Shown here: piece after piece, positions 1 to 64,000 of the stretch
How positions within the stretch are numbered: the stretch's first letter is position 1
How the letters are laid out: every line of letters starts with the position of its first letter
Source of the DNA: an uncultured Phycisphaeraceae bacterium
GTDB taxonomy: Bacteria; Planctomycetota; Phycisphaerae; UBA1845
Assembly (NCBI GenBank): GCA_964648365.1
Contig: CAZYLK010000001.1
Coordinates: forward strand, 762-64,761
Direction of reading: 5' to 3'
DNA length: 64,000 bases
The notes under the pieces: generated by a model
The model's database searches: none
What the model was told of the DNA's origin: nothing
Seen by the model: only the letters and a program-made list of their open reading frames with translations
Made by a program: the position numbers and the translations under genes

Positions 1-542
1 CGGGCGTCGGCCAGTTTGCTCTCAATCGTTCGCTGCTCGTCTTCGAGCTGTTCCTTTTCGAGTCGCAACTCCGCGACCAGGTCGCGCTCCGCCTGCAGCG
101 TCTCGTACTCCGCCGCGGTCAGCGGATCTTCCTCGCCGTGCTCGGCCAACACCTCTTCGTAACGCTGCTGCAAGACCTGCAGGACCTGCTCGGCGCTGCT
201 GTGCTTGAGCTTGACGTCGTCGTACTTTGCCTTGATTTCGGCCAGCCGGCTCTGATGGCCGGCGATCGTGCCGCGCCGCGACCGGACCAGCGCTTCCGCC
301 TCGTCCAGGCGCGCCTTGGCGGTCTCGATCTGCGCCTCCATGGCGGACGTCTGCGTCGCGACGTAGTCCAGGTAGGACAGGCCGGACTGGGCGGACATGT
401 ACTCCGACTGGTAGTCGCGCCACGGCAGGTCGTGGTCCACGGCGATGAACCAGACAAAGGACACCAGCATCACCGCGGCCGACGCCGCGAAGATGACGTT
501 CAGGCGGTCCATCCGGTAAAGCGTATCGGTTGGTACAGGCAT
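1..542 (-). CDS. Partial CDS (N-terminus in window, runs off left edge): membrane-anchored coiled-coil protein, function unknown
   Basis: Own minus-strand translation from ATG 542-540 gives MPVPTDTLYRMDRLNVIFAASAAVMLVSFVWFIAV (one TM helix). A long E/L/Q/A-rich coiled-coil-like stretch follows and stays open to position 1. It is absent from the ORF track because no stop lies in the window. It follows the cyt b genes on the same strand. Confidence 0.55.
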   Translation of the reverse strand, partial: MPVPTDTLYRMDRLNVIFAASAAVMLVSFVWFIAVDHDLPWRDYQSEYMSAQSGLSYLDYVATQTSAMEAQIETAKARLDEAEALVRSRRGTIAGHQSRLAEIKAKYDDVKLKHSSAEQVLQVLQQRYEEVLAEHGEEDPLTAAEYETLQAERDLVAELRLEKEQLEDEQRTIESKLADA

Positions 543-570
543 CAGACTCGCTCGTGGCGGCTTGCGCCGC

Positions 571-680
571 GGGAGTAAGGGAGTAAGGGAGTGTGGGAGT
601 ACGGGAAGAGGTGGTGATTCATGACCGCGGCGCCCGCTCTTCCCTTAGTCCCTTACTTCCTTACTCCCTGTTCCCTTCTT
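571..680. repeat. Inverted pair of 8-bp tandem arrays, family A (GGGAGTRA): 571-608 forward, 639-680 reverse complement
   Basis: Read directly: gggagtaagggagtaagggagtgtgggagtacgggaag ... cttcccttagtcccttacttccttactccctgttcccttcttc. The pair fills the gap between the cyt b subunit stop (681-683) and the next gene start (542). Confidence 0.9.
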
Positions 681-1784
681 CTAAATATTGAAAAAGTACT
701 CGGTCACGGCCAGGAAGTAGTGCATGTCCAGCGTCCAGCGGGCCAGCATCTTGATCGGCACCAGCGCCATCCACAGCAGCAGCATGACGGCGATCGAGTA
801 ACGGATGAAGCCGATCTGCTTGTAGATCTTCCGCATGACCGTCACCGCCAGCAGCAGCGGCAGGACGAAGAAGTAGCCGCCCATCAGCAGCACGCCGGGC
901 AGTTCACGGATCATCCAGTCGTCCGGCAGCGCCCGGCCCAGCCCGCGCACCCAGAACAGGTCGGCCACGTTGACGTTGAGCAGCGCCGCCAGCCGGTGCA
1001 TGTCCCAGAACTCGTACGGGCCGAAGAAGTTCCAGTTCGGTCCCCGCAGGAACGTCCCGAAGACGATCAGCACCACCCAGAGGATGACCCAGCCGAACAT
1101 GAACGTCGAAATGACGAACGGGCGCTCCTTGAACGTGTAGTAGCCGTTGCCGCGCGGATTGCGGTCGATGTAAGGCAGCGCGATCAGGCCGACGATGATC
1201 AGGCCCGGCAGCAGCACGCCGGCAATCCACGGGTCGAAGTAGACCAGCAGTTCCTGCAAGCCCAGGAAGTACCAGGGGGCCTTGGCCGGGTTGGGCGCGA
1301 CGGCCGGGTCGGCCGGCTGCTCCAGCGGGGCGCGGAGCAGGATGGCCCAGACGATCAGCGCGGCCGTACACAGCGTCAGGGCGATCAGCTCGGTGTAGAC
1401 CAGGTCCGGCCAGACCAGCACCTTGTCGTCCGAGCCGGCCTCGATCAACGGCTCGCCCCGCTCCATGCGTTCGTCGTTGATCGCCGCCTGCCGGAAGGCC
1501 AGCCAGGTGCAGTAGGCGACCCCGAACATCATGATGGTGATCGGGACGTTGTCCGGTTTCTTGATGATCGACGCAAAGTTCGGATCGAAGGCGCTGACGA
1601 CGTAGAACAGCGTGAAGAGAACGCCGAACGTCAGCGCCACCGCCGGTTTGGTCAGCGTACGATAGCCGACCAGGAACACGAGCAGGGCGAGGCAACTGAT
1701 CACGAAGAAGGGCGCCGGCTCGCAGAGCGTGTTGATCAGCCCCTTGATCTGGTCGATGGTTGATTCGGCCAACAGCATGTGCAT
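681..1784 (-). CDS. Cytochrome b C-terminal domain / subunit IV-like membrane protein of a split cytochrome bc complex
   Basis: From ORF 681..1886. It has a PEWY-type region (AKAPWYFLGLQELLVYF) and many TM helices, and lies directly downstream of the cyt b6-like gene. The start was moved to ATG 1784 (MHMLLAEST) because the upstream codons translate a hairpin repeat. Confidence 0.8.
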   Translation of the reverse strand: MHMLLAESTIDQIKGLINTLCEPAPFFVISCLALLVFLVGYRTLTKPAVALTFGVLFTLFYVVSAFDPNFASIIKKPDNVPITIMMFGVAYCTWLAFRQAAINDERMERGEPLIEAGSDDKVLVWPDLVYTELIALTLCTAALIVWAILLRAPLEQPADPAVAPNPAKAPWYFLGLQELLVYFDPWIAGVLLPGLIIVGLIALPYIDRNPRGNGYYTFKERPFVISTFMFGWVILWVVLIVFGTFLRGPNWNFFGPYEFWDMHRLAALLNVNVADLFWVRGLGRALPDDWMIRELPGVLLMGGYFFVLPLLLAVTVMRKIYKQIGFIRYSIAVMLLLWMALVPIKMLARWTLDMHYFLAVTEYFFNI

Positions 1785-1820
1785 GTCAGAGTCCGTTGAC
1801 TGACGCTGGAAACTCTCGTT

Positions 1821-1903
1821 GTGGCACCGGTTGTCACCCGGTGACCTCGTGTGGCACCGGCCTTCGACCGATGCTGACCCCGGCATGAATGCCGGGGCTC
1901 TGA
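1821..1903. repeat. Hairpin repeat cluster: H1-type GTGGCACCGGTT.. (1821-1843, partial 1851-1860) plus H2 hairpin CCCCGGCATGAATGCCGGGG (1878-1897)
   Basis: Read directly. The same H1+H2 combination recurs at 7255-7299. Confidence 0.85.
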
Positions 1904-2031
1904 AACTGTGGCGCCGGCTCCCGCCCGGTGCTCAAGCGCCCCGCACGAAGCCGGGCGTCCCACACAAACTCATTCAGTCTTCTCTGCGGCTTTGCAGCTT
2001 CGCGCCTTTGCGTTGACTTCCATCCGTCCGC

Positions 2032-2883
2032 CTACAGCGGCCCGCTGATCCCGCCGTCCTTGCGAATCCGCCAGAAGTGTACCGCAATCAGCACCGACAC
2101 GACGACAGGCAGGAACACGCAGTGGAGCACGTAAAACCGCAGCAGCGCATTGGGACCAACGAACGTCCCCGCCAGCAGGCCGAAACGCGCGTCCGACCCC
2201 GCATGAACCAGGGGGACGCCGTCGATCCTGACGAACGAAGCCAGCGGACCCTCGTGACCCAGCAGCGGGGTCGCGCGGGCCATGTTCGAGCCGACCGTGA
2301 TGGCCCACATCGCCAACTGATCCCACGGCAGCAGGTATCCGGTAAACGACAGCAGCAGCGTGAGCACGAGCAGAATGACCCCGACGGTCCAGTTGAACTC
2401 CCGCGGCGGCTTGTAGCTGCCGGTCAGAAACACGCGGAGCATGTGCAGCCAGATCGAGATGATCATCGCGTGCGCGCCCCAGCGGTGGATCTCCCGCATC
2501 AGGCCCATCGAGATGACCTTGGCCCGCATGTTCTGGATGTCCACGTAAGCGTATTCGACCACCGGGCGGTAGTAGAACATCAGCAGCACGCCCGTGACGA
2601 CTTCCGCCAGGAAGAGGAAGAACGTCAGCCCGCCCATGCACCATGTGAAGGACAGGCGGATGCCGCTCTTGCGGACCGCGACCGGGTGCAGGTGGAGGAA
2701 GACGTTGCTGAGCACCGCCATGGCCCGGGTGCGGCGGTCGCGCGGGATGCCGTGGCGGAAAATGCTGTTCCAGACCTGCCCCTCGCGCACCCACGTCAGG
2801 ATGCTGCCGCCGAACAGCACCAGCACCGCCGTGCCGGCGCCTCCAGCGAGCAGAATGATCACCAGCGGTAGATACGAACCCAT
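2032..2883 (-). CDS. Cytochrome b6-like N-terminal (heme-binding) subunit of cytochrome bc complex
   Basis: 283-aa ORF that is polytopic, with His-bearing helices ([45 protein letters not shown]) typical of the cytochrome b/b6 N-terminal domain. It lies between the Rieske and subunit IV-like genes. Confidence 0.85.
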
Positions 2884-3109
2884 GAAAACTGTTTCCTGAA
2901 CCTCGCGTCGATCACCGACCCTCCGCGGCCGTGCGGAAGCCGGTTTCAGTACTGTCCGACCCGCGCCGCGTCAATCCGAACGGCCGGACACGGGCCTCCG
3001 GCCCGGTTTTGCAGCCCGTGACCGCACTCAAGCCCGGTGGCGCCGGCCTGGATCCCCGGAGGAGTACCGCCCGGGCGGCTGCGCCACGCTCCGTTCAACC
3101 GGCGGCCAG

Positions 3110-4162
3110 CTAGACCGCGATGAAACTCTCCGGATTGGCCCACTGACCCAGTTCGTGCTGGAACTTCTTGCTCTTGTCGACGATCAGCGTGCCGTCCACC
3201 ACGTTGACCTTGAACCGCTCCAGCGGTCGCGGCGTCGGGCCCTGGAAGTTGATGCCGGTGTAATAGTAGCCGCTGCCGTGACAGGGGCAGAGAAACTTGC
3301 GGTCGTTCGGCAGCCAGTTCGGGATGCAGCCCAGATGGGTGCAGATGATGTTCAGCGCCGCGATCCGGTCTTCCGTGCGGATCATCCAGATGCCCTTGGG
3401 CTTGTAATCCTCGTTGACTTCGCCCGGCGCCATTTCCATGTACTTGGAGACCGGGCCGACCCGCACCCGCGGATCCGGCTCTTCCAGGGCGTTGGGCATC
3501 AGGAATCGTTGCAGCGCCAGGCCGCTGCCGGCCGCGGTCGCCGAGAACAGGCCCCATCCCAGTCCCATCGCCAGCGCTGAACTGGACATCGCCTCGCGTC
3601 GCGACATCTCGTCTTTCGACTTCTTCGCCGTGTCGAGGGTCTTGGCGAAGCGGGCGTCGGGCGGAAGTTCGTCCGGGTCTTTCGAGTCAAGCGGGGATGA
3701 GACGCCGCCGGACTTGCGGGCGATGGCCGCGTTGCCGCCGCGGGACTTGGCCGCCCGAAGCAGCGCCTGCATGGCCGGGTCGCCGATCTCTTCCGCGACC
3801 GGCGGGGCGGGCGCCTTAGCGGCCGCCGCGGTCTTGGCGTCGTCCTTGGCCGCGCCGCCCGCCGCCTTGGCGGCCTTGGGCGCCGCGGCGGGCTTCTCTT
3901 CTGCGGGTTCGGCGGCGGCCTCGGCTTCGGAGACCTCGAACGGCGCCGTGTCGAACTTGATGACATCGACGGGGCATTCTTCCGCCGCGTCGATGATGTC
4001 CTGCGTGATCGGCTTGGTGAACTCAGCGTCCAGCGCCGCCGGACGGATGATGCACGTATCCTCGAGCACCTCGAACACCGTGGGGGCGGTGTTCTCGCAG
4101 GCGTCGCAGACGATGCAGCCTTCTTCGATCCAGACCTTGGTGACGAGTTCTTTCTTCGGCAT
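3110..4162 (-). CDS. Rieske [2Fe-2S] protein with N-terminal ferredoxin-like domain and Ala/Lys/Pro-rich linker
   Basis: Rieske boxes CTHLGC and CPCHGS lie near the C-terminus. A Tat-like motif and anchor (MSRREAMSSSALAMGLGWGLF) is internal. The N-terminal part has CIVCDACENTAP...ECPVDVI (CxxCxxC...CP ferredoxin pattern). ATG 4162 is preceded by GAGG. An in-frame internal ATG at 3607 would give a canonical short Rieske. Confidence 0.8.
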   Translation of the reverse strand: MPKKELVTKVWIEEGCIVCDACENTAPTVFEVLEDTCIIRPAALDAEFTKPITQDIIDAAEECPVDVIKFDTAPFEVSEAEAAAEPAEEKPAAAPKAAKAAGGAAKDDAKTAAAAKAPAPPVAEEIGDPAMQALLRAAKSRGGNAAIARKSGGVSSPLDSKDPDELPPDARFAKTLDTAKKSKDEMSRREAMSSSALAMGLGWGLFSATAAGSGLALQRFLMPNALEEPDPRVRVGPVSKYMEMAPGEVNEDYKPKGIWMIRTEDRIAALNIICTHLGCIPNWLPNDRKFLCPCHGSGYYYTGINFQGPTPRPLERFKVNVVDGTLIVDKSKKFQHELGQWANPESFIAV

Positions 4163-4265
4163 TTCGGATACCTCGCCGCGTCGGCGGGCGCGGCGCCGGT
4201 CAGCGTCGCGGGCCGCGTTTCTTCCGCGTGCGTCTATCGTAAACACGCGGCTTTTTCAAGCGCAC

Positions 4266-5261
4266 CTAGTCGCCTTCGTCCGTTTCGCGACCGGCCATGA
4301 CCTCGCGGACCCGGTTGACCACCTGCGGCGAAGGGTCTGTTTCCAGGGCACGCACCGCAGACCACAGTTCCTCATCGTCGAGATGCGACACGGCGTCGAT
4401 CGCTGCGATCAGATGCTCGTCGATGCGCGCCGGCGGCATGGGCGACTCGACGATCTGCCCCGGGGCGCTCTCGATTCGCATCGTCACTTTCTCGGACCAG
4501 TAGCTGCGGTCCAGCATGTCGAGAAGCTCAGCCCGCCCGGCCGGGCTGCCCAGCCGCGCCAGCGACAGCGCGGCGTTCCAGATTACCTCGCGCTGGTCCT
4601 CGCTTCCCGTGCAGATCGCCGTGAGCGCCTCGACCGCTTCCGTGTCCGTCGGATCGGCGACAAACGAGAGGGCGTAGGCCGCCACGGTCCGTACCACCGG
4701 CTCCGGATCGTCCGCGGCCAGGCGGCAGATCGGCGTCAGCCCGGCGGCTCGGACGCCCGGCACCTCGTGCATGGACGCCAACGCCTGCACGGCGCTGCGG
4801 CGAATCTCCCACAGCGGGCATTCGAGGCATCGGACGACCGGTGCGACGGCCTCGGGTCGATCGGTTCGCGCCAAGGCCGCCAGGACGAATTCAAACTTCT
4901 GCACCCCGGTCTTGCCGAGTTCGCCGGCGGAGGCAAGCATCCGGTCGCACAGCGCGGTCAGGCGCTGAACGATCACATCCAGATCCGCCGGGCTGACCTC
5001 GACCTCCTTCTTGTCGAGACGCATGGCCAGTTCGCGGGCGGCCTGCCAGATTTCCTTGTCGCGCGGCATCAGGGCCACGTCGAGGAGTTTCTCGCCGTGC
5101 GGCGACTCCACCGCGGCGAGCAGCTCGGTCACGCTCTTGTCCTTCTCGGCACTGACGCGGCCGAAGAGGATGACTACGGTGATCGCCCCCCCGACGATCA
5201 GCGTGACGATCAGCAGCGGTACTCCGACCAGCTTGAGAACGACGGAACCGCCGGACGGCAT
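4266..5261 (-). CDS. HEAT-repeat protein with N-terminal TM helix
   Basis: From ORF 4266..5360. It contains repeated HEAT-like units (EIRRSAVQALASM, DPEPVVRTVAAYALSF, DPSPQVVNRVREVM). The start is uncertain: ATG 5261 gives the TM N-terminus MPSGGSVVLKLVGVPLLIV, while 5360 is a GTG. Confidence 0.6.
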   Translation of the reverse strand: MPSGGSVVLKLVGVPLLIVTLIVGGAITVVILFGRVSAEKDKSVTELLAAVESPHGEKLLDVALMPRDKEIWQAARELAMRLDKKEVEVSPADLDVIVQRLTALCDRMLASAGELGKTGVQKFEFVLAALARTDRPEAVAPVVRCLECPLWEIRRSAVQALASMHEVPGVRAAGLTPICRLAADDPEPVVRTVAAYALSFVADPTDTEAVEALTAICTGSEDQREVIWNAALSLARLGSPAGRAELLDMLDRSYWSEKVTMRIESAPGQIVESPMPPARIDEHLIAAIDAVSHLDDEELWSAVRALETDPSPQVVNRVREVMAGRETDEGD

Positions 5262-5448
5262 GTCGGTTGTTGGAGGTCTGTCGGCCACGTCGGATTTCCG
5301 CGGGGAGCGCGGAACCCCCCGGGAGGCGTCTCTGAGTCGCTGAATTATCGGTCGAGCCACCCGGCCCGGACGGTGACTTCGTGATTTTTTTCACAAAGTC
5401 GGCAGGATTGTAGGCGGCGGGTGCGCTGGCTGCAATAGTAGTGAGGAA

Positions 5449-5472
5449 AGGCACGAAGGCACGAAGGCACAG
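5449..5472. repeat. Short 8-bp tandem repeat AGGCACGA x3
   Basis: Read directly: aggcacgaaggcacgaaggcacag, upstream of the XRE gene. Confidence 0.7.
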
Positions 5473-5504
5473 AGGGAAAAGAATACGCACGGGGAGCCCT
5501 GAGT

Positions 5505-5831
5505 ATGGCCAAGAAACGCCCACCGACGACGGATGCCGTCGAAATCCTCGACCGCCGATACTTTCGGGATCATCCGGATCGCAATGGCGAGTTGGAGGTG
5601 GAGCGAGCGAACGCGGAAGTGGCACGGAAAGTCTTCGACCTGCGCAGTTCGGCAGGGCTGACGCAGGCGCAGCTTGCTCGCCGCGTCGGTACCACGGCGT
5701 CGGTGATCAGCCGGCTTGAGGACGCCGACTACGAGGGGCACTCACTGTCGATGCTTCGGCGGATTGCCGCTGCGCTGAATCGCCGCGTGGAGATTCGGTT
5801 CGTCCGGATCGGACGTGCTGTCCGAAGCTGA
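5505..5831 (+). CDS. XRE-family helix-turn-helix protein (antitoxin-like), no partner toxin visible
   Basis: 108-aa ORF with an HTH core LTQAQLARRVGTTASVISRLE. The C-terminal LSMLRRIAAALNRRVEIRF is typical of HigA/XRE antitoxin-like proteins. Confidence 0.7.
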   Translation: MAKKRPPTTDAVEILDRRYFRDHPDRNGELEVERANAEVARKVFDLRSSAGLTQAQLARRVGTTASVISRLEDADYEGHSLSMLRRIAAALNRRVEIRFVRIGRAVRS

Positions 5832-5848
5832 CGGCGTCGTCGGCGGCG

Positions 5849-7204
5849 CTACGCAGACCGATCCCCACCGATCACCGACCGTACCTGCGCGACGAGTTCC
5901 TCGGCCTGCTGCGTGGTCGCCGCTTCGGCGATCACCCGCATGATCGGCTCCGTGTTCGATGCCCGGACGTGGACCCATCGGTCGGGCCAGGCGATGCGGA
6001 TGCCGTCCACGTCGGAATAGTCTTCGTCCATGAACGCCTTCTTCACGGCCGTGATCGCGGCCGCGATACGCTCCCGGTCGCACGCGATTTTCTGCTTGAC
6101 CATGACGTAGCGGGGCATGTCGTCCACGATTGCGCTGAGCGGGCGCTTTTCGGCCGCCATCAGGTCCAGCGTCAACGCCATGGCGACCAGGCTGTCGCGC
6201 ACGCTGCCGACCCGCGGGTCGATGACGCCGCCATTGCCCTCGCCGCCGACGACGGCCTCGTGCTCCGCCATGGCGGCGACGACGTTGGCCTCGCCCACCG
6301 GCGTACGAATCACCCGGCTCCCGGACGCCGCGGTCGCGATGTCGTCCACCATGCGCGATGTCGAGAGGTTGACGACGATCGGACCCGGGTTCAGCGCGAC
6401 GATGCGGCGGGCCGCCAGCGCCAGGGTGTATTCCTCGCCGATGTAGCGACCGTTCTCGTCAATGATCGCCAGCCGGTCCGCGTCGGGATCCTGCACGAAG
6501 CCAACCGCGACCCCGGCCTCGCCGACCTTGCGGCTGACCGCAACCAGGTTCTCCTGCGTCGGCTCTGGCGATCGCGGGAAGGCGCCGGTCGGCTCGGCGT
6601 TCTGGTGCTGGACGTGGCAGCCGAGCGCGTCGAGCAGCGCCCGGCCCACGTGGCCGCCGACGCCGTTGACGCTGTCGAGATAGACGCGGAAGCGCTTCTC
6701 GCGGATGGCCGGCAGCGACACGGTGTCCAGCACGCGGGCGACGTGATGCTCGTCGGCGCCATCGTGGGTCGTGACCGCCCCGGTACGCTCCTCCGTCGCC
6801 TGTCGCGCGGCCGTGTCGTCCAGCAGTGCGAGGATAGCCTGGGCCGTGCCAGCGTCGGGTGCGGCGCCGTGGGACGTCAGGAACTTAATGCCGTTGTACT
6901 CGATGGGGTTGTGGCTGGCGGTGATGACGACGCCGCCGTCGGCGGCCAGTTCCGTCACCATGACGCCGATCGTCGGCGTGGTGGCCGGACCCAGGTCTAC
7001 GACGTCGATGCCGCCGGTGGTGAGGCCCTTCGTGACAGCCGCCTGGAAGAGCGGCCCGCTTTCGCGCGAGTCCCGCCCGACCACGACCTTGCCGCGGCCG
7101 CCGAGATAGGCCGCGAACGCGCGGCCGGCGTCCCGCGCAAGCGATTCGGTCAGCGTGTCTCCCACCACGCCGCGTATTCCGGAGACTCCCTTCATCAGAC
7201 TCAT
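5849..7204 (-). CDS. Phosphohexomutase (phosphoglucosamine/phosphomannomutase family)
   Basis: It has the active-site loop TASHNPIEYNGIKF, the metal site FVQDPDADRLAI and an N-terminus MSLMKGVSGIRGVVG. The start was set to ATG 7204 because upstream codons overlap a hairpin repeat. Confidence 0.85.
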   Translation of the reverse strand: MSLMKGVSGIRGVVGDTLTESLARDAGRAFAAYLGGRGKVVVGRDSRESGPLFQAAVTKGLTTGGIDVVDLGPATTPTIGVMVTELAADGGVVITASHNPIEYNGIKFLTSHGAAPDAGTAQAILALLDDTAARQATEERTGAVTTHDGADEHHVARVLDTVSLPAIREKRFRVYLDSVNGVGGHVGRALLDALGCHVQHQNAEPTGAFPRSPEPTQENLVAVSRKVGEAGVAVGFVQDPDADRLAIIDENGRYIGEEYTLALAARRIVALNPGPIVVNLSTSRMVDDIATAASGSRVIRTPVGEANVVAAMAEHEAVVGGEGNGGVIDPRVGSVRDSLVAMALTLDLMAAEKRPLSAIVDDMPRYVMVKQKIACDRERIAAAITAVKKAFMDEDYSDVDGIRIAWPDRWVHVRASNTEPIMRVIAEAATTQQAEELVAQVRSVIGGDRSA

Positions 7205-7254
7205 AAGCGTTCCTGTCGACCAACTCCGGCCGGCGTCCAGCCGCCGCCCCGCAT

Positions 7255-7299
7255 GTGGCACCGGTTTTCAACCGGTGGACCCCGGCATGAATGCCGGGG
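7255..7299. repeat. H1 hairpin (GTGGCACCGGTTTTCAACCGGTG, 7255-7277) + H2 hairpin (CCCCGGCATGAATGCCGGGG, 7280-7299)
   Basis: Read directly. It lies in the divergent region between the mutase gene and the PDZ-hydrolase gene. Confidence 0.9.
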
Positions 7300-7443
7300 C
7301 TCTGAGCGCCGGTGCAACCCCGCGGCCGCGACCGCTCCGTGCAGGACTATACAGCTTCGTACACGGGCGGGCGACCGGTCGGCGATAGAATGCGGCCTCC
7401 TGAACCTCGGGTCGCGCTTCCGCGCGCATTGAAAGGATCCAAG

Positions 7444-8790
7444 ATGCGGATAGGGATGACTGGCCGGTTTCACGTGCTCGCGCTCATTACGGTTCTTGCG
7501 TCCGCAGAGATGGCCGGCGCCCAGACGCTCGGCCGGCGCGGCCTCATGGGCGTACAGCTTGCCCCGCTCGATGCGGATACTGCCGCCAGGCTCAAACTGG
7601 CATCCGCCGAGGGTGTTCTGATCGGCGGCGTCGTCCCAGGAACGCCTGCGGAAGCGGCCGGCATGAAGGCCAGCGACGTGATCGTCGGCGTGGGCGACCG
7701 CAAGACGGTCGACGTCCCGGCGCTCATCGCGGTTCTGCGCAACTACTACGCGGGCGACGTGCTGCCGCTGAAGGTCATGCGCGAAGGCGAGCCGATCGAA
7801 CTGAAGCTGACGCTGGCTGAACGCCCGAAAGAGACGTCCGACGACTTCGACGTGCTCTACGAGGCGGCCTACGTCGGCGATAAACGCGTCCGTACCATCA
7901 TCACCCGTCCCAAGGGCGAAGGCGCCCGCCCGGCGGTCCTGTTCATCCAGCCGATGTCGCAGATGTCGATGGACTTCGGCAACCGGCCGCACCCGTTCAA
8001 GCGGCTGCTGGGCGACCTGACCAAGGCCGGCTACGTGGTGATGCGGGTCGAACGCGTCGGCGTCGGCGACAGCGAGGGCGAAGACGTTCGCCAGACCGAC
8101 GTGAAGACCGACGTGGCGACCTTCCGCGGTGCGCTGGAGAAGCTCGCCACATACGACTACGTGGACAAAGACAACGTCTTCGTGTTGACGCATTCGCTGG
8201 GCGCCGCCATCACGCCCCTGGTGGCGCGCGGCGCGCCGGTGCGCGGTGTCATCACCTACGGCGCCGTCGGCGAGTCATGGATCGACGCAATGGTCGCCGC
8301 CAGCGAGCGAAGCTGGAAGCTGGAGATGATCGAGGATGAGGAAGTCGCTGCGCGATCGAAGAAACTGGCCGCGTTTCTGAAGGGCGTCGTGTCCGAAGGC
8401 AAATCGCCGCGGCAGGTGCTTGAGGCGGACGCTGACTTGCAGCAGACGTTCGACTCCTTCGTGCAAGGCGACGAGTACATCGGCGGGCAGCATTACACCT
8501 ACGTTCAGGCGATGGAGAAGCTCGACGTGGCGGGCGCGTGGAAGGCCTGCGACGGTCCCGTCCTGGCGATCTGGGGCGAGGCCGATTTCGTCGCGGCACG
8601 TGAGGACAGCGCGATGATCGCTTCCGCCGCGAAGAAGGGCACGCTGCTGGCCATGCCCGGCATCGACCACAACTTCGAGCCGGCCGCGGACCAGGAAGAA
8701 AGCTATCTGGCGGGCTTTACCAATCGATTCAATGAGACGGTCATCGAGAAGGTAACGGCGTGGATGAAGGAGAATATGAAGAAGTCGTAG
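7444..8790 (+). CDS. Secreted PDZ domain + alpha/beta serine hydrolase
   Basis: Signal peptide MRIGMTGRFHVLALITVLASAEMAGAQ. PDZ-like segment GVLIGGVVPGTPAEAAGMKASDVIVGVG. Nucleophile elbow VLTHSLGA. Confidence 0.7.
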   Translation: MRIGMTGRFHVLALITVLASAEMAGAQTLGRRGLMGVQLAPLDADTAARLKLASAEGVLIGGVVPGTPAEAAGMKASDVIVGVGDRKTVDVPALIAVLRNYYAGDVLPLKVMREGEPIELKLTLAERPKETSDDFDVLYEAAYVGDKRVRTIITRPKGEGARPAVLFIQPMSQMSMDFGNRPHPFKRLLGDLTKAGYVVMRVERVGVGDSEGEDVRQTDVKTDVATFRGALEKLATYDYVDKDNVFVLTHSLGAAITPLVARGAPVRGVITYGAVGESWIDAMVAASERSWKLEMIEDEEVAARSKKLAAFLKGVVSEGKSPRQVLEADADLQQTFDSFVQGDEYIGGQHYTYVQAMEKLDVAGAWKACDGPVLAIWGEADFVAAREDSAMIASAAKKGTLLAMPGIDHNFEPAADQEESYLAGFTNRFNETVIEKVTAWMKENMKKS

Positions 8791-8794
8791 GTAG

Positions 8795-8845
8795 GGGGGA
8801 AAGGGAGTGAGGGAGTAAGGGAGTGAGGGAGTCAGGGAAGAAGGG
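8795..8845. repeat. Family A octamer array (GGGAGTRA), solo copy just after a stop codon
   Basis: ggggggaaagggagtgagggagtaagggagtgagggagtcagggaagaaggg, a few nt after stop 8788-8790. Confidence 0.9.
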
Positions 8846-8986
8846 CGCCGGCAGCGAGCCGCGTGGCTTTTGCGCGGCGGCGGCGCAGTTCTCGTTGGGC
8901 CGCCCGGGAGAGCGCGCAATCGAAACAGGCCGACCCAGTTCATTGTGGAATGAGCGCGTGCCCGCGCTGTCATCCTGGTTTGGGCC

Positions 8987-9532
8987 ATGACCTGTCCCGA
9001 CCTCATCATCGCTGGCTACTCAGAAGCCTGCATGATGCTGCGCCAGGCGAAGATCCCCGACCTGCGCGGGGTGATCGCGATTCACGGCCAGCGGGAGTAT
9101 CCGGTCGAGTGCGACGCCCTGGCATACCGGCTGGTGCTCGAGTTTGATGATACGGAGGCGCCCAGCGAGACGGACCTGATGCAGGCCGCCCGCATCGCGA
9201 TCCGGCGGCGGCAGGCGGCCGAGATCGGTTTGCGTCTGACGCCGCCAACTTTGGAGCACGCGTCGGCGATCGTCGCGTTCGCACGCTCCGTCGCCAATCT
9301 CGACGGCGCCATCCTGTGCCATTGCCACGCCGGGATCAGCCGCTCGCCGGCCGCGGCAATACTTTGCCTGGCCGCGTGGACCGCGCCGGGCGAGGAATCG
9401 GCGTGCGTCGAGCGCGTGCTCGCGCTGCGGCCCAGCGCCATGCCGCACCGCGATCTGGTCGCCTTCGGCGATGCTGTGCTGAGTCGCGGCGGCAGGCTGC
9501 TCGACGCGCTGGACCGGCTGCGGCCGTGGTGA
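8987..9532 (+). CDS. Cys-based phosphatase (CX5R, PTP/dual-specificity-like)
   Basis: 181-aa ORF with the P-loop motif CHCHAGISRS (HCxxGxxRS). Confidence 0.6.
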   Translation: MTCPDLIIAGYSEACMMLRQAKIPDLRGVIAIHGQREYPVECDALAYRLVLEFDDTEAPSETDLMQAARIAIRRRQAAEIGLRLTPPTLEHASAIVAFARSVANLDGAILCHCHAGISRSPAAAILCLAAWTAPGEESACVERVLALRPSAMPHRDLVAFGDAVLSRGGRLLDALDRLRPW

Positions 9533-9643
9533 CATGTGCGCACGTCGGCCCGTGGGTCCAGAGCCATGGCGGTGCGAGGGCGCCAACGTATACGACGCCG
9601 AGTCCTCACTTGCTTCTCCCGCGGCTCCCTCTTTCCCCTCCGG

Positions 9644-9675
9644 CATTCGTTATTCGCCATTCGCTATTCGCCATT
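9644..9675. repeat. Family B octamer array (GAATNNCG read on minus strand), 3 nt downstream of hypE stop
   Basis: The plus strand reads cattcgttattcgccattcgctattcgccatt. The minus sense reads aatggcgaatagcgaatggcgaataacgaatg. Confidence 0.9.
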
Positions 9676-9678
9676 TCC

Positions 9679-10728
9679 TCAACATATCCTCGGCAACTGC
9701 TCGCCGGCCAGCATCGCAACTACCCGCTCGCCGCCGATCAGCGACTTCAGCGTGACGATGCCGGGGTGATCGTTGACGACCTCGCCGATGTCGGCGGCGT
9801 CGCGGCCGAGCGGGTGGGAGCGCATCGCGGCCAGCACGGCCGCGGCATCGTCCGGCGGCACGATGGCAATGACCTTGCCTTCGTTGGCGACGTAGAGCGG
9901 GTCCAGCCCCAGCATCTCACAGGCGGCGCGGACTTCCGGCCGGATCGGCAGGGCCGACTCAACCAGTTTCATCCCCACCCGGGAGGCAGCGGCGATTTCG
10001 TTAAGCGCGCTGGAGACGCCGCCGCGCGTCGGATCGCGCATGCAATGAATGCGCGGCGACGCGGACAGCATCGCGCGGGTCAGTCCATTAAGAGCGGCGC
10101 TGTCGCTGAGAAGCTGCGTCTCGAACGAGATACCCTCGCGCACCGACATGATGGCGATGCCGTGATCGCCGAGTGTGCCGGAGACGAGGATGCGATCTCC
10201 GGGGCGGGCGTTTTTCGCGGAGATGGAAGGGCGATCGGTCGGGATGACGCCCAGGCCGGTGGTGGTGATGTAGACCTGATCGCCCTTGCCACGATCGACG
10301 ACCTTGGTATCCCCGGTGACCAGCGCCACGCCGGCCGTGCGGCAGGCGTCCTGCATCGACGCACAGATCCGCCGCAGATCGTCCAAGGCGAGTCCTTCTT
10401 CGAGGATGAACGCGGCCGCGATACAGATCGGCTCGGCGCCGCCGACCGCCAGGTCATTGATCGTGCCATGCACGGCCAGCGAGCCGATGTCGCCGCCGGG
10501 GAAGAAAATCGGCCGCACGACGAAGGAATCCGTCGTGATAGCAATACGCCCGCCGCGGGTGCCGAGCAGCGCAGGATCCAGCACGGCCTGATCCTCAAGT
10601 GCGTCGAGTACGGGATTACTGAAGGCCGGGAGGAACACTTTTTCCACAAGCTGCCGGCTGAGCGTCCCGCCGCTGCCGTGACCCAGCACGACAAACCGGT
10701 CCTGCGGCAACGGCGCGGGGCAGGTCAT
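9679..10728 (-). CDS. hypE: Hydrogenase maturation protein HypE
   Basis: The N-terminal part has VVLGHGSGG, the body is AIR-synthase-like, and the C-terminus is the diagnostic ...EQLPRIC. The start was set to ATG 10728; the ORF extends to 10800. Confidence 0.9.
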   Translation of the reverse strand: MTCPAPLPQDRFVVLGHGSGGTLSRQLVEKVFLPAFSNPVLDALEDQAVLDPALLGTRGGRIAITTDSFVVRPIFFPGGDIGSLAVHGTINDLAVGGAEPICIAAAFILEEGLALDDLRRICASMQDACRTAGVALVTGDTKVVDRGKGDQVYITTTGLGVIPTDRPSISAKNARPGDRILVSGTLGDHGIAIMSVREGISFETQLLSDSAALNGLTRAMLSASPRIHCMRDPTRGGVSSALNEIAAASRVGMKLVESALPIRPEVRAACEMLGLDPLYVANEGKVIAIVPPDDAAAVLAAMRSHPLGRDAADIGEVVNDHPGIVTLKSLIGGERVVAMLAGEQLPRIC

Positions 10729-10858
10729 AGATTCCAAGGGATTGGGGTCAGGCATATCAGGACTCACGGCAGAGTGTGATCCGCAGATCTCGTAGATCAA
10801 AGAAGCATAGTGGGCTCACTGATCGCGACGGTTACGCGCGGCGGCCACTGCTTCCCCT

Positions 10859-10891
10859 AATTCGTTATTCGCTATTCGCTATTCGCCATTC
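10859..10891. repeat. Family B octamer array overlapping the 3' end of hypD
   Basis: aattcgttattcgctattcgctattcgccattc. The hypD C-terminus ...GRMANSE and its TAG stop (10872-10874) are encoded by the array. Confidence 0.9.
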
Positions 10892-11972
10892 TGCCTCTAT
10901 ACTGATAATACGCCGCGCAAGCGCCCTCCGATGAAACCATCGTCGCGCCCAGCGGCGTCTGCGGCGTGCAGCGGGTTGCGAAGGCGGGGCACTCGTGTGG
11001 CTTGCGGATGCCCTGCAAGACCTGTCCGCTGATGCACTCGGCGGATTCTCGCACGGTCAGGCCGCTTACGCCGAATCGACGGCCGGCATCGTAGTCAGCG
11101 TACTCGGGGCGAAGGTGATAGCCGCTCATCGGGATCGATCCGATCCCGCGCCAGGTGCGATCGCCGATCTCGAAGACGTCGATGATCACGCGCAACGATT
11201 CGACGTTCGCCTCCCGACGCACGGCTCGGGCATACTGATTTTCGACGCCGACGCGACCCTCTTCTAACATGCACACGCATCGGTAGACCCCCTCCAGCAG
11301 GTCGAGCGGCTCGAAACCGGTCACGACGATCGGGATGTGAAACCGCTCCGCCAGCTCCTCATATTCAGTGAATCCCATAACGGTACACACGTGTCCGGCC
11401 GCCAGGAATGCCTGCACACGGTTAGTGGGAGATGAGAGGATCGCCGTGATGGCAGGCGGGACGAGCACGTGGGAGACGAGTACAGAGAAGTTCGTCAGTC
11501 CCAGCCGCTTCGCCTGCCACACGGCCATGGCATTGGCCGGTGCGGTCGTCTCGAAGCCGACGGCGAAGAATACGACGGACTTGTCCGGGTTCGTAGCCGC
11601 GATCTTCAAACAGTCCAGCGGCGAGTAGACGATGCGCACGTCGCCGCCGCCGGCCTTGACGCTGAGCAGATCGCCGCAGCTTCCCGGCACGCGCAGCATA
11701 TCGCCGTAGGAGCAGAAGATCACGTCCGGCCGGGCGGCGATGATCAGGGCCTGGTCGATCACCTCCAGCGGCGTGACGCACACCGGGCAGCCCGGCCCGT
11801 GGATGAGCGTGATCTGCCGCGGCAGCAGATCGTCGATGCCGTACTTGACGATTGTGTGCGTCTGCCCGCCGCAGACTTCCATGATCGCCCATGGCCGCGT
11901 GGTCTTGGCGTGGATCAATTCGCACAGTTGCTGCGCTGCCGCCGGGTCGCGATATTCGTCGAGATATTTCAT
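10872..11972 (-). CDS. hypD: Hydrogenase maturation protein HypD
   Basis: MKYLDEYRD..., [10 protein letters not shown] and [10 protein letters not shown] motifs are present. It has a 4-nt overlap with hypC. Confidence 0.92.
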
Positions 11973-12229
11973 GGCGCGTCCGGCTCGCCGTGGCGAAGTT
12001 CGTCGAGTTCGTTCATGGAATCAAGAAACGAAAAGACCAGCCCGGCTTCGTCCTCGTGTACACGCGACAGCGCAAAGCCGACGTGAACGATGGCGTATTC
12101 ACCGACTTCGAGGTCGGGCACGTGGGCGAGGCAGACGGACTTCGTAATCCCTCCGAAGTCCACCTTGCCCATCGGCAGGCCGTTCTCGTCGTACTTGGCC
12201 GTCAGTTTTCCGGGTATTCCGAGGCACAT
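11969..12229 (-). CDS. hypC: Hydrogenase maturation chaperone HypC
   Basis: [10 protein letters not shown]-terminus, 86 aa. The tracked ORF 11969..12589 is an artefactual 5' extension through a repeat array. Confidence 0.9.
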
Positions 12230-12242
12230 GGTTTGGCTTCGC

Positions 12243-12302
12243 GGGGAGTCAGAGAGAATAGGGAGTAAGGGAACAAGGGAGTAAGGGAGTAAGGGAAGAA
12301 GG
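12243..12302. repeat. Family A octamer array between hypF stop and hypC start
   Basis: ggggagtcagagagaatagggagtaagggaacaagggagtaagggagtaagggaagaagg. In the hyp (minus) sense it reads as TTACTCCC units ending 13 nt before the hypC ATG. Confidence 0.9.
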
Positions 12303-12585
12303 CATCGGCTTCTTTGTATGAGAAGTATGCAGTTGGGAACGCCTGGCCGTCCTGTCGTGAGTTTCCCGCAAGAAGAACAGGTCGATATAAGCGGCAATGT
12401 GCATTGCCCCGAAGGGGCTGAACATGCCAGCCCAGGGCAACGCCCTGGGTGAGCGTGGCCCGTGAGGAGCCAGCCCTGTAAGGGCGACACATCGCTGTCG
12501 CGGCCCGTTCGGGGCGGCGCGCTGCGGGGCGGGTGCAGCTCGGGGAAGCGTGTTCTTGGTTGGTACACCTCGGCGTGGTCATATC

Positions 12586-15336
12586 TCATCCCGATTGCAG
12601 GGCCACGTCCTTCGCTGCTACCGCCGCTGCAATGGCAAGCTGGCCCAGGCTCAGGCCGCCGTCGTTGGGGGGAACCTGGCGATGGCGGATGACGCGGAAT
12701 CCGTCGCGTTGAAGCCGCGCCGTCGCCCCTTCCAGCAGCAAAACGTTCATGAACACTCCCCCGCTGAGGGCCACCAGGCTAACGCCGGTCTGCGCACGCA
12801 GCCGCCCACACACGTCGACGATCAGTTCGACCAGCGTGGCGTGGAACCGGCGGGCGATCACGGCCGGGTCCACCGATGCCCGCACGGCGCACAGGACGTT
12901 GCGGATCAGCGGGCGGGTGTCGATGATCATAGGCGCGTCAGAATGATCAGGCTGTCGGTCCGCCGCCGCGGGCGTGACGGCGTACGCGTAGGCATCATCG
13001 GGCTGTTGTGCTACCGCCGATCCGCCATGTCCGCGGAGTGACACCGAGTTCGAGCCGGTGGAATCACGGGCTGGAAGCCCGTGCCACACCGCCTCGTTCG
13101 GGCTGCCGTTTAGCGGCGGTGTGGACGCCGCCCATTCCAATTCGATGGCGGCCTGTCCCTCATACGCGGCCGTCTGGCGAATGCCGGCCAGCGCCGCCAC
13201 GGCATCGAACAGGCGGCCCATGCTGGACGTAAGTGGTGCATTGATGCGCTGCCGGATCATCCGCTCGATCACGCTCAGCTTCTGTCGCGACACGTGCCGC
13301 TGGAGCGCCTCGCAAAAGCCGACCGCGTCGATCAGATGCGCGGCGGCCATGCGCCAGGGCTCATGGATCGCCTGCTCGCCGCCGGGCATGGGCACGTAGC
13401 GCAGATGCGCCGCGCGACGGAAGCTGGACAAATCGCCGACCAGAAACTCGCCGCCCCAGACCGCGCCGTCTAGGCCGTAGCCGGTTCCGTCGAAGATCAC
13501 CCCAATGGCCGTCTCGGTCGATCCGTTCTCCGCCAGGCAACTCGCGAGGTGGGCGTGATGGTGCTGCACGGCGAGCCGCCGCGGCGTGCGGTTTGCGAGC
13601 GTCGGTCCCTGCAAATCCGCGCGGGCACAAGCCCGCGGCTCGCTTGAATTGCCGGATTCGCATCGCTGCAGCGCGTATCGCGTGGTCGCGTAGTCCGGGT
13701 GCAGGTCGTGCACGAGCAGCGCCGGCTGAATGTCGAAGAACCGCTCGAAGTCGTCGATGGCCTGCGTGTAGGCTCGAAACGCAGAGAAGTCGTCCAGGTC
13801 GCCGCCGTGGTGGCTGAGCATCGCCTGATGGCCGGCGCCCAGCGCGAACGTCGCTTTTAACTGCCCGCCGACGGCCAGGATGGGGATGCGGCAGTCGCTC
13901 GGCAGCGACAGCGGCTGCGGCACGTACCCCCGCGAGCGCCGCAGGATCAGCGGCGCCCCGCCGGTGACGCGGACGATCGAGTCGTCGCAGCGGCGGTGGA
14001 TCGGCCGGTCGTGCGTCAGCAGCAGATCGGCCAGACCGGCGAAGCGTTGGCGGGCGTCGGAGTCCTCGTAGGCGATCGGCTCGTCGGACAGGTTTCCGCT
14101 GGTCATCACCAGCGGCGTGCCGTCCATCTCGGCCATGAGCAGATGGTGCAGCGGTGTATACGGCAGCATCACGCCCAGCAGCGGATTACCCGGCGCGACG
14201 GCATCGGCGATGGGGTATACAAGCGAGCCGCGGGCTTCAGCCCGCGCGGATTCCCGGCACGGAAAACCCGTCCCGTTCGCAATCGACACGCCCTTACGGA
14301 GCGCAACGTCGCCCACTGACGCCGACGCCAAATCCAGCCCCGGCCGCAGAATGCCGAGTGTGGTTGCTGGAACGAGTGGAGAGCCAAACGAGTCAGGTGA
14401 CGCGGAGTTTCGCCGAACGTCCGCGCGGGCTGAAGCCCGCGGCTCGCTTTCGCTCGTGAGTTCTTCTGCATGGCCGGATCGCCGCTTCAGCAGCACGATC
14501 GGTCGGCGCACATCCTCCAGCAGCCGCGCCTCATCGTACGACACCTCGCAGATCGCCTCGGCCGCGGCCAGATCGCGGACCATGATCGCGAACGGCTTTT
14601 CCTCGCGATGCTTGCGGCCGCGGAGCCTCTCAACGGCGGCTCCGTCCGACGCCAGGCAGGCGAGGTGATAGCCGCCCAGCCCTTTGATCGCCACGATGGC
14701 GCCGCGGCGCAGGGATTCGGCCGCGGCGCGCAGCGGGTCATCTGTGGCTGCCGCGGTACCGTCGGGGGTCTCAAGCGCCAGTCGCGGCCCGCACACCGGG
14801 CAGGCGGTCGGCTCGGCGTGAAAGCGGCGGTTGGCCGGATCCTCATATTCCCGGCGGCAGGCGTCGCACATGTCGAACCGCGACATCGTTGTCTGCGCGC
14901 GGTCGTAAGGGACGCCGGTGATGATCGTCAGCCGCGGTCCGCAATGGGTGCAATTCAAGAACGGGTAGCGATAGCGGCGGTCGGCCGGGTCGAAGAGTTC
15001 GGTCAGACATTCCGGGCACGTCGCCACGTCGGCCGGTACGGACACGCGCGACCCGCCGTCCGGTTCGCTGGCGACGATCTCAAATGCCCGGTCGTGTTGC
15101 GGCGGGCAGTCCTGCCACTCAACCCGGTCGATGCGGGCCAGCGGCGGGAGACGATCCGTCAACGCTTGTTGGAACCGGCTCAGGGTGGCGGCCGCGCCCT
15201 CGACTTGGATGAGTACGTGCGAGCCTTCGTTGCGCACGAAGCCGGTCAGGCCAAGCTGTGAGGCAACACGGTGGACGAAGGGGCGGAACCCGATCCCCTG
15301 CACCAGACCCGTGACTTTGGCACTTCGCCGGACCAT
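12586..15336 (-). CDS. hypF: Carbamoyltransferase HypF, enlarged by in-frame repeat-derived insertions
   Basis: Acylphosphatase N-terminus VTGLVQGIGFRPFV. Two zinc-finger pairs (CPECLTELFDP...CTHCGPR; CDACRREYEDP...CPVCGPR). YrdC-like and Kae1-like parts (GVMLPYTPLHHLL, VQHHHAHLAS). The start was set to ATG 15336. The product is 916 aa versus about 750 aa in E. coli HypF. Confidence 0.9.
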   Translation of the reverse strand: MVRRSAKVTGLVQGIGFRPFVHRVASQLGLTGFVRNEGSHVLIQVEGAAATLSRFQQALTDRLPPLARIDRVEWQDCPPQHDRAFEIVASEPDGGSRVSVPADVATCPECLTELFDPADRRYRYPFLNCTHCGPRLTIITGVPYDRAQTTMSRFDMCDACRREYEDPANRRFHAEPTACPVCGPRLALETPDGTAAATDDPLRAAAESLRRGAIVAIKGLGGYHLACLASDGAAVERLRGRKHREEKPFAIMVRDLAAAEAICEVSYDEARLLEDVRRPIVLLKRRSGHAEELTSESEPRASARADVRRNSASPDSFGSPLVPATTLGILRPGLDLASASVGDVALRKGVSIANGTGFPCRESARAEARGSLVYPIADAVAPGNPLLGVMLPYTPLHHLLMAEMDGTPLVMTSGNLSDEPIAYEDSDARQRFAGLADLLLTHDRPIHRRCDDSIVRVTGGAPLILRRSRGYVPQPLSLPSDCRIPILAVGGQLKATFALGAGHQAMLSHHGGDLDDFSAFRAYTQAIDDFERFFDIQPALLVHDLHPDYATTRYALQRCESGNSSEPRACARADLQGPTLANRTPRRLAVQHHHAHLASCLAENGSTETAIGVIFDGTGYGLDGAVWGGEFLVGDLSSFRRAAHLRYVPMPGGEQAIHEPWRMAAAHLIDAVGFCEALQRHVSRQKLSVIERMIRQRINAPLTSSMGRLFDAVAALAGIRQTAAYEGQAAIELEWAASTPPLNGSPNEAVWHGLPARDSTGSNSVSLRGHGGSAVAQQPDDAYAYAVTPAAADRQPDHSDAPMIIDTRPLIRNVLCAVRASVDPAVIARRFHATLVELIVDVCGRLRAQTGVSLVALSGGVFMNVLLLEGATARLQRDGFRVIRHRQVPPNDGGLSLGQLAIAAAVAAKDVALQSG
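13065..13087. repeat. H3-type hairpin (CACGGGCTGGAAGCCCGTGCCAC) inside hypF coding sequence
   Basis: Read directly. It shares the gaatcacggg...cccgtgccac frame with the intergenic copies at 15399-15421 and 15467-15489. Confidence 0.8.
13616..13641. repeat. H4-type hairpin (TCCGCGCGGGCACAAGCCCGCGGCTC) inside hypF coding sequence
   Basis: Read directly. It is translated as ...SSEPRACARAD... in HypF. Confidence 0.85.
14225..14445. repeat. MITE-like 221-bp segment bounded by inverted H4 hairpins (14225-14250 and 14420-14445) inside hypF
   Basis: gagccgcgggcttcagcccgcgcgga at the left end and its reverse complement tccgcgcgggctgaagcccgcggctc at the right end. The whole segment stays in frame in HypF. 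Confidence 0.8.
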
Positions 15337-15367
15337 CGCATCACAGTCCACCAGCAGGATGCCGGAG

Positions 15368-15489
15368 CACCGGTTGAAAACCGGTGCCACAAGAGAATCA
15401 CGGGCAAGATGCCCGTGCCACACGTGCCACACAGACGCCGGTTGCAAACCGGTGCCACAGGAGAATCACGGGCAAGATGCCCGTGCCAC
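15368..15489. repeat. Duplicated composite hairpin unit [H1 + H3] x2 between hypB stop and hypF start
   Basis: The four modules are caccggttgaaaaccggtgccac (15368-15390), cacgggcaagatgcccgtgccac (15399-15421), ccggttgcaaaccggtgccac (15438-15458) and cacgggcaagatgcccgtgccac (15467-15489). Confidence 0.9.
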
Positions 15490-15494
15490 GGGGG

Positions 15495-16193
15495 TCACCG
15501 GTGACAAGCCGGCGCCACGGTTTCGCGACCGGCGGTGACCAATTCGATCACTTCATCGACGCCGACCCCGTTGCGGACGGATGTTTCGATGACCCGCATT
15601 CCCGGTCGGACCCGCCAGATGGCGTCGAGCATCGCGCGGCTGTCGAACCCCGCGGCCGCGGCCAGATCCACTTTCGTCAGCACGCACACGTCGGCCGTGT
15701 TGAAGATCGTCGGGTACTTCAGCGGCTTGTCCTCGCCTTCGGTGGTCGACACGAGGACCAGCCGCAGATCTTCGCCGAGGTCGTAACTGGCCGGGCAGAC
15801 GAGGTTGCCGACGTTTTCGATAAACAGAAAATCAAGCTCATCCAGGCGCCACGGTTGCTCTGCTTCATCGCCACCGGCCAGCGCACGTTCGATCATTGCC
15901 GCTTCCAGATGGCAGACGGTTCCCGTGACGATCTGCCGCACGGCCGCGCCGCTGGCGGAAAGCCGCCTGGCGTCGTTGTCCGTCGCCAGATCGCCGACCA
16001 GCGCCGCGACGCGATGGGCTCTGCCCAGGCGTCGGAGCACCTCGCAGAGGAGCGACGTCTTGCCCGCGCCCGGGCTGGAGACGAGGCTGACGACGAACGT
16101 TCCCGCCTCGTGAAACCGACTCCGCAGCGCGCGTGCGACCACGTCGTTGTGCTTGAGGATCTGCCGGCGTACTTCGACCAGGCGCGTTGTCAT
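15495..16193 (-). CDS. hypB: Hydrogenase nickel-incorporation GTPase HypB
   Basis: P-loop SSPGAGKTSLL and a G3E-family layout. It has a 4-nt overlap with hypA. Confidence 0.9.
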   Translation of the reverse strand: MTTRLVEVRRQILKHNDVVARALRSRFHEAGTFVVSLVSSPGAGKTSLLCEVLRRLGRAHRVAALVGDLATDNDARRLSASGAAVRQIVTGTVCHLEAAMIERALAGGDEAEQPWRLDELDFLFIENVGNLVCPASYDLGEDLRLVLVSTTEGEDKPLKYPTIFNTADVCVLTKVDLAAAAGFDSRAMLDAIWRVRPGMRVIETSVRNGVGVDEVIELVTAGRETVAPACHR

Positions 16194-16537
16194 TCGAGCA
16201 CCTCCAGCGCGGCGATTTCCAGTTCCCGCCCGGCCACCACCTGCGTCGATGGCGTCCCACAGACGACGCAGCGAGGCTCATAGTCCGATACCGCGGCCTG
16301 TTCGCGGCCGCAGCCATCGCAGTAGATCCGCAGCGGCACCTCCTCGATGGTCAGCGCGGCGTCGGCGACGGCCGAACCCTGCCGGGCCAGCTCGAACGCG
16401 GACGTCAGAGCCTCCGCGACGACGCCGGCCAGCCGGCCCAGCCGCACGCGGATCGCCGCGACGTGCAGGCCGCCCGCCGCGGCGGCCTCCTGGCTCGCCA
16501 AGTGGACGATATTGAGCGCGATTGACAGCTCGTGCAT
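16190..16537 (-). CDS. hypA: Hydrogenase nickel insertion protein HypA
   Basis: MHELSIA N-terminus and a zinc site CDGCG...CVVCG, 115 aa. Confidence 0.9.
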   Translation of the reverse strand: MHELSIALNIVHLASQEAAAAGGLHVAAIRVRLGRLAGVVAEALTSAFELARQGSAVADAALTIEEVPLRIYCDGCGREQAAVSDYEPRCVVCGTPSTQVVAGRELEIAALEVLE

Positions 16538-16696
16538 GGCCCCGCGGCTCCAGGGGACGGTCCCATGCGGAGGTGTGGCAACACGCGTGCCAGCCTCCCG
16601 AACGGTGACCCACCTGGCTCAAAGGGCTATGCCGGTGGTAGACGTGCAGGTCAGGCCGTCGGTTGAACACCGAGGGGCTGAACCGGCCGGGGGGTG

Positions 16697-16921
16697 TTAC
16701 CGCCGGTAGATGATCCGCCCGCGATTGAGGTCGTAGGGGGAGACTTCGATCAGGACGCGGTCGCCCGGCAGGATGCGGATGTAGTGCTTCCGCATCTTGC
16801 CCGAGATGTGGCACAAGACCCGGTGCTTGTCCTGACCGACGTCCACCTCGATGGTGAACATCGCGTTCGGCAGCGCCTGGACCACCGTACCCTCCATCTC
16901 GATGACTTCAGCTTTCGCCAT
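16697..16921 (-). CDS. infA: Translation initiation factor IF-1
   Basis: [26 protein letters not shown]...[33 protein letters not shown]. The start was set to ATG 16921. Confidence 0.95.
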
Positions 16922-17244
16922 AGGCTCCCTGCTTCGCATCCACGCCCGCCGCCGCGGCCGGCGACTCCCGGACCGCACGACCCCGGCGGGGTCTCAAATC
17001 GAAGGGGGGAGTATACGGGCGCTTCCCCGCTGCCTCAACCCGGCGTCTTATCGGCGCCGCGACGGGGAGTAGCGGGGGGCGGCCGTGGACGGCGACCGCG
17101 TCGGCCGGCCCTTTCGAGGGAGCCGCGCAAAGCCTCATCGGCCTCAGAGTGTCGCGGCGGATGTAAGTGCGGGTTCCATCGGACGGTGCGTCCCTGCCGG
17201 CGCCGGGCGGTGCGAGCGCGTCGTCGCTGCCTGAGCCGTCGCCA

Positions 17245-18495
17245 TCAACCGCAGCTTTCGCGGACGCCGCGCACTTTCCTGCACGCGCCGGCGCCCCCGT
17301 CCGGGCAGTCGATCTTGCGGAGCTTCAACTTTTTGTCGCATTCCGCGATCTGCTCGCAGCGTGTGTCAGAGGCGAAACGGTCGCCGCGTGCCGGGCACGC
17401 ATCGCATCCGCCGCGGGCCTTGGATGCATGCTTGAGGGAGTAGACGCACCGGTTTCCCGGTTCGACGACTTCCGCCAGATCCGGCCGGTAGCTCTCCAGC
17501 GTGCAGCGGATGCGACGCGCCTGCTGAGCCGTGAACTCCGTCATGCACAGATCGTCGGTGTAGTCCATGTAGTTCGTGTAGGGGTCGGGCGTGGAACACG
17601 AGACGGGGTTGCGCGGGCAGTCGTAATTCGGTTCTCGCTGCGTGTTCGTGTCGCAGATCGTGTCGCCGCGGGTGAAGCACTGCCCCTCGTTGTGGCAGCC
17701 GCCGTCAAACGTGTGCCACAGGCCGAGGTAGTGGCCGACCTCGTGCGTGGCAGTGCGGCCCTGGTCGTACGGCGCCTCAGGCGCGTTGCGTCCGAAGACG
17801 CTGTGCAAAATCACCACGCGGTCGGACTTGCCGCCGACGTTGCCGTCCTGGGGCAGGAAGGGCACGTAGCCGAGGGCGCCGCGCGGCGAGTTGGTGTAGA
17901 TGTTCATGTAACGGTGCGGATCCCACGCCAGTTCGCGGTAGTAGTCGCCGTCGTCGTCGAACCAGGTGTTGTTGACGGTTCGGGTGATGCCGGTGGTGGG
18001 GTTGCCGTCGGGGTCGGTCGTGGCCAGGAAGAACTCGATCTGGATGTCCGTGCCGTCCTGGCCGTTGGTGCCCGGCAGGGCGAGGAAATCCTCGTTGAGG
18101 ATGTCGATCTGGCTGCGAACCCGTTCGTCAGGGATCGCCCCGCGGCCGTTGGTGCGCTCGATCACGTGGACGACGACGGGGATGCGGTACCGGCGGACAC
18201 CGGGGTCGTACACGTCTCTCGGGTTTGTGGACGAGTAGCCGCAATCGTCGTTGAGCGCGCCCGGCCCGGCCTCTCCGGCGGGCGGCGTGGCGCAGCGCAT
18301 TCCGTGCGTCCGAAACAGGTCGGATTCGAGGTAATCGGACCATGAGGCAAACGTCCGCCCGGCGGCGACGACGGCGCCGTCCTCGCGCTCTTCGAACGCA
18401 GGGAGGTCGGGGCGCTGGGCGAAGGCCGTCGCGACCGGCGATGCCGCGGCAACGAGGAGCGAGAGCGATAGAATCGTACGGCTGGGCGTCTTCAT
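17245..18495 (-). CDS. Secreted zinc metallopeptidase (M43/pappalysin-like HExxHxxGxxH) with C-terminal 8-Cys domain
   Basis: Signal peptide MKTPSRTILSLSLLVAAASPVATAFA. Zinc site THEVGHYLGLWHTF. C-terminal Cys-rich tail CVYSLKHASKARGGCDACP...CDKKLK...CRKVRGVRESCG. Confidence 0.8.
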   Translation of the reverse strand: MKTPSRTILSLSLLVAAASPVATAFAQRPDLPAFEEREDGAVVAAGRTFASWSDYLESDLFRTHGMRCATPPAGEAGPGALNDDCGYSSTNPRDVYDPGVRRYRIPVVVHVIERTNGRGAIPDERVRSQIDILNEDFLALPGTNGQDGTDIQIEFFLATTDPDGNPTTGITRTVNNTWFDDDGDYYRELAWDPHRYMNIYTNSPRGALGYVPFLPQDGNVGGKSDRVVILHSVFGRNAPEAPYDQGRTATHEVGHYLGLWHTFDGGCHNEGQCFTRGDTICDTNTQREPNYDCPRNPVSCSTPDPYTNYMDYTDDLCMTEFTAQQARRIRCTLESYRPDLAEVVEPGNRCVYSLKHASKARGGCDACPARGDRFASDTRCEQIAECDKKLKLRKIDCPDGGAGACRKVRGVRESCG

Positions 18496-18777
18496 GTCAT
18501 AGGCTCCGGGGCGACCACCGTCGGCCTTTCCCATTGTAGCAAACCCGAGCCCTCAAGGTGACCGAAGGCCCGGTGCGTTTCGACGTGGTCGGATCGTGAC
18601 GATGAGGCTCGACGGCGCAGCGTCCCGCTCGTGCCTCTCGGGCATGGCGGTGGGAACGCGGAAACGATGGGGGCTTCCGACGGCGCGGCCGGCGGGGTAG
18701 ACTAGGCGTATGAGTTTTCACTGGGCATTTGATGCAGGGACTCACCACGCGGGTGAATGCTCAACCGAGGCGGAATC

Positions 18778-19008
18778 ATGGACTGGCGGAAACGAATCGT
18801 AGTAGACCCGGCCATCCTCGTCGGGAAGCCGGTGATCAAGGGGACACGAATCAGCGTGGAACTGGTGGTGGACTTGCTGGCGCGCGGATACACGATACAG
18901 GATGTGCTCCGACAGTATCCGCACATAACAGCGGAGGACGTACAGGCGTGCCTTGCGTACGCCAGCTACGTGCTGCGTTCGGAACGGGTCTACGCCCACC
19001 CCGCATGA
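18778..19008 (+). CDS. DUF433-type antitoxin
   Basis: MDWRKRIVVDPAILVGKPVIKGTRISVELVVDLLARGYT is the typical DUF433 signature. A DUF5615-like gene starts 12 nt downstream. Confidence 0.8.
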   Translation: MDWRKRIVVDPAILVGKPVIKGTRISVELVVDLLARGYTIQDVLRQYPHITAEDVQACLAYASYVLRSERVYAHPA

Positions 19009-19019
19009 TGAGGTGACGA

Positions 19020-19394
19020 ATGCGGTTCCTCGCGAACGAGAACTTTCCCGGCCCGGTGGTGGAGGCGCTCCGCAGTCGTGGCGAAGACGTGAGTTGGATC
19101 GCCCAGGAATCGCCTGGCGCTCGCGACGATGTTGTCTTGGCGCGGGCTCAGATGGAACAACGAATTCTGGTGACCTTTGACAAGGATTTCGGCGAGTTGG
19201 CGTTCAGGTCGCGCCTTCCCGCCGCATCTGGAGTCGTACTGTTTCGGCTCAACGGTGCCAGTCCGTCTGAAGACAATGCGCGGGCGTTGTCGGCGCTCGC
19301 CGAGCGACTGGACTGGGCCGGTCACTTCGCCGTCGTGCATGACGATCGCATTCGCATGCGACCCCTGCCGCACCTGCAGAATGAGGATCCTTGA
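19020..19394 (+). CDS. DUF5615-type PIN-like toxin
   Basis: MRFLANENFP...VLARAQMEQRILVTFDKDFGEL matches the pattern of Mut7-C/PIN-like partners of DUF433. Confidence 0.75.
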   Translation: MRFLANENFPGPVVEALRSRGEDVSWIAQESPGARDDVVLARAQMEQRILVTFDKDFGELAFRSRLPAASGVVLFRLNGASPSEDNARALSALAERLDWAGHFAVVHDDRIRMRPLPHLQNEDP

Positions 19395-19535
19395 TCGGCG
19401 TTGGCGGTCGAAGTCGTTGCGGCGGGCGCTGATCACGTCACGCCCATCATTGGGGGCGCGACGCCCCGCGCGGCGCTCGCATACGGCGCCGCGCGGGGAT
19501 ACCCACACACATGTTTCAGACGGGGCAGGGGGCGG

Positions 19536-20927
19536 CTACGGGAAAATCCCCCGCTCCTTGTAGATCTTCTCCAGCCGGCTCAGCGCCAGCACGTACGCGG
19601 CCGTGCGCCAATCAATCGACAGTTCGCGGGCCTTGTCGCGCACGCGATCGTAGGCGAGGTTCATCTTCTTTCGCAGCTTGAAGTCCACCTCTTCCAGATC
19701 CCAGAACTCGCTCCGCTTGTTCTGCAGCCACTCGAAGTAGCTGACCACCACGCCGCCCGCGTTGCACAGGATGTCCGGGACGACGTCGATGCCTTTCTTC
19801 TGCAGGATCTCGTCCGCTTCGGGTGTGGTCGGGCCGTTGGCCGCTTCGGCCACCACCGAGACGTTCAGCCAGGGGGCCGTGGTGGCGTTGATCTGGTTCT
19901 CCATGGCCGCGGGCACGAAGATGTCGGCCGGCGTCTGCATGAACATGATGTTGTCCACGAACTCGCCGCCGGGATAGCGGGCGACGCCGCCGTGAACGCT
20001 GACGTAGCGGAGCAGGTCTTCCGGGTCGAGGCCGTTGCGGTTGCGCACGCCTCCGGTCACATCCTGAACGGCGATCAACTTGGCGCCCATGCCGGCGATG
20101 AGGCGGGCCGCCCAGGAGCCGACGTTGCCGAACCCCTGCACGGTGAACGTCGCCTCTTCCAGCGGTCGGCGATGCTCCTGCGCCCAGCGCTGCACACAGT
20201 ACGCGACGCCCTGGCCGGTGGCCTTGTCGCGCCCGGCGCTGCCGCCGGCCGCCACCGGCTTGCCCGTGACGACGTGGACGTGTCGCTGCCGTTCGTGCGG
20301 GGGCAGCGTGGACAGATACGTGTCCAGGATCCACGCCATGATCTGCGGATTCGTGTTCACGTCCGGGGCGGGGATGTCGTAGTCAGGCCCGATGTTGTCG
20401 CCCAATGCGTAGGCGAATCGCCGCGTGATGCGTTCCAACTGCGTGGCGGAGTACTTCGACGGGTCGATCTGGATGCCCCCCTTGGCCCCGCCGAACGGGA
20501 TGTCGACCAGGGCGCACTTGAAGGTCATCCACGCCGCCAGTGCCCGGGCTTCGTCGATGTCGAGTTGCGGATGAAACCGCAGCCCGCCCTTGAAGGGACC
20601 GAGCGCGTCGTTGTGCTGCACGCGATAGCCGGTGAAGACCTCGACGTCACAGCCGTTCATCTTCACCGGGAAGTTGACGACGATTTCGTTTTCGGTGCTG
20701 CCGATGATCTTCCGGATATTGGGATCGAGCCGCATGAGGTCCGCCGCCCGGTCGAGCCGCGTCATCACGTCGGCGAACAGCGACCGCGGCGCCGCGGGCG
20801 CGGCCGGGGGGGGCGGCGGCTGTGGTGCGCGCGGCCGATCGTCCCTGGGTTCCACGCGAGGCGCTTTTCGTTCCTCGAGCACGCCGGGTGACGTGCTCGA
20901 CTGTTCGATGATGGTATGCGTTGCCAT
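19536..20927 (-). CDS. gdhA: Glutamate dehydrogenase (Glu/Leu/Phe/Val dehydrogenase family)
   Basis: GPFKGGLRFHP and IPFGGAKGG motifs. The start was set to ATG 20927. About 45 aa of N-terminal Pro-rich extension remain. Confidence 0.9.
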   Translation of the reverse strand: MATHTIIEQSSTSPGVLEERKAPRVEPRDDRPRAPQPPPPPAAPAAPRSLFADVMTRLDRAADLMRLDPNIRKIIGSTENEIVVNFPVKMNGCDVEVFTGYRVQHNDALGPFKGGLRFHPQLDIDEARALAAWMTFKCALVDIPFGGAKGGIQIDPSKYSATQLERITRRFAYALGDNIGPDYDIPAPDVNTNPQIMAWILDTYLSTLPPHERQRHVHVVTGKPVAAGGSAGRDKATGQGVAYCVQRWAQEHRRPLEEATFTVQGFGNVGSWAARLIAGMGAKLIAVQDVTGGVRNRNGLDPEDLLRYVSVHGGVARYPGGEFVDNIMFMQTPADIFVPAAMENQINATTAPWLNVSVVAEAANGPTTPEADEILQKKGIDVVPDILCNAGGVVVSYFEWLQNKRSEFWDLEEVDFKLRKKMNLAYDRVRDKARELSIDWRTAAYVLALSRLEKIYKERGIFP

Positions 20928-21049
20928 GGCATCAACTGCCTTTCTGGACGGATGCAGCGGGCCGGCCACACCGGGTCGCACCGCTGCATCCGGGTTTGTG
21001 TTTTTCTTTCGGTCGGCGAACCCCGTACCGGCACGCTGCGCGGCGTGCG

Positions 21050-21469
21050 TTATTCGAACTCCTCGCAGTGCCACACGCCGCCTTCAGGACGGGGGTATGT
21101 GCAACTGTCGCGCTTGACGCAGGTGGCGCACAGCCCGCGAGCCCGCGATTCGGCGCCGAGTTCGAGCTGCGACGCCGCGATCGGCTCCGACCGCCGCATG
21201 GCGACCGGCGCCTGAATGCCGTCGAACTCGTCACAGAAGATCACCGGCCGGACGGCGCCGAGTCGATAGGTACAGGTCCGCGCCAGCGTGCAGCTTATGC
21301 ACAAGCCGCGCGGCACGTCCGGTTCGGGTCGCGTGCTACGGCGCTCCTCGGACGCGGCCGGCGACGTGGACGGGGCCGGTGCGGCGGGCGCCGTCTCCCG
21401 CGGGCGATCCGCCGGGCTGACCCGTTTCCGGTGGATGACAGTCGTTGCTTGAGTCTTCGGGTCGTACAT
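21050..21469 (-). CDS. Small protein with two copies of a 4-Cys motif (GLCxxCxxxxxCTY...C[DE]EF[DE]), function unknown
   Basis: 139-aa ORF. The two copies are RGLCISCTLARTCTYRLGAVRPVIFCDEFD and RGLCATCVKRDSCTYPRPEGGVWHCEEFE. GGAGG lies 7 nt before the ATG. Confidence 0.6.
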   Translation of the reverse strand: MYDPKTQATTVIHRKRVSPADRPRETAPAAPAPSTSPAASEERRSTRPEPDVPRGLCISCTLARTCTYRLGAVRPVIFCDEFDGIQAPVAMRRSEPIAASQLELGAESRARGLCATCVKRDSCTYPRPEGGVWHCEEFE

Positions 21470-21470
21470 C

Positions 21471-21560
21471 GCACACCTCCAGGTCGATCCTCATGGATCA
21501 TCCGACGGTCTCGAATCGCAACATCGACGGCCGTCAACGGTAAATGGGCAGGAGGTGTGC
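21471..21560 (-). promoter_or_regulatory. Possible SD-sequestering stem in the 5' leader of the Cys-rich gene
   Basis: Perfect 10-nt inverted repeat: gcacacctcc (21471-21480) and ggaggtgtgc (21551-21560). In mRNA sense the upstream arm GCACACCTCC can pair with the GGAGGTGTGC that contains the RBS. Confidence 0.3.
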
Positions 21561-21834
21561 CGGGGGAAGGGGTGATAAACGCATCCGTGCCGCGAACGGC
21601 GGCAGGCGGGTTAACGCCTTGAATTGAAGCAGGTTACGAGCGCGCGCCCGTTTGCGATGCTGCGCGAGACTGCGATGCCGAATGGCTGGGAAGGCGGGGC
21701 GAAATGTACCGGCGGGGAGTAGCGCACCGCGCGGCGTTCGCGCGATGGCTCAGCGGATCAGGTCGACTTCTAACGGCCGGCCCGTACCCGTCCTCGCGTG
21801 GAACCTCGCTACCCGTCCGCGGCCGACCGCTGCC

Positions 21835-22248
21835 TCATGACAGAGCAGACGCCGTTGGTACGAAGCTCGTCACCGCGGCGATCTCCTGCGCGATCGACTT
21901 CTGCGCCGGCTTGTCGCCGGGCCAGCCGGATACATCGGCGTGGTTCGGGTTGCCCTCGATGGGCGCCGCTCTGACAACGAGTTGATGCTTCAAGCAGACA
22001 GCGGTACGAAAGTCGCCCCGCCCATAGAGGGTCCTGCCTCTCGCCCCGGCGATTTGCTGTCCTACCGACCAAACTTCGGCGTCGGTCGCGAGGATGTGCC
22101 GGGTAACGGACAGATCCGTGTGAGGATGGGGGATGAACGCATCGGGCTTCAGGGTCTGATCGCTGCCGCGAATGTGGCTTCGCTGAAGGACGTATCGCGC
22201 CAACAACTCATCGCTTCCCACATCAGGTACGTTCGCCGGGTCGATCAT
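21835..22248 (-). CDS. Hypothetical protein, third gene of overlapping three-gene cassette
   Basis: The start ATG 22248 overlaps the upstream stop (ATGA). The 137-aa sequence runs MIDPANVPDVGSDELLARYVLQRSHIR...NPNHADVSGWPGDKPAQKSIAQEIA. I cannot name a family. Confidence 0.6.
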   Translation of the reverse strand: MIDPANVPDVGSDELLARYVLQRSHIRGSDQTLKPDAFIPHPHTDLSVTRHILATDAEVWSVGQQIAGARGRTLYGRGDFRTAVCLKHQLVVRAAPIEGNPNHADVSGWPGDKPAQKSIAQEIAAVTSFVPTASALS

Positions 22249-22697
22249 GCGGCGTAGACCCTCTGGATCAACTCGATGATCTCTGTGGGAACGTCGCCAA
22301 AGAAGACTTGTGTCCCGTAGACTCGATTGGGTCCGATCAACGCGGCGAAGTGCAGTTCGTCGTCGGGACTGACGCTCACGGACAGCGTTCGGCGGGCCGA
22401 CCGATGCCACTCAAATGTAATCTCGCCGTCCGGCTCGGCGCCGACTGAGGGAGCGGGATAGCCAAGCGGGAATGATTCGAGGAAGAGATACGCATTTCGC
22501 AACGCGCAGGGCGCGACGGGAAGCGCATCGTGGCCATCCCAGTTCGGCTCGCGACATTCCTCCCAGACGGTCCCCAACTCATCTCGGAGTGCGCTCGCGA
22601 TGCCGAACACGTTTGACGTGTGTAGTTCACGGCGACTGAGCCGCGTGGAATCCTCAACGTACTGCGCCGCGTCACTGAATCCACAAGTATATATCAT
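22245..22697 (-). CDS. Hypothetical protein, second gene of three-gene cassette
   Basis: 150-aa ORF with ATGA overlaps at both ends. It contains EPNWDGHDALPV and PDGEITFEW segments. I cannot name a family. Confidence 0.6.
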   Translation of the reverse strand: MIYTCGFSDAAQYVEDSTRLSRRELHTSNVFGIASALRDELGTVWEECREPNWDGHDALPVAPCALRNAYLFLESFPLGYPAPSVGAEPDGEITFEWHRSARRTLSVSVSPDDELHFAALIGPNRVYGTQVFFGDVPTEIIELIQRVYAA

Positions 22698-23455
22698 TGC
22701 TTCTGTCGCTTGAACGAGTTAATCGCCGCTTTGCTCATGAGGCTGAAGAACGCCTTGTTCTTGAACCATCTCATCTTGGGCAGTAGCTCCTGTAGGATAC
22801 CATCGTCCGGCGGAAATCCACGCGTCGTGAACACATCGATGTCAACGATCAGTCCGACTCCGCCACTTCCTGGAGGGACCGGTGGTTGGATCGCCTGCAC
22901 AACCTTGATTCGCAGGGGCTCATTCGGAATGTCGTGCAGACTCTGATACAAGAAACTGCTTAGCGGCAGTCCCAAGGGCTCCAGGCACTGTGGCGGCGAC
23001 GCGAGACTGCGAGCCACCGCAGGCAGCTCGATCGGGAGGACGCGATTGATGAACCTTACGCCGAGCCTCTGGATCTCGGTAGGTTGGGCCAACTCCAAGA
23101 AGACCCGCCAGACGCGCTGGCCTTCTGCGGCGAAAGCGTCCCAGCGCTCGTAGGGCGTCAGTCGGCTGAATGCCACGCCGTCCCGTGTAAACTGGACGAT
23201 CTGCCGGCCATCCTCCGAGGTCAGCCGAAGTCCGTGCCCGGTATCGCGCCGAAGAACCGTCGAAGCAGACTCGCCTTCTAGCTGTGCCTGGAACTCGAGG
23301 TAATGCTGGGGTTGGCACTTAGGATACTCCGGAAGGCGCCGAGTGAGTAGTTCCTGTAGTTCGTGCGGCTGCAGCGATCTCGCCGCCCTCGCTCGCCAGT
23401 GAATAACGGCCTCGACTATCGGCGCGGCGGTCAGATTGGGAAAGGTCTCAGCCAT
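22694..23455 (-). CDS. TIGR04255-like uncharacterised protein, first gene of three-gene cassette
   Basis: MAETFPNLTAAPIVEAVIHWRARA..., Y.RW.AF and RLGVRFINRV segments resemble the TIGR04255 family pattern. This rests on recollection, not a search. The start was set to ATG 23455. Confidence 0.55.
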   Translation of the reverse strand: MAETFPNLTAAPIVEAVIHWRARAARSLQPHELQELLTRRLPEYPKCQPQHYLEFQAQLEGESASTVLRRDTGHGLRLTSEDGRQIVQFTRDGVAFSRLTPYERWDAFAAEGQRVWRVFLELAQPTEIQRLGVRFINRVLPIELPAVARSLASPPQCLEPLGLPLSSFLYQSLHDIPNEPLRIKVVQAIQPPVPPGSGGVGLIVDIDVFTTRGFPPDDGILQELLPKMRWFKNKAFFSLMSKAAINSFKRQKQ

Positions 23456-23662
23456 GTCGAGTTTGAACTTCGGAACTCGCGAACGCGAGGTACGGCCGGC
23501 CGTGCTCGCCCCCACCGTTCGTGTCCGGCGCCTGTCCCCTGCCGCCTGTCGTGCCGGGCGCTTCCCCATCGTCGATTCTCTACTGGCCATCGTCGTATCA
23601 TAGCCTTATCGGGAACTCCGCTCCAACGCGCTGACCGCGTCATCGATCAGGCGCGCTTCCAG

Positions 23663-25009
23663 TCAGTCCCCGCCCTCCTCCACCGCCTTCAGCTTCTCCC
23701 GCAGCGTCTTGCGGTCGATGCCGAGCAGTTCGGCGGCGCGGGTCTTGTTGCCCTGCACAGCGTCGAGGACGAAGCGGATGTGGTTCATCTCGACTTCGGC
23801 CAGCGTGGTGATCTCGCGCGGCGGGCCGGCGGCGGAGAAGCGCATCAGCGCGGGCAGGTCGCTGACGTCGATCGTGTCCGAGTCGGCCATGACCACCAGC
23901 CGGTGGACGACGTTTTCCAGTTCGCGCACGTTGCCCGGCCAGTTGTGGCCGCGCAGGGCTTCGATGGCCGCGGGCGTGAACTGCGGCACGGGCTTGTCCT
24001 GCTGCCGGGCGAAGCCGGCCGCGAACCGGTGCAGCAGCGCCAGCACGTCGTCACCGCGCTCGCGCAGCGGCGGCAGTTCGAGCGTGACGATGTTGAGGCG
24101 GAAGAAGAGGTCGTCGCGGAAGAGGCCCTTTTTCACCAGGGTTGCCAGGTCTTTGTTGGTGGCGGCGATGATGCGGACGTCCACCTCGCGCGGCCGGGCG
24201 GCGCCGACCATCTGCACCTGCCGGTCCTCGATGACGCGCAGCAGCTTGGCCTGCATCGGCATGGTCAGCTCGGCGATCTCGTCGAGGAAAATCGTGCCGT
24301 GATCGGCGGTGATGAAAAAGCCCGCCCGCGTGGTGACCGCGCCGGTGAACGCGCCCTTCACGTGTCCGAACAGTTCGCTTTCGACCAATCCGTCCGGAAT
24401 GCCGGCGCAGTTGACGGGCACGAAGGGCGCGGCCGCGCGTGCGCCGTGATAGTGAATCGCCCGCGACACCAGTTCCTTGCCGGTGCCGCTCTCGCCGGTC
24501 ACCAGGACGGTCGCATCGGCCGCGGCCGCCTTGGCGATGGCGCGAAACACCTTGCGCATGACGGGCGAGTCGCCGACGATGCCGAACTGCTCGCCGAGGG
24601 CGTGGTCGAAATCAGCCAGCGCCGCCCGCCGCAGACGGACCTTCTCCAGGGCGCTGCCCACGGCCGCCAGCAACTCCTCGTCCGTAAATGGCTTGGACAG
24701 ATAATCCTCGGCGCCCTCTTTGACCGCGGACACGGCGCTGTCGATCGAGGCATAGCCGGTGATCATGATGACGGCGGTGAACTCGAAATGGGCGCGGACG
24801 TGGCGGATCAGGTCCAGCCCGGTTGCCTTCGGCATGCGCAGATCCGTGATGACCAGGTCGATCGGCATGGTCTCGAGCATGCGCACCGCTTCCGCCACGC
24901 CGCTGGTGGCAAAGACGGTGTAGCCGCGCGTCGACAGCGTCCGCTGCAAGACCTCGCGGGCGTCTGCCGAGTCATCCACCACCAGGATGCGTTCGCCGCG
25001 GTCCGTCAT
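23663..25009 (-). CDS. Sigma-54-dependent response regulator (NtrC family: REC + AAA+ + Fis-HTH)
   Basis: REC domain (ILVVDD...[10 protein letters not shown]). Walker [15 protein letters not shown] loop (HVKGAFTGA). C-terminal [22 protein letters not shown]. Confidence 0.92.
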
Positions 25010-26724
25010 GGGCTCGCCTCCTGTGCAGATCCGAACTTCGGAAAGCGGCAGGTCACCGTCGTGCCCTCGCCCGGTGTGCTCTGAACCGCGATCGTCCCGC
25101 CGTGCGCGGTGACGATCCCATGCACGACGCTCAGCCCCAGGCCCGTTCCCTCGCCGACGTCTTTGGTGGTGTAGAACGGCGTAAAGAGATTCGCCAGCGC
25201 CTGCTGGTCCATGCCGACCCCGGTATCTGCGACGGTCAGCACGACCACGTCTGCCTCGGCTTCAACGGTCACCTTCAACGCCCCGCCTCCCGGCATGGCC
25301 TGGACCGCATTGAGCGCCAGATTCAGCACGACCTGGCGAAGCTGCACGGCGTCGCCCCTGATCGTTGTGGCCGCTTCGCCTGCTGAAACCGTCAACGCGA
25401 CGCCCGCCGCCGCGCAGCGCGCCTCCACCATCGAAAGCGCCTCGCCCACGACGCGCGGCACGTCCACTTCGGCCGACTTCATCGGCTCCTGCCGGGCGAA
25501 CAGCACCAGCTTGCGCACGATCTCGCGGGCGTGCAGCGAAGCGGTGACGATCCTGTCGATGTCCTGACGCTGCCCCTCGGGGATGGCCGGCGAGCCGCGC
25601 AGAAGCTGGGCGAAGCCCAGGATGCTGCCCAGCGGCTCGTTGATCTCGTGGGCGACTCCCGCCGCAAGCTGACCGATCAGCGACAACCGGTCGGCGTGCC
25701 GCAGCCGTGCTTCAAGCTGCTGCCGCTGTTGCCGCAATTCGTTTCGTTCAACGGACTGGGCGATCTCGCGGGCGATGCCGTCGATCAGACTGCGCTCCTC
25801 GGCCAGAAAAGGGCTGCTGACGAACTCGGGGCGGTGATTGTGATACGCGACCTCGACTCGTCCGCACGTCGCCCCGCCGATGACGATGGGCGCATCGATC
25901 CGGTGCGGCGTCCCGGCGATCGAGCCGGTCTCGTATACCCGCCCGCGCAGTTCGATGCGGGCGACCGCCGCTTCCGGATACTGCCAGGCGGCCGGCAGGC
26001 GCTCCACGATGCGCTGCAGTCGTTCTTCCTCGGGCCGGTCCGTATCCGCGTTGATCTGCGAGATCTGATAAAGACAGGTCAGCTCTTTGACGCGTTCGCG
26101 CAGCGACGCCTGAGCGCGGCGATCGGCGATGGCCAGCGCCAGCGTCTGGGCGACGGATTCGAACAGTTCGATGCTCTCCGGGCTGAAGAAGTTCGCGGCC
26201 GCACTGCCCAGCGACAGCGTGCCGCGGTCGGCCGTGTTGAGGTCGAACGGGACGATCAGCAGCGAGCGCATTGACGCCCGTTCCACATCCGCCGTCGCCG
26301 TCTCGCCGCCCGGCGCTGCGCCGCCGGGTGCGGAGCCGTCGAGCGCCCGCAGCACCTGCGGCAGGTCGCCCGTCCAGAAGCTGCCGTGCCGGGTCATGCA
26401 GGGCGCCGTGCGGTCCAGTTCGCCACGCGACACGGCCTCGACCAGCCGGCCGACCACCGCGCACTCGTGAGCGCCCTGCGGATCGTAGCCGAACGATTCC
26501 GGAGGTCCGGCCTCGGCCGCCCACCGGAACGTGAAGTCCGGGTTCTTCAACCAGATGTCGAGCCGGTCGCACCGGCTGAACCGCAAGAGGATGCGCGACA
26601 CGTCGCGAAGGAACTCGAATCGCGGCGAACCCAGGTTGGCCAGATGCAGAATGGTCCGCGACAGCGCGATGAAGTCGCGCGGCGCCGGCTCGACGGCGGC
26701 TGGGTTGGCTGGAGCGGGCTTCAC
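25006..26724 (-). CDS. Sensor histidine kinase with GAF-like N-terminal regions
   Basis: H-box VAHEINEPLGSILGF and ATPase boxes DTGVGM and GTGLGLS. It has a 4-nt overlap with the regulator gene. The start is uncertain: GTG 26724 was chosen because ORF sequence up to 27072 is R/P-rich and looks non-coding. Confidence 0.75.
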   Translation of the reverse strand: MKPAPANPAAVEPAPRDFIALSRTILHLANLGSPRFEFLRDVSRILLRFSRCDRLDIWLKNPDFTFRWAAEAGPPESFGYDPQGAHECAVVGRLVEAVSRGELDRTAPCMTRHGSFWTGDLPQVLRALDGSAPGGAAPGGETATADVERASMRSLLIVPFDLNTADRGTLSLGSAAANFFSPESIELFESVAQTLALAIADRRAQASLRERVKELTCLYQISQINADTDRPEEERLQRIVERLPAAWQYPEAAVARIELRGRVYETGSIAGTPHRIDAPIVIGGATCGRVEVAYHNHRPEFVSSPFLAEERSLIDGIAREIAQSVERNELRQQRQQLEARLRHADRLSLIGQLAAGVAHEINEPLGSILGFAQLLRGSPAIPEGQRQDIDRIVTASLHAREIVRKLVLFARQEPMKSAEVDVPRVVGEALSMVEARCAAAGVALTVSAGEAATTIRGDAVQLRQVVLNLALNAVQAMPGGGALKVTVEAEADVVVLTVADTGVGMDQQALANLFTPFYTTKDVGEGTGLGLSVVHGIVTAHGGTIAVQSTPGEGTTVTCRFPKFGSAQEASP

Positions 26725-27107
26725 GATGCAGCTTCCAACACGTCGGGCGATCCGCAGACGACGGATGGCGTGCGAAGCGCCCTCCGGCCGCGGCCGTGCA
26801 AATCCACGCTGATCCGGGCGTTTCGCCCGCGGGCACGATTCGCCGGACAATCTAACGCTGGTTGATAAGGAGCGAAACGGTGTTGCCTTCGCTGGCGGCG
26901 ATACACAGATCCAGATCGCCCTCGCCACCGAGATCCCCGGTGGCGAGGGCGACGGGCGTGCGCCCGACGCCGGACGGGGTCCGGCTTCGCCGCCGCCCGC
27001 CTCCCGAAGCCTCCGACGGACGACCCGGCGCGACAGGTCGGGCGCTCCGCGGGGGGGATGAAGGCTGCGCAAAAAAACAGGCGTCTGCGGACCGGCGGTC
27101 GGTTATC

Positions 27108-30086
27108 ATGCGGCGAGTCCCGGCCCGGAGAGGTGTCTTGCCCGACCGACTGAGCGCCGAACAGATTCGTCAGCACGCCAGCAAGATGCAGGCCGAGGAG
27201 CGCGACGCCTACCTGACGCTCGCCTGCGGCGACGATCTACAACTACGACGCCGGGTTGAGTCGCTGTTGGGCCATCACCCGCCGACGGTGGCAGCGATCC
27301 AAACCGTAACGTCGCCGCCGGGGGATCCCGACGCGACGATTCCGCAGGAGGAGGCGCGCTGGCCGGGACGGCAGCACCTCGCCCCCTCAGAGCACCCCGG
27401 CCAGACCATAAGCCGCTACACGCTGCGCGAGCAGATCGGGGAAGGGGGGTTTGGCGCCGTCTGGCTCGCCGAGCAAAAGGAACCCGTCCGGCGAGACGTT
27501 GCGCTCAAGATCATCAAGCTCGGCATGGACACCCGGCAGGTCATCGCCCGTTTCGAGCAGGAGCGACAGGCGCTGGCCGTGATGGATCACGCCAGCATCG
27601 CCAAGGTGCTCGACGCCGGAACGACCGAAACCGGACGGCCCTACTTCGTGATGGAACTCGTCAGGGGCGAGCGGATCACGGACTACTGCGATCGGAACAG
27701 GCTCTCCATCGCCGCGCGGCTGGAGCTGTTCATGCAGGTGTGCCACGCGGTGCAGCACGCCCACCACAAGGGCATCATCCACCGCGACATCAAGCCGTCG
27801 AACGTGCTCGTTTCGACGCAGGACGGCCGGCCGCTGGCGAAGGTCATCGACTTCGGCATCGCGAAGGCCACGGCCGCGCGGCTGACGGACAAGACCCTTT
27901 ACACCGAGCAGCGCACGCTCATCGGCACGCCGGAGTACATGAGTCCCGAGCAGGCGGAAGGGCTCATCGACATCGACTCGCGGACCGACGTCTATTCGCT
28001 GGGAGTGCTGCTCTATGTGCTGCTGACCGGTGTGACGCCGTTCGATTCCAGGTCGTTGCGATCGGCGGTGCCGGGCGAATTGCAACGCTTCATCCGCGAA
28101 GTCGATCCGCCGAAGCCCAGCACGCGGCTCAGCCAGTCGGCCCAGACACTGGAAGGTATCGCCGCCAGCCGCCGAATCGAGCCGCGACGGCTCAGCTCTA
28201 CCATCCGCGGAGAACTTGACTGGATCGTGATGAAATCGCTGGAGAAGGACCGAGCCCGCCGTTACGAGACGGCGAATGGTCTGGCGATGGACATCCAGCG
28301 CTATCTCAGCGGAGCGCCTGTCGTCGCGGCGCCGCCCAGCACGGCCTATCTGATGAAAAAGTTCGTCCGCCGCCATCGCGGCAGCGTCACGGCGGCCGCG
28401 GCCGTGGCAATGGCGCTGGTCACAGGCATCGTCGGCTTCGCCTGGCAGGCGACCGTCGCGCGCGATCAGCGCGACCGCGCGGTCCGCGCCGAAGGCGAGG
28501 CTCGCAAGCGAGCGGAAGAACTCAAAGTCGTCTCCGAGTTTCAGGAGCGGATGCTCAGACAGGTGGACCCCACCAGCGCGGGCGTCCTGCTGTCCGACGA
28601 CGTGATCACGAAGTTTGAGCAGGCCCTGGCTGCCACGCTCCCGCCGGTGCCCGAAGCTGAACGGGCGGCGCAATTGGAGCAGTTTCGCCGCCTGTGGCAG
28701 CGCGTGAATGCCACCGACGCCGCCCGCGACCTGATCGACCAGACCATCCTCCGTCCGGCGATCATCGCGATCGACAAGCAGTTCAAGCAGCAGCCGCTGG
28801 TCGATGCGCAACTGCGTCAGGTGCTGGCCGATCGCTACGTGGATCTCGGGCTGTATGACGCCGCGCTGCCGCTGCAAACCAGCGCGCTGGCGACGCGCCG
28901 GGGCGCTTTGGCGGAAGACGATCCCTCCTTGCTTGCGTCACAGGTTGGTATGGGTCGGGTGCTGCACGCACGAGGCGACCTCGATGAGGCCGAAGGCCAT
29001 CTCCGCGACGCGTTGGAAAAGTGCGAGCGCACCCTCGGCAAGGACCACCCGGACACGCTTCATGCGATGATCGAACTGGGGGATCTTCTGCGCGACCAGG
29101 GAAAGCTGGATGAGGCCGCACCATACCTGTACGCGGCGATGGAAACGTCGCGCCGCCTGCTGGGTGACGACGATCCCGACACGATCACGGCGATCAGCAA
29201 TGTCGGCATATTGCTGCACTCGCAGCGTAAGCTCAGCGAGGCGGAACCTCTTCAGCGCGAGGTGATGGAGAAGCGCCGACGGGTACTCGGCGAGGATGAC
29301 CCGAGCACGTTAATCGCCATCGGCAACCTGGGAAATCTCCTGCGCGACCTGGGCAAACTCGACGAGGCGGAACCGTACCTGCGCGAGGCGATGGAAGGTC
29401 GCCGGCGCGTTCTGGGCGAAGAGCACATGCTCACGCTCAACTCGATCAACAACCTCGCCGTCCTGCTGCGGGCCCGGGGCAAGCTCAGTGAGGCCGAGCC
29501 CTACGTTCGCGAGACGCTGGAAAAACTACGCCGCGTGCTCGGCGATGAGCACCCGGCCACACTGGTCGTGATGAGCAATCTCGGGGGCATTCTGCGCGAC
29601 GAAGGAAAGCTCGAGGAAGCCGAGCCGTTCGTACGCGAGGCGCTGGAGAAGCGCCGGCGCCTCCTGGGCGATGCCCACCGCGGCACGCTCCTCTCCACGC
29701 TGACCATGGGCTCCCTGCTGGAGGCTCAGGGCAAGTTTGCCGACGCGGAGGAACTGCTGGCCGCCAACGAGGAGCACTTTCGGGCCGCCTTCACCGGGTC
29801 CGACGCCTGGCAGTTCGCCGGGATGCTGGTGACGCTGTCCAAGGTGCGGATGGCGCAGGGCGAGTACGCCGCCGCGGAGGCAAACCTGCTCGAAGCCCAC
29901 GGGCTGTTCGCCCAGACCCCGGGCCCTTTCCCAGGCCGGCAGCTCGACTGCGTCCGAAAACTCGTGGACCTCTACGCCGCGTGGCACGAGGCTGACCCCG
30001 GCGCAGGCCACGACGCGGCGGGAGCGGAGTGGCGGGAGCAATTGGACGCCGCCGCGGGGGACGAGCCGCTGGCGGAGGGCGAGTAG
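27108..30086 (+). CDS. Hanks-type Ser/Thr protein kinase with TM segment and long C-terminal TPR array
   Basis: GEGGFGAVWLA, VALKII, HRDIKPSNVL, DFGIAK and GTPEYMSPEQ motifs. These are followed by repeated LGxDHPDTL / LxEAEPxxREAL TPR units. Confidence 0.9.
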   Translation: MRRVPARRGVLPDRLSAEQIRQHASKMQAEERDAYLTLACGDDLQLRRRVESLLGHHPPTVAAIQTVTSPPGDPDATIPQEEARWPGRQHLAPSEHPGQTISRYTLREQIGEGGFGAVWLAEQKEPVRRDVALKIIKLGMDTRQVIARFEQERQALAVMDHASIAKVLDAGTTETGRPYFVMELVRGERITDYCDRNRLSIAARLELFMQVCHAVQHAHHKGIIHRDIKPSNVLVSTQDGRPLAKVIDFGIAKATAARLTDKTLYTEQRTLIGTPEYMSPEQAEGLIDIDSRTDVYSLGVLLYVLLTGVTPFDSRSLRSAVPGELQRFIREVDPPKPSTRLSQSAQTLEGIAASRRIEPRRLSSTIRGELDWIVMKSLEKDRARRYETANGLAMDIQRYLSGAPVVAAPPSTAYLMKKFVRRHRGSVTAAAAVAMALVTGIVGFAWQATVARDQRDRAVRAEGEARKRAEELKVVSEFQERMLRQVDPTSAGVLLSDDVITKFEQALAATLPPVPEAERAAQLEQFRRLWQRVNATDAARDLIDQTILRPAIIAIDKQFKQQPLVDAQLRQVLADRYVDLGLYDAALPLQTSALATRRGALAEDDPSLLASQVGMGRVLHARGDLDEAEGHLRDALEKCERTLGKDHPDTLHAMIELGDLLRDQGKLDEAAPYLYAAMETSRRLLGDDDPDTITAISNVGILLHSQRKLSEAEPLQREVMEKRRRVLGEDDPSTLIAIGNLGNLLRDLGKLDEAEPYLREAMEGRRRVLGEEHMLTLNSINNLAVLLRARGKLSEAEPYVRETLEKLRRVLGDEHPATLVVMSNLGGILRDEGKLEEAEPFVREALEKRRRLLGDAHRGTLLSTLTMGSLLEAQGKFADAEELLAANEEHFRAAFTGSDAWQFAGMLVTLSKVRMAQGEYAAAEANLLEAHGLFAQTPGPFPGRQLDCVRKLVDLYAAWHEADPGAGHDAAGAEWREQLDAAAGDEPLAEGE

Positions 30087-30232
30087 TGCAGGAGACTCCG
30101 CATCCGCCGGGCCTCGGCGCGATCCCGTGCTGCCACGCGATCCGCCGGAGGTACCACTCTGACGGCCAAGATGTACTAATTCGTCGAATTAGCGCAAGTA
30201 TACTTTACTTGGCGCCGATCAATAGGTAGTTT

Positions 30233-31693
30233 ATGCCTATGATCGCCTCACGAGCCGAGCTCTTCGCGGTGCTGCGCCAGTTCAACCCCTGGTGGCGGGG
30301 GCGGCGATTCCCGGACCTCCCGGACTGGCACCGGGCGGCGCTTCGGCAGATTTTAGCGTGGGCCGACGAACCGCCGGGTGGGCGTGCGCTCCTGCTCTCC
30401 GGTGCCCGCCAGGTCGGCAAGACGACGCTTTTCCTCCAAGCGATCGACCACCTGCTCGAGCATGACGTCCCACCCGCGAACGTGCTCTATGCCACGTTTG
30501 ATCATCCTCTGTTGAAGCTGGCCGGGTTGGAGGCCGTGATGCGGCTTTGGCGTGAGTATGAGCCGGCGCAGCCGGGCGCGGAATTCCTGTTCCTGGACGA
30601 GATCCAGATGACCAAGGACTGGCAGACCTGGATCAAGCACCAGGTTGACTTTGCCAAGGGACGTCGCGTCGCCGTGACCGGCTCGGCGACGCCGCTGGTT
30701 CGCGAGGGCCAGGAGTCGGGCGTCGGGCGATGGCAGACGATTCGTCTGGCAACGCTTTCGTTCTACGAGTATCTCCAACTGAATAAGCTACAGATCCCCG
30801 AACTGCCCGAGGGTCGATCACTACGCGAGATGTTCGGATGGAGTCCGCCGCAATTGGCTCAGCTTGCCGAAGACGCCCGGCCGCTGACCGCCCACTTCCA
30901 TGAATACCTCCTTCGCGGCGGCTTCCCGCAGACGGCGCTCAAGCGGAGCATCCCGGAGGCTCAGAAGCTGATGCGTGAGGACATCGTCGACAAGGTGCTC
31001 AAGCGCGACATGACTGCCCTGTTCGGCGTGCGGCGTATTCTCGAACTGGAGCAATTGTTTCTGTACCTGTGCCTGCATGACGGGGGTCAGCTTGACGTCG
31101 CCGAACTTTGCTCCGCGCTGGAGATGAAGCGCCCCACCGTCAACAGCTTTCTCGACCTTCTTGAGGCAACGCACCTCGTGTATCGCCTGAGGCCGTTCGG
31201 TTACGGCAAGCAGGTGCTGCGCGGGCGTCCGAAGTTCTACCTGGCGGACGCCGCCATCGCGCCGGGGGTGATGCTGAAAGGCAAGAGTCTTCTTGAGGAC
31301 GCGCCCGCACTCGGACGCGCCGTGGAGACGGCCTTCTTCAAGCACGTCTTCACTCGCTACTACACGCAGAGCATCGGCTTCTCCTATTGGCGTGGAAAGC
31401 ATGGCCACGAGGTAGACATCATCGCCGATGTCGAGGGTGAGCTGGTTCCGTTTGAGATCAAGTACAGAGAGCGTACGCACACGGGCACCGCCGAACTGAA
31501 GGGGATCGTCGAGTTCTGCCAAGCCCGCGGCGTCGAACGCGGCTACGTGATCACGCGCGACCCGACCGATTTTTCAGTTCACGACGTTGACCACGATGCT
31601 GGTCGCACAAGGCTGCTGACGATCCCCGCGCCGCTGGCGTGCTTCTGGTTGGGGCGATCGGAGTTGTCGGGGCCGGCAGTTGACAGTGCGTGA
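30233..31693 (+). CDS. AAA ATPase of the DUF4143 / COG1373 type
   Basis: FNPWWRG N-terminal motif, Walker A GARQVGKTT and Walker B FLFLDEIQ. The C-terminal GHEVDII...FEIKY is a restriction-endonuclease-like segment. Confidence 0.8.
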   Translation: MPMIASRAELFAVLRQFNPWWRGRRFPDLPDWHRAALRQILAWADEPPGGRALLLSGARQVGKTTLFLQAIDHLLEHDVPPANVLYATFDHPLLKLAGLEAVMRLWREYEPAQPGAEFLFLDEIQMTKDWQTWIKHQVDFAKGRRVAVTGSATPLVREGQESGVGRWQTIRLATLSFYEYLQLNKLQIPELPEGRSLREMFGWSPPQLAQLAEDARPLTAHFHEYLLRGGFPQTALKRSIPEAQKLMREDIVDKVLKRDMTALFGVRRILELEQLFLYLCLHDGGQLDVAELCSALEMKRPTVNSFLDLLEATHLVYRLRPFGYGKQVLRGRPKFYLADAAIAPGVMLKGKSLLEDAPALGRAVETAFFKHVFTRYYTQSIGFSYWRGKHGHEVDIIADVEGELVPFEIKYRERTHTGTAELKGIVEFCQARGVERGYVITRDPTDFSVHDVDHDAGRTRLLTIPAPLACFWLGRSELSGPAVDSA

Positions 31694-31707
31694 CGTGAGT
31701 TCGCTGC

Positions 31708-32973
31708 TCAACTCCGGACCGCCATCGATCGCGCCGCGCGCAGGTCGTCGTGCTCGAACGCAGTTGCCATACGTTCGATCTGACTGGCCGTAAGACCGAG
31801 TCCGGCAGCTACTTCGCGCCAGCGCCCGACGGCGTGCCCGACTTCGCCGGTGACCGACCGAGCCTCGACCGGCGGCAGCTCGAAGTACGATGCAACACTC
31901 AACGCGAGCTCCAACGAGGCCGTGCAGTCTTCCGTGTCAATGGCGGTCGTCAGAATGCGCGGCTTGACGTCGACCGGCACCGGATTCAGATCATAAGCGG
32001 GGGACAGTTTCCAGCCGTTCTGTCCCTCGTACAGGAAGCCATGATTGCGAAGATGATCGTCACAGTTGGAGATCAGCACGCTGAACACGATCCGCCGCCA
32101 GACGGCCTGCATGTCCTCTCTGGGTGTCGCGCCGTACTGCCGCAGTGCATCGGCGAACTCCAGGTAACTCCGTGTTTCTCCATCGGCCGCGCCAAGCATG
32201 CTCATCGCGGACAGGAACGGGATCCTTCCCTGTCCGGAGCGGTCAAACCGGGTGAGCAGCAGCACGACCCTGCCCGCGGCCACTTCGATGCGCCAATCCG
32301 GAACCCAAATGCCTGCCATTCCCGCCAGGCTCAGGGCTACCGCTTCCCATCGCACCGTGTCATAGTCGTCGTCCTTGTGCGGGAATTTGGCGATCGCCAG
32401 TCGGCCGTCTTTGTCACGCACGGACGCCTTCGGCCGTGCGCCGCCCAGCGACGACCCCGGAGCGAGCAGGAGGCGCAGATCCTCGTCAGTGTCCGACTCT
32501 GCGCCGACCCGCTCGGCAGCAGACAGCAACTTCGGCAGATCGACGAGCGGCGGAATGGGGGTTGCATCACCCGCCGCGAGGGACGGGCCACCGGGCTCCA
32601 GCGCGAAGCGCAGGGCGCCCTGTCGCGCCGCGTCACTGACCATCAGGAGGTAGTCGATCTCCCGCAACGACCGTGGCGTCGTCCCGGTACGTTCCGCACG
32701 GCGTCGCTCAGCGCGCCGCATCAGCACGCGTCCCCACCGATCCGGCGCAGAATCTCCGAGCGCGCCGAACATGACCCTGTCGGCCGCAGTGTGAAACGGA
32801 CCGGGGCCGAGCTGCAGAGCAGGCTCCAGCGCGAAGCGTTCCGGATGCTTCAGCCACGCTGCGTCGTACTCGAAGCTCGCGCTTTCACGGCCCTTACGCG
32901 TGCGCGCCCACAGACGGCCCACCGGCACCGCCTCCCCGCCCAGATCAACGTAAACAAGGGCTTCCGTGTCCAT
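31708..32973 (-). CDS. hipA: HipA-family toxin kinase
   Basis: 421-aa ORF with the N-terminal coupling domain (LVYVDLGGEAVPVGRLW) and kinase core (GGARPKASV..., DDHLRNHGFL). It is preceded by an XRE gene. Confidence 0.85.
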   Translation of the reverse strand: MDTEALVYVDLGGEAVPVGRLWARTRKGRESASFEYDAAWLKHPERFALEPALQLGPGPFHTAADRVMFGALGDSAPDRWGRVLMRRAERRRAERTGTTPRSLREIDYLLMVSDAARQGALRFALEPGGPSLAAGDATPIPPLVDLPKLLSAAERVGAESDTDEDLRLLLAPGSSLGGARPKASVRDKDGRLAIAKFPHKDDDYDTVRWEAVALSLAGMAGIWVPDWRIEVAAGRVVLLLTRFDRSGQGRIPFLSAMSMLGAADGETRSYLEFADALRQYGATPREDMQAVWRRIVFSVLISNCDDHLRNHGFLYEGQNGWKLSPAYDLNPVPVDVKPRILTTAIDTEDCTASLELALSVASYFELPPVEARSVTGEVGHAVGRWREVAAGLGLTASQIERMATAFEHDDLRAARSMAVRS

Positions 32974-32981
32974 CAGCGTCC

Positions 32982-33311
32982 CTAGGTCTCGCCGGAAGGG
33001 CCGGACGTGCGTTTCGTCCGCCGACGAATCCGCTGCGGCAGGCGCTCCTCGTCCAGTTCCAGCCCGACCGAATCGGTCGTCACGTCGGCAAGTGTGGCCA
33101 GTCGATCCGACAGACCCAGGACGAACAGCACCGTGGCGTAATTGCCCAGCGAAACGCCGGGATGGCCCTTTTCAATCTTGCTGAGCGTCGTCCGGCTGAT
33201 CGACGCACGCTCCGCCATCACCGACGTGGCGATCCGCCGTCGCAGCCGAGCGTCGCGGATATCCCGGCCCAGCCTGTGGAGGGCTTGCTTGACCGGGATG
33301 GGCAGCTTCAT
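32982..33311 (-). CDS. hipB: HipB-like XRE antitoxin/repressor
   Basis: HTH MAERASISRTTLSKIEKG. It lies 9 nt upstream of hipA. The start was set to ATG 33311. Confidence 0.8.
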   Translation of the reverse strand: MKLPIPVKQALHRLGRDIRDARLRRRIATSVMAERASISRTTLSKIEKGHPGVSLGNYATVLFVLGLSDRLATLADVTTDSVGLELDEERLPQRIRRRTKRTSGPSGET

Positions 33312-33368
33312 GTCGCGTCGGTGTGCGTCCATTCTGTAGCGTCCATGAATGCGCTCGTAATTGGTTGT

Positions 33369-33397
33369 AATGTATGCTATAATGGACGTAAAGTCAA
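33369..33397 (-). promoter_or_regulatory. Candidate sigma-70-type promoter for hipBA (TTGACT-17 nt-TACATT on minus strand) with flanking GCGTCCAT repeats
   Basis: agtcaa at 33392-33397 and aatgta at 33369-33374 on the plus strand. GCGTCCAT or its complement occurs at about 33326, 33339 and 33382, making these possible HipB operators. Confidence 0.3.
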
Positions 33398-33607
33398 GAC
33401 GCTCGCGTCCGGCGCGTTCGACGAGTTATCGGGCCAGCCAGCTTCGCGCGCGATAGCCAGCCCTATTCCAGCTCTGGTTCAGTGTTCAGTCGGGTGCCGT
33501 TGACGCGCCCTGCAGCAGTCCCGCACGGTTGAGGATCGCCGGCTCCCGTACGGCTCGACACGCCGATTCGGAGGACTCGTGCCGGACTTTCTTGAGGTGA
33601 TTCCGCG

Positions 33608-33850
33608 CTACGTTGGCTTCCGCCGCTCGGAGGGCTTCCCGTTGCCAACCCCGATCGACGCGACGAGCAACAGGTCGATGACCTTCGCAGACTCGTCGGA
33701 CACCGCGACGTAGATGGTCCGACTGGCTCTGGGCGGATACCAGAGGAACTCTGGATGCGGCACGCTTACCTCATCGCCGTTGGCCAACTGCAGCTTGAAC
33801 GGCTGAAACGGCTCCGCCCGGTGAACTTCGCGCAGTTGGTCGATTGTCAC
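33608..33850 (-). CDS. Small hypothetical protein (80 aa)
   Basis: ORF with a GTG start. The sequence MTIDQLREVHRAEPFQPFKLQLANGDEVSVPHPEFL has protein-like composition. I cannot name a family. Confidence 0.45.
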   Translation of the reverse strand: MTIDQLREVHRAEPFQPFKLQLANGDEVSVPHPEFLWYPPRASRTIYVAVSDESAKVIDLLLVASIGVGNGKPSERRKPT

Positions 33851-33896
33851 GCGTGCCTCCGTCCCGGCTCAGACGCGCACACATGGCGCCCTCTGT

Positions 33897-33937
33897 CATT
33901 CGACATTCGCCATTCGCCATTCGCCATTCGCCATTCA
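33897..33937. repeat. Family B octamer array 2 nt downstream of rpoD stop
   Basis: The plus strand reads cattcgacattcgccattcgccattcgccattcgccattca. The minus sense reads GAATGGCG units. Confidence 0.9.
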
Positions 33938-33939
33938 AC

Positions 33940-35655
33940 CTACACCGCCTGCGGCTCATCCGGGCTGAGCGTGTCCAGGAAGCCCTCCAGCTTCCGCGCG
34001 CGGACCGGGTGCTGGAGCTTGCGGATGGCTTTGGCTTCGACCTGCCGCACGCGCTCGCGGGTGACCTTGAAGATTTTGCCGACCTCTTCCAGTGTGTAGG
34101 TGTAGCCGTCGCCGATGCCGTAGCGGAGCTTGATGATCTCGCGCTCGCGGTAGGTGAGCGTCTTGAGCACCTCTTCGATCCGGTCGCGGAGCATCTCGCT
34201 GCCGGCCGTGGTGATGGGCGACTCGGCCGCGTCGTCTTCGACGAAATCGCCGAAGTAGGAGTCCTCGCTCTCACCGACCGGGCGGTCCAGCGAGATGGGC
34301 TGGCGCGAAATCTTCAGCACGCGCCGCACTTCCGACAGCGGCATCTTGGCCTTCTTGGCGATCTCGTCGATGGTCGGCTCGCGGCCCAGATCCTGGAGCA
34401 ACTCGCGGTGCATGTTGCGCAGCCGGCTCATCGTCTCGATCATGTGGACCGGGATGCGGATGGTGCGGGCATGATCGGCGATGGCGCGGGTGATGGCCTG
34501 ACGAATCCACCACGTCGCATACGTGCTGAACTTGTAGCCGCGCTTGTACTCGTACTTGTCGACGGCGCGCATCAGTCCCGTGTTGCCCTCCTGGATGATG
34601 TCGAGGAAGGACAGGCCGCGGTTGCGGTATTTCTTGGCGATGCTGACCACCAGGCGCAGGTTGCCGCCGGAGAGTTGCCGCTTGGCGTGCTCGTACTCGC
34701 CGAAGACTCGCTGGATCGACTTGAGTGATTCGCCCAGATCCTTCGGCTTGGCCAGGCACAGCGACTGGATCCCCGCCAGTTCCTCCTTCATGGCGACCAG
34801 GTCTTCGTACGGAATCGACTGCCGCTTGGACTGGCCCGAGAGCCGGCGTTCAAGCTGAAGCATCTTGGAGTGCAGGCCGCGGGCCCGCTTCATCAGGGGC
34901 TGGATGCGACTGGTCCGCAGCGAAAGCTCTTCCAGCAGCTTGGCGACCCGGCGGCACCGCTGCTTCATGGCTTTCTGGATTTCCTTCTTCTTCGCGGCCG
35001 CCACGCGCGGCGCGTTCAGCTCCTCCCAGGCTTCCTCGTTCTTGTCGAGCATGGCTCGGACGCTGGCGAGGTTGCCGGGCATGCGGGTGAGGATGCGGGT
35101 CTTGGCGGCGTGCTCCGACGTGGAGATTTTCATCGTCCGGTCGAACGGCAGCCGGCTGTCCTGCACCTGTTCGAGGATGTCGACGGCCAGGCGCGAGGCG
35201 TAGTGAATTTCGAGCACTTTCTGGCGGAACGCCATGCGGGTCAGCTCGATCTTCTTGGCGAGGCGGATTTCCTCGTCCCGCGTCAGCAGCGGGATCTCGC
35301 CCATCTGGGTGAGGTACATCCGGACCGGGTCGTCGATGCGCTTGCCCGACGACTCGGCGGCCGGCGCCGACTCCTCGTGGGAGGACTCGTCCGTGCCGTC
35401 GCCCTCGCCACGGCCCTTGCCCTTGTTGGGCCGGCGACGGCGTTCGAAGGCGATGGCATCGAGTTCGTCAAGAACCTCGATTTTCGCCTCTTCAAATCGC
35501 GCAAGAAGCTGCTCGACCACGTCCCGGTCGATCGCGTCGTCCGGGAGGACGTTGTTCATGTCGTCCCAGGTGACGTACCCGCGCTGCGCTCCCCGCTCCA
35601 TCAGCGTCCCGATCGCAGCTTCGATCGGATCCGCGATGACTGCCGTTTCGCTCAT
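33940..35655 (-). CDS. rpoD: Primary sigma factor RpoD (sigma-70)
   Basis: Region 2 [27 protein letters not shown] and region 4 [27 protein letters not shown]. The ATG at 35655 was chosen over the GTG at 35670. Confidence 0.95.
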
Positions 35656-35851
35656 TGAAGAAGACTCCACTCTCTCTCGCCGCCCTGTCTTAATGAAATC
35701 TTAATGTCCTTGATACGCCGCCGTGCCCCGGTTGCACAATGGTGATTATGCCGCAAATTGCCAGGTCAGAAGCGATCTGTTCCACCACCGTTGCCGCTGT
35801 CTCGATACCCTCGAGCCCTGCCGTTGCTTCCGCCGATCGGATGCCGTCGCG

Positions 35852-37672
35852 CTACGGCGACGGCGGCGGACCGGGCTCCGCACCCGTCCCGGAAAGCGTC
35901 CGGATCACGCGAGACTTCCTTGCCCCCAGAAACCTCGATCCCCGTCGCGCGTGTTCTCCCACGAGCGCCAGGTCGCTACGGTTATCATCCACGAGGCGTC
36001 GCCTCGCAATTTCCTCCAGCCGGAAGCGGGCTGCTTCGATCAGGCCGGCAAAGTCGCTGTCCGCCGGACGCCGCGTCGCCAGGTCGGTGACCCGCGCGGC
36101 CAGATCCGGCTCTTCACACAGCGAGAGCACCTCCGAGAGGTGAAACTCGCCGAAGTCATCTGCCATGCGGCGGACCATCTGTCCGATACGCCGGTCGCGC
36201 GCATCCGCCAGCCGGTCGGGCTCAAACACTTCCCGACACGTCTCCAGAAGCGCAGGTTCATTCAGAAGGACTTCCAGAATCTGGGTCAGTCCCGCCTGTT
36301 CCGCGTCGGTCGGCCGGGTATCGCGCGACGAAGCCCCCTCCGGAGCCGTCCGCCCCGACGGACGGCGGCGTCGAAGGTGCTCCCTCAGGAGCTTCTCCGC
36401 CTCGTCCGGCGTCATGTGGACGATCCGTGCGACCGGATCCAGGAGCGTGCCTCGGTCGACATCAGGCACGGCGCCCGAAATCAACGCGTCGGCGACCAGC
36501 TCGAAGACCTCGTCAACAGCCTCCCGCCTGCGGCGACCGTCCGCCTCTTCCCCGAAGCGCTGGCGCGTCCGCCGCCACTTGAATTCTAGCGCGTCCTCGG
36601 CCGAATTCAAAACGCCCATAAACTTCTCAGCCGACTGCGTTTGGAAGAACTCAGCCGGGTCTTTGCCGTCCGGAATCCGGGTCAGCTTGACTGTCAGGTG
36701 CCGGGGCATGGCCACGCGGATGGCCCGTTCCGCGGCCGCGTCCCCGGCGGCGTCCGCGTCGAACAGGACGACCACCGTTTCGGCATAGCGCCGGAGCAGG
36801 TCGACCTGCTGGTCGGTCAGGGCCGTCCCCAGCGTGGCGACCGTCTCCGTGAAACCGGCCTGGTGCGCCGCCAAGCAATCCGTGTACCCCTCGACCAGGA
36901 TTGACCGCTTCCGCTCGCCGATCGGCCCGCGGGCCAGGTGGATCCCATAGAGGTTGCGACCCTTGTCAAACAGGGCATTCTGGCGCGTGTTGAGATACTT
37001 GGCCGGGTCATCGGCCAGCGTCCGGCCGCCGAAACCGATCGTGCGGTTCATCACGTCGTGAATCGGGAACATGAGCCGGTTGCGAAAGGTGCAGTACAGG
37101 CCGCGCTCGTTGGTACGCACGAGGTCGGCCGCCTCCAGCGCCTTGGGGACGAAGCCGGCCTGCTGGGCGGCGCCGAGCAGGGGCTCGAGTTCACCCGCCG
37201 CGAAACCCAGACCGAAGCGTTCCGCGGTCTGGCCGCTGATGTTCCGACCCGCCACGTACTGCCGTGCGTGGGCGGCGGCCGGCGACGAGGCCAACTCCCG
37301 CCGGAAGAACGTCAACGCCCACGCGCAGACTTTGGCGACGTCTGCGCGGCCGGGTTCACCCGCGGGCCGCGGGCGGCCGGTCAGGTGCATCTCGACACCG
37401 GCGCGGTCGGCCAGGATGCGCAGCGCCTCCTTGAAGTCCACGTTCTCAGCCAGTTGGATAAACGTGAAAGCGTCGCCGCCGCGGCCGCAGCCGAAGCACT
37501 TGAAGAAGCCCTTGTCGGCGATCACGTGGAACGACGGCGTCTTCTCGGAGTGGAAGGGGCACAGGCCGATCCAGCGCCCGCCCCGCTGGCGCAGGGACAC
37601 GCGATCGCGGACGACATCCACGATGGTGATCCGTGAGAGGATCTCCGCCTTGATGGACTCAAGACTCGACAA
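35852..37672 (-). CDS. dnaG: DNA primase DnaG
   Basis: Zinc finger CPFHSEKTPSFHV...CFGCG and Toprim motif VEGYTDCL. The apparent start is a TTG at 37672. Confidence 0.92.
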   Translation of the reverse strand: MSSLESIKAEILSRITIVDVVRDRVSLRQRGGRWIGLCPFHSEKTPSFHVIADKGFFKCFGCGRGGDAFTFIQLAENVDFKEALRILADRAGVEMHLTGRPRPAGEPGRADVAKVCAWALTFFRRELASSPAAAHARQYVAGRNISGQTAERFGLGFAAGELEPLLGAAQQAGFVPKALEAADLVRTNERGLYCTFRNRLMFPIHDVMNRTIGFGGRTLADDPAKYLNTRQNALFDKGRNLYGIHLARGPIGERKRSILVEGYTDCLAAHQAGFTETVATLGTALTDQQVDLLRRYAETVVVLFDADAAGDAAAERAIRVAMPRHLTVKLTRIPDGKDPAEFFQTQSAEKFMGVLNSAEDALEFKWRRTRQRFGEEADGRRRREAVDEVFELVADALISGAVPDVDRGTLLDPVARIVHMTPDEAEKLLREHLRRRRPSGRTAPEGASSRDTRPTDAEQAGLTQILEVLLNEPALLETCREVFEPDRLADARDRRIGQMVRRMADDFGEFHLSEVLSLCEEPDLAARVTDLATRRPADSDFAGLIEAARFRLEEIARRRLVDDNRSDLALVGEHARRGSRFLGARKSRVIRTLSGTGAEPGPPPSP

Positions 37673-38046
37673 CGGGGGGAGATTCTAAAGTCTTGGGCAA
37701 TCTCGGCTCGACGGCGACCGCAGATCCTCGCGTCGGCCGGAAAAGAAAAACCGGAAGTACCGATGTCTGCCGTCGCTCCTGACGCAGACCGGGAAGTATA
37801 CACCGACATTAAGAATGCGTCAAACCGGCGCGAAGATTCCGGCAAATCTCCGGATGCTCGCGGGTGGAGCGCCGCAGCCCGGCCGAGCCGCGCACCGGCA
37901 CGTCCGCGCGGGTCGCCTGTTGAATCGCGGACACCGTTTCAAGTACGATGCTGGCACGGTTCTTGCTGGCGCGGGCGCCGCGATCTGAGCGTGTCAGCCG
38001 TCGGCGTCTGCGGCGTATCATCCGTCTGCTTGGGAGGATCACTGAA

Positions 38047-38880
38047 ATGAGAAACTGGGTTAAGTCGTGCGCGGCCCTCGTGGTGGCCGCGGGTCTGGTT
38101 CAGGTCGCGCTGGCCGGAGGCTCGACGCAGGTGCCCGCCGGATATCCCGGATCGGACTACGTGGGCTTCGAGTCCGTCCAGGGCCCGCAGGCGTCGGGCT
38201 GTCTTGAACTGGACATGAACCTGGGCCGCGGGGCCTACTCGAACATCGGCGAGACGGACCGCAGCGTCGCGGTGGACATCAACAGCCAGGTCAGCGTCAA
38301 CGCGATGGGAATCGTGTACCAGTCGGGCGCCGATCACGATCTCCTCTGCATCATCCGCGAGGTGAACGGCAACGTCCGCGGGAACGAACTGGCCCGTGAG
38401 CAGATCTTCGTGCCGGCCGGCGGGGGGATGGAGTATCACGACGTGCCGATCAACTTCACCTTTCAGCCCGGCACCCGCTACGACATCGCCTTCCAGGCTG
38501 TGCCCGACTGGGGCTTCAATGTTCACAGCATGGAGCTTCTGAACTTCAACAACCCGAACCTGGACCCGAACCAGGGGTTTGACGTGGGTCCGTTCAAGGT
38601 GCTGGACGGCGGCGCCGACCGGGCGAGCGGCTACTCGAACTTTCTGATGCCTCGAGTGCAGGTCTGCGAAGGCGGCGCCGGCTGCGTCTACACGATCAAG
38701 AAGAGCGCCGGCAAGAAGGGCTGCCAGACCTGTCCGGAGCGGGGCGCGGATCTGCGTACGCAGATCGAGTGCGAGGACGTCAACGACTGCGACAAGAAGG
38801 TTAAGACCCGCCTGTCCTGCCCGGGCGGCGGGAACGGATTCTGCAAGGTGAAGGGCAAGCGCTCGTCCTGCGGCGGGTGA
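38047..38880 (+). CDS. Secreted protein of unknown function with C-terminal 8-Cys domain
   Basis: Signal peptide MRNWVKSCAALVVAAGLVQVALA. C-terminal tail CVYTIKKSAGKKGCQTCP...CDKKVK...CKVKGKRSSCGG, paralogous to the tails at 17245-17451 and 63759-63960. Confidence 0.7.
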   Translation: MRNWVKSCAALVVAAGLVQVALAGGSTQVPAGYPGSDYVGFESVQGPQASGCLELDMNLGRGAYSNIGETDRSVAVDINSQVSVNAMGIVYQSGADHDLLCIIREVNGNVRGNELAREQIFVPAGGGMEYHDVPINFTFQPGTRYDIAFQAVPDWGFNVHSMELLNFNNPNLDPNQGFDVGPFKVLDGGADRASGYSNFLMPRVQVCEGGAGCVYTIKKSAGKKGCQTCPERGADLRTQIECEDVNDCDKKVKTRLSCPGGGNGFCKVKGKRSSCGG

Positions 38881-39442
38881 TCCGCGACGCGGATGAGCGT
38901 GCGCGCTCACATGTTCGATGCACGCGACCGGCCCGGCGGACCACCCGTCGGGCCGGTTGGCTGTTTGCAGTTGCACGACGAGCCGGCTGGGCCGTCGGCT
39001 TACGACCCATTGCCCTGCGCGACCCGCCGCTGGTCTGGAGATCAGACGGGCCGAGCAGTCGCTCGACTTCGGTTTCGTGCACGCCGATGCGTACCGGACC
39101 GAAGTGGCCGGGGCGCAGGAACGTCTCCAAACTCACGTGTACCACCGGTCGCCTCCCCGGTCTCTGCGCGGCCGCGACCCTGCCCCTGCGATTACGAGCG
39201 GACGGTCGCCGGAACTGCCTTGTCGAGACCATCGCCGGAAACCCGCGTCCGGCATCATGGCCCCGTCAGCACGGAGGCTCCAGGTCGCCGTGATAATCGC
39301 ACCGCCGACGGTGTAATTGACGGAATCGGTCGAATGCCGCATAACCCCGGCATCAGGTCGCGCCGGGGGGCGGTCAACCCGGCGGCGGCTCGTGTCGCGG
39401 GGCCACCGTCTGGTGGCCTCCATCCCGAAAGGCGGTCGGACC

Positions 39443-40201
39443 ATGATTCTCGGCAAGTTCTGGCATGTGGTGATGGCGCAGATCAACAAACTGGCCAACA
39501 TTTTCTGGACGGCCGATCCCATCGCTCAGATGCAATACGAGTACGACCAGGCAGTCGCCCAGATGAAGGAAGGCCGCGAGGGATTAGAGCAGTACCGCGC
39601 CCTGGTGGAACGGGTCAGCCGTCAGGTCGCGACGACGAAGCGGCACGTCGCCAACCTGGAGGCCAAGGTCAAAGCCTACCTGCAAGCCGGCGATCGCGAG
39701 ACGGCCGCCAAGTTCGCGCTGGAACTTCAGAAGGCCCGGGCGGAACTCGTCGAGAACGAAGAGCAGCTCACGCTGCACGAGACGGCCTACAACAACAACC
39801 TGACCAAGATCAAGCACGCTACCGGCAAGCTGGCCAAGGTACGTGAGAAGATCCAGAAGTACGACGCCGAACTGAAGATGAGCAAGGCCGAGGGTGAGAT
39901 GGCCAAGCTGGCTCAGTCGTTCAACTTCGACGTGACGACGGACTTCGGCGCCATCGAATCGGTCATTCAGGACAAGATCAGCCTCAACCGGGCCAAGGCG
40001 CGGGTCGCATCGGATCTTTCCAGCGAAGGCATTGTGGACGTGCAGCGCGAGCAGGCGATGGAACAGGCCATGGCCGATCAGGCCCTGCGCGAGTTCGAGA
40101 TGGACCTCGGGCTGGTGACGCCGGAGACGTCGTCTGTTGCCGATGAGACAAAGCAGCTTGGACCGGCCGTGACCGAGGCGAATACGCAGACGCAGGGGTG
40201 A
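39443..40201 (+). CDS. pspA: PspA/IM30 (Vipp1) family protein
   Basis: 252 aa, MILGKFWHVVMAQINKLANIFWTADPIAQMQYEYDQAV... with long coiled coil typical of PspA/IM30. The start was set to ATG 39443. Confidence 0.85.
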   Translation: MILGKFWHVVMAQINKLANIFWTADPIAQMQYEYDQAVAQMKEGREGLEQYRALVERVSRQVATTKRHVANLEAKVKAYLQAGDRETAAKFALELQKARAELVENEEQLTLHETAYNNNLTKIKHATGKLAKVREKIQKYDAELKMSKAEGEMAKLAQSFNFDVTTDFGAIESVIQDKISLNRAKARVASDLSSEGIVDVQREQAMEQAMADQALREFEMDLGLVTPETSSVADETKQLGPAVTEANTQTQG

Positions 40202-40560
40202 GGAAGAAGGGAGTAAGGGAGTGAGGGAGTAAGGGAGTAAGGGAAGAGGAACGATGCAACATTGTTCTACATCGCGCGGTTCTGCCGGCTCGCGAATCGC
40301 TTCCCCATCGCACCTGAAACAGCGTGCGCGATCACGCGCCAGCGCCGAGCCGCGGGCTTCAGCCCGCGCGATCCCCCCGGAAGTGAAGCGGCTACGAATC
40401 GCGCACTGTGATTTAGAAGAAGGCACCTCGGAAAAAGGACTGAGTCGGATGCGGAAACGTCGGGATGTCAGATTCGACGTGCCATCCGCTCTTCCCTTAC
40501 TCCCTCACTCCCTTACTCCCTCACTCCCTTCTTCGGGAACTCCCTCACTCCCTCCTTCCG
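40201..40560. repeat. Intergenic repeat complex: family A array forward (about 40209-40250), H4 hairpin (40347-40371), family A array reverse complement (40490-40560)
   Basis: The forward array reads gggagtaagggagtgagggagtaagggagtaagggaag. The hairpin reads gagccgcgggcttcagcccgcgcga. The reverse array reads cttcccttactccctcactcccttactccctcactcccttcttcgggaactccctcactccctccttcc. Confidence 0.9.
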
Positions 40561-40571
40561 AGGAGTCCTAA

Positions 40572-42473
40572 GTGGAACGCTCTACGACGCCGGTCGCACC
40601 CAGCACGCTGCCCGACTGGTATCCCGCCTGGGCGCGGGAGCTGGCGAATCTTTATTTCTCCGGCACGACCTGCGTCTTTCTGCTGCACGGCAATGTACAC
40701 GATCTGGTTCGGGTCGAGGCCGGCGGGCGCATTGAGCATACGAACGTACTCGATTTTCTCGCGTCGCAGATCTTCGGCTCTTGGGACGTGGTGCTGCAAT
40801 ACGACCTGGCGGCCGGCACGCGGCCCAAGGCCGGCAGCGACCAGAAGCGCCTCCGAGATATGGTTGCGTATCTGACTGCCCGGCTGGGCGACATGGGGCA
40901 GTGGACGCGCGAAGCGGGCAAAAACCTGCTGCTCTTTGACAAGCTGCTGGAACGCAACCTGGTCGAAGACAAGCCGGCCGAGCGGCGCAGCATCGCGCTG
41001 CTGTTCGATTACGCCCAATATCTGGTTCCGGCGGGGGGGGCCGGGATGATGAGCGCCGCGGCCGGGGCAAACCTCGTGCGGCTGCTGAGTTGGGCGCAAA
41101 GTCCCTACCTGAAGAAGGTCAACGTCGCCATCTGCCTGGTGGCCGACAAACTGGCCGAGATCAACGATCGGCTCGTGCAAAGCCCGCACGTGGCGACGGT
41201 CGAGATTCCGATGCCCGATACCGAGGCGCGGCGGCGGTTTATCGAGTCGGAGCACGTCGAGATCGCCGCCGGGCGATGCGGATTGTGCGGAGCGACCGCC
41301 GAAGGCAGCGGTCCAGACCGCGCGGCAGAGGGCGGCGCCGCCGCCGGGGGGGGCGGTGCGGAGGCCGCCGGGCGTCACGCTGGCGATCACGGTCAGGGCG
41401 GCCATGACCATGACGGCCACGACGCCGCGGAACTGGCCGAAATGTCGAACGGCCTCAGCCTGATAAACCTGAACGTGATCCTCTCCCGCGCACGTCAGAA
41501 GGGTGGCCCGATCGACGCGTCCGGCTTCCGCCGGGCCAAGAAGGATCTGATCGAGCGGCAATGCGAGGGGCTGCTCGAGTTCATCACGCCCAAGCACACG
41601 CTGGACATGGTGGTCGGGCTGGAGGCCGCCAAGAGCCGGCTGCGGGCCGATGGCGACCTGCTGACCCGCGGCCACCTCGACGCCGCCCCCATGGGATACC
41701 TGGTCAGCGGACCGGTCGGCACCGGCAAGACGTTTCTGGCTGAGTGCTACGCCGGCTCGATCGGCGTGCCGTGCGTCAAGCTGCGGAACTTCCGCTCCAA
41801 GTACGTGGGCGAAACCGAAGGGAATCTCGAGCACGTGCTGACCGTGCTGCGGTCGCTGGGTCCGGTGGTGGTCATCATCGACGAGGCGGACGCGGCCCTC
41901 GGTGATCGCGATAACTCCGGCGATTCCGGCACGTCGAGCCGCGTCTTCTCGATGATCGCCAGCCAGATGGGCGACACGCGCTACCGCGGACGGATCGTGT
42001 GGATGTTGCTGACCTGCCGACCCGACCTGCTGCCGATCGACCTGAAGCGCCAGGGGCGGGCGGAGGTTCACATTCCGCTGTTCTATCCGCAGAGCGACGC
42101 AGAACTGGCGGAAATGATCCAGGTCATGGCCCGCAAGAACCGCATCGGGTTCGAACGGCCCATCGAAGCCGCGGCCATGCCCCACCGCGAGATGAGCGGG
42201 GCGGACATCGAGAGCGTGCTGGTGCTGGCGCGGCGGTGTGCACTGACCGACGGCCGCGAGAAAGTTCGGCCGGAAGACGTGGAGGCGGCCCTGGCGGATT
42301 TCATCCCGTCGGTGCAGGGGCTGGAAAAGGAGATGCAGGAACTCGCGGCCGTGCTGGAGTGTACGCAACTGAGTTTCCTGACGCCGGCCTGGCGTGAGAA
42401 GGTGGAAAAACCAGACGGCCGCACCCGCTTGCAGGAGCGGATGGTCGCGATCCGACAGTTGATTGAGCAGTGA
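40572..42473 (+). CDS. AAA+ ATPase, classical clade C-terminal module with large N-terminal region (possibly a degenerate AAA-like domain)
   Basis: The GTG start is preceded by AGGAG. Walker A GPVGTGKTF, Walker B VVIIDEAD, and SRH-like TCRPDLLPIDLKRQGRAEVHIPLFYP. There is an internal Gly/His/Asp-rich insertion. Confidence 0.8.
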   Translation: MERSTTPVAPSTLPDWYPAWARELANLYFSGTTCVFLLHGNVHDLVRVEAGGRIEHTNVLDFLASQIFGSWDVVLQYDLAAGTRPKAGSDQKRLRDMVAYLTARLGDMGQWTREAGKNLLLFDKLLERNLVEDKPAERRSIALLFDYAQYLVPAGGAGMMSAAAGANLVRLLSWAQSPYLKKVNVAICLVADKLAEINDRLVQSPHVATVEIPMPDTEARRRFIESEHVEIAAGRCGLCGATAEGSGPDRAAEGGAAAGGGGAEAAGRHAGDHGQGGHDHDGHDAAELAEMSNGLSLINLNVILSRARQKGGPIDASGFRRAKKDLIERQCEGLLEFITPKHTLDMVVGLEAAKSRLRADGDLLTRGHLDAAPMGYLVSGPVGTGKTFLAECYAGSIGVPCVKLRNFRSKYVGETEGNLEHVLTVLRSLGPVVVIIDEADAALGDRDNSGDSGTSSRVFSMIASQMGDTRYRGRIVWMLLTCRPDLLPIDLKRQGRAEVHIPLFYPQSDAELAEMIQVMARKNRIGFERPIEAAAMPHREMSGADIESVLVLARRCALTDGREKVRPEDVEAALADFIPSVQGLEKEMQELAAVLECTQLSFLTPAWREKVEKPDGRTRLQERMVAIRQLIEQ

Positions 42474-42489
42474 TCTGGTGTGGCACCAT

Positions 42490-42512
42490 GTGGCACCGGT
42501 TTTCAACCGGTG
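42490..42512. repeat. H1 hairpin just downstream of AAA ATPase stop
   Basis: gtggcaccggttttcaaccggtg, preceded by a partial gtggcacc. Confidence 0.9.
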
Positions 42513-42693
42513 AGCTCTGGAGCCGGTCTGAGGCCGGCGCCACGCGATCAGCACCGTCCGCGCCGGGCGGATCGGGGAGCGGCCGCACCGGAGTACCTGG
42601 TTCGGCGCAGCCAGCACAGTGATCCCAGCGACGACCGCGTCCGGTCGCCGCGGCCGAAATATCGACCGACTCGAAACACGAAGGATTTTTCGC

Positions 42694-43290
42694 ATGGCCA
42701 GAAAGAAAAAAGTCGCGAAAAAGAAGGCAAGCAAGAAGCGAGCCGCCGGTGGCTCCGGGAAGAAGGCCGCCAGGCGCCCGGCCGCAAAGAAGCGCGGCTC
42801 TGCGAAGAAGAAAGGCGCCGCCCGGAAAACTGCCGGCAGCGGCAAGAAGGCAGCCGGCAAGAAGAAGAGCACGGGCAAAAAGGCCGCCGCGCGGGGGACG
42901 GCCGGCGCTGGCGGGAAGAAGTCGAAGCGCGGCGCGAAGCCCGCATCTCGAAAGGGAACATCCACGCGGCGGGCGGCTGCTCCCGGCCGCAGCTTCCACG
43001 ACCGCCCGTCAAGCTGGCTCGACGCCAACGCGGACGTGCCCGTGATCGAACAGGCGGCCCGAACCATGACGACGTTCATGGAGGCGATGGCCGACGGCGT
43101 CATCGACGATGGCGAAGTGCAGGCGCAGGAGCGGCGGCTGGTGGCGCTGATGAAGGAGATCGAGCCGCAACTTGACGACGAACTGCACGCATCGGTCACG
43201 AAACTGCTGGCCGAACTGACCGCGTACGACCTGATGCAGGTGCTGTGCGCCATGCACAAGGCCCGCGGTCAGACGACGTTTCAGGGGTGA
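42694..43290 (+). CDS. Histone H1-like Lys/Ala/Gly-rich protein with helical acidic C-terminal domain
   Basis: MARKKKVAKKKASKKRAAGGSGKKAARRPAAKKRG... continues for about 110 aa. Next comes EAMADGVIDDGEVQAQERRLVALMKEIEPQLDDEL, a TerB-like ADG..D..E pattern that is tentative. Confidence 0.65.
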   Translation: MARKKKVAKKKASKKRAAGGSGKKAARRPAAKKRGSAKKKGAARKTAGSGKKAAGKKKSTGKKAAARGTAGAGGKKSKRGAKPASRKGTSTRRAAAPGRSFHDRPSSWLDANADVPVIEQAARTMTTFMEAMADGVIDDGEVQAQERRLVALMKEIEPQLDDELHASVTKLLAELTAYDLMQVLCAMHKARGQTTFQG

Positions 43291-43472
43291 CGTGGGGCGG
43301 TGGCCGCGGTCGCGCGGGTTTGGCGCTGCCTGCTTCGGAAGGGCTCTGTGCGGCCGTCGGTGCAGCGCCATCCTTCCCCAGAGATGGGCGCCGCGGAGTG
43401 CCAGGAGGCGAGCGAAGGAGCAGACCGGGCGACGCGCCTGCCGTCGACTCGCGAGGACAGGAGGTGACTTGA

Positions 43473-44279
43473 ATGAGGTCGGCGACCGGACAATCTCGAC
43501 AACTCGCACGGCTGTGTTCGCTGGGCGTCGTCTCGATCGCGGCGCTCATCATGTTCTTTCCAAGTTGCGACCGTGACTCGTCGTCATCGACCGGAGGTCG
43601 GTCCCCGTCGCGCCAGTCGGGCAAGCGCGTCAGCGCCGGCCCAATCGACCTGCCCCAGGCGGACCAGCGGCTGTGCACGGGTGTCGTGCTGCTGGTGGAC
43701 ACGTCGGGCAGCATGAACCAGAAGGTGCGCGATCGCGGCGGCGCGGAACAGCCCAAGCACGTGATCGCTCGAGCGGCGATCGACCGGATCGTGGCGTATA
43801 CCGATCAGTGGCAAACGCAGCATCCCGACCGCGTGCTGCACCTCGGCGTGCTCAATTTCAGCAGCTCCGCCCATACGGTCATGCCGCTGGCGGCGTTTGA
43901 CGCTGCCACGGCCGCGGAGGCCGCGACGCGCATACCGGCGCCGGGCGGAGGAACCGCCATCGGCTCAGCCCTGCAGGAAGGCTTCAAGGCGCTCTATGCC
44001 TCCGGCTGCGTGCGGAAGTACGTCGTCTGCATCACCGACGGCGAGAACACGTCCGGCCCGCCGCCCGACCGGGTCGCCCGCGCGCTGCACGGCCAGACGG
44101 AAGGCGACGTCGAGATCCACTTTGTTGCATTCGACACGTCGCCCGCTAAGTTCGCATTCCTGTCGAAGGTCAACGGCTACGTCGTCGAGGCGGCGGACGG
44201 GGCGCAGCTCGACGCGCGGCTGGCCGATATCTATGAGAAACGGATCCTGGCGGAGGCGATGACGCTCGAAAAGGAATAG
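43473..44279 (+). CDS. von Willebrand factor A (vWA) domain lipoprotein
   Basis: RBS AGGAGGTG. Lipobox-like MFFPSC. MIDAS motif LVDTSGSM. GGGTAIGSAL and ITDGENTSG segments. Confidence 0.85.
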   Translation: MRSATGQSRQLARLCSLGVVSIAALIMFFPSCDRDSSSSTGGRSPSRQSGKRVSAGPIDLPQADQRLCTGVVLLVDTSGSMNQKVRDRGGAEQPKHVIARAAIDRIVAYTDQWQTQHPDRVLHLGVLNFSSSAHTVMPLAAFDAATAAEAATRIPAPGGGTAIGSALQEGFKALYASGCVRKYVVCITDGENTSGPPPDRVARALHGQTEGDVEIHFVAFDTSPAKFAFLSKVNGYVVEAADGAQLDARLADIYEKRILAEAMTLEKE

Positions 44280-44563
44280 CGAATGTCGAATAGCGAATAA
44301 CGAATGAAGCTCGCGCCGGTGCAGCGATCCTTCAGAACGGGGAGCGTAAACGACCGGCTGCGGAGGAATGTCGAATGTCGAATGAAGAGCAAATCGGAGC
44401 GGAGCGGCGCTATCCGGGCCGGAGCCGGAGACCACTGACAGAGGAAATGGGGATCGAGAATGGAGCCGTCTGACGCTGGAGCAGCATGTTCGTCTTCTCT
44501 GCATTCGACATTCGACATTCGCCATTCGACATTGAACCTTAGCCATTCGCCATTCGACATTCC
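44275..44563. repeat. Family B octamer arrays: forward 44275-44309 and 44366-44387, reverse complement 44502-44562
   Basis: The forward arrays read aatagcgaatgtcgaatagcgaataacgaatgaag and gaatgtcgaatgtcgaatgaag. The reverse array reads cattcgacattcgacattcgccattcgacatt..agccattcgccattcgacattcc. The vWA stop TAG (44277-44279) lies in the first unit. Confidence 0.9.
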
Positions 44564-44603
44564 CAACGCTGGTAGCGTTGGATAGTTAGACAGGAGATAC
44601 ACT

Positions 44604-46376
44604 ATGGCAGGAAAGCCGAAAGCATCTTTTTTCGTGGTTATGGCCATCGTTGTGATTGGCCTTGTGGGCTTCGCGGGGTATCGGCTGATGAGTTCCGGCG
44701 ACGACGCCGGGGACGGAGCGCGCACCGCCGCAACGCAGCCGCCCGCGTCCGACTCGTCGCCGTCGACGACGCCACCGGCCCAGCCCGCGGATGGCGCGGC
44801 CGAGGCGCCCGACGCCGCCGGCGTCACCACCGTCAAGGAATACAAGTTCGTTCCCAGCGAGCGGCTGCCGGAAGTTCGTGGCATCTCGGGATATGAGCTT
44901 GAAGACAACACGGTCCGCTTCGCGCTGAACGTGTGGGCCGGGTGGGGGCCGATTATCTTCGCCAACGATGGCTTCCGCGCCGGCAAGGAGTGGAAAACGC
45001 CGGACGGCCAGACCTTCAAGGTGGAACTGGTCTTGATCGACAACCCGGTCGCCATGCGCGACGCCTACGCGGCCGGGAGCGTGCAGATCGGCTGGGCGAC
45101 GCTGGACATGGTGCCGCTGTTTATGGAGGGGTTTGTCGATACCAACGGCCGGCCGCGCGACTCGCGGGTCATGCCGCGCATCTATCAACAGGTCGACTGG
45201 TCGAACGGCGGCGACGGCATCGTCGTCCGGGAGAACATCAAGACGGTCGCCGACCTGCGCGGCAAGACGATTGCACTGGCACAGAACTCGCCCTCGCAGT
45301 ATTTCGCGCTGAACATGCTGATCGCCGGGGGCATTCAGCCGTCAGAGGTGCAGTTCGTTTACACCGAGGACGCCTTCCAGGCGGCGGCGGCGTTTAATGC
45401 TCAGCAGTCGATCGCGGGCGCCGTTTCCTGGGCGCCGGACATCTACAACCTTGAAAGCGTGCGCGGCAACCGGATGCTGGTGACTACGGCGACCGCGAAC
45501 AAGCTGATCGCCGACGTGTGGTTTGCCCGTGCGGACTTCGCCAAGGACCATCCCGGCATCGTCGAGGGACTGGTGCGCGGCATTTTCGACGCCATGATCG
45601 ACCTGAAGGACGAGTCGAACCGCAAGCACTGCGCGGAACTGATGGCGACCGGTTACAACCTGCCGCCCAGCGACACCCTCGCCATGTTCGGCGACGCCCA
45701 CAGCACGAACTGGGCCGAGAACTATCAGTTCTTCGTCAATCAGAACAACCCGGCCAACTTCGAGCGGGTCTGGAACCAGGCCTATTACCTCTATCGCCGG
45801 ATCGGCGCGATCACGCATCAGCCGGTGCCGTTCGATCAGGTGATGGATTACTCGATCATCGACAAGCTGGGCAAAGAGCCGAAGTACTCGAGCCAGAAGG
45901 ACGAGTACAAGATGCAGTTCACGCCGACGACGGTGGGCGAAATCCGGGCCGAGGAAGAGATTCTTACCAACACGGTCTTTATCCACTTCTTCCCCAACAG
46001 TTGGGATCTTCACAAGAAGGTCACCAAGAAGGTGGACGGCAAAGATGTCGAGGAAATGTATGATCCGAACGTTGATTTCGTACTGGAGGATATCGCCAAG
46101 CTGGTCGGGCAGTTCGGCGCGGCTCGCATCGTCATCGAAGGGCACACCGACAGCTCGATGAAAGGGAAAGTCCCGCCCAGCTTGGTGAAAGAGTTGTCCT
46201 TGCATCGCGCCAAGTCGGTCATGGAGCAGCTTGTACAAAAGTACAGCCTTGATCCCAACCAGTTCGGCGTCGAGGGTATGGGCTGGGACCGGCCGGCGGA
46301 TTCCAACGACCCGGAGAACCACGCCAAGAACCGCCGCGTCGAGGTGAAAGTCTACCCGGCCGAGGCGGGGGGGTAG
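44604..46376 (+). CDS. NitT/TauT-type ABC substrate-binding protein fused to a C-terminal OmpA-like domain
   Basis: The N-terminus is a TM/signal anchor. The SBP body is NrtA/SsuA-like (GKTIALAQNSPSQYFALNML). The C-terminal part GHTDSS...LSLHRAKSV...NRRVEVKV is the OmpA/MotB peptidoglycan-binding signature. AGGAG lies 7 nt before the ATG. Confidence 0.8.
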   Translation: MAGKPKASFFVVMAIVVIGLVGFAGYRLMSSGDDAGDGARTAATQPPASDSSPSTTPPAQPADGAAEAPDAAGVTTVKEYKFVPSERLPEVRGISGYELEDNTVRFALNVWAGWGPIIFANDGFRAGKEWKTPDGQTFKVELVLIDNPVAMRDAYAAGSVQIGWATLDMVPLFMEGFVDTNGRPRDSRVMPRIYQQVDWSNGGDGIVVRENIKTVADLRGKTIALAQNSPSQYFALNMLIAGGIQPSEVQFVYTEDAFQAAAAFNAQQSIAGAVSWAPDIYNLESVRGNRMLVTTATANKLIADVWFARADFAKDHPGIVEGLVRGIFDAMIDLKDESNRKHCAELMATGYNLPPSDTLAMFGDAHSTNWAENYQFFVNQNNPANFERVWNQAYYLYRRIGAITHQPVPFDQVMDYSIIDKLGKEPKYSSQKDEYKMQFTPTTVGEIRAEEEILTNTVFIHFFPNSWDLHKKVTKKVDGKDVEEMYDPNVDFVLEDIAKLVGQFGAARIVIEGHTDSSMKGKVPPSLVKELSLHRAKSVMEQLVQKYSLDPNQFGVEGMGWDRPADSNDPENHAKNRRVEVKVYPAEAGG

Positions 46377-46385
46377 ACCTCTGGC

Positions 46386-46576
46386 GTGGCACCGGTTCCG
46401 GTGTGGCACCGGTTTCCAACCGGTGAGTCCGGTGTGGCACCGGTTTGCAACCGGTGAGTCTGATGTGGCACCGGTTTGCAACCGGTGGATCACCTTCCGG
46501 GGTCTGATGCAGGGTTACGCGCACTGGTTGCAAACCAGTGCCACAATTGAAGACACCGGTTGAAAACCGGTGCCAC
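46386..46576. repeat. H1 hairpin array (one partial and three full forward copies, two reverse copies) between SBP gene and permease gene
   Basis: Forward copies gtggcaccggtttSCaaccggtg lie at 46403, 46434 and 46465 with a 31-bp period. Reverse copies are cactggttgcaaaccagtgccac at 46522 and caccggttgaaaaccggtgccac at 46554. Confidence 0.9.
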
Positions 46577-46608
46577 ATAAGAGGGTGCATCGCAGCACTC
46601 GGACGGAC

Positions 46609-47712
46609 ATGGACCAACCACCGGACAATCCACCGCAGGCATCCAAGGCTCCAAGCGCGCGGAAGCCCGAAGACGACCTGGCCGCGGCCGTCGATCATCG
46701 CCCGCTGACGCCCAAGGCGGGGACATCCGGCGGCGCTTCGAGTCACGGCGCCGCGGGCGCCCAAAGCGCCCGCTGGTTCGGCCTGCGCAAGCCCGCCGGC
46801 CGGGTCCAGATCATTCTTCTGGGCATCGCCTGCATCGTCTGCGTCTTCGGCGCCTGGTCGATCCTGACCTCCGGCGTGCCGGAAGAGCGCATCTGGGGGC
46901 CGACCGTCCTGCCCAGCCCGTCCGAGACCTTTAACGCATTCCCGACCCTGTGGACCGACCGCGAACTGATGCGCAATACCGGCGTCACGCTCAAGCGGGT
47001 GGTGCTGGGATTCGCCCTCGCCTGCATCGTCGGCGTTCCCATCGGCGTCGCGTGCGGCTGCTTTGGCCCGATCGGGGCATTCATGGCGCCATTGACGCTG
47101 GTGGGGCGAAACATCCCCATCGCCGCGCTGATTCCGCTGACGTTTTCGCTGTTCGGCATTGGCGAGCAGCAGAAAATCATGTTCATCTTCATCGCATGCG
47201 TCGCCTTCATCATCGCCGACACGGCCGGGGCCATTGCGGACGTGGAGGAGCGATACGTCGATACGGCCTTTACACTCGGCGCGAGGACGCGGCAGATCAT
47301 CATGAAGGTGCTCGTGCCGCTGGCGATCCCATCGGTGTTCAACTCGCTGCGAGTGCTGTTCGGCCTGGCGTTCGGCTACATCATGCTGGCGGAACTGGTC
47401 AAGTTCGGCGGCGAGGCGGGCGGACTCGGCGACATCATCATCATGTCCCAGCGCCGCGGCCAGCGCGAGCACATCCTGCTCGTCCTGATGATCATCCCGC
47501 TGATCGCCCTGGGGCTGGACCGCATCCTGTTTCTCATCCAACGCAGCCTCTTCCCGCATCGCTACGGCGGGCGCGGAATGCTCAATCGCGGGTTCGCTGT
47601 CGTGGTGCATCGCTGGGAGGACTTCAAGGGGCTGTTCTGGACATCCGGCGCAGGGGCATCGGCTGACGGTCCGGGTGCGAGCTCCGACAACGCGCGAGGG
47701 ACCGGCGCATGA
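46609..47712 (+). CDS. ABC transporter permease (NitT/TauT family)
   Basis: Polytopic, with an EAA-like loop region (TLGARTRQIIMKVLVPLAIPS). Its stop overlaps the ATPase start (ATGA). The start was set to ATG 46609. Confidence 0.85.
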   Translation: MDQPPDNPPQASKAPSARKPEDDLAAAVDHRPLTPKAGTSGGASSHGAAGAQSARWFGLRKPAGRVQIILLGIACIVCVFGAWSILTSGVPEERIWGPTVLPSPSETFNAFPTLWTDRELMRNTGVTLKRVVLGFALACIVGVPIGVACGCFGPIGAFMAPLTLVGRNIPIAALIPLTFSLFGIGEQQKIMFIFIACVAFIIADTAGAIADVEERYVDTAFTLGARTRQIIMKVLVPLAIPSVFNSLRVLFGLAFGYIMLAELVKFGGEAGGLGDIIIMSQRRGQREHILLVLMIIPLIALGLDRILFLIQRSLFPHRYGGRGMLNRGFAVVVHRWEDFKGLFWTSGAGASADGPGASSDNARGTGA

Positions 47713-48611
47713 GCGGCGCAACTCCGCATCGCAATACCGGCGACTCCGGCGCGAGAAGCGTGACCGATTCCACGGCCACGGTTGACCGGCCCCGTGCCGC
47801 GCCGGCATCGCCCCTCCCCCCCGTCGTCGAGTTTCGCAACGTCACCAAGACCTACGCCGCCGGTACGCCCAAGGCCTACACCGCCATCAAGGACGTGACC
47901 TTCACCGTCGAAGACCTTGTCGATCATGGCGAGTTCATCACCGTCCTCGGCCCCAGCGGCTGCGGCAAAAGCACGATCCTTCGACTGATCGCCGGGCTGG
48001 CCCCCCAGCACCCGCCGACGACCGGCGACGTACTCGTCCTGGGCAGCCCCGTGACCGGCCCCGGCGCCGACCGCGGCATGGTTTTCCAGGACTACACCAG
48101 CTTCGACCACCGGACCGTGCTCGACAACGTCACCTTCGGCCTGGAGTGCCGCGGCGTGCCGCGCGATGAGCGCTATGCCATCGGCCGCGAGTGGATCCGC
48201 CGCGTCGGCCTGGCGGAGGCCGATGAGCACAAATACCCGCACCAGCTTTCCGGCGGGATGCGGCAGCGCGTCGCCATCGCCCGCACGCTGGTCCTGCGGC
48301 CGCGGATCATCCTGATGGACGAGCCGTTCGGAGCCCTCGACCCACAGACTAGGATGCACATGCAGGATCTGCTCGTGTCTTTGTGGCGGAACGTCCAAGC
48401 CACGGTGTTTTTCGTGACCCACTCGATCGAGGAGGCGGTCTACCTGGGCGACCGGGTGTACGTCCTCAGCAGCGCCCCCGGCCGGCTGGTCGAGGAGCGA
48501 AAAGTCCCCCCGCCCGACCGCCCCGCCCTGGCGATGCGCAAGGAGCGTGAATTTCAGGAGACGGTGGCGTACATTCGCGACCTTGTGACCCGACTGGACG
48601 AGGGAAGCTGA
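47709..48611 (+). CDS. ABC transporter ATP-binding protein (NitT/TauT family)
   Basis: Walker A GPSGCGKST, signature LSGGMRQRVAIARTL and Walker B ILMDEPFGALD. Confidence 0.92.
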   Translation: MSGATPHRNTGDSGARSVTDSTATVDRPRAAPASPLPPVVEFRNVTKTYAAGTPKAYTAIKDVTFTVEDLVDHGEFITVLGPSGCGKSTILRLIAGLAPQHPPTTGDVLVLGSPVTGPGADRGMVFQDYTSFDHRTVLDNVTFGLECRGVPRDERYAIGREWIRRVGLAEADEHKYPHQLSGGMRQRVAIARTLVLRPRIILMDEPFGALDPQTRMHMQDLLVSLWRNVQATVFFVTHSIEEAVYLGDRVYVLSSAPGRLVEERKVPPPDRPALAMRKEREFQETVAYIRDLVTRLDEGS

Positions 48612-48616
48612 CGCGC

Positions 48617-49504
48617 ATGCGCCGCCCGGCCGGAAAACTCGGCACCTATCTGAAGGCAGCGTTCACCCACCACTGGAACCTGCTGGCCTTTTTCGGTGCG
48701 CTGGGTTTTTCCCTGCTCAGCGGCATGCCGGACGTGCTGATCCCTCTGGTGGTGGCCGGCGAGATGGTCTATGTGGGCGGGCTGGCCGCGCATCCGAAGT
48801 TCCAGGCCTACATCGACGCCCAGGCGGCCAAGGCGGTCCGGCAGGACGGCTCGTCCCGCTCGCAGCAGATGCTCAATACCATGCTGCGCCGGCTCCCGCC
48901 GCGCACGATTGACCGGTTCGAGACGCTGCGCAACCGCTGCCTGGAACTGCGACAACTCGCCCTGGAACTGAAAGACCCCGGCCACACCGGCGGCGCGCGC
49001 CCGCTCGACGACATGCAGATGTCCGGCCTGGACCGGCTGCTGTGGATCTACCTGCGGTTGCTGTTTACCGAGCATTCGCTGGAGCGCTTCCAGGAGCGCA
49101 CCCACCCGTCGCAGGTCGAAGCGGACATCGAGGCGCTGGAGGCCCAGCTTTCCGACAGCGCGTCGATCGCCGACGACATTCAGCGGCAGAAGGTTCAGCG
49201 CACCCTTCAGGACAACCTCCAGACCTGCCGCGACCGGCTCGCCAACCTGCAGAAAGCCCGTGACAACCTCACGGTGGTCAAGCTCGAACTCGACCGGCTG
49301 GAAAACAAAATCCGCGCCTTAAGCGAACTGCCCCTCAACCGCCAGGAGCCCGACTACATCACTGCCCAGGTGGACGCGGTGGCATCGAGCATGGTGCAGA
49401 CCGAGCAGACGATGAACGAACTGCAATTCGCCACCGGCCTGGAAACGGCCGACGAAGCCGTGCCGCCGCTGATGAGCCGGCCGGTGGCGATGATGCAGGA
49501 ATAG
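48617..49504 (+). CDS. Hypothetical membrane protein with two N-terminal TM helices and long coiled coil
   Basis: 295-aa ORF 6 nt after the ABC ATPase gene. It has WNLLAFFGALGFSLLSGMPDVLIPLVVAGEMVYVGGL followed by Q/L/E-rich heptads. Confidence 0.6.
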   Translation: MRRPAGKLGTYLKAAFTHHWNLLAFFGALGFSLLSGMPDVLIPLVVAGEMVYVGGLAAHPKFQAYIDAQAAKAVRQDGSSRSQQMLNTMLRRLPPRTIDRFETLRNRCLELRQLALELKDPGHTGGARPLDDMQMSGLDRLLWIYLRLLFTEHSLERFQERTHPSQVEADIEALEAQLSDSASIADDIQRQKVQRTLQDNLQTCRDRLANLQKARDNLTVVKLELDRLENKIRALSELPLNRQEPDYITAQVDAVASSMVQTEQTMNELQFATGLETADEAVPPLMSRPVAMMQE

Positions 49505-49534
49505 CGAATAGCGAATGGCGAATAACGAATGAAG
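49500..49534. repeat. Family B octamer array spanning a stop codon and the argH start codon
   Basis: aatagcgaatagcgaatggcgaataacgaatgaag. The TAG at 49502-49504 ends the upstream gene, and the ATG at 49529-49531 (unit GAATGAAG) starts argH. Confidence 0.9.
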
Positions 49535-50890
49535 AAAGGCGATTCCCAACCCACTCCGTCGCGCCTCTGGGACAAGGGCGACGCGCTCGATCGGTTGATC
49601 CATGCATTTACCGTCGGTGACGATCCGCAGGTGGACCTTCACCTGGTGTACTGGGACTGCCTCGGCTCGGCCGCACATGCGCGGACGCTGGAGAAGGCCG
49701 GCGTGCTCACGAGCGAGGAGTGCGCCGGGCTGATCGCCGGGCTTGCCGAAATCGCACGGCTTGCGTCGGAGGGCCGATTCGAGATTCCGCTCGAACTGGA
49801 AGATTGTCACACGGCCATCGAGGCGCACCTCACGACAACCGCAGGCGAGGCGGGGCAGAAGATTCACACGGGGCGCTCGCGCAACGACCAGGTCGCGACC
49901 GCGATGCGGCTCTACATGCGCCATCACGCGCTGCGGTGGATGGAACTGCTCGACCGGTTTGCGTGTGCCTGCCTGGAGCGGGCGCGGCGCGACGGCGACG
50001 TGCCGATGCCGGGGTATACGCATCTGCAACCGGCGATGCCGTCGAGCGTCGGGTTGTGGCTGGCGGCGTGGGCAGAGGCTGCCGTCGAGCACATGGCATC
50101 CGGGCTGGATCTGCTCCATCGCCTCGACCGCTGCCCGCTGGGGACCGGGGCCGGCTTCGGGATATCGCTGCCGCTGGATCGCCAATGGACGGCGGAGTTG
50201 CTCGGCTTTTCGAAGATTCAGCGCAATCCGATCGACGTGCAAAACAGCCGCGGGCGGTTCGAGACGTATTTCCTGCGCGTTGGCGTGGACGTTGCGGGAA
50301 TGCTAGAGAAGCTGGCCGTGGATCTGGTGCTGTTTGCGACGCGCGAGTTCGGTTTCGTCAAGCTGCCGGTCGAGATGACCACCGGTTCGTCCATCATGCC
50401 GCAGAAGCGCAATCCGGACGTGGTGGAACTGGTCCGCGGCCACGCGGGCGTGGTTCGCGGGCGGCTGGCGCAGCTCGAATGGGTCTGCGCGAAGTTGCCG
50501 TCGAGCTATCACCGCGACCTGCAATTGACCAAGGCGCCGGTCGTGGCTGGGGTGCAAGACGTGGATGCCATGCTGACCGTCATGACGCGCGTCGTGGACG
50601 GCCTCGCTTTTGACGCACAGCGGCTGCGTGCCGCGATGTCCGACGAACTGTACGCGGCAGATGCGGCCTACGCCCTGGTGCGCCAGGGCGTGCCGTTTCG
50701 CGAGGCGTATCGCCGCGTCGGCGCCGACATCGCTGGTGGCGCGTTTTCGGCCCCGGATGGGGCGGGCCATTCAGCCGGAAGCGTTCAGCCGCAGGCGCTG
50801 GGAGATCTCAACGAAGAACGCGCACGGCTGCTGGCCGCCGCGGAGGCGTTCCGCGGGCGGGAGCGGACGTGCAGTGCGTTGTTGAAATAG
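49529..50890 (+). CDS. argH: Argininosuccinate lyase
   Basis: Fumarate-lyase signature TGSSIMPQKRNPDVVEL and an N-terminus LWDKG...FTVGDD typical of ArgH. Confidence 0.92.
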   Translation: MKKGDSQPTPSRLWDKGDALDRLIHAFTVGDDPQVDLHLVYWDCLGSAAHARTLEKAGVLTSEECAGLIAGLAEIARLASEGRFEIPLELEDCHTAIEAHLTTTAGEAGQKIHTGRSRNDQVATAMRLYMRHHALRWMELLDRFACACLERARRDGDVPMPGYTHLQPAMPSSVGLWLAAWAEAAVEHMASGLDLLHRLDRCPLGTGAGFGISLPLDRQWTAELLGFSKIQRNPIDVQNSRGRFETYFLRVGVDVAGMLEKLAVDLVLFATREFGFVKLPVEMTTGSSIMPQKRNPDVVELVRGHAGVVRGRLAQLEWVCAKLPSSYHRDLQLTKAPVVAGVQDVDAMLTVMTRVVDGLAFDAQRLRAAMSDELYAADAAYALVRQGVPFREAYRRVGADIAGGAFSAPDGAGHSAGSVQPQALGDLNEERARLLAAAEAFRGRERTCSALLK

Positions 50891-51069
50891 CGAGCACGAC
50901 GGATGGCCGGCGACCGCTTCGCGACGACCGCCCCACACGTCACCGGCTGCGTCGCGGCGATCCAACAGTACGCCGATCACGCTGGGCAAATCGCAGCCGG
51001 ATTCGACCGTCAAGCGCCGCCCGGGCTGACGCCCACGGCTCGCGGCCGGCGCGTGTTCATGCACAATGA

Positions 51070-51420
51070 TCAGGCTGAACTTGCGGCCTTGACGCCTTTG
51101 TCGAGCGATCGGAACCAGTTCACCGCGTCCCGCCCGTAAAGGGGCACGACGTAGTCGTTGTGGTGTTTGTAATCGCGGCCCGGGGTCAGGCCCACCTCGC
51201 GCAACGCCTTCTTGACTTCGGTGACCTCCTTCTTGGTGGATACGCCAAGCCGAACCTCGTAGCCCTTCTTGTAGGCCGTGCCCATTGACTCGCGCCGCTG
51301 GGGATCCGGTGCGCGCACGTAGCCTCGTTCGGCGAAGACGCGCTGAAGGACGCGCCGGGCCGACGACTTTCCTGCACGCGCACCTCCATTTCTGGACGCC
51401 CGTGACTTGCTGGTCGCCAT
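51070..51420 (-). CDS. Small basic hypothetical protein (116 aa)
   Basis: Only the last 116 codons of tracked ORF 51070..54228 look protein-like (MATSKSRASRNGG...YKKGYEVRLGVSTKKEVTEVKKALREVGLTPGRDYKHHNDYVVPLYGRDAVNWF). The rest is antisense to the helicase gene. Confidence 0.5.
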   Translation of the reverse strand: MATSKSRASRNGGARAGKSSARRVLQRVFAERGYVRAPDPQRRESMGTAYKKGYEVRLGVSTKKEVTEVKKALREVGLTPGRDYKHHNDYVVPLYGRDAVNWFRSLDKGVKAASSA

Positions 51421-51528
51421 TCCGTCTCTCCCTGTGTACTCGCGGCGCGGGTGTGACGGACCACGCCCCAAGCCGCGGAACTCCCTTTTTGGCTCCGGTC
51501 CGTCTCCTATGTTAGGATCGCTCCACCG

Positions 51529-54500
51529 ATGTCGGCAATAGCGCCCACGCCCCAACAGCGCCAGGCGATCGAAACCGCCGGGTGTGAAGTGATCGTTTCC
51601 GCGGCCGCGGGATCGGGCAAAACCTCCGTACTGGCCGGACGTTGCGCGTATCTGGTCTCCGAGGCGCCGGCGCCGTGGCGCTGTGATGCGGATGCACTGC
51701 TGGTGCTCACTTTTACCGAGGCCGCGGCGGCGCAGATGCGCTCGCGGATCGTGGATCGGCTGCGGGAGCGGGTTCGCCAGCGCCCGGAGGATGCACGGCT
51801 CCGACGGCAGTTGTCGCTGATCGACCTCGCAGAGATCGGCACGCTCCACGCGTTCTGCCTGTCGCTTGTGCGGCGCTATTTTTCGACACTGGGCGTCGAC
51901 CCGGACGTCCGCGTCCTGGATGCGGACGAGGCGGCGCTGATCGAGCGTGACGCCATGGACGGCTTGTTCGAGCGCCTCTACGCGCGTCAAGCCGTCGGTG
52001 TGACAGGCGCGTCGGGGGGGGGGAACGCGGGCGCCGACGCCGGCAGGGGGGTGGCGGACGTTCTGGCCGGTCGGTTTGTCGAGCTGGTTGAGGTCTACGG
52101 ACTGGGGCGCGACGCTGCGATCGCGGAGGCGGTGCTGCGCCTGAGTCGTTTTCTCGACAGCCTGCCCGACCCCGAGGGATGGCTGCACACACATGTCCAC
52201 GCCGCGGCTGCCAACCCCGCCGGCCTGGTGGATCGCAAACTGGCTCAACTTCGTGACGAGCTGGCGCGGCAACTCGAACATCTGCGGGCGCAGTGGGCGG
52301 CGATCGACGGGCAGGAGAGCCGATGCCGTCTGGTCAAAGATGCGCTGCGGGCGTACGGCGTCCAACTGAACGAATGGGCGGCGATGGCCGCCGCGCCCGC
52401 CGAAGGGGCCGATGCCGCCAGCGCCGGCGCCTGCCTGGATCGCCTGCGCGGCGCGATGGCGGCCTTCGAGTTCAAAAAACCGCACGGTGTCCGGCGCCGG
52501 CCGGGCGAAGAATTGCCGCCGCATGTGCGGTATGCGGTGGAGACGTTCGACGAGGTGCAGAAGGGCCTTTTCAGCGGACGGCTGATGAAAGCGTTCGGGC
52601 GGTTCAGCACGGCCGAGTGGATCGCGGGGGCGGGGGCCGTCGTGCCGCACGCCGCCGCGCTCGCGGACCTGGCGATCGAGTTTCGTGCGGAGTACCTGGC
52701 CCGCAAGCGGGCGCTGGGCGCGATCGACTTTTCCGATCTTGAGCGGCTGGCGTATACGCTGCTGTCGGCGGACGGAGAGGGCGGGGGCCAGGTCGCCGAG
52801 GAGCTTCGTGCTCGATTCGCGCACGTCTGCGTCGACGAGTTTCAGGACATCAACCCGCTGCAGGCGGCGATCATCCGTGCGGTGAGCCGGACCGGCGACG
52901 GGGCGAACCTCTTCGTCGTCGGCGATGTGAAGCAGAGCATCTATCGCTTCCGCCTCGCCGAGCCGGAGCTTTTTCTCGAGGCGTGGCGGCAGGGCCGCCA
53001 AACCGATCGAGGGGGGGCGATCCCGCTGCAGAGCAACTTCCGCAGCCGCAGCGAGGTGATCGGTTTTGCCAATCTGCTCTTCGAACAGTTGATGCGGCCG
53101 GGCGCGGGGGCGGTCGTGTACGATGATCACGCCCGGCTGGTCGCCGGCCGCGCCGACGCCGCTGCGCCGCCGCCGCAACTCGTCGAACTCCACCTGCTGG
53201 CTCGACGTCTGGACGCTGCGCCCGGCTCGGAAAATGCGGACGAATCGGGCGAGCACGCCGTCGACTCGCCCCCCCCCGACGGCGACGACGCGGTTCGCGC
53301 CTTTGATCCCACCGACCCGGCCGAGTGGAACCCGATCGAGCGCGAGGCGTTCCTGATCGGCCGCCGCATCGGGCAACTGATGACCGACGGATCCGTGACG
53401 CCCGATGGAAAGCGCCTCCAGTATCGCGACATCGCGATCCTGCTGCGGTCGACGAAGGTGAACGCCGCACAGGTCGCGGCCATGCTGACGTCGATGGGCA
53501 TCCCCGTCCACAGCGACGCCGCCGTGCCCTTCCTGTCGTCGCAGGAAGTTCGCGAGATGCTCGATGCACTGCGCGTGCTCGACAACCCGCGTCAGGACAT
53601 TCCCCTGGCCGGGGTCATGCGAACCGGCGTCCTGGGCGAGTCGTTTACGGAAGACGAACTCGTTGAGATTCGCGCGATGGATCGTTCCGTGGCGTTCCAC
53701 CAGGCGGTGCATCGATTCGGGCAGTCGGGTCCGGCCGGTGCGACGCAGCGGAAGCTGTCCCGCCTGCTGGCGACGATTGATCAGTATCGGCACGAGGCCG
53801 GCACGCGCCCGCTGGCCGACGTCGTCTGGGACATCTACGACCGCGGCGGCTATCTGGCGCACGTCGGCGGGTTGCCGCGCGGGCTTCATCGCCGTGCCAA
53901 CCTGATTCACCTGCACGAGCGCGCCCGCCGGTTCGGTACGTTCCGCCGGCAGGGGCTGCACTACTTCCTGCGTTACATCGAGCTGCTGGAATCGCGCGAC
54001 GCCGATCTGAGCGACTCCGCGCCGTCGCCCGGCGCGGAGGACGCGGTGCGGATCATGTCCATCCACATGGCCAAGGGTCTGGAGTTTCCCGTCGTGTTCC
54101 TGGCGGGCACCGGAACGCGGTTCAACATGCAGGACAGCCGCGGCATGATCCTGTTCAGCCGCCGGAGCGGCATCGGTCTGCGCGTCGTCGATCGAGACAA
54201 GTACGTTCACTATCCGGGGCTGGCGCATTCACTGGTCGTCGATGAGGTCGAGCGGGACGCCCGCGAAGAAGAGCTGCGCGTGATGTACGTCGCGCTCACT
54301 CGGGCGCGCGAGAAGCTCATCGTCATCGGAACGCCCGTCTGCAAGGACATCGATGAGTGGGTCGCCGCCGCCCGGGGTACGGGTCGGCCGCCCACGCTCT
54401 ACGCCGTGGACCGCGCCGGCTGCATGTTGGACTGGATCGTGCCGTGCATGGCGTCCGCGCCGGTCGGCGATGTCGCGTGGCCGGAGGGCGCCTCTTCAAC

Positions 54501-55497
54501 GACAGTCGGGGCGCAGCCGGCGCGGGTGGGCCGCCTCGCCAATGTCCATGTTCATTCCGCCGACGATATGCGGGCCTGGCGCGTCGAGTCCAATGGGAAC
54601 CGGCAGGAGGAGGCCGTCCGCCATGCCGCGGCGGTGCTGGCGCCGCTGCCGCCGGCCGAACCTGTTGCGGCCGCCCATCCGCGCGTCGAAGCCGTGGTGC
54701 GCCGACTGGACGCGCGCTACCCGTCGCTTGCAGTCACGTCCGTCCGTGCCGTCGTCGGCGCCAGCGAGGTCAAGCGTACGGCCGACGCCAGTGGAGATTC
54801 CGAGCGAGCCGCGGGCCTCAGCCCGCGCGGACGCACCGGTCAGACATCGGCGGCGGCGGCGCAGGCGCCCGCAACGAAGCAGACCGCCCAGTCGGCGGGG
54901 CAGGCCCGGCCCGATCTGGAGGCGCCTTCCGCGCGCGCGGTTGCATCGGCTCGCGGGGAAGACGCCCGCCGTCGTGGCATCCTGACGCATCTCGTCTTGC
55001 AGCACGTGGATCTGTCCGCGGCGCGCGATCGCCCCGGCGTGGAGGCCGAAGTCGCCCGACTGGTTGACGCCGGGACGCTAGCGGCGGAGGACGTGGAGCA
55101 CGTCGATGCAGACGGCATCGGCTGGTTTGTGACCACCGACCTGGCCGATCGCCTGCGCAGCGCGGGCGGCGCCTATCGCCGCGAGTTCCCCTACATCGCC
55201 CGCGAGGATCCGGCGTTCTTCGACCCGCAGGTGCGGGCGGAGGATGACGAGGATCAGGTGCTCGTGCGCGGCATTATCGACGGCGTCCTGGAATCGCCCG
55301 ACGGGGTGGCCGTGGTCGACTTCAAGACCGACCGGGTCGAACCGGGTGCTGTCGTGGAACGCGCTTTGCAATATCATGGGCAGATGGCGCTGTACGCGCG
55401 GGCGCTGGAGCGACTCCTGCGCAAACCGGTCGCGGCCGCCCACCTGGTGTTCCTGTCGCCCCGGGTGATTCACAGGATCGATGCGCCCGGTCGCTGA
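51529..55497 (+). CDS. UvrD/PcrA-family helicase with C-terminal PD-(D/E)xK nuclease (AddA-like)
   Basis: Walker A AAAGSGKTSVL, VDEFQDINPLQ, SIHMAKGLEFPVVF and VALTRAREKL motifs. The C-terminal nuclease motif is RGIIDGVL...VVDFKTD. No AddB-like gene is in the window. Confidence 0.85.
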   Translation: MSAIAPTPQQRQAIETAGCEVIVSAAAGSGKTSVLAGRCAYLVSEAPAPWRCDADALLVLTFTEAAAAQMRSRIVDRLRERVRQRPEDARLRRQLSLIDLAEIGTLHAFCLSLVRRYFSTLGVDPDVRVLDADEAALIERDAMDGLFERLYARQAVGVTGASGGGNAGADAGRGVADVLAGRFVELVEVYGLGRDAAIAEAVLRLSRFLDSLPDPEGWLHTHVHAAAANPAGLVDRKLAQLRDELARQLEHLRAQWAAIDGQESRCRLVKDALRAYGVQLNEWAAMAAAPAEGADAASAGACLDRLRGAMAAFEFKKPHGVRRRPGEELPPHVRYAVETFDEVQKGLFSGRLMKAFGRFSTAEWIAGAGAVVPHAAALADLAIEFRAEYLARKRALGAIDFSDLERLAYTLLSADGEGGGQVAEELRARFAHVCVDEFQDINPLQAAIIRAVSRTGDGANLFVVGDVKQSIYRFRLAEPELFLEAWRQGRQTDRGGAIPLQSNFRSRSEVIGFANLLFEQLMRPGAGAVVYDDHARLVAGRADAAAPPPQLVELHLLARRLDAAPGSENADESGEHAVDSPPPDGDDAVRAFDPTDPAEWNPIEREAFLIGRRIGQLMTDGSVTPDGKRLQYRDIAILLRSTKVNAAQVAAMLTSMGIPVHSDAAVPFLSSQEVREMLDALRVLDNPRQDIPLAGVMRTGVLGESFTEDELVEIRAMDRSVAFHQAVHRFGQSGPAGATQRKLSRLLATIDQYRHEAGTRPLADVVWDIYDRGGYLAHVGGLPRGLHRRANLIHLHERARRFGTFRRQGLHYFLRYIELLESRDADLSDSAPSPGAEDAVRIMSIHMAKGLEFPVVFLAGTGTRFNMQDSRGMILFSRRSGIGLRVVDRDKYVHYPGLAHSLVVDEVERDAREEELRVMYVALTRAREKLIVIGTPVCKDIDEWVAAARGTGRPPTLYAVDRAGCMLDWIVPCMASAPVGDVAWPEGASSTTVGAQPARVGRLANVHVHSADDMRAWRVESNGNRQEEAVRHAAAVLAPLPPAEPVAAAHPRVEAVVRRLDARYPSLAVTSVRAVVGASEVKRTADASGDSERAAGLSPRGRTGQTSAAAAQAPATKQTAQSAGQARPDLEAPSARAVASARGEDARRRGILTHLVLQHVDLSAARDRPGVEAEVARLVDAGTLAAEDVEHVDADGIGWFVTTDLADRLRSAGGAYRREFPYIAREDPAFFDPQVRAEDDEDQVLVRGIIDGVLESPDGVAVVDFKTDRVEPGAVVERALQYHGQMALYARALERLLRKPVAAAHLVFLSPRVIHRIDAPGR
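54806..54831. repeat. H4 hairpin inside the AddA-like coding sequence
   Basis: gagccgcgggcctcagcccgcgcgga, translated in frame as SERAAGLSPRGR. Confidence 0.85.
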
Positions 55498-55516
55498 CCG
55501 GGGGATGGAATGCTGT

Positions 55517-58500
55517 ATGCGAGTGCTTGGCGGCTACGACGCGCAACTGGATGCACGGGTGCGGGAACTCGGCCGTGAGATCTTCGAGCGGGCGGCCGAC
55601 GCGACCCCGCGGTTCGGGCAGCGCGCCTGGGCGCTGGAGAAGCTGACCTCCTGGGTGGACAGCGACCCGAAGCTCAAGGCGGCGGCCTTCGAGTTCGTGG
55701 CGACGCTGCCGTCGCTGCGGGATGACCATGACATCGCCCGCCACCTGGCGGAGTTCATGGCACAGCGCGAGGTTGATCTGCCGCTGCCGGCGCGGTGGGC
55801 GCTGGGGCTGGGTTCAGACCACCGGTTGCAAACCGGTGCCACATCGGATCACCGGTTGCAAACCGGTGCCACATCGGATCACCGGTTGCAAACCGGTGCC
55901 ACACCGGATCACCGGTTACAAACCGGTGCCACACCGGATCACCAACTGGAGACCGGTGCCACAGGGGACCACCGGTTGCAAACCGGTGCCACAGGTGACG
56001 GCAATGCGACGTTGCTCTCGTCGCTGATCGGCGTGATGGCCCGTCGCGGGGCGTCCGCGATGGCGGAGCGCTTCATCACCGGGCACGACGAGGCCAGCGT
56101 CACGGCGACCCTGGAGCGATTCCGCTCGCAGGGCATGACGTTCACGCTCGACGTGCTGGGCGAGTCTACGACCAGCGATGCCGTAGCGGAACGATATCTC
56201 AACACCTACCTCGAACTGATCGAGCACCTGTGCCCACGCGCGGCCACGTGGTCGAACGCGCCGACGATTGACCGGACCGATCGCGGACAGCAGCCGCGGG
56301 TCAACATTTCCATCAAGCTGACCGGCCTCGATCCGCACTTCGACCCCGTCGATCCGCAGCGTTCCATTGACGAAGTCTGCGCCCGCATCACGCCGCTCCT
56401 GCGCCGGTCGCGGGAACTCGGCGCGTTCGTCAACGTGGACATGGAGGCCTTCCGCTATCGCGACCTGACGCTCGACCTGTTTGAGCATCTGATGATGCGA
56501 CCGGAATTCCGGGATTGGGAAGATGTCGGCATCGTGGTTCAGGCCTACCTTGCGGACGGCGAGCGTGACCTGGCCCGTCTGCTCGACTGGGGTCGCAATC
56601 GCGGTTCGCGGTTCGCGGTGCGACTCGTCAAGGGCGCTTATTGGGACACAGAGGTCGCGCTGGCGGCGGAGGCGGGTCTGCCTCCGCCGGTGTGGACGCA
56701 GAAGTGGCAGTCCGACGCCTGCTACGAGCGCATGACGCGCGTCATGCTCGCCCATACGGATGTCATTCGACCGTGCTTCGCCAGCCACAACGTCCGCTCG
56801 CTGGCTCACGTGCTGGGCACGGCCGAGCGATACGGACTGACGCCGCGGTCGTATGAAGTCCAGATGCTCTACGGCATGGGCGACCCTCTCAAGGATGCGA
56901 TGGTTCGCATGGGCCAGTGCCTGCGCGTCTACTCGCCCTACGGCGACATGATCCGCGGCATGGCCTACCTGATCCGCCGGCTTATCGAGAACACGTCGAA
57001 CGACTCGTTCCTGAAGCAGGGCTTCACGCATCGTGCGGGCTACGACCGTCTGCTCGCCGATCCCGCGATCGCCGGGCCGGCGAGGAACGGGCGGGGCGGC
57101 AGCGGCAATGGCGCGGATTCAGGTGCGCCCGAGGCATCGACGCCCGGAGTCGCGCAATCCGACTTCGGCCGTCGCGAAACCCGCGACGCCATGACCGCCG
57201 CGCTGAAGCGCCGGGGCGACGTTCCGACGTTCATGCCCTACGTCGCCGGTCGGTTTATCACCGCGACGGCGACGGAGGATGCCGCGGATGCGTCGCGCCC
57301 GGGCGTCGCCATCGCCAGGATCGGTCTGGCCCGGCCGGCGGACGTGGACGATGCCGTCGCCGCGGCCCGAACCGCCGCTGCCGCGTGGTCTGCACGCAGC
57401 GATGCGGAGCGCCGGGAGGCGGTGGCAGCGCTGACGGAACGCATGATCACCCGGCGGATGGAACTGGCGGCGTGGCTGATCCGCGACGCTGGGATGACAT
57501 GGCGTGCGGCGGACATCGAAGTGGCGGCCGCGATCCGTGCCTGTCGCCGGTGGGGGGCGACCCTGCCTGCCGCGACTCGCCCGGGCGGCAGGGTCTGGGC
57601 AGCGTTACTGCCCTGGAACGCGCCGCTGTCGGTGGCTGCGGAAGTGCTGGCCTGCGGGTTGGCCGCCGGACGGGCCGTCATACTCAAGCCGGATCTGCGC
57701 GCCGCTTGCGCCGCCTGCGTGCTGGCGACGCTCGTCGACGAGTTGGAGCTGCCCGCGGGTCTTGCAGCGATTGTTGCCGGGCCTGATCCCGCTACGGCTG
57801 GACGCCTGACGCGGCATACCGGCGTCGACCGCCTGATTCGTATCGGCCCGCCCGATCCCGACCTGGACGCCGCATCCGGCGAGGGGGCCGGGCGTGCCTT
57901 CGGCCGGACGTTTGTGCCCGATTCGGTGGTTGTCGTCGGGCACACGGCCAATCTCGACGCAGCCGTGTGGGGTGCGGTCCAGTCGGCGTACGACTTCGCC
58001 GGGCAGTCGTTCTCCGCCGCCAAGCGGATTATCGTCGATGCGGCGGTCCACGACGCGTTCGTCGAGCGGCTGAAGGAGGCGGTCGAAAGCCTGATGATCG
58101 GGCCGGCCGATGCCCCGCTGACGCTGGTCGGGCCGATGATCGACGAGGCGGCGAGGGAGCGGTTTCGGCGATCCGTCGCAGCCGTGGCCTCGATCTCTCG
58201 GATCGTCGTCGATCGCACCGCTGCCGCTGACGCGGCGTCCGGCTGCGTCGGTCCACTGCTTCTGACGGGGGCGCAGCTCGCGCCCGCGGCGATCGGCCCC
58301 GTGGCCTGCGTCTACAGAGCCGCCAGTTTCGAGCAGGCGTTGCGGATGGCGAACGCACGCCCCGCACCCGCGGCGGCGGTCTACACCCGCACGCCGTCGC
58401 AGCTTCGCGCCGCTCGCATCGCCCTGGCGGAATCGGAGGTTACGATAAACACGCCGGTGGCTGGCGGAGGCTGGGGCGGCCTGGGGCAGTTGGTTCTATC

Positions 58501-58606
58501 GGAGTCCGGCGCCGAATCCGGCATCGTGGCTTCCGCGGCAGGCCCGGTGACGGCCGCAAGCGGGACAGGTCGGGATCGCGCCCCGACGGGCGCAGGCGCG
58601 CATTGA
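55517..58606 (+). CDS. putA: PutA-like fusion: proline dehydrogenase domain + aldehyde-dehydrogenase-like domain (the latter apparently lacking catalytic residues)
   Basis: N-terminal arm KAAAFEFVATLPSL. ProDH barrel motifs VRLVKGAYWD and RVYSPYGD...YLIRRLIENTSNDSFL. ALDH fold markers LLPWNAPL and VILKPD, but GQSFSA stands where GQxCxA is expected. Start alternatives are 55481, 55505 and 55517. Confidence 0.8.
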   Translation: MRVLGGYDAQLDARVRELGREIFERAADATPRFGQRAWALEKLTSWVDSDPKLKAAAFEFVATLPSLRDDHDIARHLAEFMAQREVDLPLPARWALGLGSDHRLQTGATSDHRLQTGATSDHRLQTGATPDHRLQTGATPDHQLETGATGDHRLQTGATGDGNATLLSSLIGVMARRGASAMAERFITGHDEASVTATLERFRSQGMTFTLDVLGESTTSDAVAERYLNTYLELIEHLCPRAATWSNAPTIDRTDRGQQPRVNISIKLTGLDPHFDPVDPQRSIDEVCARITPLLRRSRELGAFVNVDMEAFRYRDLTLDLFEHLMMRPEFRDWEDVGIVVQAYLADGERDLARLLDWGRNRGSRFAVRLVKGAYWDTEVALAAEAGLPPPVWTQKWQSDACYERMTRVMLAHTDVIRPCFASHNVRSLAHVLGTAERYGLTPRSYEVQMLYGMGDPLKDAMVRMGQCLRVYSPYGDMIRGMAYLIRRLIENTSNDSFLKQGFTHRAGYDRLLADPAIAGPARNGRGGSGNGADSGAPEASTPGVAQSDFGRRETRDAMTAALKRRGDVPTFMPYVAGRFITATATEDAADASRPGVAIARIGLARPADVDDAVAAARTAAAAWSARSDAERREAVAALTERMITRRMELAAWLIRDAGMTWRAADIEVAAAIRACRRWGATLPAATRPGGRVWAALLPWNAPLSVAAEVLACGLAAGRAVILKPDLRAACAACVLATLVDELELPAGLAAIVAGPDPATAGRLTRHTGVDRLIRIGPPDPDLDAASGEGAGRAFGRTFVPDSVVVVGHTANLDAAVWGAVQSAYDFAGQSFSAAKRIIVDAAVHDAFVERLKEAVESLMIGPADAPLTLVGPMIDEAARERFRRSVAAVASISRIVVDRTAAADAASGCVGPLLLTGAQLAPAAIGPVACVYRAASFEQALRMANARPAPAAAVYTRTPSQLRAARIALAESEVTINTPVAGGGWGGLGQLVLSESGAESGIVASAAGPVTAASGTGRDRAPTGAGAH
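55820..55993. repeat. Six tandem 30-bp copies of the H1 hairpin inside putA, in frame
   Basis: caccggttgcaaaccggtgccaca + 6 nt, with copies starting at 55820, 55850, 55880, 55910, 55940 (degenerate) and 55970. They are translated as DHRLQTGAT[SPG] x6. Confidence 0.95.
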
Positions 58607-58686
58607 GCGGGGGTGCGACGGCGGAGCCGCAAGGGGTTATAATTCAGGAGTTGATCCCGGTAGCCGCTGCGAGCGATGAGACTGTC

Positions 58687-59076
58687 ATGGATGCAGCCCA
58701 GAATAAGCCTTTCCGACTCACCTGCGCGGCCGTCGGTGTCACCGTGCTCCTTCTGGTCGTCACCGGCTGTCACGGCCCGAACTACGACGCCACCCGCGCG
58801 AGGCGGGACGCGAACATTCGGTACGCGATCGGCGTTCACGAGACGCGCGAGGCCCGCAGCGATCAGAACCGCAGCGAAGTCGCCGCGTTCTGCGATGCAC
58901 GGGAAGCCTATCACGCCCGCCGCCTGGTCCGGACGCAGGGCTACCTCGCGTCTGAAGTGGAGCGGCGCGACCGCCAGTGGCACGAGCGGCAGCCCATGTA
59001 CCGGCGGTGGATCGACAAGGCCTTCGAGGGCGACGAGGACACCGCCCGCCGGGCCTTCTTCAAGATCGTCGAGTGA
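58687..59076 (+). CDS. Small lipoprotein, function unknown
   Basis: MDAAQNKPFRLTCAAVGVTVLLLVVTGC (lipobox VTGC) followed by an R/E-rich helical sequence. The start was set to ATG 58687. Confidence 0.55.
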   Translation: MDAAQNKPFRLTCAAVGVTVLLLVVTGCHGPNYDATRARRDANIRYAIGVHETREARSDQNRSEVAAFCDAREAYHARRLVRTQGYLASEVERRDRQWHERQPMYRRWIDKAFEGDEDTARRAFFKIVE

Positions 59077-59310
59077 TCGCTTGCGTTGATTGTCCCGCGG
59101 CCAACCGCTAGATTGCCCGTGGCGGCGTCGGCGGCGCGGTGTGGACGCCCCACAAGCGGGGCGTTCTGCGTTGTTCCCCGCCCCAAGGCGAAGCGTGTTC
59201 GGCGGACGATCGGGGCTGCCGCTGTCGGCGCGGCACGCGGTGTGCTTCCCGTCTCGCCGGTTCCGCGGGCGACGGCCCGCGCTGCTTCAACCGTGACGGA
59301 GATCGGGGCA

Positions 59311-60099
59311 TTGAGAATCGCGACAATCATCAAACAGGTGCCGGACTCAAACGCGGCCATCCGCGTCACCGGCGCCGGCGACGGCATCGAGACCGCGGGT
59401 CTGAAAATGGTGGTGGACCCGTTCGACGAGTTCGGCGTGGAACTGGCCGTCCAGTTGCGCGAGAAGCGCTCCGACGTCGAGGAAATCGTTGTTTTCACGC
59501 TCGGTCCGGAGAAGGCGTCCGAAGCGCTTCGCACCGCGCTGGCGATGGGTGCGGATCGGGCCGTTCACGTCAATGACGAGTCGCTGGTGAGCTGCGATGA
59601 GGTCTATTCCGCGGCGGTACTGGCGGCTGCCATCCGCGCCGAGGGAGACTTCAACCTCGTCCTCTGCGGCAAGTACAACATCGACCTCGACGCCGGCGCC
59701 GTCGGCCCGGCCGTGGCGGAGTTCCTTGGCATCCCGCACATCGGCGCCGTCACGGGACTCGATATCGAGTCCGATGGCCGCTCGTTCGTGGCCCGGCGTC
59801 GCATCGAAGGTGCGGAAGAGGTGCTGGCCGGCGGCACTCCGGTCGTTCTGACCATTGAGAAGGGCCTCGTCGAGCCGCGCTACCCGTCGCTGCCGAACCT
59901 GATGAAAGCCAAGAAGAAGCCCGTGGCTGCAAAGAAGGCCGGCGACCTGCCCGGCGTGGCTGGGCTCAAGCCGACGCTTACGCTTGAGTCGATGAGCCCG
60001 CCGCCGCCGCGTCCGGAGTGCAAGTTCATCGAGGGCGAACCCGCCGACATGGCGCGGGAACTGGTGCGGCTGTTGCGGGAAGAGGCCAAGGCGATCTGA
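59311..60099 (+). CDS. etfB: Electron transfer flavoprotein beta subunit
   Basis: The N-terminus is (L)RIATIIKQVPDSNA. The body is ETF-beta-like (VLCGKYNIDLDAGAVGPAVAEFLGIPH). A probable TTG start lies at 59311, in frame with ORF 59086..60099. Confidence 0.85.
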   Translation: MRIATIIKQVPDSNAAIRVTGAGDGIETAGLKMVVDPFDEFGVELAVQLREKRSDVEEIVVFTLGPEKASEALRTALAMGADRAVHVNDESLVSCDEVYSAAVLAAAIRAEGDFNLVLCGKYNIDLDAGAVGPAVAEFLGIPHIGAVTGLDIESDGRSFVARRRIEGAEEVLAGGTPVVLTIEKGLVEPRYPSLPNLMKAKKKPVAAKKAGDLPGVAGLKPTLTLESMSPPPPRPECKFIEGEPADMARELVRLLREEAKAI

Positions 60100-60116
60100 A
60101 GCGAGTGACCGAAGCC

Positions 60117-61109
60117 ATGAGCAAGAACATTCTCGTCGTCGTCGAGCAGCGTGAGGGAAAGGTTCTCCCCGCGTCGTTGCAGTTGTTCACCGTTGCCCGG
60201 TCGCTCGCGGGTTCGATGGGCGGCAGCGTTGATGCCTGCCTCCTCGGCCCCGACGCCGCCGGATTGACCGGCGCCGTCTCGGCGTATCAGCCGGCGCGCA
60301 TCTTCACCGTTGCCAGCGCGGAACTGCGCCACTATCGCGCGATGCCGTTTACCGGCGCGATCTGTGCCGCCATCGACGCGGCCGGCGCGGGGCTCGTACT
60401 GATGACCAACAGCGCGCTGGGTCGCGACGTGGCCGCGCGGGTGGCGGCGCGGAAGCGGGCGGCTCTGGCGATGGACTGCACGGAACTGGCTGATCAGGGC
60501 GGACGGCTGATCGCCGCCACGAGCAACTATGCCGGCAAAACGCTGGCGAAGTATGCGCTGGCGACCGATGGTCTGAGGGTCGCCACGATTCGGGCCAACG
60601 CCTTCACTGCGCCCGACCCCAACCCGGGCCACACCGCGGAGGTGCAGGCGCTGGCCTTCGAGCCTGCCGACACTGACAAGCGCCTCACCGTCAAGGAGGT
60701 CGTGCAGACCGGCTCCGGCATCAAGGACGTGACCGAGGCGGACATCGTCGTTTCGGGCGGACGCTCGCTGAAGAGCCAGGAGGCCTTCGAAAAGGTGATT
60801 TTCCCGCTGGCCCAAGCGCTGGACGGCGCCGTGGGCGCATCGCGTGCGGCGTGCGACGCGGGCTATCAGCCGCATTCGCGCCAGGTGGGCCTGACCGGCA
60901 AGGTGGTCACGCCGGTGCTGTACGTCGCCTGCGGCATCGACGGCGCGATCCAGCATCTGGCGGGCATGCGGGGCAGCAAGGTGATCGTCGCGATCAACAC
61001 CAAGAAGGAGGCGCCGATCTTCGGCGTCGCCACCTACGGCTGCGTGGCGGACCTGTTTGCGGTGGTGCCGGCGTTGACGGAGGAAGTGCGCAAGCTGCGC
61101 GCGGGGTAA
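60117..61109 (+). CDS. etfA: Electron transfer flavoprotein alpha subunit
   Basis: MSKNILVVVEQREGKV N-terminus and the C-terminal FAD-binding signature GASRAACDAGYQPHSRQVGLTGKVVTPVLYVACGIDGAIQHLAGM. Confidence 0.9.
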   Translation: MSKNILVVVEQREGKVLPASLQLFTVARSLAGSMGGSVDACLLGPDAAGLTGAVSAYQPARIFTVASAELRHYRAMPFTGAICAAIDAAGAGLVLMTNSALGRDVAARVAARKRAALAMDCTELADQGGRLIAATSNYAGKTLAKYALATDGLRVATIRANAFTAPDPNPGHTAEVQALAFEPADTDKRLTVKEVVQTGSGIKDVTEADIVVSGGRSLKSQEAFEKVIFPLAQALDGAVGASRAACDAGYQPHSRQVGLTGKVVTPVLYVACGIDGAIQHLAGMRGSKVIVAINTKKEAPIFGVATYGCVADLFAVVPALTEEVRKLRAG

Positions 61110-61124
61110 CGGGCGAACGGCGAC

Positions 61125-61772
61125 ATGGCGAACGGGTTTCGGATCACTATTACGGCCGGGGCGGGGCTGGTCGGTTCGACCGTTCCGCTGAAGCCGGACG
61201 ATTCCACGACGATCGGCACGCGATCTACCTGCTCACTGGTCACGCCGTCGGACCGGGTGGCCCCCGTCCATTGTCGCATCAGGCGTGAGGGCGCCGACTG
61301 GATGCTGCGCTGCGAGGTCGATCCGCGCACCGGCAAGCCGTGCAGCGTGATCGTCAACGACGGCCGGTGCTCCGAGACGCCGCTGCGGCAGGGCGATCGC
61401 ATCGAGATCGGCTGCTACCGGCTCCGTTTCGATGAACCCGACGCCCCTCCCGATCCGTTCGAGGCGCTGGCGCCTCCCGTTACGCTGTCGGTGGTTCCGC
61501 CGCCCCAGGCGCCGACGCCGCGCGTCACCGCGCTCGCCGGGGAGCGCGTCTTGATCGGCAGCAGCCAGACGGCCCTCTGGCGCCTGCCGGACCGAACGGT
61601 TTCACGTCACCACTGCCGCGTCGAGTTTGACGGCAAAGCCTGGCAGGTCCGCGACCTCCAGAGCCGTAACGGAACCTACGTCGACGGCTACCGCGTGGCG
61701 TCCGGTGCGCTCGAGCACGGATCGCGGGTACTAGTCGGGCGGTATCGGATCGACGTGGCGATCGAGGCGTAA
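61125..61772 (+). CDS. Protein with two FHA domains
   Basis: There are two copies of the FHA pattern: TIGTRSTCSLV...VHCRI...VNDGR, and LIGSSQTALWRLPDRTVSRHHCRVEFDGKAWQVRDLQSRNGTYVDG. Confidence 0.8.
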   Translation: MANGFRITITAGAGLVGSTVPLKPDDSTTIGTRSTCSLVTPSDRVAPVHCRIRREGADWMLRCEVDPRTGKPCSVIVNDGRCSETPLRQGDRIEIGCYRLRFDEPDAPPDPFEALAPPVTLSVVPPPQAPTPRVTALAGERVLIGSSQTALWRLPDRTVSRHHCRVEFDGKAWQVRDLQSRNGTYVDGYRVASGALEHGSRVLVGRYRIDVAIEA

Positions 61773-61797
61773 GCACGGTGCATTGCGCGCCGCCCGC

Positions 61798-62262
61798 TCA
61801 GCGAGATGTTGCGGGCGGTCTGCGCCGCCGACTACAGTGCTTCGCGATAAGCCGCCGGTGCGAAGCATTCTGGTACACGCTCCCTTTCGGAGACAGTATC
61901 CGGGGGTTCGTGAAGTCGGCGTGGAGGTCGGTGTCGTTGGAACACAACAGGCGGACCCCCGACACGCGGGCAACTGCGAGAATGTGCTCGTCGTCGGAGC
62001 GGCAGAGTCCTTCCCGCGTCAGATGCATGGCCTCGCCATCGACGGCGCCGTCATCGAGCTGTCGGCAACGGCCGGCCCGGTCCAACTCGAGAATGATCGG
62101 CTGGATGCTCCGCAGACGCTCGTATTCGAAGCGCATTCGCGTCCCGCCGATCACGGCGACAGCCCGGCCGCGCTTCAGCGCGTCGTAAACAGCGCGAAAT
62201 GGACCGGTGGCGGGCGCTGCGAAGACGTCCGGAGCGACGTTCGTATCAACGACCAGACACAT
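61798..62262 (-). CDS. PIN-like domain protein (putative nuclease), translationally coupled to upstream ATPase gene
   Basis: MCLVVDTNV (first acidic motif), SDDEHILAVA and LLCSNDTDL (PIN-like acidic residues). Its ATG shares one base with the ATPase stop (TGATG at 62260-62264). Confidence 0.65.
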   Translation of the reverse strand: MCLVVDTNVAPDVFAAPATGPFRAVYDALKRGRAVAVIGGTRMRFEYERLRSIQPIILELDRAGRCRQLDDGAVDGEAMHLTREGLCRSDDEHILAVARVSGVRLLCSNDTDLHADFTNPRILSPKGSVYQNASHRRLIAKHCSRRRRPPATSR

Positions 62263-63557
62263 CAGCCGCGGGTCCGGTGAAGGAGGCTTGCCGTTTCATC
62301 GAGGAAAAACTGGCGATAGGCCGGAGGCGCATCCACCACGTTCCCCAACGGATCAAGTGTGATGGGGTAGACGGTGGTTTCGGACCGCGGCCGGTAAAAG
62401 AAGAGTATCATGACCTCGTCCGCGCCGATGGTTCCCGCCGCCACCTCCCGCCGCACCCGATCCACCAGATGATCGCTGTGCGTCTCGATCACCGCCATCC
62501 GATTTTTCGCGCCTGCGACAAGACGGGCGAAGAACGTCCCCAACGCCGCCTGTGCGCGGGGATGGAGATGAACCTCCGGTTGCTGCATAAGAAGGGTTGC
62601 GTCTTCGTCATGCAGCACGCTCTGCACGACGATGGGCAGGGCCTGACTCACGCCGTAGCCGACGTCGGTCAGGTTGACAGCGGCACCGCCGACCCGTACG
62701 CGCAACTGGAACGGGTCGGATGCCTGCTTGCCGAGCCGCTTGACATCTACCTGCCTAAAAAGCCCCGACTCGCCCCCGAACGCTCGAAGCGCGCTCAGCA
62801 CGCGCTGGCCGGCGGGGGATGATTCCTCGCGGTCCAGCAGGCGGGCCAGCAACGTCGGGACATGGTCGCCCTCCGGGCTGTATTCTTCACTGAATTCATC
62901 GTATGTCCGGCGTGGCTTGGAACGGATAGGCGCGGTGGAGCGGGCCTGCGCGCCTGGCGCCAGCATTTGGGCGATCATCCGGTCCGCCAGACGCAGGCTC
63001 TCTGTTGTCCAATGACTGCCGTTGTCCTTTGTCCACCGTTGCACGATGTCGTACACGAGCAGCATCAACGGAATTCCGCTTCGCAATCGCTCGGCATCGA
63101 AGGGCGCGTCCAGTTCGGCCGCCGGCGCCGCAAGGCCGTGGGGCGTCAGCGATATCCGGATGGATGCGTCGCCGATCGACAGATCGATCGTGCCTGACGC
63201 GCCTGTTCCTCGAAAACCTCGAAGCAACGTGTTGCCGGAGTCGCTGCCATAGCGCGCCAGAACCTCGTGGTCGGTTTGCCCGGCGGCCTCTGCGATCGCG
63301 TATCCGAGGCTGAAGTGGTCGGCGTGCCGGTTCCCGCTGCCAAGCGAGGTTGCAATGGTGTCGTACGTGCCCAGATTGTAGGGTGGATCATTGAACCCGG
63401 GGCTGAGCGGGAAACCGATGCCGTCCATGACGCCGTTCAGCGCGGCCAGCATCGTGGTCTTGCCGGAACTGTTCTCGCCGACCAGAAAGGTCAGCGGGCG
63501 GAGCGGAATCCGATGCATCCCCGCGAAACTGCGGACGTTTTCGAGTATTAGTTCCAT
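62262..63557 (-). CDS. ABC/AAA15-type ATPase with DUF3696-like C-terminus
   Basis: MELILENVRSFAG...FLVGENSSGKTT (Walker A), LLMQQPEVHLHP (Walker B) and IETHSDHLVDRVRREV (H-loop plus DUF3696-like tail; family name from recollection). The ATG at 63557 was chosen over the GTG at 63575. Confidence 0.75.
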   Translation of the reverse strand: MELILENVRSFAGMHRIPLRPLTFLVGENSSGKTTMLAALNGVMDGIGFPLSPGFNDPPYNLGTYDTIATSLGSGNRHADHFSLGYAIAEAAGQTDHEVLARYGSDSGNTLLRGFRGTGASGTIDLSIGDASIRISLTPHGLAAPAAELDAPFDAERLRSGIPLMLLVYDIVQRWTKDNGSHWTTESLRLADRMIAQMLAPGAQARSTAPIRSKPRRTYDEFSEEYSPEGDHVPTLLARLLDREESSPAGQRVLSALRAFGGESGLFRQVDVKRLGKQASDPFQLRVRVGGAAVNLTDVGYGVSQALPIVVQSVLHDEDATLLMQQPEVHLHPRAQAALGTFFARLVAGAKNRMAVIETHSDHLVDRVRREVAAGTIGADEVMILFFYRPRSETTVYPITLDPLGNVVDAPPAYRQFFLDETASLLHRTRG

Positions 63558-63649
63558 GCCGGGCTTCGGCTCCACCGTGTCCCGCAGCCAACGAGGTTAT
63601 TGGGATTCCGCACCACTCTAGGCGCAAGACGCCCCCGCGTCGAGCGCGG

Positions 63650-63691
63650 CCGAAACCAAAGCAGGCCGGCACCGGATGTCCGGCGCCGGCC
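63650..63691 (-). terminator. Intrinsic terminator-like hairpin downstream of the right-edge gene
   Basis: The minus sense reads GGCCGGCGCCGG-ACAT-CCGGTGCCGGCC followed by TGCTTTGGTTTCG. It lies about 70 nt after the stop at 63759-63761. Confidence 0.6.
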
Positions 63692-63758
63692 TGAACGTGC
63701 TCTGACCGTCGTCACTGGGCGGTCGGCCCTCGCGAACTCGACCTCCGATACCGACCAA

Positions 63759-64000
63759 TCAGCAATCCGACCGCTTGCCCTTGATCTTGCAGGTGCCGTT
63801 GCCCTGCGGGCAGCCGATGGTCGTCTTAATCTTCTTGTCGCAGTCCTTGACGTCTTCGCAGCGTGCTTCGCTCCGGTAGGCGCCGCCCTTCGGCGGGCAC
63901 AGGTCGCAGCCGCCCTTGGCCTTGCTCTTCTTGATGGTATAGGTGCAGCGTGAGCCGCCCAGCGTTACGTAGGCAAGACCGTCGTGGGCGCCGAGGCCGC
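63759..64000 (-). CDS. Partial CDS (C-terminus only): third protein carrying the 8-Cys C-terminal domain
   Basis: Own minus-strand translation gives ...GLGAHDGLAYVTLGGSRCTYTIKKSKAKGGCDLCPPKGGAYRSEARCEDVKDCDKKIKTTIGCPQGNGTCKIKGKRSDC, with the stop at 63761-63759. It is not in the ORF track because its start lies beyond the window. Confidence 0.75.
   Translation of the reverse strand, partial: GLGAHDGLAYVTLGGSRCTYTIKKSKAKGGCDLCPPKGGAYRSEARCEDVKDCDKKIKTTIGCPQGNGTCKIKGKRSDC

Follow-up and report, generated by a model that had tools for sequence, protein, structure and literature searches.

A probable REP-like hairpin doublet in the YrdC-like domain of HypF from a Phycisphaeraceae bacterium

The hypF gene on a 64,000-nt stretch of DNA from an uncultured Phycisphaeraceae bacterium (the whole stretch is referred to here as the window) carries an extra segment that is bounded by an inverted repeat and read in frame as part of the protein. 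What is this segment, and how did it come to lie within a coding sequence? An initial annotation regarded it as a miniature inverted-repeat (MITE-like) element that had landed in hypF and was tolerated there. The analysis described here leads to a somewhat different identity: the segment is probably a convergent doublet of REP-like hairpins enclosing a spacer, i.e. a REPIN-like, non-autonomous palindromic element that occupies a flexible loop of the HypF YrdC-like domain, is translated and is tolerated by the protein.

The hypF gene and its extra segment

The hypF coding sequence occupies positions 12586-15336 on the minus strand. A mechanically called ORF around it comprises 953 codons on this strand and, crossing hairpin repeats upstream of the gene, reaches a TTG at 15447; read from the methionine at 15336, the product is 916 amino acids long (plus stop) and matches the database protein P0001 with 100% identity over all 916 residues. 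The gene is part of a complete hypA-B-F-C-D-E cluster. Its product contains the full set of five HypF Pfam domains, with the YrdC-like domain split in two, and retains every residue that is invariant across 120 homologues.

Alignment with the solved HypF structure 3VTH delimits the extra segment to residues 288-376 (14209-14475, minus strand), which stand in for three residues of the 3VTH chain. The stretch from the RPIVLL to the APGNP motif spans 97 amino acids here versus 12 in 82 of the 92 homologues that allowed its measurement, and the insertion adds about 85 residues in frame and without a stop codon, just as proposed initially. Both halves of hypF are collinear and in frame around the segment. 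The chance that 55 codons of random sequence with the insert's composition contain no stop is 23%, and about one insertion in 13 would preserve the ORF.

The bracketing repeats described in the initial annotation are present and somewhat longer than the 26 bp noted there: the 26-mer GAGCCGCGGGCTTCAGCCCGCGCGGA at 14225-14250 (plus strand) recurs exactly at 14420-14445 (minus strand) and is part of a perfect inverted repeat of 30 nt (AAGCGAGCC...GCGCGGA; 14221-14250 and 14420-14449) whose arms enclose 169 nt, making 229 bp overall. Dinucleotide shuffles of the 64-kb window produced no match to the 26-mer. In gene order, the first arm (14420-14449, minus strand, sense orientation) encodes (E)SEPRASARAD and shows no mismatch to the clade consensus GAGCCGCGGGCTTCAGCCCGCGCGG; the interior (14251-14419, minus strand) encodes VRRNSASPDSFGSPLVPATTLGILRPGLDLASASVGDVALRKGVSIANGTGFPCRE; and the second arm (14221-14250, plus strand, antisense to hypF) encodes SARAEARGSL and is the exact reverse complement of the first over 30 nt. 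Taken as running from GCGAGCC to GGCTCGC, the unit measures 225 nt or 75 codons, which preserves the frame, and it is flanked by ...GGGGTATAC on one side and TCGCTCGTGA... on the other. No direct repeat that could represent a target-site duplication is found at either boundary of the segment, even though the arms are free of mismatches. The two arms can pair as a perfect 30-bp stem in RNA or single-stranded DNA (z ~ -5.5), and a 249-nt stretch containing the element has a very stable predicted fold of -138 kcal/mol.

The interior has the composition of non-coding DNA. Its GC content by codon position is 0.66/0.61/0.64 compared with 0.72/0.51/0.83 in the rest of hypF (binomial p = 6e-4 for GC3); this composition speaks against an ancestral coding linker.

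Two further insertions are found in hypF. A solo copy of the same hairpin (13616-13641, minus strand; SEPRACARAD), with two mismatches in the loop, marks an insertion of about 25 amino acids in the Kae1-like part, where HypF residues 557-586 compare with five residues in 3VTH; the orthologue in SURF_32, the nearest relative MAG, has a decayed copy (GPRASARTD) there, read in the same frame. The third insertion contains a hairpin of a different family, REP_C (CACGGGC-N-GCCCGTG; 13061-13089, plus strand; VWHGLPARD), within residues 736-802, which compare with 18 residues in 3VTH. An AlphaFold model of HypF (pTM 0.85) superposes on 3VTH_A with a TM score of 0.95, and pLDDT values below 50 are confined to the inserts, among them residues 297-364 of the extra segment, which is predicted to be disordered, and residues 760-775 of the REP_C region. 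Despite three insertions derived from repeats, which together add about 160 residues, HypF is predicted to adopt a normal structure. The earlier notion that hypF tolerates the insertion agrees with the model, the retained invariant residues and the complete hyp cluster, and the protein presumably remains active.

Solo copies of the hairpin are also present outside hypF: one (40347-40372, plus strand, two mismatches) lies between predicted genes on a GC3-based ORF map, and one (54806-54831, plus strand, one mismatch) is in frame (RAAGLSPRG) within an AddA-like gene at 51529-55497, where it sits between the UvrD_C and PD-(D/E)XK domains of an ORF combining a UvrD helicase with a PD-(D/E)XK domain. 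Alignment, ORF map and domain matches bear out all three locations given initially for the solo copies. Both arms of the hypF segment match the consensus perfectly; each of the three solo copies has one or two mismatches. Hairpin units that would be translated occur in the window in HypF, PutA and the AddA-like helicase.

The hairpin family, its doublets and related loci

The arms are copies of a hairpin of about 25 nt, GAGCCGCGGGC-TTCA-GCCCGCGCGG, termed REP_A, which consists of an 8-bp stem with one bulge and a 4-nt loop. The hairpin core occurs in at least 119 DNA stretches from dozens of species-level MAGs, nearly all of them Phycisphaerae/Planctomycetota, and conservation across copies ends after about 25 nt. 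Rather than terminal repeats peculiar to a 221-bp element, the arms are two copies of a clade-wide REP-like hairpin. Counted at up to five mismatches, the sampled loci contain 186 copies. The stem shows 18 double-sided covariation cells versus 3.2 +/- 1.6 in shuffles, and none of 500 shuffles reaches the observed value; the hairpin is structurally constrained, its stem being maintained through compensatory changes.

Most copies are intergenic, the intragenic share amounting to 11% in a strict test and 40% in a loose one. Intergenic copies lie between unidirectional (49), convergent (19) and divergent (two) genes, against a background of 264/60/59 (p = 8e-4). Close pairs are convergent in 22 cases and divergent in one (p = 6e-6), and the convergent arrangement still leads among pairs at least 120 nt apart (6/11, p = 0.03). 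The usual doublet has a spacer of 35-44 nt, unconserved in sequence, with a modal offset of 62-66 nt; offsets range from 27 to 196 nt, the last being that of the hypF locus. This pairing pattern, with convergent doublets and unconserved spacers, matches the description of REPINs (PMC3116915). Singlets dominate, close-paired copies accounting for 69 of 186 (~37%). The interiors of the other doublets compared vary in length and are unrelated in sequence, no direct repeats flank the other doublets examined, and some other long spacers hold nested repeats (L005, L053).

The hairpin has a 5' tail of (C)GAG, and the commonest hexamer at its other end, CGTCCG, is found in only 15 of 148 copies; the unpaired tetranucleotide (GTAG or CGTC) that tags the described REP super-families at one end is not present. 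No transposase gene was found. A motif search and tblastn with E. coli TnpA_REP, covering the window and 815 kb of related loci, revealed no RAYT-like gene. This negative carries little weight, since genes of this kind usually exist as one copy (PMC5581495); the sole match (L019, E = 0.6) lies outside any ORF and was rejected.

Further copies of the whole unit would be expected of a mobile element of the MITE kind. The arms do recur across dozens of MAGs. Of the interior, neither the 64-kb window nor the 815 kb of related loci holds a second copy; the complete arm-interior-arm unit is likewise found only once in these sequences. Two metagenome scans, one for a doublet with a 155-185-nt gap and one for an arm followed by the GCCGAAC extension that it has in common with L054, returned no matches, but they carry little weight because the pattern present in L054, a locus from a JGI-derived MAG, was not recovered either. 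The interior resembles neither the interiors of five other doublets nor the 30-nt array at the same site in SURF_32, and no remnant of the window's further repeat families (REP_B, REP_C, 8-mer and 7-mer arrays) was detected in it. It contains no palindromy beyond the arms, and its RNA fold is ordinary (z = +1.1). At gathering thresholds, Rfam gave no match at the hypF locus, a permissive scan producing two chance-level matches that scored far below those thresholds (E >0.3), and the translated insert matches no Pfam family. HMMER matches of the insert to the repeat proteins P0241 and P0242 (best single stretch 18/44 identities) were judged spurious, because one query region aligned to several repeats inflates the score, no Pfam family is involved and the interior composition is non-coding. 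When the insert peptide or the YrdC region served as protein query, the source protein itself was not returned, and these searches are uninformative.

The same HypF loop holds a tandem array of six 30-nt units in SURF_32 and a perfect palindrome with 33-nt arms in P0066, and P0005 has a short additional stretch there; the hypF insert itself is conserved in none of the orthologues compared. A homologous segment at this position in unrelated lineages would have spoken for an ancestral linker. Insertions in the same loop do occur in other lineages, but they are different repeat elements, and on sequence comparison the YrdC loop is a permissive insertion hot spot and not an ancestral linker. The likeness between the peptides VRRNSASPDS and VRRYSDDPDS of the insert and P0066 was set aside, as it lies in the separate 33-nt-arm palindrome; at the DNA level, the similarity of the two inserts is borderline (p ~0.02 against natural sequence) and limited to arm-adjacent sequence.

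The architecture of the segment does recur elsewhere. A Trp-halogenase/FAD-binding gene of SURF_32 contains, in frame, SEPRASARAD, 47 codons and SARAEARGS, a unit of 195 nt with matching boundaries. In addition, two SURF_32 doublets (L011 and L052) share about 47 nt of interior beside one arm, the only such sharing among the interiors compared, which points to doublets being copied as units.

Origin of the segment

The evidence is probably best explained by a doublet that arrived whole, arms with spacer, and landed in a short, surface-exposed and length-variable loop of the HypF YrdC-like domain. Since the inserted length keeps the frame and contains no stop codon, the segment would be translated as a disordered loop of around 80 residues; such a loop would leave the HypF fold undisturbed, and the gene would have survived. 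Movement may have involved a hairpin-recognizing single-strand transposase of the HUH/RAYT type, which would leave no target duplication. Several observations count against this explanation, namely a spacer of ~170 nt, four times the usual length; an interior of which no other copy was found and a family dominated by singlets, unlike classical REPINs; and a hairpin that lacks the GTAG/CGTC tag, with no RAYT-like gene in the window or the 815 kb of loci.

Some of these observations would sit more comfortably with a stepwise origin, in which an older lineage-specific insertion came to be flanked by two solo hairpins, through separate insertions or through local copying of one of them, so that the 229 bp never moved together. 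The loop accepts many kinds of insertion, hairpin-containing insertions occur at three separate sites in hypF, most family copies are singlets, and the excessive spacer length, the interior found once in window and related loci and the nested repeats in other long spacers all point the same way. A stepwise origin nevertheless seems rather unlikely: the arms adopt the convergent orientation that the family prefers, even among wide pairs, and lack mismatches, in contrast to the decayed solo copies; the interior shows no detectable remnant of another repeat family; and an identical architecture is present in another SURF_32 gene. The MITE label, under which the segment would be a deletion derivative of an IS with a DDE transposase and terminal inverted repeats, transposed as a 221-229-bp unit in many copies, captures part of the structure: a perfect 30-nt terminal inverted repeat, a length below 500 bp, a long hairpin and the lack of a transposase ORF all fit the structural description of such elements (PMC10969869). 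Yet no target-site duplication accompanies the pristine ends, the supposed 'TIR' folds on itself, occurs mostly alone and is conserved over ~25 nt only, the element is GC-rich and not AT-rich, the interior is unique in the window and 815 kb of related loci, and the doublets compared have unrelated interiors and offsets from 27 to 196 nt. A MITE in this sense is improbable. The label 'REP doublet' or 'REPIN-like' appears to be the better fit because the arms are clade-wide hairpins, no target-site duplication or second interior was found, and the interiors of other doublets are unrelated.

A pair of hairpins could, in principle, serve the gene in cis, through RNase III or translation control, through bypass or removal of the segment, or through inversion of the interior between the arms. 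RNase III cuts the stems of Correia elements in Neisseria mRNAs (PMC10969869), the stem formed here would be very stable, and the interior is open in the hypF frame also when reverse-complemented. This double openness is unremarkable, however, as four of the six frames are open; no intein, intron or translational bypass need be invoked, since the segment is in frame and stop-free, and no intein or intron features were detected. With no Rfam match above chance, an ordinary interior structure and no conservation of the insert in the orthologues compared, a cis function is very improbable. It is hardly credible, finally, that there was no insertion at all (an ancestral linker) or that the segment is an assembly artefact or sign of a dying pseudogene. 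The assembly is apparently a MAG, repeats can mislead assemblers, and several relatives have long linkers at the HypF site; but these linkers differ in sequence, the borderline P0066 match covering arm-adjacent sequence only, the interior lacks coding composition, the gene halves are collinear and in frame with all invariant residues kept, and the identical architecture in SURF_32 comes from an independent assembly.

Comparison with known palindromic repeats

REPs are classically found between unidirectional or convergent genes and rarely between divergent ones (PMC3733652), and REPINs are inverted REP doublets with less conserved spacers (PMC3116915); those of Pseudomonas and Enterobacteria are thought to be mobilized by RAYT tyrosine transposases (PMC3116915, PMC3337134). 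The family described here resembles them in its short, GC-rich, self-complementary unit present in many copies, mostly between unidirectional or convergent genes, and in its inverted doublets with unconserved spacers, which fold as one long hairpin and, at hypF, lack a target duplication. In contrast to REPs and REPINs, it has no GTAG/CGTC tag and no identified RAYT, its singlets outnumber doublets, conservation of its core extends beyond one species group to dozens of Phycisphaerae/Planctomycetota species, and the hypF spacer is ~170 nt as opposed to 35-44 nt in the family's usual doublets. Being widespread, maintained by covariation and paired in a strict orientation, the hairpin family is a candidate REPIN-type system in a phylum from which none is known to have been characterized.

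For annotation, such inserts would explain over-long, domain-split proteins in Phycisphaerae MAGs and are best taken neither for new domains nor for signs of pseudogenes; for evolution, different elements in one loop in different lineages amount to a natural map of insertion tolerance in HypF. A more far-reaching and rather doubtful reading is that of a class-wide, structure-constrained hairpin system of Phycisphaerae, REPIN-like but without tag or identified transposase, that repeatedly colonizes the same permissive enzyme loops. Were this true, at least three distinct elements, palindromic or tandem, would have struck the HypF YrdC loop in separate lineages independently of one another, and the borderline resemblance of the window insert to the P0066 palindrome would be real. 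Site choice might then follow local DNA or RNA structure, beyond the survival of harmless insertions, and the system would be the counterpart of Rickettsia RPEs in GC-rich, non-reduced genomes and a steady source of disordered protein linkers.

Translated palindromes have been described before. Di Nocera et al. (2013) reported intragenic 'protein-decorating' REPs in Opitutus terrae, Thauera, Rickettsia conorii and others (PMC3733652); monomers, dimers and clusters are translated in frame into 20-82 residues, often in DNA-repair genes such as UvrD/RecBCD-type helicases (PMC3733652). In-frame translation in known proteins is common to both systems, and the copy in the AddA-like gene of the window parallels the helicase cases, but the repeat family and the branch of the phylum differ, and the hypF pair encloses a long unique spacer, so that the repeats themselves encode only a minor part of the added peptide. 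With bacterial MITEs such as Correia, Chunjie and QMITE (PMC10969869), the segment shares its size, terminal inverted repeat, long-hairpin transcript and possible in-frame fusion; it departs from them in having no direct repeats and, in the window and the 815 kb of related loci, no multi-copy core, in being GC-rich, and in that its ends are independent hairpin repeats. Rickettsia RPEs are palindromic units of ~150 bp, conserved over their full length in reduced, AT-rich intracellular genomes (PMC10969869); they are inserted in frame in unrelated housekeeping genes, were judged fold-compatible and encode a recurrent peptide (PMC10969869). The hypF segment is likewise an in-frame palindromic insert at a fold-compatible position with a recurrent peptide (EPRASARA / ARAEARGS), but here only the 25-30-nt ends are conserved, the hosts are GC-rich and the window shows no sign of genome reduction; homology to RPE families is unlikely given the base composition. 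Translated palindromic repeats are thus not limited to reduced intracellular genomes such as those of Rickettsia. Overall, the segment is no new kind of element but a further example of a known phenomenon, the palindromic repeats tolerated inside proteins that intragenic REPs and Rickettsia RPEs represent.

The repeat-bounded segment of hypF

The open reading frame containing the repeat-bounded segment spans 12586-15447 on the minus strand, and the likely start of hypF is the ATG at 15336, which yields a 916-residue protein (100% identical to P0001 in the protein collection). The mechanically called frame is 37 codons too long on its 5′ side due to upstream REP_B and REP_C hairpins, two families distinct from REP_A, that alternate in an array in the hypB–hypF intergenic region (15365-15519). 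REP_B copies also lie at the equivalent intergenic position in SURF_32, the nearest relative (2787-2930 of its hypF locus, L121). Since hypA, hypB, hypC, hypD and hypE adjoin hypF, the maturation cluster is complete. Pfam recovers the complete HypF domain set, i.e. acylphosphatase, two HypF zinc fingers, YrdC/Sua5-like and Kae1-like C-terminal domains, with the YrdC-like domain broken into two stretches.

The inverted pair described in the initial annotation is present: a plus-strand 26-mer (14225-14250) recurs as its exact reverse complement at 14420-14445, and the perfect repeat extends to 30 nt (14221-14250 and 14420-14449), its arms separated by 169 nt. The three solo copies claimed are likewise found, at 13616 in hypF itself, where the hairpin is the same as in the arms (two mismatches), at 40347 (two) and at 54806 (one); no match to the 26-mer arose in 100 dinucleotide-preserving shuffles of the window. 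Each arm by itself forms a hairpin, CGCGGGC-N4-GCCCGCG, and pairing of both arms creates a 30-bp stem, as RNA or single-stranded DNA (z about -5.5 versus shuffles).

Comparison with homologues bears out an insertion: the RPIVLL strand and the APGNP motif are 97 residues apart here versus 12 in 82 of 92 measurable homologues, and residues 288-376 align opposite three residues of 3VTH, a solved full-length HypF. Its boundaries can only be placed approximately, because the closest relatives without the segment, the HypF proteins P0003 and P0004, are only 61-63% (best local alignment) or 67% (global alignment) identical. The interior has a GC content of 0.66/0.61/0.64 at codon positions 1/2/3, versus 0.72/0.51/0.83 in the rest of hypF (GC3 p = 6e-4); lacking codon-position structure, it is neither a long-standing coding linker nor a fragment captured from a native gene. 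Of the interior's six frames, four are open, and 23% of random sequences of its composition are stop-free over 55 codons; an insertion that preserves the reading frame is thus what selection would leave, unremarkable in itself. The reverse complement of 14251-14419 is likewise stop-free in the hypF frame, and recombination between the 30-nt arms would, judging from the sequence, generate a second in-frame allele encoding SEPRASARAD-SRHGKPV...EFRRT-SARAEARGSL. The insert peptide (14209-14475 translated) also aligned without gaps (18/44 identities) to the unit repeated in P0241 and P0242, two uncharacterised repeat proteins; this relationship was judged spurious, its library E-value of 1.5e-6 being inflated by repeated matching.

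An AlphaFold model of the window HypF based on 120 homologues (pTM 0.85) superimposes on 3VTH chain A with a TM-score of 0.95 (normalised to target) and an rmsd of 2.8 Å. Model confidence drops below 50 only at residues 297-364, the REP_A-pair insert, and at a second insert, 760-775, and falls to 53-59 around a third (561-580). All invariant columns of the 120-sequence alignment are kept. Overall, the segment very probably derives from the REP-like REP_A family and is tolerated in the HypF loop.

REP_A hairpins, their pairing and the unit of insertion

A scan of one genome per species with the core pattern GAGCCGCGGGC-N4-GCCCGCGCG, the loop left free, located the REP_A core in at least 119 stretches from dozens of species-level MAGs; among the matches listed, nearly all carry the label Phycisphaerae, Phycisphaerales or Planctomycetota. 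The conserved stretch is about 25 nt long with abrupt limits, and the loop is TTCA in 74% of copies. In variant copies the stem is kept by two-sided changes (GC to AT) at four of eight pairs, with 18 such cells versus 3.2 +/- 1.6 in shuffles (0/500 reach 18); the hairpin is under structural constraint. Copies between predicted genes number 49 unidirectional, 19 convergent and 2 divergent, against a background of 264/60/59 (p = 8e-4), and this near-absence between divergent genes matches the distribution described for classical REPs (PMC3733652). The share of copies inside reading frames ranges from about one tenth (strict test) to four tenths (loose stop-to-stop ORFs), and the peptides most frequently encoded are EPRASARA and ARAEARGS. 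Head-to-tail arrays with a 42-nt (14-codon) period occur at four related loci (L059 2445-2595, L048 1158-1224, L067 and L075), in L048 within a 1561-codon ORF.

Allowing up to five mismatches, 69 of 186 REP_A copies lie within 300 nt of another. Orientation in these pairs is fixed: 22 are convergent, with tags outward, versus 1 divergent (p = 6e-6), and 14 are tandem. The starts of the usual convergent pair are offset by 62-66 nt, leaving a spacer of 35-44 nt without sequence conservation from one genome to another. REP_A pairs fit the description of REPINs, in which two REPs in inverted orientation fold together into one hairpin and the spacer between them is less conserved (PMC3116915). The hypF pair is convergent like its family, but its offset is 196 nt. 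Such long-spacer pairs are a minority (offsets 195 in L054, 166 in L011, 162 in L014, 144 in L052 and 140 in L005); two have a further repeat nested in the spacer, and among pairs at least 120 nt apart the convergent arrangement leads with 6/11 (p = 0.03).

The initial annotation had read the segment as a tolerated MITE. In-frame tolerance stands, on the strength of the fold model and the retained invariant residues; the MITE assignment fails on target duplication, as no direct repeat flanks the insert, though its arms are pristine, and the insertion left no duplication. Mobility of the 229 bp as one unit is the weak point of that assignment, since in addition neither the window nor 815 kb of related loci contains the interior a second time, and its sequence is unrelated to the interiors of the other REP_A doublets compared. 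On the other side, neither arm has a mismatch, in contrast to the decayed solo copies of the window, and about 47 nt of interior beside one arm is common to two SURF_32 doublets. Moreover, SURF_32 has an in-frame convergent doublet of the same architecture, SEPRASARAD + 47 codons + SARAEARGS, in a Trp-halogenase/FAD-binding-type gene whose Pfam matches are split (L011 2160-2354, 195 nt). With the unit taken as GCGAGCC...GGCTCGC, the two in-frame doublets measure 225 nt (hypF) and 195 nt (SURF_32), by our count both multiples of three. Arrival of the hypF segment as one unit is evenly poised, and a REP-doublet-type element describes it better than a MITE; its identity as a REPIN is not confirmable without a RAYT, the REP-associated tyrosine transposase.

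Translated repeats in HypF and across the window

The HypF loop that holds the insert is a repeated landing site in different lineages. In SURF_32 it carries six tandem 30-nt units encoding PLPYGRGSDG (L121, about 3961-4150). In P0066, the HypF of a relative of lower GC, it carries a perfect palindrome (L122 3912-3989; 33-nt arms, 12-nt loop) of 78 nt or 26 codons, translated in frame; one arm and its flank show a borderline similarity to the sequence next to the arm in the window insert (73% over 49 columns, p about 0.02). A further HypF, P0005, has a short extra stretch here starting SESEPR. Elsewhere in the gene, SURF_32 retains a decayed REP_A copy at the site and in the frame of the window's 13616 copy, which suggests an older insertion common to both. 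SURF_32 hypF also bears a REP_A copy (EPRASARAD, L121 3595-3619) in another loop, following the second zinc finger, at a site without the repeat in the window gene, and window hypF contains a hairpin of a family other than REP_A at 13061.

PutA (55481-58606, plus strand) harbours six tandem 30-nt REP_B units (55817-55998; hairpin CACCGGTT-GCAA-AACCGGTG), which read through in frame to give DHRLQTGATS x 6 and separate the PutA_N domain from the proline dehydrogenase domain. Three window proteins with translated hairpin units, together with the repeated insertions in the HypF loop across lineages, form the wider pattern most worth following.

Gene boundaries carry tandem 8-mer arrays (GGGAGTAA/GGGAGTGA, or complement CCCTTACT) at 563-677, 8787-8859, 12253-12309, 40201-40257 and 40478-40553, two of which, inverted, flank the region of the solo REP_A hairpin at 40347. 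Their pyrimidine-rich form lies on the sense strand just upstream of hypC and of a gene starting near 40572. Tandem 7-mer arrays (ATTCGCC/ATTCGCT, complement GAATGGC/GAATAGC) are likewise found at gene boundaries (9636-9675, 10851-10890, 33889-33942, 44272-44561 and 49497-49534), for instance in the hypD–hypE interval and immediately ahead of the gene at 49526. A 54-nt inverted repeat (38770-38823 and 63807-63860; 81% complementary, 25 kb apart) lies in apparent coding regions and is possibly due to paralogous Cys-rich proteins encoded on opposite strands.

Mechanism and relation to known repeat systems

Movement of the hypF element may have depended on a RAYT- or IS200-IS605-type single-strand transposase that recognises hairpins, the mechanism proposed for REPINs (PMC3116915, PMC3337134), which is consistent with the absence of target duplication. 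Neither motif search nor tblastn with E. coli TnpA_REP (query sequence checked against PDB 4ER8) detected a RAYT-like gene in the 64-kb window and the 8-kb loci; RAYTs are typically single-copy (PMC5581495). RNase III cuts the stems of Correia elements (PMC10969869), and by analogy might cleave the 30-bp perfect stem in the hypF message.

The hypF insert belongs with already known in-frame palindromic repeat inserts. The intragenic REPs of Di Nocera et al., dimers and clusters among them, contribute 20-82 residues and often have UvrD/RecBCD-type genes as hosts (PMC3733652); for in-frame palindromic inserts the classic case is that of the Rickettsia RPEs (PMC10969869). The hypF locus is of the same character. 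Unlike these systems, REP_A is without the GTAG/CGTC tag, its core is conserved over many Phycisphaerae/Planctomycetota species, the host clade is different, and a long spacer with no detectable relative is the source of most of the added peptide.

Follow-up and report, generated by a model that had tools for sequence, protein, structure and literature searches.

We describe a cassette of three tightly coupled genes, here called g1, g2 and g3, in a window of 64,000 nucleotides, which is the whole stretch of DNA that was analysed. The comparison of this triad with its relatives supported the view that it is a real, horizontally mobile unit. Considering the sequences, the predicted structures and the analogy with described systems together, the cassette may be a mobile toxin–antitoxin-like module with three components that serves in abortive infection or phage defence, and we give this reading about an even chance. 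From the same comparisons, we infer the toxin and antitoxin roles, the chemistry, the target, the trigger and the phage-defence phenotype.

Architecture, composition and spread of the triad

The preliminary description had placed three open reading frames, joined by two ATGA overlaps, on the minus strand of the window, and this was borne out by the sequence (Table 1). At both junctions, the start codon overlaps the preceding stop codon by 4 nt. Overlaps of this length are common in operons, and one of them alone is no proof of the obligate stoichiometry that had been read into it; what lies above chance is its conservation across loci. Among 68 related loci, the junction between g2 and g3 is -4 in 31 and lies between -17 and +15 nt in 63, and the junction between g1 and g2 is -4 in 20. 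The triad shows the adjacent, co-oriented and tightly coupled small genes that serve as a criterion for type II toxin–antitoxin systems.

Table 1. Positions of the cassette genes, their junctions and the adjoining features in the window
Feature	Position	Strand	Remark
g1, TIGR04255-family protein	22694-23455	-	253 aa counted from the ATG at 23455
g2, 150-aa acidic protein (pI 4.6), proposed neutraliser/adaptor of g3	22245-22697	-	
g3, 137-aa protein, proposed effector/toxin	21835-22248	-	
ATGA overlap, g1 stop and g2 start	22694-22697	-	reads gcaATGAtat (22697-22694)
ATGA overlap, g2 stop and g3 start	22245-22248	-	reads gcATGAtcg (22248-22245)
Spacer between response-regulator gene and g1	23456-23662	-	by position only
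Low-GC islet coinciding with the cassette	21800-23500	.	GC and GC3

The triad has a GC content of 0.606, compared with 0.662 (sd 0.022) on average in the window; it is the stretch of the window with the lowest GC, and equally low values occur in just 0.16% of segments of equal size (1.6 kb). The GC3 of the triad (0.69-0.73) is also below that of gdhA, the response regulator and the histidine kinase (0.82-0.90), so the dip in composition that had been noted earlier is real. The flanks were likewise as described, with gdhA on one side and a two-component system on the other. Downstream of the triad, past a 139-aa open reading frame, lies a Glu/Leu/Phe/Val dehydrogenase gene (Pfam 6.7e-72), and the frames upstream appear, from their translations read by eye, to encode a response regulator of the sigma-54 type and a histidine kinase. 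The 139-aa frame (21050-21469) was considered as a fourth component and rejected, as it occurs only in a contig with an identical cassette, apparently from the same genome. The spacer upstream of g1 is presumed from its position to hold the cassette promoter and possibly the true start of g1; no sigma-70-like site or significant repeat was found in it. Around the cassette, the searches for flanking direct or inverted repeats, a promoter and a terminator gave nothing above chance, and there was no tRNA integration site, the only tRNA of the window being 23 kb away. No second triad was found elsewhere in the window.

According to the preliminary description, the idea of a conflict module would fall if the triad were not conserved as a unit in other genomes or if its proteins belonged to ordinary metabolic or structural families. 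The order g1-g2-g3 is kept in 71 of 73 evaluable loci and in at least eight phyla, among them Planctomycetota, Cyanobacteriota, Nitrospirota, Proteobacteria, Acidobacteriota and Verrucomicrobiota, and none of the three proteins matched a family of those kinds. The occurrence is sporadic, with 129 species hits in 185,579 genomes in a pattern scan, and some identities between triad relatives across phyla are higher than some within a phylum. In type I restriction-modification (R-M) cassettes that include the triad, hsdM is 69-77% identical among Burkholderiales, a cyanobacterium, Zetaproteobacteria and Chromatiales. The low GC content, the cross-phylum identities and the sharing of these R-M cassettes between distant hosts all argue for the horizontal acquisition that had been proposed. 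One locus (L058) has two different triads 5 kb apart. Departures from the full triad include g2-g3 pairs without g1 (L020, L043 and L083), one locus in which g3 has no g2 upstream (L026), and one metagenome-assembled genome in which g2 is frameshifted and the adjoining g3 is intact (L003).

The three proteins and their families

The assignment of g1 to TIGR04255 held over the whole length of the protein, with an E-value of 4.3e-35 and 121.7 bits (cutoff 30) against the NCBIfam model and residues 8-249 aligned on profile positions 2-252 of 252. We found 539 homologues of g1. Homologues start about 10 residues earlier than the ATG at 23455, with the pattern MKxxxxFxLDL, and in the window KFKLD is retained before this ATG. 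Other possible starts in the same frame are GTG at 23515 and ATG at 23569 and 23590. Accordingly, the g1 start is uncertain, and the true start may lie upstream of 23455. The AlphaFold model of g1 (pLDDT 89) is predicted to consist of two TBP-type beta-alpha-beta4-alpha repeats. In Foldseek, many TBP chains matched this model (prob 0.97-0.99, E 1e-3 to 7e-3), with TM-scores of just 0.28-0.40 and rmsd of at least 12 A, so that the likeness is topological, and AdoMetDC/prozyme scored slightly above TBP. RnlA was not among the top 50 fold matches, and as regards SecB, there was neither a Pfam match for g1 nor a SecB structure among its fold matches. Our literature search found no paper naming TIGR04255 or DUF7689, a family that occurs in a related cassette type described below.

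By its sequence, g2 is a member of an undescribed protein family. Of its 642 homologues, a single one, a fusion, carries a Pfam domain. The family has 22 invariant columns, with the motifs NWDG and GAEPDGxLTLEW, and is acidic throughout (median pI 4.86, range 4.6-5.6). The segments singled out in the preliminary description, NWDGHDALPV in g2 and LSVTRH and NPNHADVSGWP in g3, are present and coincide with the best-conserved columns of their families. Neither g2 nor g3 had a significant match, by sequence or profile, in Pfam, NCBIfam, PHROGs, PADLOC or the PDB, and in Pfam, NCBIfam, PADLOC and the PDB neither matched a known toxin or antitoxin family, nor did g2 show a DNA-binding domain.

Except in L026, g2 lies directly upstream of g3 throughout. 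Together with its acidity, this position suggests that g2 could be antitoxin-like. In two of the g1-less loci (L020 and L083), g2 is without its first approximately 35 residues, and in the third (L043) it has another N-terminal part. In one further relative, P0201, an AF2212-like domain (PF01954, E 4.3e-10) stands in place of these residues; its contig, of 903 nt, does not reach far enough to reveal whether it also has g1. In L136, a TIGR04255 protein is fused to a g2-like domain and followed by a g3-like gene. Based on this fusion and on the loss or replacement of the g2 N-terminus in g1-less loci, g1 appears to work through g2, with the N-terminal approximately 35 residues of g2 as a putative g1-dependent segment, a relationship that is correlative.

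For g3, we found 502 close homologues and 2,626 cluster representatives at 50% identity. Throughout this superfamily, R18 and H103 are the sole invariant residues; the conservation of S47 and G76 reaches at least 90%. The AlphaFold model of g3 (pLDDT 95) shows a compact alpha/beta protein with a predicted core of alternating beta and alpha elements, in which R18, S47 and H103 are located on strands 1, 2 and 5. Its best fold matches in the PDB were KptA/Tpt1 (five times), MbcT, AvrPphF-ORF2 and NarE, all with E-values of at least 1, and the strongest was itself weak (E 1.1, prob 0.60, TM 0.50). The fold matches in BFVD include an RNA 2'-phosphotransferase. With respect to the [H/R]–[Y/S]–[E/Q/D] triad of ADP-ribosyltransferases (ARTs), R18 and S47 fit the first two positions, on strands 1 and 2, and strand 5 carries the invariant His, H103. 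Membership of g3 in Tpt1/KptA was rejected, as hhalign of the superfamily profile against a nine-member KptA alignment (E. coli KptA and eight plasmid homologues) gave a probability of 0.2%; the g3 profiles against E. coli KptA alone gave 0.2-0.3%. The g3 protein is near-neutral and not basic. In its predicted fold, and not in its sequence profile, g3 weakly resembles ART-fold proteins, and the model suggests that it is an enzyme-like member of an undescribed family.

Modularity, genomic contexts and likenesses to known systems

Besides the window type, TIGR04255 genes precede at least five other gene pairs that co-vary. Downstream of TIGR04255, the second and third genes of the cassettes vary together strictly, in numbers of 43/34 for the window type, 8/4 for the DUF7689 Cys-His type, 4/4 and 2/2 for further types, and singletons. 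The third genes are unrelated and interchangeable, and encode the DUF7689 Cys-His protein, a membrane protein and others; among the partner proteins of the other cassette types, DUF7689 alone was recognised in family searches. On these comparisons, g1 is the constant partner and the putative effector pairs are variable, as in the toxin–antitoxin–chaperone (TAC) systems.

The contexts of the triad point in part to defence. In L036, L039, L052, L067 and L070, it lies between hsdS and hsdR of a type I R-M system, and in L088 a MADS-like system (DUF1156/DUF499/SNF2) surrounds it, with a DUF433-DUF5615 pair next to it. The commonest neighbour families are ResIII, N6_Mtase, Methylase_S, HsdM_N, GmrSD_N, PADLOC type I R-M and mad2/mad5. 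Most triads are not next to R-M genes, and many loci, that of the window included, have housekeeping neighbours. Variants of the cassette adjoin phage portal and terminase genes (L083), lie in a Ralstonia P2-like phage record (L172), and occur in an IMG/VR contig beside membrane-protein frames that look holin-like by eye (L181). On the other hand, a phage origin of the close family was considered and rejected, as no g3 relative was found in IMG/VR and none on plasmids, and only distant g1 relatives were found there, on one plasmid, in one phage record and in one viral contig. This absence of the close family fits a host gene and provides no direct link to phages.

Known defence models did not recognise the cassette of the window. 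None of g1, g2 and g3 had a significant match in PADLOC-DB v2 (E <= 0.01) or to the PHROG and Pfam toxin, antitoxin and defence models. The single PADLOC output for the triad, below that significance, was g2 against PDC-M32A (E 0.072). PDC-M32 is a PADLOC two-gene candidate, unvalidated, and its likeness to the cassette comes mainly through relatives. L113, which is a related cassette, has a g3-like third gene that matches PDC-M32B (E 3e-4). PDC-M32A is matched at positions 259-329 of 375 by the g2-like part of L136 (E 1.8e-6), and this is also the region that g2 of the window touches. However, PDC-M32A is one protein of 375 residues whose N-terminal approximately 250 residues are not detectably TIGR04255, and g1 and g3 of the window match neither PDC-M32A nor PDC-M32B, even at E <= 10. 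The mechanism of PDC-M32 is unpublished, and the sole paper that we found merely names it as a candidate (PMC12429752). Taken together, the embedding in R-M and MADS-like loci, the occasional prophage or viral carriage and the weak PDC-M32 links of relatives support the conflict or defence role that the preliminary description had proposed.

The closest analogy in logic is with the TAC systems, in which a constant partner goes with variable effector pairs, and with CmdTAC (PD-T4-9), whose constant component is an antitoxin stabiliser and phage sensor and whose toxin is a divergent ADP-ribosyltransferase that was seen by a weak fold match (Foldseek rmsd 6.9 A, exotoxin A) (PMC11618068). We propose the same logic for the triad, which shares with those systems the three small co-transcribed genes and a constant third component beside variable toxin–antitoxin pairs. 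However, there is no homology between them, the g1 model is a TBP-type double repeat and not SecB-like, and no protein of the window matches the PADLOC PD-T4-9/CmdTAC model. The triad also has its own order of constant partner, neutraliser and effector, and the g1-dependent segment of g2 is apparently N-terminal, whereas TAC antitoxins have a C-terminal chaperone-addiction tail.

Other likenesses are partial. Several ART-fold proteins are toxins of toxin–antitoxin or defence systems. The small g3 recalls this group (Tpt1/KptA, MbcT/RES, DarT and NarE) in its best fold matches and in the conserved residues on strands 1, 2 and 5, but with no match better than an E-value of 1 and with His as the third residue, where theirs is Glu, Gln or Asp. 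Tpt1/KptA itself differs further, in that it shows no profile similarity to g3 and that an R-H-R-R tetrad in register is not supported (hhalign prob 0.2%). The anticodon nuclease PrrC is encoded by a gene embedded in type I R-M operons. The triad is comparable in that it fills the gap from hsdS to hsdR at five loci or more and that it travels with R-M genes, but it has no sequence or domain relation to PrrC, and most triads, including that of the window, are away from R-M. A precedent for TBP-type domains in anti-phage toxin–antitoxin defence is offered by RnlA/LsoA (rnlAB, lsoAB), since a TBP-like domain is fused to some HEPN effectors of the RNase LS/RnlA family (PMC3710099; see also PMC8266594). 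In that system, however, the domain is part of the effector, with a small protein of its own as antitoxin, whereas g1 stands separate and the proposed effector of the cassette is not HEPN.

Proposed mechanism, alternatives and meaning

In the mechanism that we propose, g3 would be the effector and would modify or cleave some cellular target that carries phosphate, nucleic acid being the likeliest. It might use NAD+ like ART-fold enzymes such as Tpt1/KptA, and growth arrest would follow. As the cognate neutraliser, translationally coupled to g3, g2 would keep g3 inactive. The constant component g1, acting through g2, would stabilise or license g2 and would probably be the sensor. When g1 is lost or diverted, for example by a phage product, g3 would be freed. 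Such control of g2 by g1 would parallel the control of the antitoxin by a SecB-like chaperone in CmdTAC. A broader reading, which we regard as possible and put forward tentatively, is that TIGR04255 marks an extensive and so far unrecognised class of immune or addiction systems, each built modularly from three genes, with a TBP-fold sensor or stabiliser and interchangeable inhibitor–effector pairs, and that g3 founds a new ART-like toxin clade. In this broader reading, the effectors would be an R-S-H enzyme (the window), the DUF7689 Cys-His protein, an 'SCDL' protein and a membrane protein, and the g3 clade would be minimal ADP-ribosyltransferase-like proteins in which His replaces the catalytic Glu.

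Two other readings give g1 a nucleic-acid-binding role. The cassette could be an operon of the omega-epsilon-zeta type, in which g1 is a DNA-binding autorepressor acting through its TBP-like saddle, g2 is the antitoxin and g3 the toxin, and g1 is neither chaperone nor sensor. The gene order fits regulator, antitoxin and toxin, TBP-type repeats are classical nucleic-acid binders with precedents in RNase HIII and RnlA (PMC3710099), and g2 of g1-less loci can bear another N-terminal domain, which in L043 looks RHH-like by eye. However, that RHH domain has no Pfam support, the TM-scores of g1 to TBP are low, with a median pI of 6.27 the g1 family is not basic, neither an HTH nor an RHH domain was detected, and the upstream region in the window has no conserved inverted repeat or operator; we consider this reading rather unlikely. 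We also think it unlikely, and a little more so, that the cassette is a nucleic-acid repair or modification accessory, with g3 acting like Tpt1 on damaged ends, g1 binding duplex or hybrid and g2 as an adaptor. Tpt1/KptA is indeed the best fold match of g3, the TBP-like domains of RNase HIII bind RNA-DNA hybrids (PMC3710099), g3, which is not basic, occurs alone in one locus (L026), and RNA-directed enzymes such as PrrC are also placed in R-M loci. The sequence profile of g3 is nevertheless unrelated to Tpt1, and ligase, kinase and phosphatase partners are absent; moreover, the interchangeable and unrelated third genes point to effectors rather than to a single repair chemistry.

The roles could also be reversed, with g1 as the active effector or essential core and g2 and g3 as variable regulators or specificity factors, considering that g1 is the largest protein and the sole constant component across the cassette types. 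Against this, g2-g3 pairs persist without g1, the PDC-M32-like relatives carry the g2-like domain on a different N-terminal part, and the invariant residues of g1 are mostly aromatic or structural (F5, W20, Y44, W105 and W116), with no catalytic-looking conserved polar cluster that stood out; this reversal seems improbable. Least probable in our view is an ordinary lineage-specific operon for stress or metabolism, unrelated to conflict. The housekeeping neighbours of many loci and the failure of known defence models to match would suit it, whereas the sporadic distribution across phyla, the atypical composition, the repeated embedding in R-M and MADS loci, the modular and variable partners and the absence of metabolic domains (Pfam, NCBIfam) would not.

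If the three-component model fails, what remains is a clearly bounded, conserved operon with no known function, a kind of finding often met in environmental genomes. The modularity, with a constant g1 and co-varying pairs, makes the hypothesis directly testable through part swaps. If the model is true, the cassette would be one member of a widespread system, given the 2,626 representatives of the g3 family alone and the at least eight phyla in which the cassette occurs, and its sensor or stabiliser, neutraliser and effector would all come from families with no described function. The toxin–antitoxin–chaperone logic would gain a second solution, one that does without SecB, and TIGR04255, a family known by number only, would gain a role. 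The system would also add new small effector domains, one of which may be a new NAD+-dependent modifier of nucleic acids.

The cassette in the window

The three minus-strand genes of the cassette, called g1, g2 and g3 in transcription order, were read as open reading frames joined by two ATGA overlaps (see the table). This agrees with the preliminary description, which had also recognized g1 as TIGR04255-like; the match covers its full length. The lower GC content that had been proposed for this region was also seen. The cassette is the GC minimum of the 64-kb window in 1.6-kb stretches (0.606 vs. 0.662 ± 0.022), a value as low being reached in 0.16% of windows, and its GC3 is 0.69-0.73, compared with 0.82-0.90 in the adjoining dehydrogenase, response-regulator and kinase genes. 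The start codon of g1 is uncertain. On the one hand, homologues begin about 10 residues earlier than the annotated ATG, and KFKLD, homologous to other TIGR04255 proteins (…FxLD…), is kept upstream of it. On the other hand, the upstream in-frame start candidates would add an Arg-rich extension absent from homologues.

Other features were observed in the window. The dehydrogenase gene and g3 are separated by a Cys-rich ORF of 139 aa with a repeated C-x2-C…C-T-Y motif and no Pfam match; we placed this ORF outside the conserved cassette, as it was found only in a contig with an identical cassette, apparently from the same genome. Six intergenic stretches contain short tandem runs of CGAATG[G/T], a heptamer, or of the complementary sequence; a 13-mer matched 17 times against 0.18 expected from shuffling. 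A slightly GC-poor stretch of hydrogenase maturation-like genes, assigned from translations only, has no relation to the cassette.

Coordinates of features in the window and in related loci (L-numbered contigs)
Feature	Contig	Position	Strand	Basis or remark
g1	window	22694-23455	minus	ORF, 253 aa; TIGR04255, E 4.3e-35
g2	window	22245-22697	minus	ORF, 150 aa
g3	window	21835-22248	minus	ORF, 137 aa
ATGA overlap g1/g2	window	22694-22697	minus	sequence
ATGA overlap g2/g3	window	22245-22248	minus	sequence
g1 annotated ATG	window	23455	minus	
Alternative g1 starts (within 23456-23590)	window	GTG 23515, ATG 23569, ATG 23590	minus	in frame
Cys-rich ORF	window	21050-21469	minus	139 aa
DUF433 gene	window	18757-19008	plus	Pfam 1.3e-25
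DUF5615/PIN-like gene	window	19020-19394	plus	5e-23
hypE-, hypD-, hypF-like genes	window	9679-15447	minus	translations
CGAATG[G/T] runs	window	9651-9670, 33897-33937, 44280-44292, 44365-44384, 44502-44563, 49505-49524		
g3 homologue lacking g2	L026	1-616		Nitrospirae MAG
Damaged g2	L003	2430-2870		Planctomycetia MAG
Two TIGR04255-led triads	L058	4653-6369, 10755-12369		Acidobacteriaceae
Fused ORF	L136	1053-2084		343 aa
MADS-like system holding triad	L088	2840-11794		PADLOC mad-like
Triad variant	L172	194-2937		phage record

A conserved and modular cassette family

Close homologues (45-78% identity) numbered 502 for g3, 642 for g2 and 539 for g1, none with a functional name, and homologues of all three proteins come mainly from Planctomycetota metagenomes. 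Clustered at 50% identity, the g3 family has 2,626 representatives (E <= 1e-3). A scan with the g3 alignment, using one genome per species, gave 129 relatives, from which 80 loci were kept. The three genes occur in this order in 71 of the 73 loci having sufficient upstream sequence, showing that the triad is conserved as a unit in other genomes. Of 68 loci, 31 have a g2-g3 junction of -4 nt and 63 have one between -17 and +15 nt; a g1-g2 junction of -4 nt was seen in 20. Two MAG contigs are exceptions to the g2-g3 pairing and were counted against the model: one (L026) has no g2 within 226 nt upstream of g3, and in the other (L003) g2 carries a deletion of about 45 nt and a frameshift alongside an intact g3.

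The triad hosts include Planctomycetota, Cyanobacteriota, Nitrospirota, Hydrogenedentota, Acidobacteriota, Opitutales, Beta-, Gamma- and Zetaproteobacteria and Desulfuromonadales. Identity across phyla sometimes exceeds identity within a phylum; for g3, the Thermostichus copy shows 56%, compared with 47-50% for some Limnoglobus and Pirellula copies. Accordingly, horizontal transfer is indicated, as had been suspected for this cassette.

One Acidobacteriaceae contig (L058) carries two different TIGR04255-led triads 5 kb apart, one of the window type and the other divergent (g1 identity 27%). A metagenome scan seeded with this divergent paralogue returned 80 loci, in which the two genes that follow the TIGR04255 gene, second and third in the cassette, co-vary as pairs. 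These are the window-type pair (43 second and 34 third genes); a pair with a DUF7689 Cys-His third protein (Pfam 2e-43; 8 second and 4 third genes); a pair of an NWDSYG g2-like and a PSFxRS…CYAHTEIHC g3-like protein (4 and 4); one with a g3-like LSVYRQ…GHAAI protein, for which there are 2 second genes and a single complete third gene (L113) that could be clustered; and one that includes an SCDL protein of 174 aa, whose two third genes cluster together and whose short second genes are singletons. There is also a variant with a membrane protein after the TIGR04255 gene, and on a Crinalium plasmid yet another partner pair comes after a TIGR04255 gene. In L136, the TIGR04255 domain is fused to a g2-like domain in a single ORF, followed by the start of a g3-like gene. 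Three loci (L020, L043 and L083) have g2-g3 pairs without g1, and their g2 lacks the first ~35 residues or begins with another N-terminal part; P0201 has an AF2212-like domain (PF01954, E 4.3e-10) in place of the g2 N-terminus. Taken together, the co-varying pairs, the fusion and the g1-less pairs say that g1 is the constant component, that it has a functional tie to the second protein, and that this protein and the third one belong together as a cognate pair. More broadly, TIGR04255 genes were found at the head of a family of three-gene cassettes with modular composition.

Genomic links to defence systems

In at least five loci (L036, L039, L052, L067 and L070), a type I R-M system has the triad inserted between its hsdS and hsdR genes. 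The hsdM of these R-M loci is 69-77% identical among Burkholderiales, a cyanobacterium, Zetaproteobacteria and Chromatiales, indicating that R-M and triad move together across unrelated phyla; from these sequences, the composite cassette itself appears to be horizontally transferred. In L088 and L089, the triad is inside a DUF1156–DUF499–SNF2 (MADS-like) system and adjoins a DUF433–DUF5615 pair, and L088 therefore holds two small modules within one large defence operon. In L008, a 68% identical DUF499 gene is directly downstream of the triad. The families most often seen among 139 genes immediately adjoining the triad in 45 loci were, in Pfam, ResIII, DEAD, N6_Mtase, Methylase_S, HsdM_N, SWI2_SNF2, GmrSD_N and HNH, and, in PADLOC, type I R-M subunits and mad2/mad5. 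Housekeeping genes flank the triad in many other loci, as they do in the window.

The close cassette family was absent from IMG/VR and PLSDB. Variants were seen beside phage portal and terminase genes. One is in a P2-like record labelled Ralstonia phage YO139_2 (UNVERIFIED_ORG; L172) and is followed by an ORF that is PAAR-like by eye, so this record may include host DNA past the prophage end. On one viral contig, a variant adjoins membrane-protein ORFs, holin-like by eye. The proposal of a conflict or defence module is supported by the embedding in R-M and MADS-like loci. The window proteins gave no significant match to PADLOC models. A g3-like relative matches the B component of PDC-M32, an unvalidated two-gene PADLOC candidate (3e-4), and of the L136 fusion only the g2-like part matches the A component (1.8e-6); we found no published function for PDC-M32.

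The window also has a DUF433 and DUF5615/PIN-like pair, of the type adjoining the L088 triad. Located beyond the dehydrogenase gene, at a distance of 2.5 kb from the window triad, this pair has a GC3 of 0.70-0.74, low like that of the triad, and is probably a second acquired TA-like module.

Protein features and proposed function

The predicted g1 model (pLDDT 89) has two beta-alpha-beta4-alpha repeats. Many TATA-binding-protein (TBP) chains were among the Foldseek matches, with prob 0.97-0.99 and E about 1e-3, as was AdoMetDC/prozyme with E 3e-4. Since TM is low (0.28-0.40), we consider the likeness to TBP to be at the level of repeat topology. The g2 family is consistently acidic (pI 4.6-5.6), and g1 and g3 are near neutral.

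The g3 model is confident (pLDDT 95) and matched no PDB chain at E < 1. Its best PDB matches repeatedly have the ADP-ribosyltransferase (ART) fold (KptA/Tpt1, MbcT, AvrPphF-ORF2 and NarE, all E >= 1), including KptA/Tpt1 9ldi (E 1.1, prob 0.60, TM 0.50), 6e3a, 8tg6 and 1wfx, and RNA 2'-phosphotransferase ranks third in the viral structure library (BFVD). The superfamily-wide alignment shows just two invariant positions, R18 in strand 1 and H103 in strand 5, with at least 90% conservation at S47 (strand 2) and G76; this R-S-H pattern falls where transferases carry [H/R]-[Y/S]-[E/Q/D]. PDB profile searches with g3 were empty, and hhalign against E. coli KptA or a nine-member KptA alignment gave a probability of 0.2-0.3%. 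The predicted fold thus weakly suggests ART likeness and the sequence evidence is negative; considering that the profiles give no support, 'ART-like' is a lead rather than a membership. Our best guess for the chemistry, tentative and rather unlikely as it stands, is a phosphate-directed nucleic-acid modification by an ART fold, possibly NAD+-dependent.

We consider a toxin–antitoxin-like defence or addiction module because the genes are small and tightly coupled, the distribution is sporadic and mobile, the triad is embedded in R-M loci, the middle protein is acidic, the last is small and enzyme-like with two invariant polar residues, and the first is constant with interchangeable partner pairs. 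In this case, g3 would be the effector, g2 may neutralize it, and g1 may be a stabilizer or sensor acting through g2. In CmdTAC, a SecB-like chaperone protects the antitoxin, and a phage capsid protein titrates the chaperone, releasing an ADP-ribosyltransferase toxin (PMC11618068). The logic proposed here is the same as in this toxin–antitoxin–chaperone system, but the likeness stops at function: g1 resembles TBP and not SecB, the genes are arranged in another order, and none of the components is a homologue. Alternatively, g1 might bind DNA and act as an autorepressor, the arrangement then being of the omega-epsilon-zeta type. Against this, g1 is not a basic protein, and a search upstream of it in the window gave no operator. 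A repair or modification role for the cassette, or g1 itself as the effector, is less probable; neither accounts for the modularity and the g1-less pairs as well as the toxin–antitoxin-like reading does.

In summary, this uncharacterised cassette is genuine, conserved and mobile, and we would class it as a tripartite toxin–antitoxin or defence candidate, its proteins belonging to three undescribed families. The modularity of the TIGR04255-led cassettes is the most interesting lead of this analysis.

Follow-up and report, generated by a model that had tools for sequence, protein, structure and literature searches.

A lysine-rich, eight-cysteine domain at the C-termini of exported Phycisphaerales proteins as a possible docking or anchoring module

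Introduction

Why do three proteins with no other similarity end in the same domain of about 65 amino acids with eight cysteines? The question is raised by the window, i.e., the whole 64-kb stretch of DNA analyzed in this work, in which such a domain had been noted from the sequence and likened to C-terminal sorting or anchoring domains. The ways in which exported proteins are displayed and retained are little understood in Planctomycetota, especially in Phycisphaerae, and the envelope of these bacteria has been debated for decades. Our literature search on the surface or secretome of Phycisphaerae found nothing relevant. Here we describe the family to which the three copies belong, its architecture, predicted fold and genomic distribution, and we weigh the roles that it may play.

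Three copies of the domain in the 64-kb window

The copy at nt 38680-38880 of the plus strand (GCVYTIKKSAGKKGCQTCPERGADLRTQIECEDVNDCDKKVKTRLSCPGGGNGFCKVKGKRSSCGG, 66 aa plus stop; HMM E=1.4e-36) terminates an exported protein of unknown function with 277 aa, which is encoded at 38047..38880 on the same strand and is identical to the public protein P0002. This carrier is composed of a signal peptide (MRNWVKSCAALVVAAGLVQVALA, nt 38047-38115), a passenger of ~185 aa without a family match in Pfam or NCBIfam, a Gly-rich linker and the eight-Cys domain. Another copy, on the minus strand at nt 17245-17451 (RCVYSLKHASKARGGCDACPARGDRFASDTRCEQIAECDKKLKLRKIDCPDGGAGACRKVRGVRESCG, 68 aa plus stop; HMM E=1.2e-34), terminates an M43 (pappalysin-type) zinc metallopeptidase of 416 aa (17245..18495, minus strand; Pfam PF05572, E=2.4e-17; identical to P0121), whose signal peptide is MKTPSRTILSLSLLVAAASPVATAFA. 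The remaining copy (nt 63759-63953, minus strand; SRCTYTIKKSKAKGGCDLCPPKGGAYRSEARCEDVKDCDKKIKTTIGCPQGNGTCKIKGKRSDC, 64 aa plus stop; HMM E=4.1e-36) belongs to a partial gene that continues past the right edge of the window, with 79 aa visible at 63759-64000 of the minus strand. According to public collections, the two complete carriers probably start at 38047 (MRNWVK...) and 18495 (MKTPSR...), and both starts yield classic signal peptides by a signal-peptide heuristic.

The eight cysteines align across all three copies, which have 25 invariant columns in common. When the full-length M43 and 277-aa proteins were compared by BLASTP, only the last 76 residues were aligned (46% identity, E=7e-17), in agreement with the preliminary description of unrelated proteins with a common C-terminal domain. 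When the window was translated in six frames and searched with an HMM built from the three copies, only these three were retrieved (E about 1e-35), and the next match had E=0.88. The cysteine pattern that had been proposed holds for the spacing generally, but the M43 copy departs from it in two spacers: five residues rather than three or four separate CDKKLK from CP, and one extra residue follows C7.

Size and architecture of the family

Searching 1.84 billion cluster representatives with HMMER yielded 114 matches, including 74 below 1e-10. Three of these (P0087, P0112 and P0113) are CBM_14 repeat proteins that scored about 7 bits per repeat, while the remaining ~110 clusters are genuine family members. 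A word-indexed protein search gave a single match (P0001) with alignment A1 and none with the 104-sequence alignment A2; given the 114 matches of the exhaustive HMMER search, the word index is unsuited to a Lys-rich, low-complexity domain of this kind.

Of 112 domain segments, 93 contain exactly eight cysteines and 91 have 0-2 residues beyond the last cysteine. Altogether, the domain lies at most five residues from the C-terminus in about 95% of the members. Such a position also fits a sorting signal that is recognized and processed. The domain had been said to lie always at the extreme C-terminus, which is true of the three window copies but not of the family as a whole, since about 5% of the members (P0065, P0086, P0102, P0108 and P0078) carry it internally or near the N-terminus. 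In these proteins the domain is internal or stands right after the signal peptide and is followed by other extracellular-type repeats, an arrangement that speaks for a portable (binding) module and against a signal that must be terminal and is cleaved off. At the other boundary of the domain, glycine is the commonest residue at both positions before C1 according to the column statistics, and this Gly-rich segment is a flexible linker.

Among the passengers, at least 43 unrelated BLAST clusters were distinguished, mostly without a Pfam family; the few that Pfam recognizes are beta-propellers of the WD40, DUF4394 and DUF6923 types. Secretion of the carriers, which the preliminary description had proposed to check, is indicated by clear Sec signal peptides in the two complete window carriers and in 75 of the 102 family members that start with Met, and most of the other 27 look like fragments. 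Members with an internal domain are still exported, and cytoplasmic carriers with a non-terminal copy, which would have spoken against a sorting or anchoring domain, did not appear. Hydrophobic stretches are absent from the domain in all members: the most hydrophobic 15-aa Kyte-Doolittle window scores 0.11 in the median and at most 1.04.

No model of Pfam-A or NCBIfam r20 matched the domain even at E<=1-10, eight diverse members included, and the sequences of the PDB contained no match. A Foldseek search of the AlphaFold2 (AF2) model against PDB and BFVD returned nothing better than E=0.45, and no description of such a domain was found in the literature. As suggested by its first description, which recognized no named family, the eight-Cys module is thus a previously undescribed domain family; relatives are detectable neither by sequence nor by fold.

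Predicted fold and conserved residues

From alignment A2, which is headed by the domain at 38680-38880, AlphaFold2 produced a model with pLDDT 88 and pTM 0.67. Strands are predicted at residues 4-15, 27-33, 43-49 and 57-67, together with a short helical turn at 37-39, so that the module appears as a confidently predicted four-stranded beta fold. Column statistics show C2 to C7 to be invariant and C1 and C8 to be conserved at 99% each. Among other positions, Y7 is 97% conserved, and P22, G25 and G56 are nearly invariant.

The domain is also rich in basic residues. Lys or Arg occurs with a frequency of 73-95% at twelve positions (10, 11, 13, 15, 24, 42, 43, 45, 59, 61, 63 and 64), which alternate along strands 1, 3 and 4, and the net charge has a median of +7 with a range from -1 to +20. 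The proposed Lys-richness was clearly borne out by the ratio K/(K+R), which equals 0.75 in the domain, against 0.31 for the passengers that carry it and 0.26 for 31 genes of the window. For instance, the passenger of the window M43 protein has 2 Lys versus 28 Arg. This preference for Lys over Arg is seen despite the 66% GC content of the genome.

Several members deviate from the eight-Cys pattern in an informative way. P0057 lacks both C1 and C7 and has kept the other six cysteines, whereas in P0080, P0101, P0103 and P0106 two cysteines have been gained jointly: one follows C3 and the other precedes C8 by two residues. As the carriers are exported and cysteines are lost or gained in pairs, the eight cysteines probably form disulfides, and we infer four such bonds in the domain. 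One of them would connect C1 with C7, and strands beta2 and beta4 would be antiparallel neighbors. The disulfide map, the strand order and the single cationic face were drawn from the secondary structure and from the patterns of Cys gain and loss; in this arrangement two clusters of four cysteines would occupy opposite ends of the sheet and one face would be lined with lysines.

Organisms, copy number and gene neighborhood

All members with an NCBI name come from one metagenome-assembled genome (MAG) of a Phycisphaerales bacterium with C4547_ locus tags, which contributes eight proteins (P0003, P0006, P0008, P0009, P0014, P0025, P0047 and P0065). A scan of genome contigs identified one locus, L001, on QZJT01000139.1 of Phycisphaerales bacterium SURF_32. 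At L001:4062-5195 it encodes a signal-peptide protein of 377 aa, the C-terminus of which shares ~89% identity with the visible part (79 residues) of the right-edge gene of the window. Another contig of the SURF_32 assembly GCA_003597935.1, QZJT01000039.1, has five carriers within 8 kb, and at least 13 carriers were counted in this MAG in total. A scan of metagenomes added two short loci, L005 and L006. The other members are found on unannotated MAG or metagenome contigs, including one marine sediment assembly.

The three carriers of the window are dispersed among housekeeping genes. Genes in their vicinity include cytochrome bc, hypCDEFAB, infA, gdh and a sigma-54 two-component system, as well as rpoD, dnaG, pspA, an ABC transporter, argH, an addA-like gene, putA and etfBA. 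A search for a co-occurring processing or sorting gene had been proposed; neither the window nor the flanks of five other loci contained a sortase, exosortase, CPBP or rhomboid candidate. Peptidases of families M28, M10 and M16 near some carriers were considered as operonic partners and rejected, as they occur inconsistently and no neighbor family recurs around the carriers in the window, L001, L003, L007 and L008. With no conserved neighbor gene, the local context does not point to any receptor.

Exchange with GC-type dockerin in M43 homologues

The M43 carrier allows a comparison of the C-terminal module between homologous enzymes. A search with its passenger alone produced 5,946 homologues, of which the best 120 were compared. 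Aside from the window protein, these are 52-66% identical to the query, and the named ones mostly belong to MAGs of Phycisphaerales or Planctomycetota. Among the best 120 of the 5,946, the eight-Cys domain occurs only in the window protein P0121 and is absent from the other 119. In 64 of the 120, the same slot is filled by an acidic tail of ~65 aa with the pattern C...D-x-D-G...F-F-D...GC(P). Two of the tails that were scanned pass the cut-off of 29 bits of the NCBIfam model NF041540 ('GC-type dockerin domain-anchored protein'), P0127 with 57.4 bits and P0169 with 29.5 bits. The tails of P0131 and P0204, which are not among the 64 and represent another dockerin-like variant, remain below this cut-off, and the tails of other M43 homologues include choice-of-anchor J, cysteine-rich acidic repeats and others.

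The two modules are joined to the enzyme in a similar manner. The end motif of the catalytic domain was located for 50 GC tails, and in 45 of them the first cysteine follows that motif by 7-9 residues; in the window M43 protein the distance is 9 residues. GC-type dockerin and the eight-Cys domain also agree in their length (~65-67 aa for the former), in one Cys near the start and another close to the C-terminus, and in their occurrence in Phycisphaerales or, more widely, Planctomycetota. In composition, however, they differ widely: the GC-type tails are acidic and rich in Asp, with two dockerin-like repeats and two cysteines, whereas the eight-Cys domain is basic, abounds in Lys and combines eight cysteines with a predicted all-beta structure. 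An hhalign comparison of the eight-Cys domain with the 64 tails of GC-dockerin type gave a probability of 0.15%, and at the level of sequence the two are unrelated. None of the three window carrier proteins matched NF041540 or any other NCBIfam model, and GC-type dockerin was absent from the window and the SURF_32 loci scanned, about 116 kb in total.

That homologous enzymes bear non-homologous modules in one and the same slot suggests a dockerin-type anchoring job for the eight-Cys domain, and this exchange is the strongest available evidence for such a job. The anchoring role of GC-type dockerin itself rests on its NCBIfam name, which is an annotation-level inference, and a literature search for 'GC-type dockerin' found nothing relevant. 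As a speculation, the acidic and the basic tails might have different partners, or they might share one anionic partner that the dockerin binds via Ca2+ bridges and the eight-Cys domain directly.

Proposed role and alternative explanations

The likeness to C-terminal sorting or anchoring domains that had been noted at the outset is strengthened by the many paralogues, the diverse passengers and the GC-type dockerin slot of the M43 homologues. With moderate confidence, we interpret the eight-Cys domain as a polycationic module, stapled by disulfides, that serves docking or anchoring and is a functional alternative to GC-type dockerin. In this model a lineage of Phycisphaerales (Planctomycetota) joins a self-folding module of ~65 residues, by a Gly-rich linker, to many unrelated proteins exported by the Sec pathway. 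Once the protein has been exported and oxidatively folded, the conserved lysines, arranged in rows at alternating positions of the strands, would create a polycationic surface by which the passenger is held to an anionic partner located at the cell surface or within the matrix. Candidate partners are LPS, an acidic or sulfated exopolysaccharide, and an acidic receptor protein. Both the anionic nature of the partner and the retention, rather than release, of the passenger are deduced from these features, and the module would do the job performed in sister lineages by the unrelated, acidic GC-type dockerin.

A functional parallel is provided by the type I dockerin and cohesin of cellulosomes (PF00404), where a mostly C-terminal domain of about 70 aa docks many different secreted proteins of one organism onto a structure of the surface. 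The eight-Cys domain differs from type I dockerin: it has no match to Pfam, lacks Ca-binding EF-hand-like repeats and is not carried by CAZymes, and a cohesin-like partner was not identified. Another parallel is found in the YTV proteins (Pfam YTV) of Planctomycetales, which are also Cys-rich exported envelope proteins of planctomycetes; the eight-Cys domain opens with the motif C-x-Y-T-[ILV]. Unlike these repeat proteins, however, the eight-Cys domain is a single and usually terminal module on unrelated proteins. Phycisphaerae presumably belong to the early-branching lineages without YTV. YTV proteins have been reported from cell-wall preparations, and they are reported to be confined to Planctomycetales and missing in early-branching lineages (PMC8567305). 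The YTV domain, considered here because of the opening motif, was rejected as eight diverse domain sequences had no match to Pfam YTV at E<=10.

The main rival to a docking or anchoring module is a folded sorting or secretion signal similar to the C-terminal domain (CTD) of T9SS substrates, which an outer-membrane machine would recognize and then cleave off or swap for a covalent anchor. We consider this rather unlikely, even though the concentration of the domain within five residues of the C-terminus, mostly with 0-2 residues after the last cysteine, agrees with it, and many paralogues per genome, diverse passengers and signal peptides are three of the criteria given by Haft. The same features are common to the T9SS CTD (Por_Secre_tail, TIGR04183), LPXTG, PEP-CTERM and MYXO-CTERM. 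Tripartite sorting signals, though, are defined by an extreme C-terminal position, a hydrophobic transmembrane segment, a terminal cluster of basic residues, mostly Arg, and a cognate sorting enzyme encoded in the genome (Haft, preprint 10.1101/2023.06.07.544157). The eight-Cys domain matches neither the T9SS CTD nor any other sorting-signal model of Pfam or NCBIfam and has neither a transmembrane helix nor a terminal Arg cluster, its basic residues being lysines spread over three strands and its sequence ending in C-G. Exported proteins with internal or N-terminal copies (P0065, P0086, P0102 and P0108) are difficult to reconcile with a signal of this type, as are the dockerin-type binding module in the equivalent slot of homologues and the lack of sortase, exosortase, CPBP or rhomboid candidates in the window or near the carriers. 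A carbohydrate-binding module, distantly akin to CBM14 (peritrophin-A/tachycitin type), whose target would be chitin or some other polysaccharide and not the cell, seems improbable to us. CBM14/peritrophin-A (PF01607) is likewise a small disulfide-rich extracellular module with the spacing CP..G..C-x5-C-x9-CPxG; the three-sequence HMM weakly matched the CBM_14 repeat proteins mentioned above, and an hhalign comparison with 16 CBM14 repeats reached a probability of 86.8% (P=4.3e-6, 33 columns), pairing C3-C6 with C1-C4 of CBM14 (CP..G...C-x5-C-x9-CPxG). However, the matches of about 7 bits per repeat are driven by Cys spacing, Pfam CBM_14 recognizes none of eight domain sequences at E<=10, and the best Foldseek hit in the PDB was no better than the E=0.45 given above. 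In addition, CBM14 has six rather than eight cysteines and is not polycationic, its typical aromatic residues are not conserved in the eight-Cys domain except for Y7, and no carrier has a CAZyme domain. The joint loss of C1 and C7 in P0057, and the C1-C7 pair deduced from it, also conflict with the disulfide map of CBM14, by which C6 would pair with C7.

The cysteines and the charge of the domain each permit a further explanation. Instead of disulfides, the eight cysteines might form two Zn(Cys)4 sites of the zinc ribbon or knuckle type in a metal-dependent or metal-binding domain, as the knuckle-like motif GC-x-x-CP-x-x-G at C2/C3 and the deduced strand order, with four cysteines at each end of the sheet, would allow. 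This is very unlikely in our judgment: the carriers are exported by Sec, there is a single CxxC pair (C2-x2-C3), and P0057 has lost exactly two cysteines and four other members have gained two together, as disulfide pairs would. Least probable of all, and hardly credible in our view, is a defensin-like, cationic effector with antimicrobial or membrane activity that is delivered along with the passenger. A small, disulfide-rich, cationic (median +7) beta-sheet domain would have the right appearance, but its attachment to at least 43 unrelated passenger families, beta-propellers and a peptidase among them, and its place in the dockerin slot of homologues do not fit such an effector; moreover, no immunity-like neighbor genes were seen in the carrier flanks examined, and no defensin or toxin family gave a match.

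Candidate surface proteins and uses of the module

Being easily recognized, the domain is a tag that defines a candidate set of exported and possibly surface-associated proteins in uncultured Phycisphaerales of the subsurface and sediments. This set consists mostly of proteins of unknown function, with beta-propellers and a peptidase. In addition, homologous enzymes appear to swap anchoring modules between lineages, acidic GC-type dockerin in some and the basic eight-Cys domain in others, which makes the hunt for the receptor or polymer tractable by comparative genomics.

A bolder extension, to which we assign a low probability, is that the eight-Cys poly-Lys module and GC-type dockerin are interchangeable tags of one planctomycetal surface-display system with a dedicated receptor, and that the lysines become covalently cross-linked to an envelope polymer. 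The preference for Lys could then reflect chemistry and not charge alone, for example isopeptide or peptidoglycan-type cross-links. If true, cross-linking through Lys would represent a new, covalent way by which bacteria that have an outer membrane anchor the proteins they export. Apart from its native role, the compact polycationic beta module may serve as a polyanion-binding tag. A Pfam or NCBIfam model of the family is merited as well, as it would give an informative annotation to about 110 clusters of 'hypothetical proteins'.

Expansion of the 8-Cys carriers and C-terminal variety of M43 peptidases

In Phycisphaerales bacterium SURF_32, four small genes encoding proteins of 215-252 aa form a tandem array on contig QZJT01000039.1 (locus L007, 12930-17721), and the 8-Cys domain ends each of the four products. 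The array is situated 2 kb downstream of P0008, the fifth carrier. Therefore, besides their dispersed placement, carriers of this C-terminal domain can expand by local duplication.

The C-terminal modules of the Planctomycetota M43 peptidase family, represented by the homologues (P0122-P0240) of the carrier gene at 17245-18495, are widely varied. They include the GC-type dockerin, choice-of-anchor J and cysteine-rich acidic repeats, as well as several further unannotated tails of ~110-150 aa (for instance, ...TNAVDLTLGF and ...QLWFRDP...). This family is a good test bed for the swapping of anchor modules.

Hydrogenase maturation genes and other regions

A run of hydrogenase maturation genes occupies 9679-16537 on the minus strand, where an AIR-synthase-type gene, which is probably hypE, is followed by hypD, hypC, hypF, hypB and hypA. 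A cytochrome b/Rieske cluster (681-4246) is located upstream of this run, and the 64-kb window contains no hydrogenase structural genes. The GC3-based gene call gave no confident gene at 21083-23663, 31693-33608 and 42473-43473.

Repeat elements

A palindromic repeat with a unit of 30-31 nt and the core CACCGGTTTGCAACCGGTG forms two arrays in the window, one intergenic (46397-46487, 2.9 copies) and the other within putA (55481-58606, plus strand). The latter array (55820-55993, 5.8 copies) is in frame. It lies in the stretch that separates the PutA_N domain from the Pro_dh domain and translates to six decapeptide repeats, DHRLQTGAT[SPG]. The palindromic repeat resembles a REP-like element, apparently expanded within a coding linker of putA. 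ARAGORN predicted a tRNA-Gly(TCC) at 46380-46464 on the plus strand, wholly inside the array of 31-nt palindromic repeats; the hairpins of these repeats probably gave rise to a false call here. Another repeat with a 31-nt period, at 15384-15489, differs from the palindromic one in sequence.

Short tandem repeats of two kinds recur across the window at or near the ends of genes, one with an 8-nt unit (AAGGGAGT or GGGAGTAA, reverse complement TCCCTCAC) and one with a 7-nt unit (CATTCGC or GAATAGC). A first set of sites comprises 571-606, 8801-8838, 12256-12302, 40194-40251 and 40493-40561, and further sites were found at 9644-9675, 10860-10891, 33897-33936, 44266-44306, 44502-44562 and 49499-49542. 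Both kinds may represent intergenic elements specific to the lineage, for example terminator or promoter spacers.
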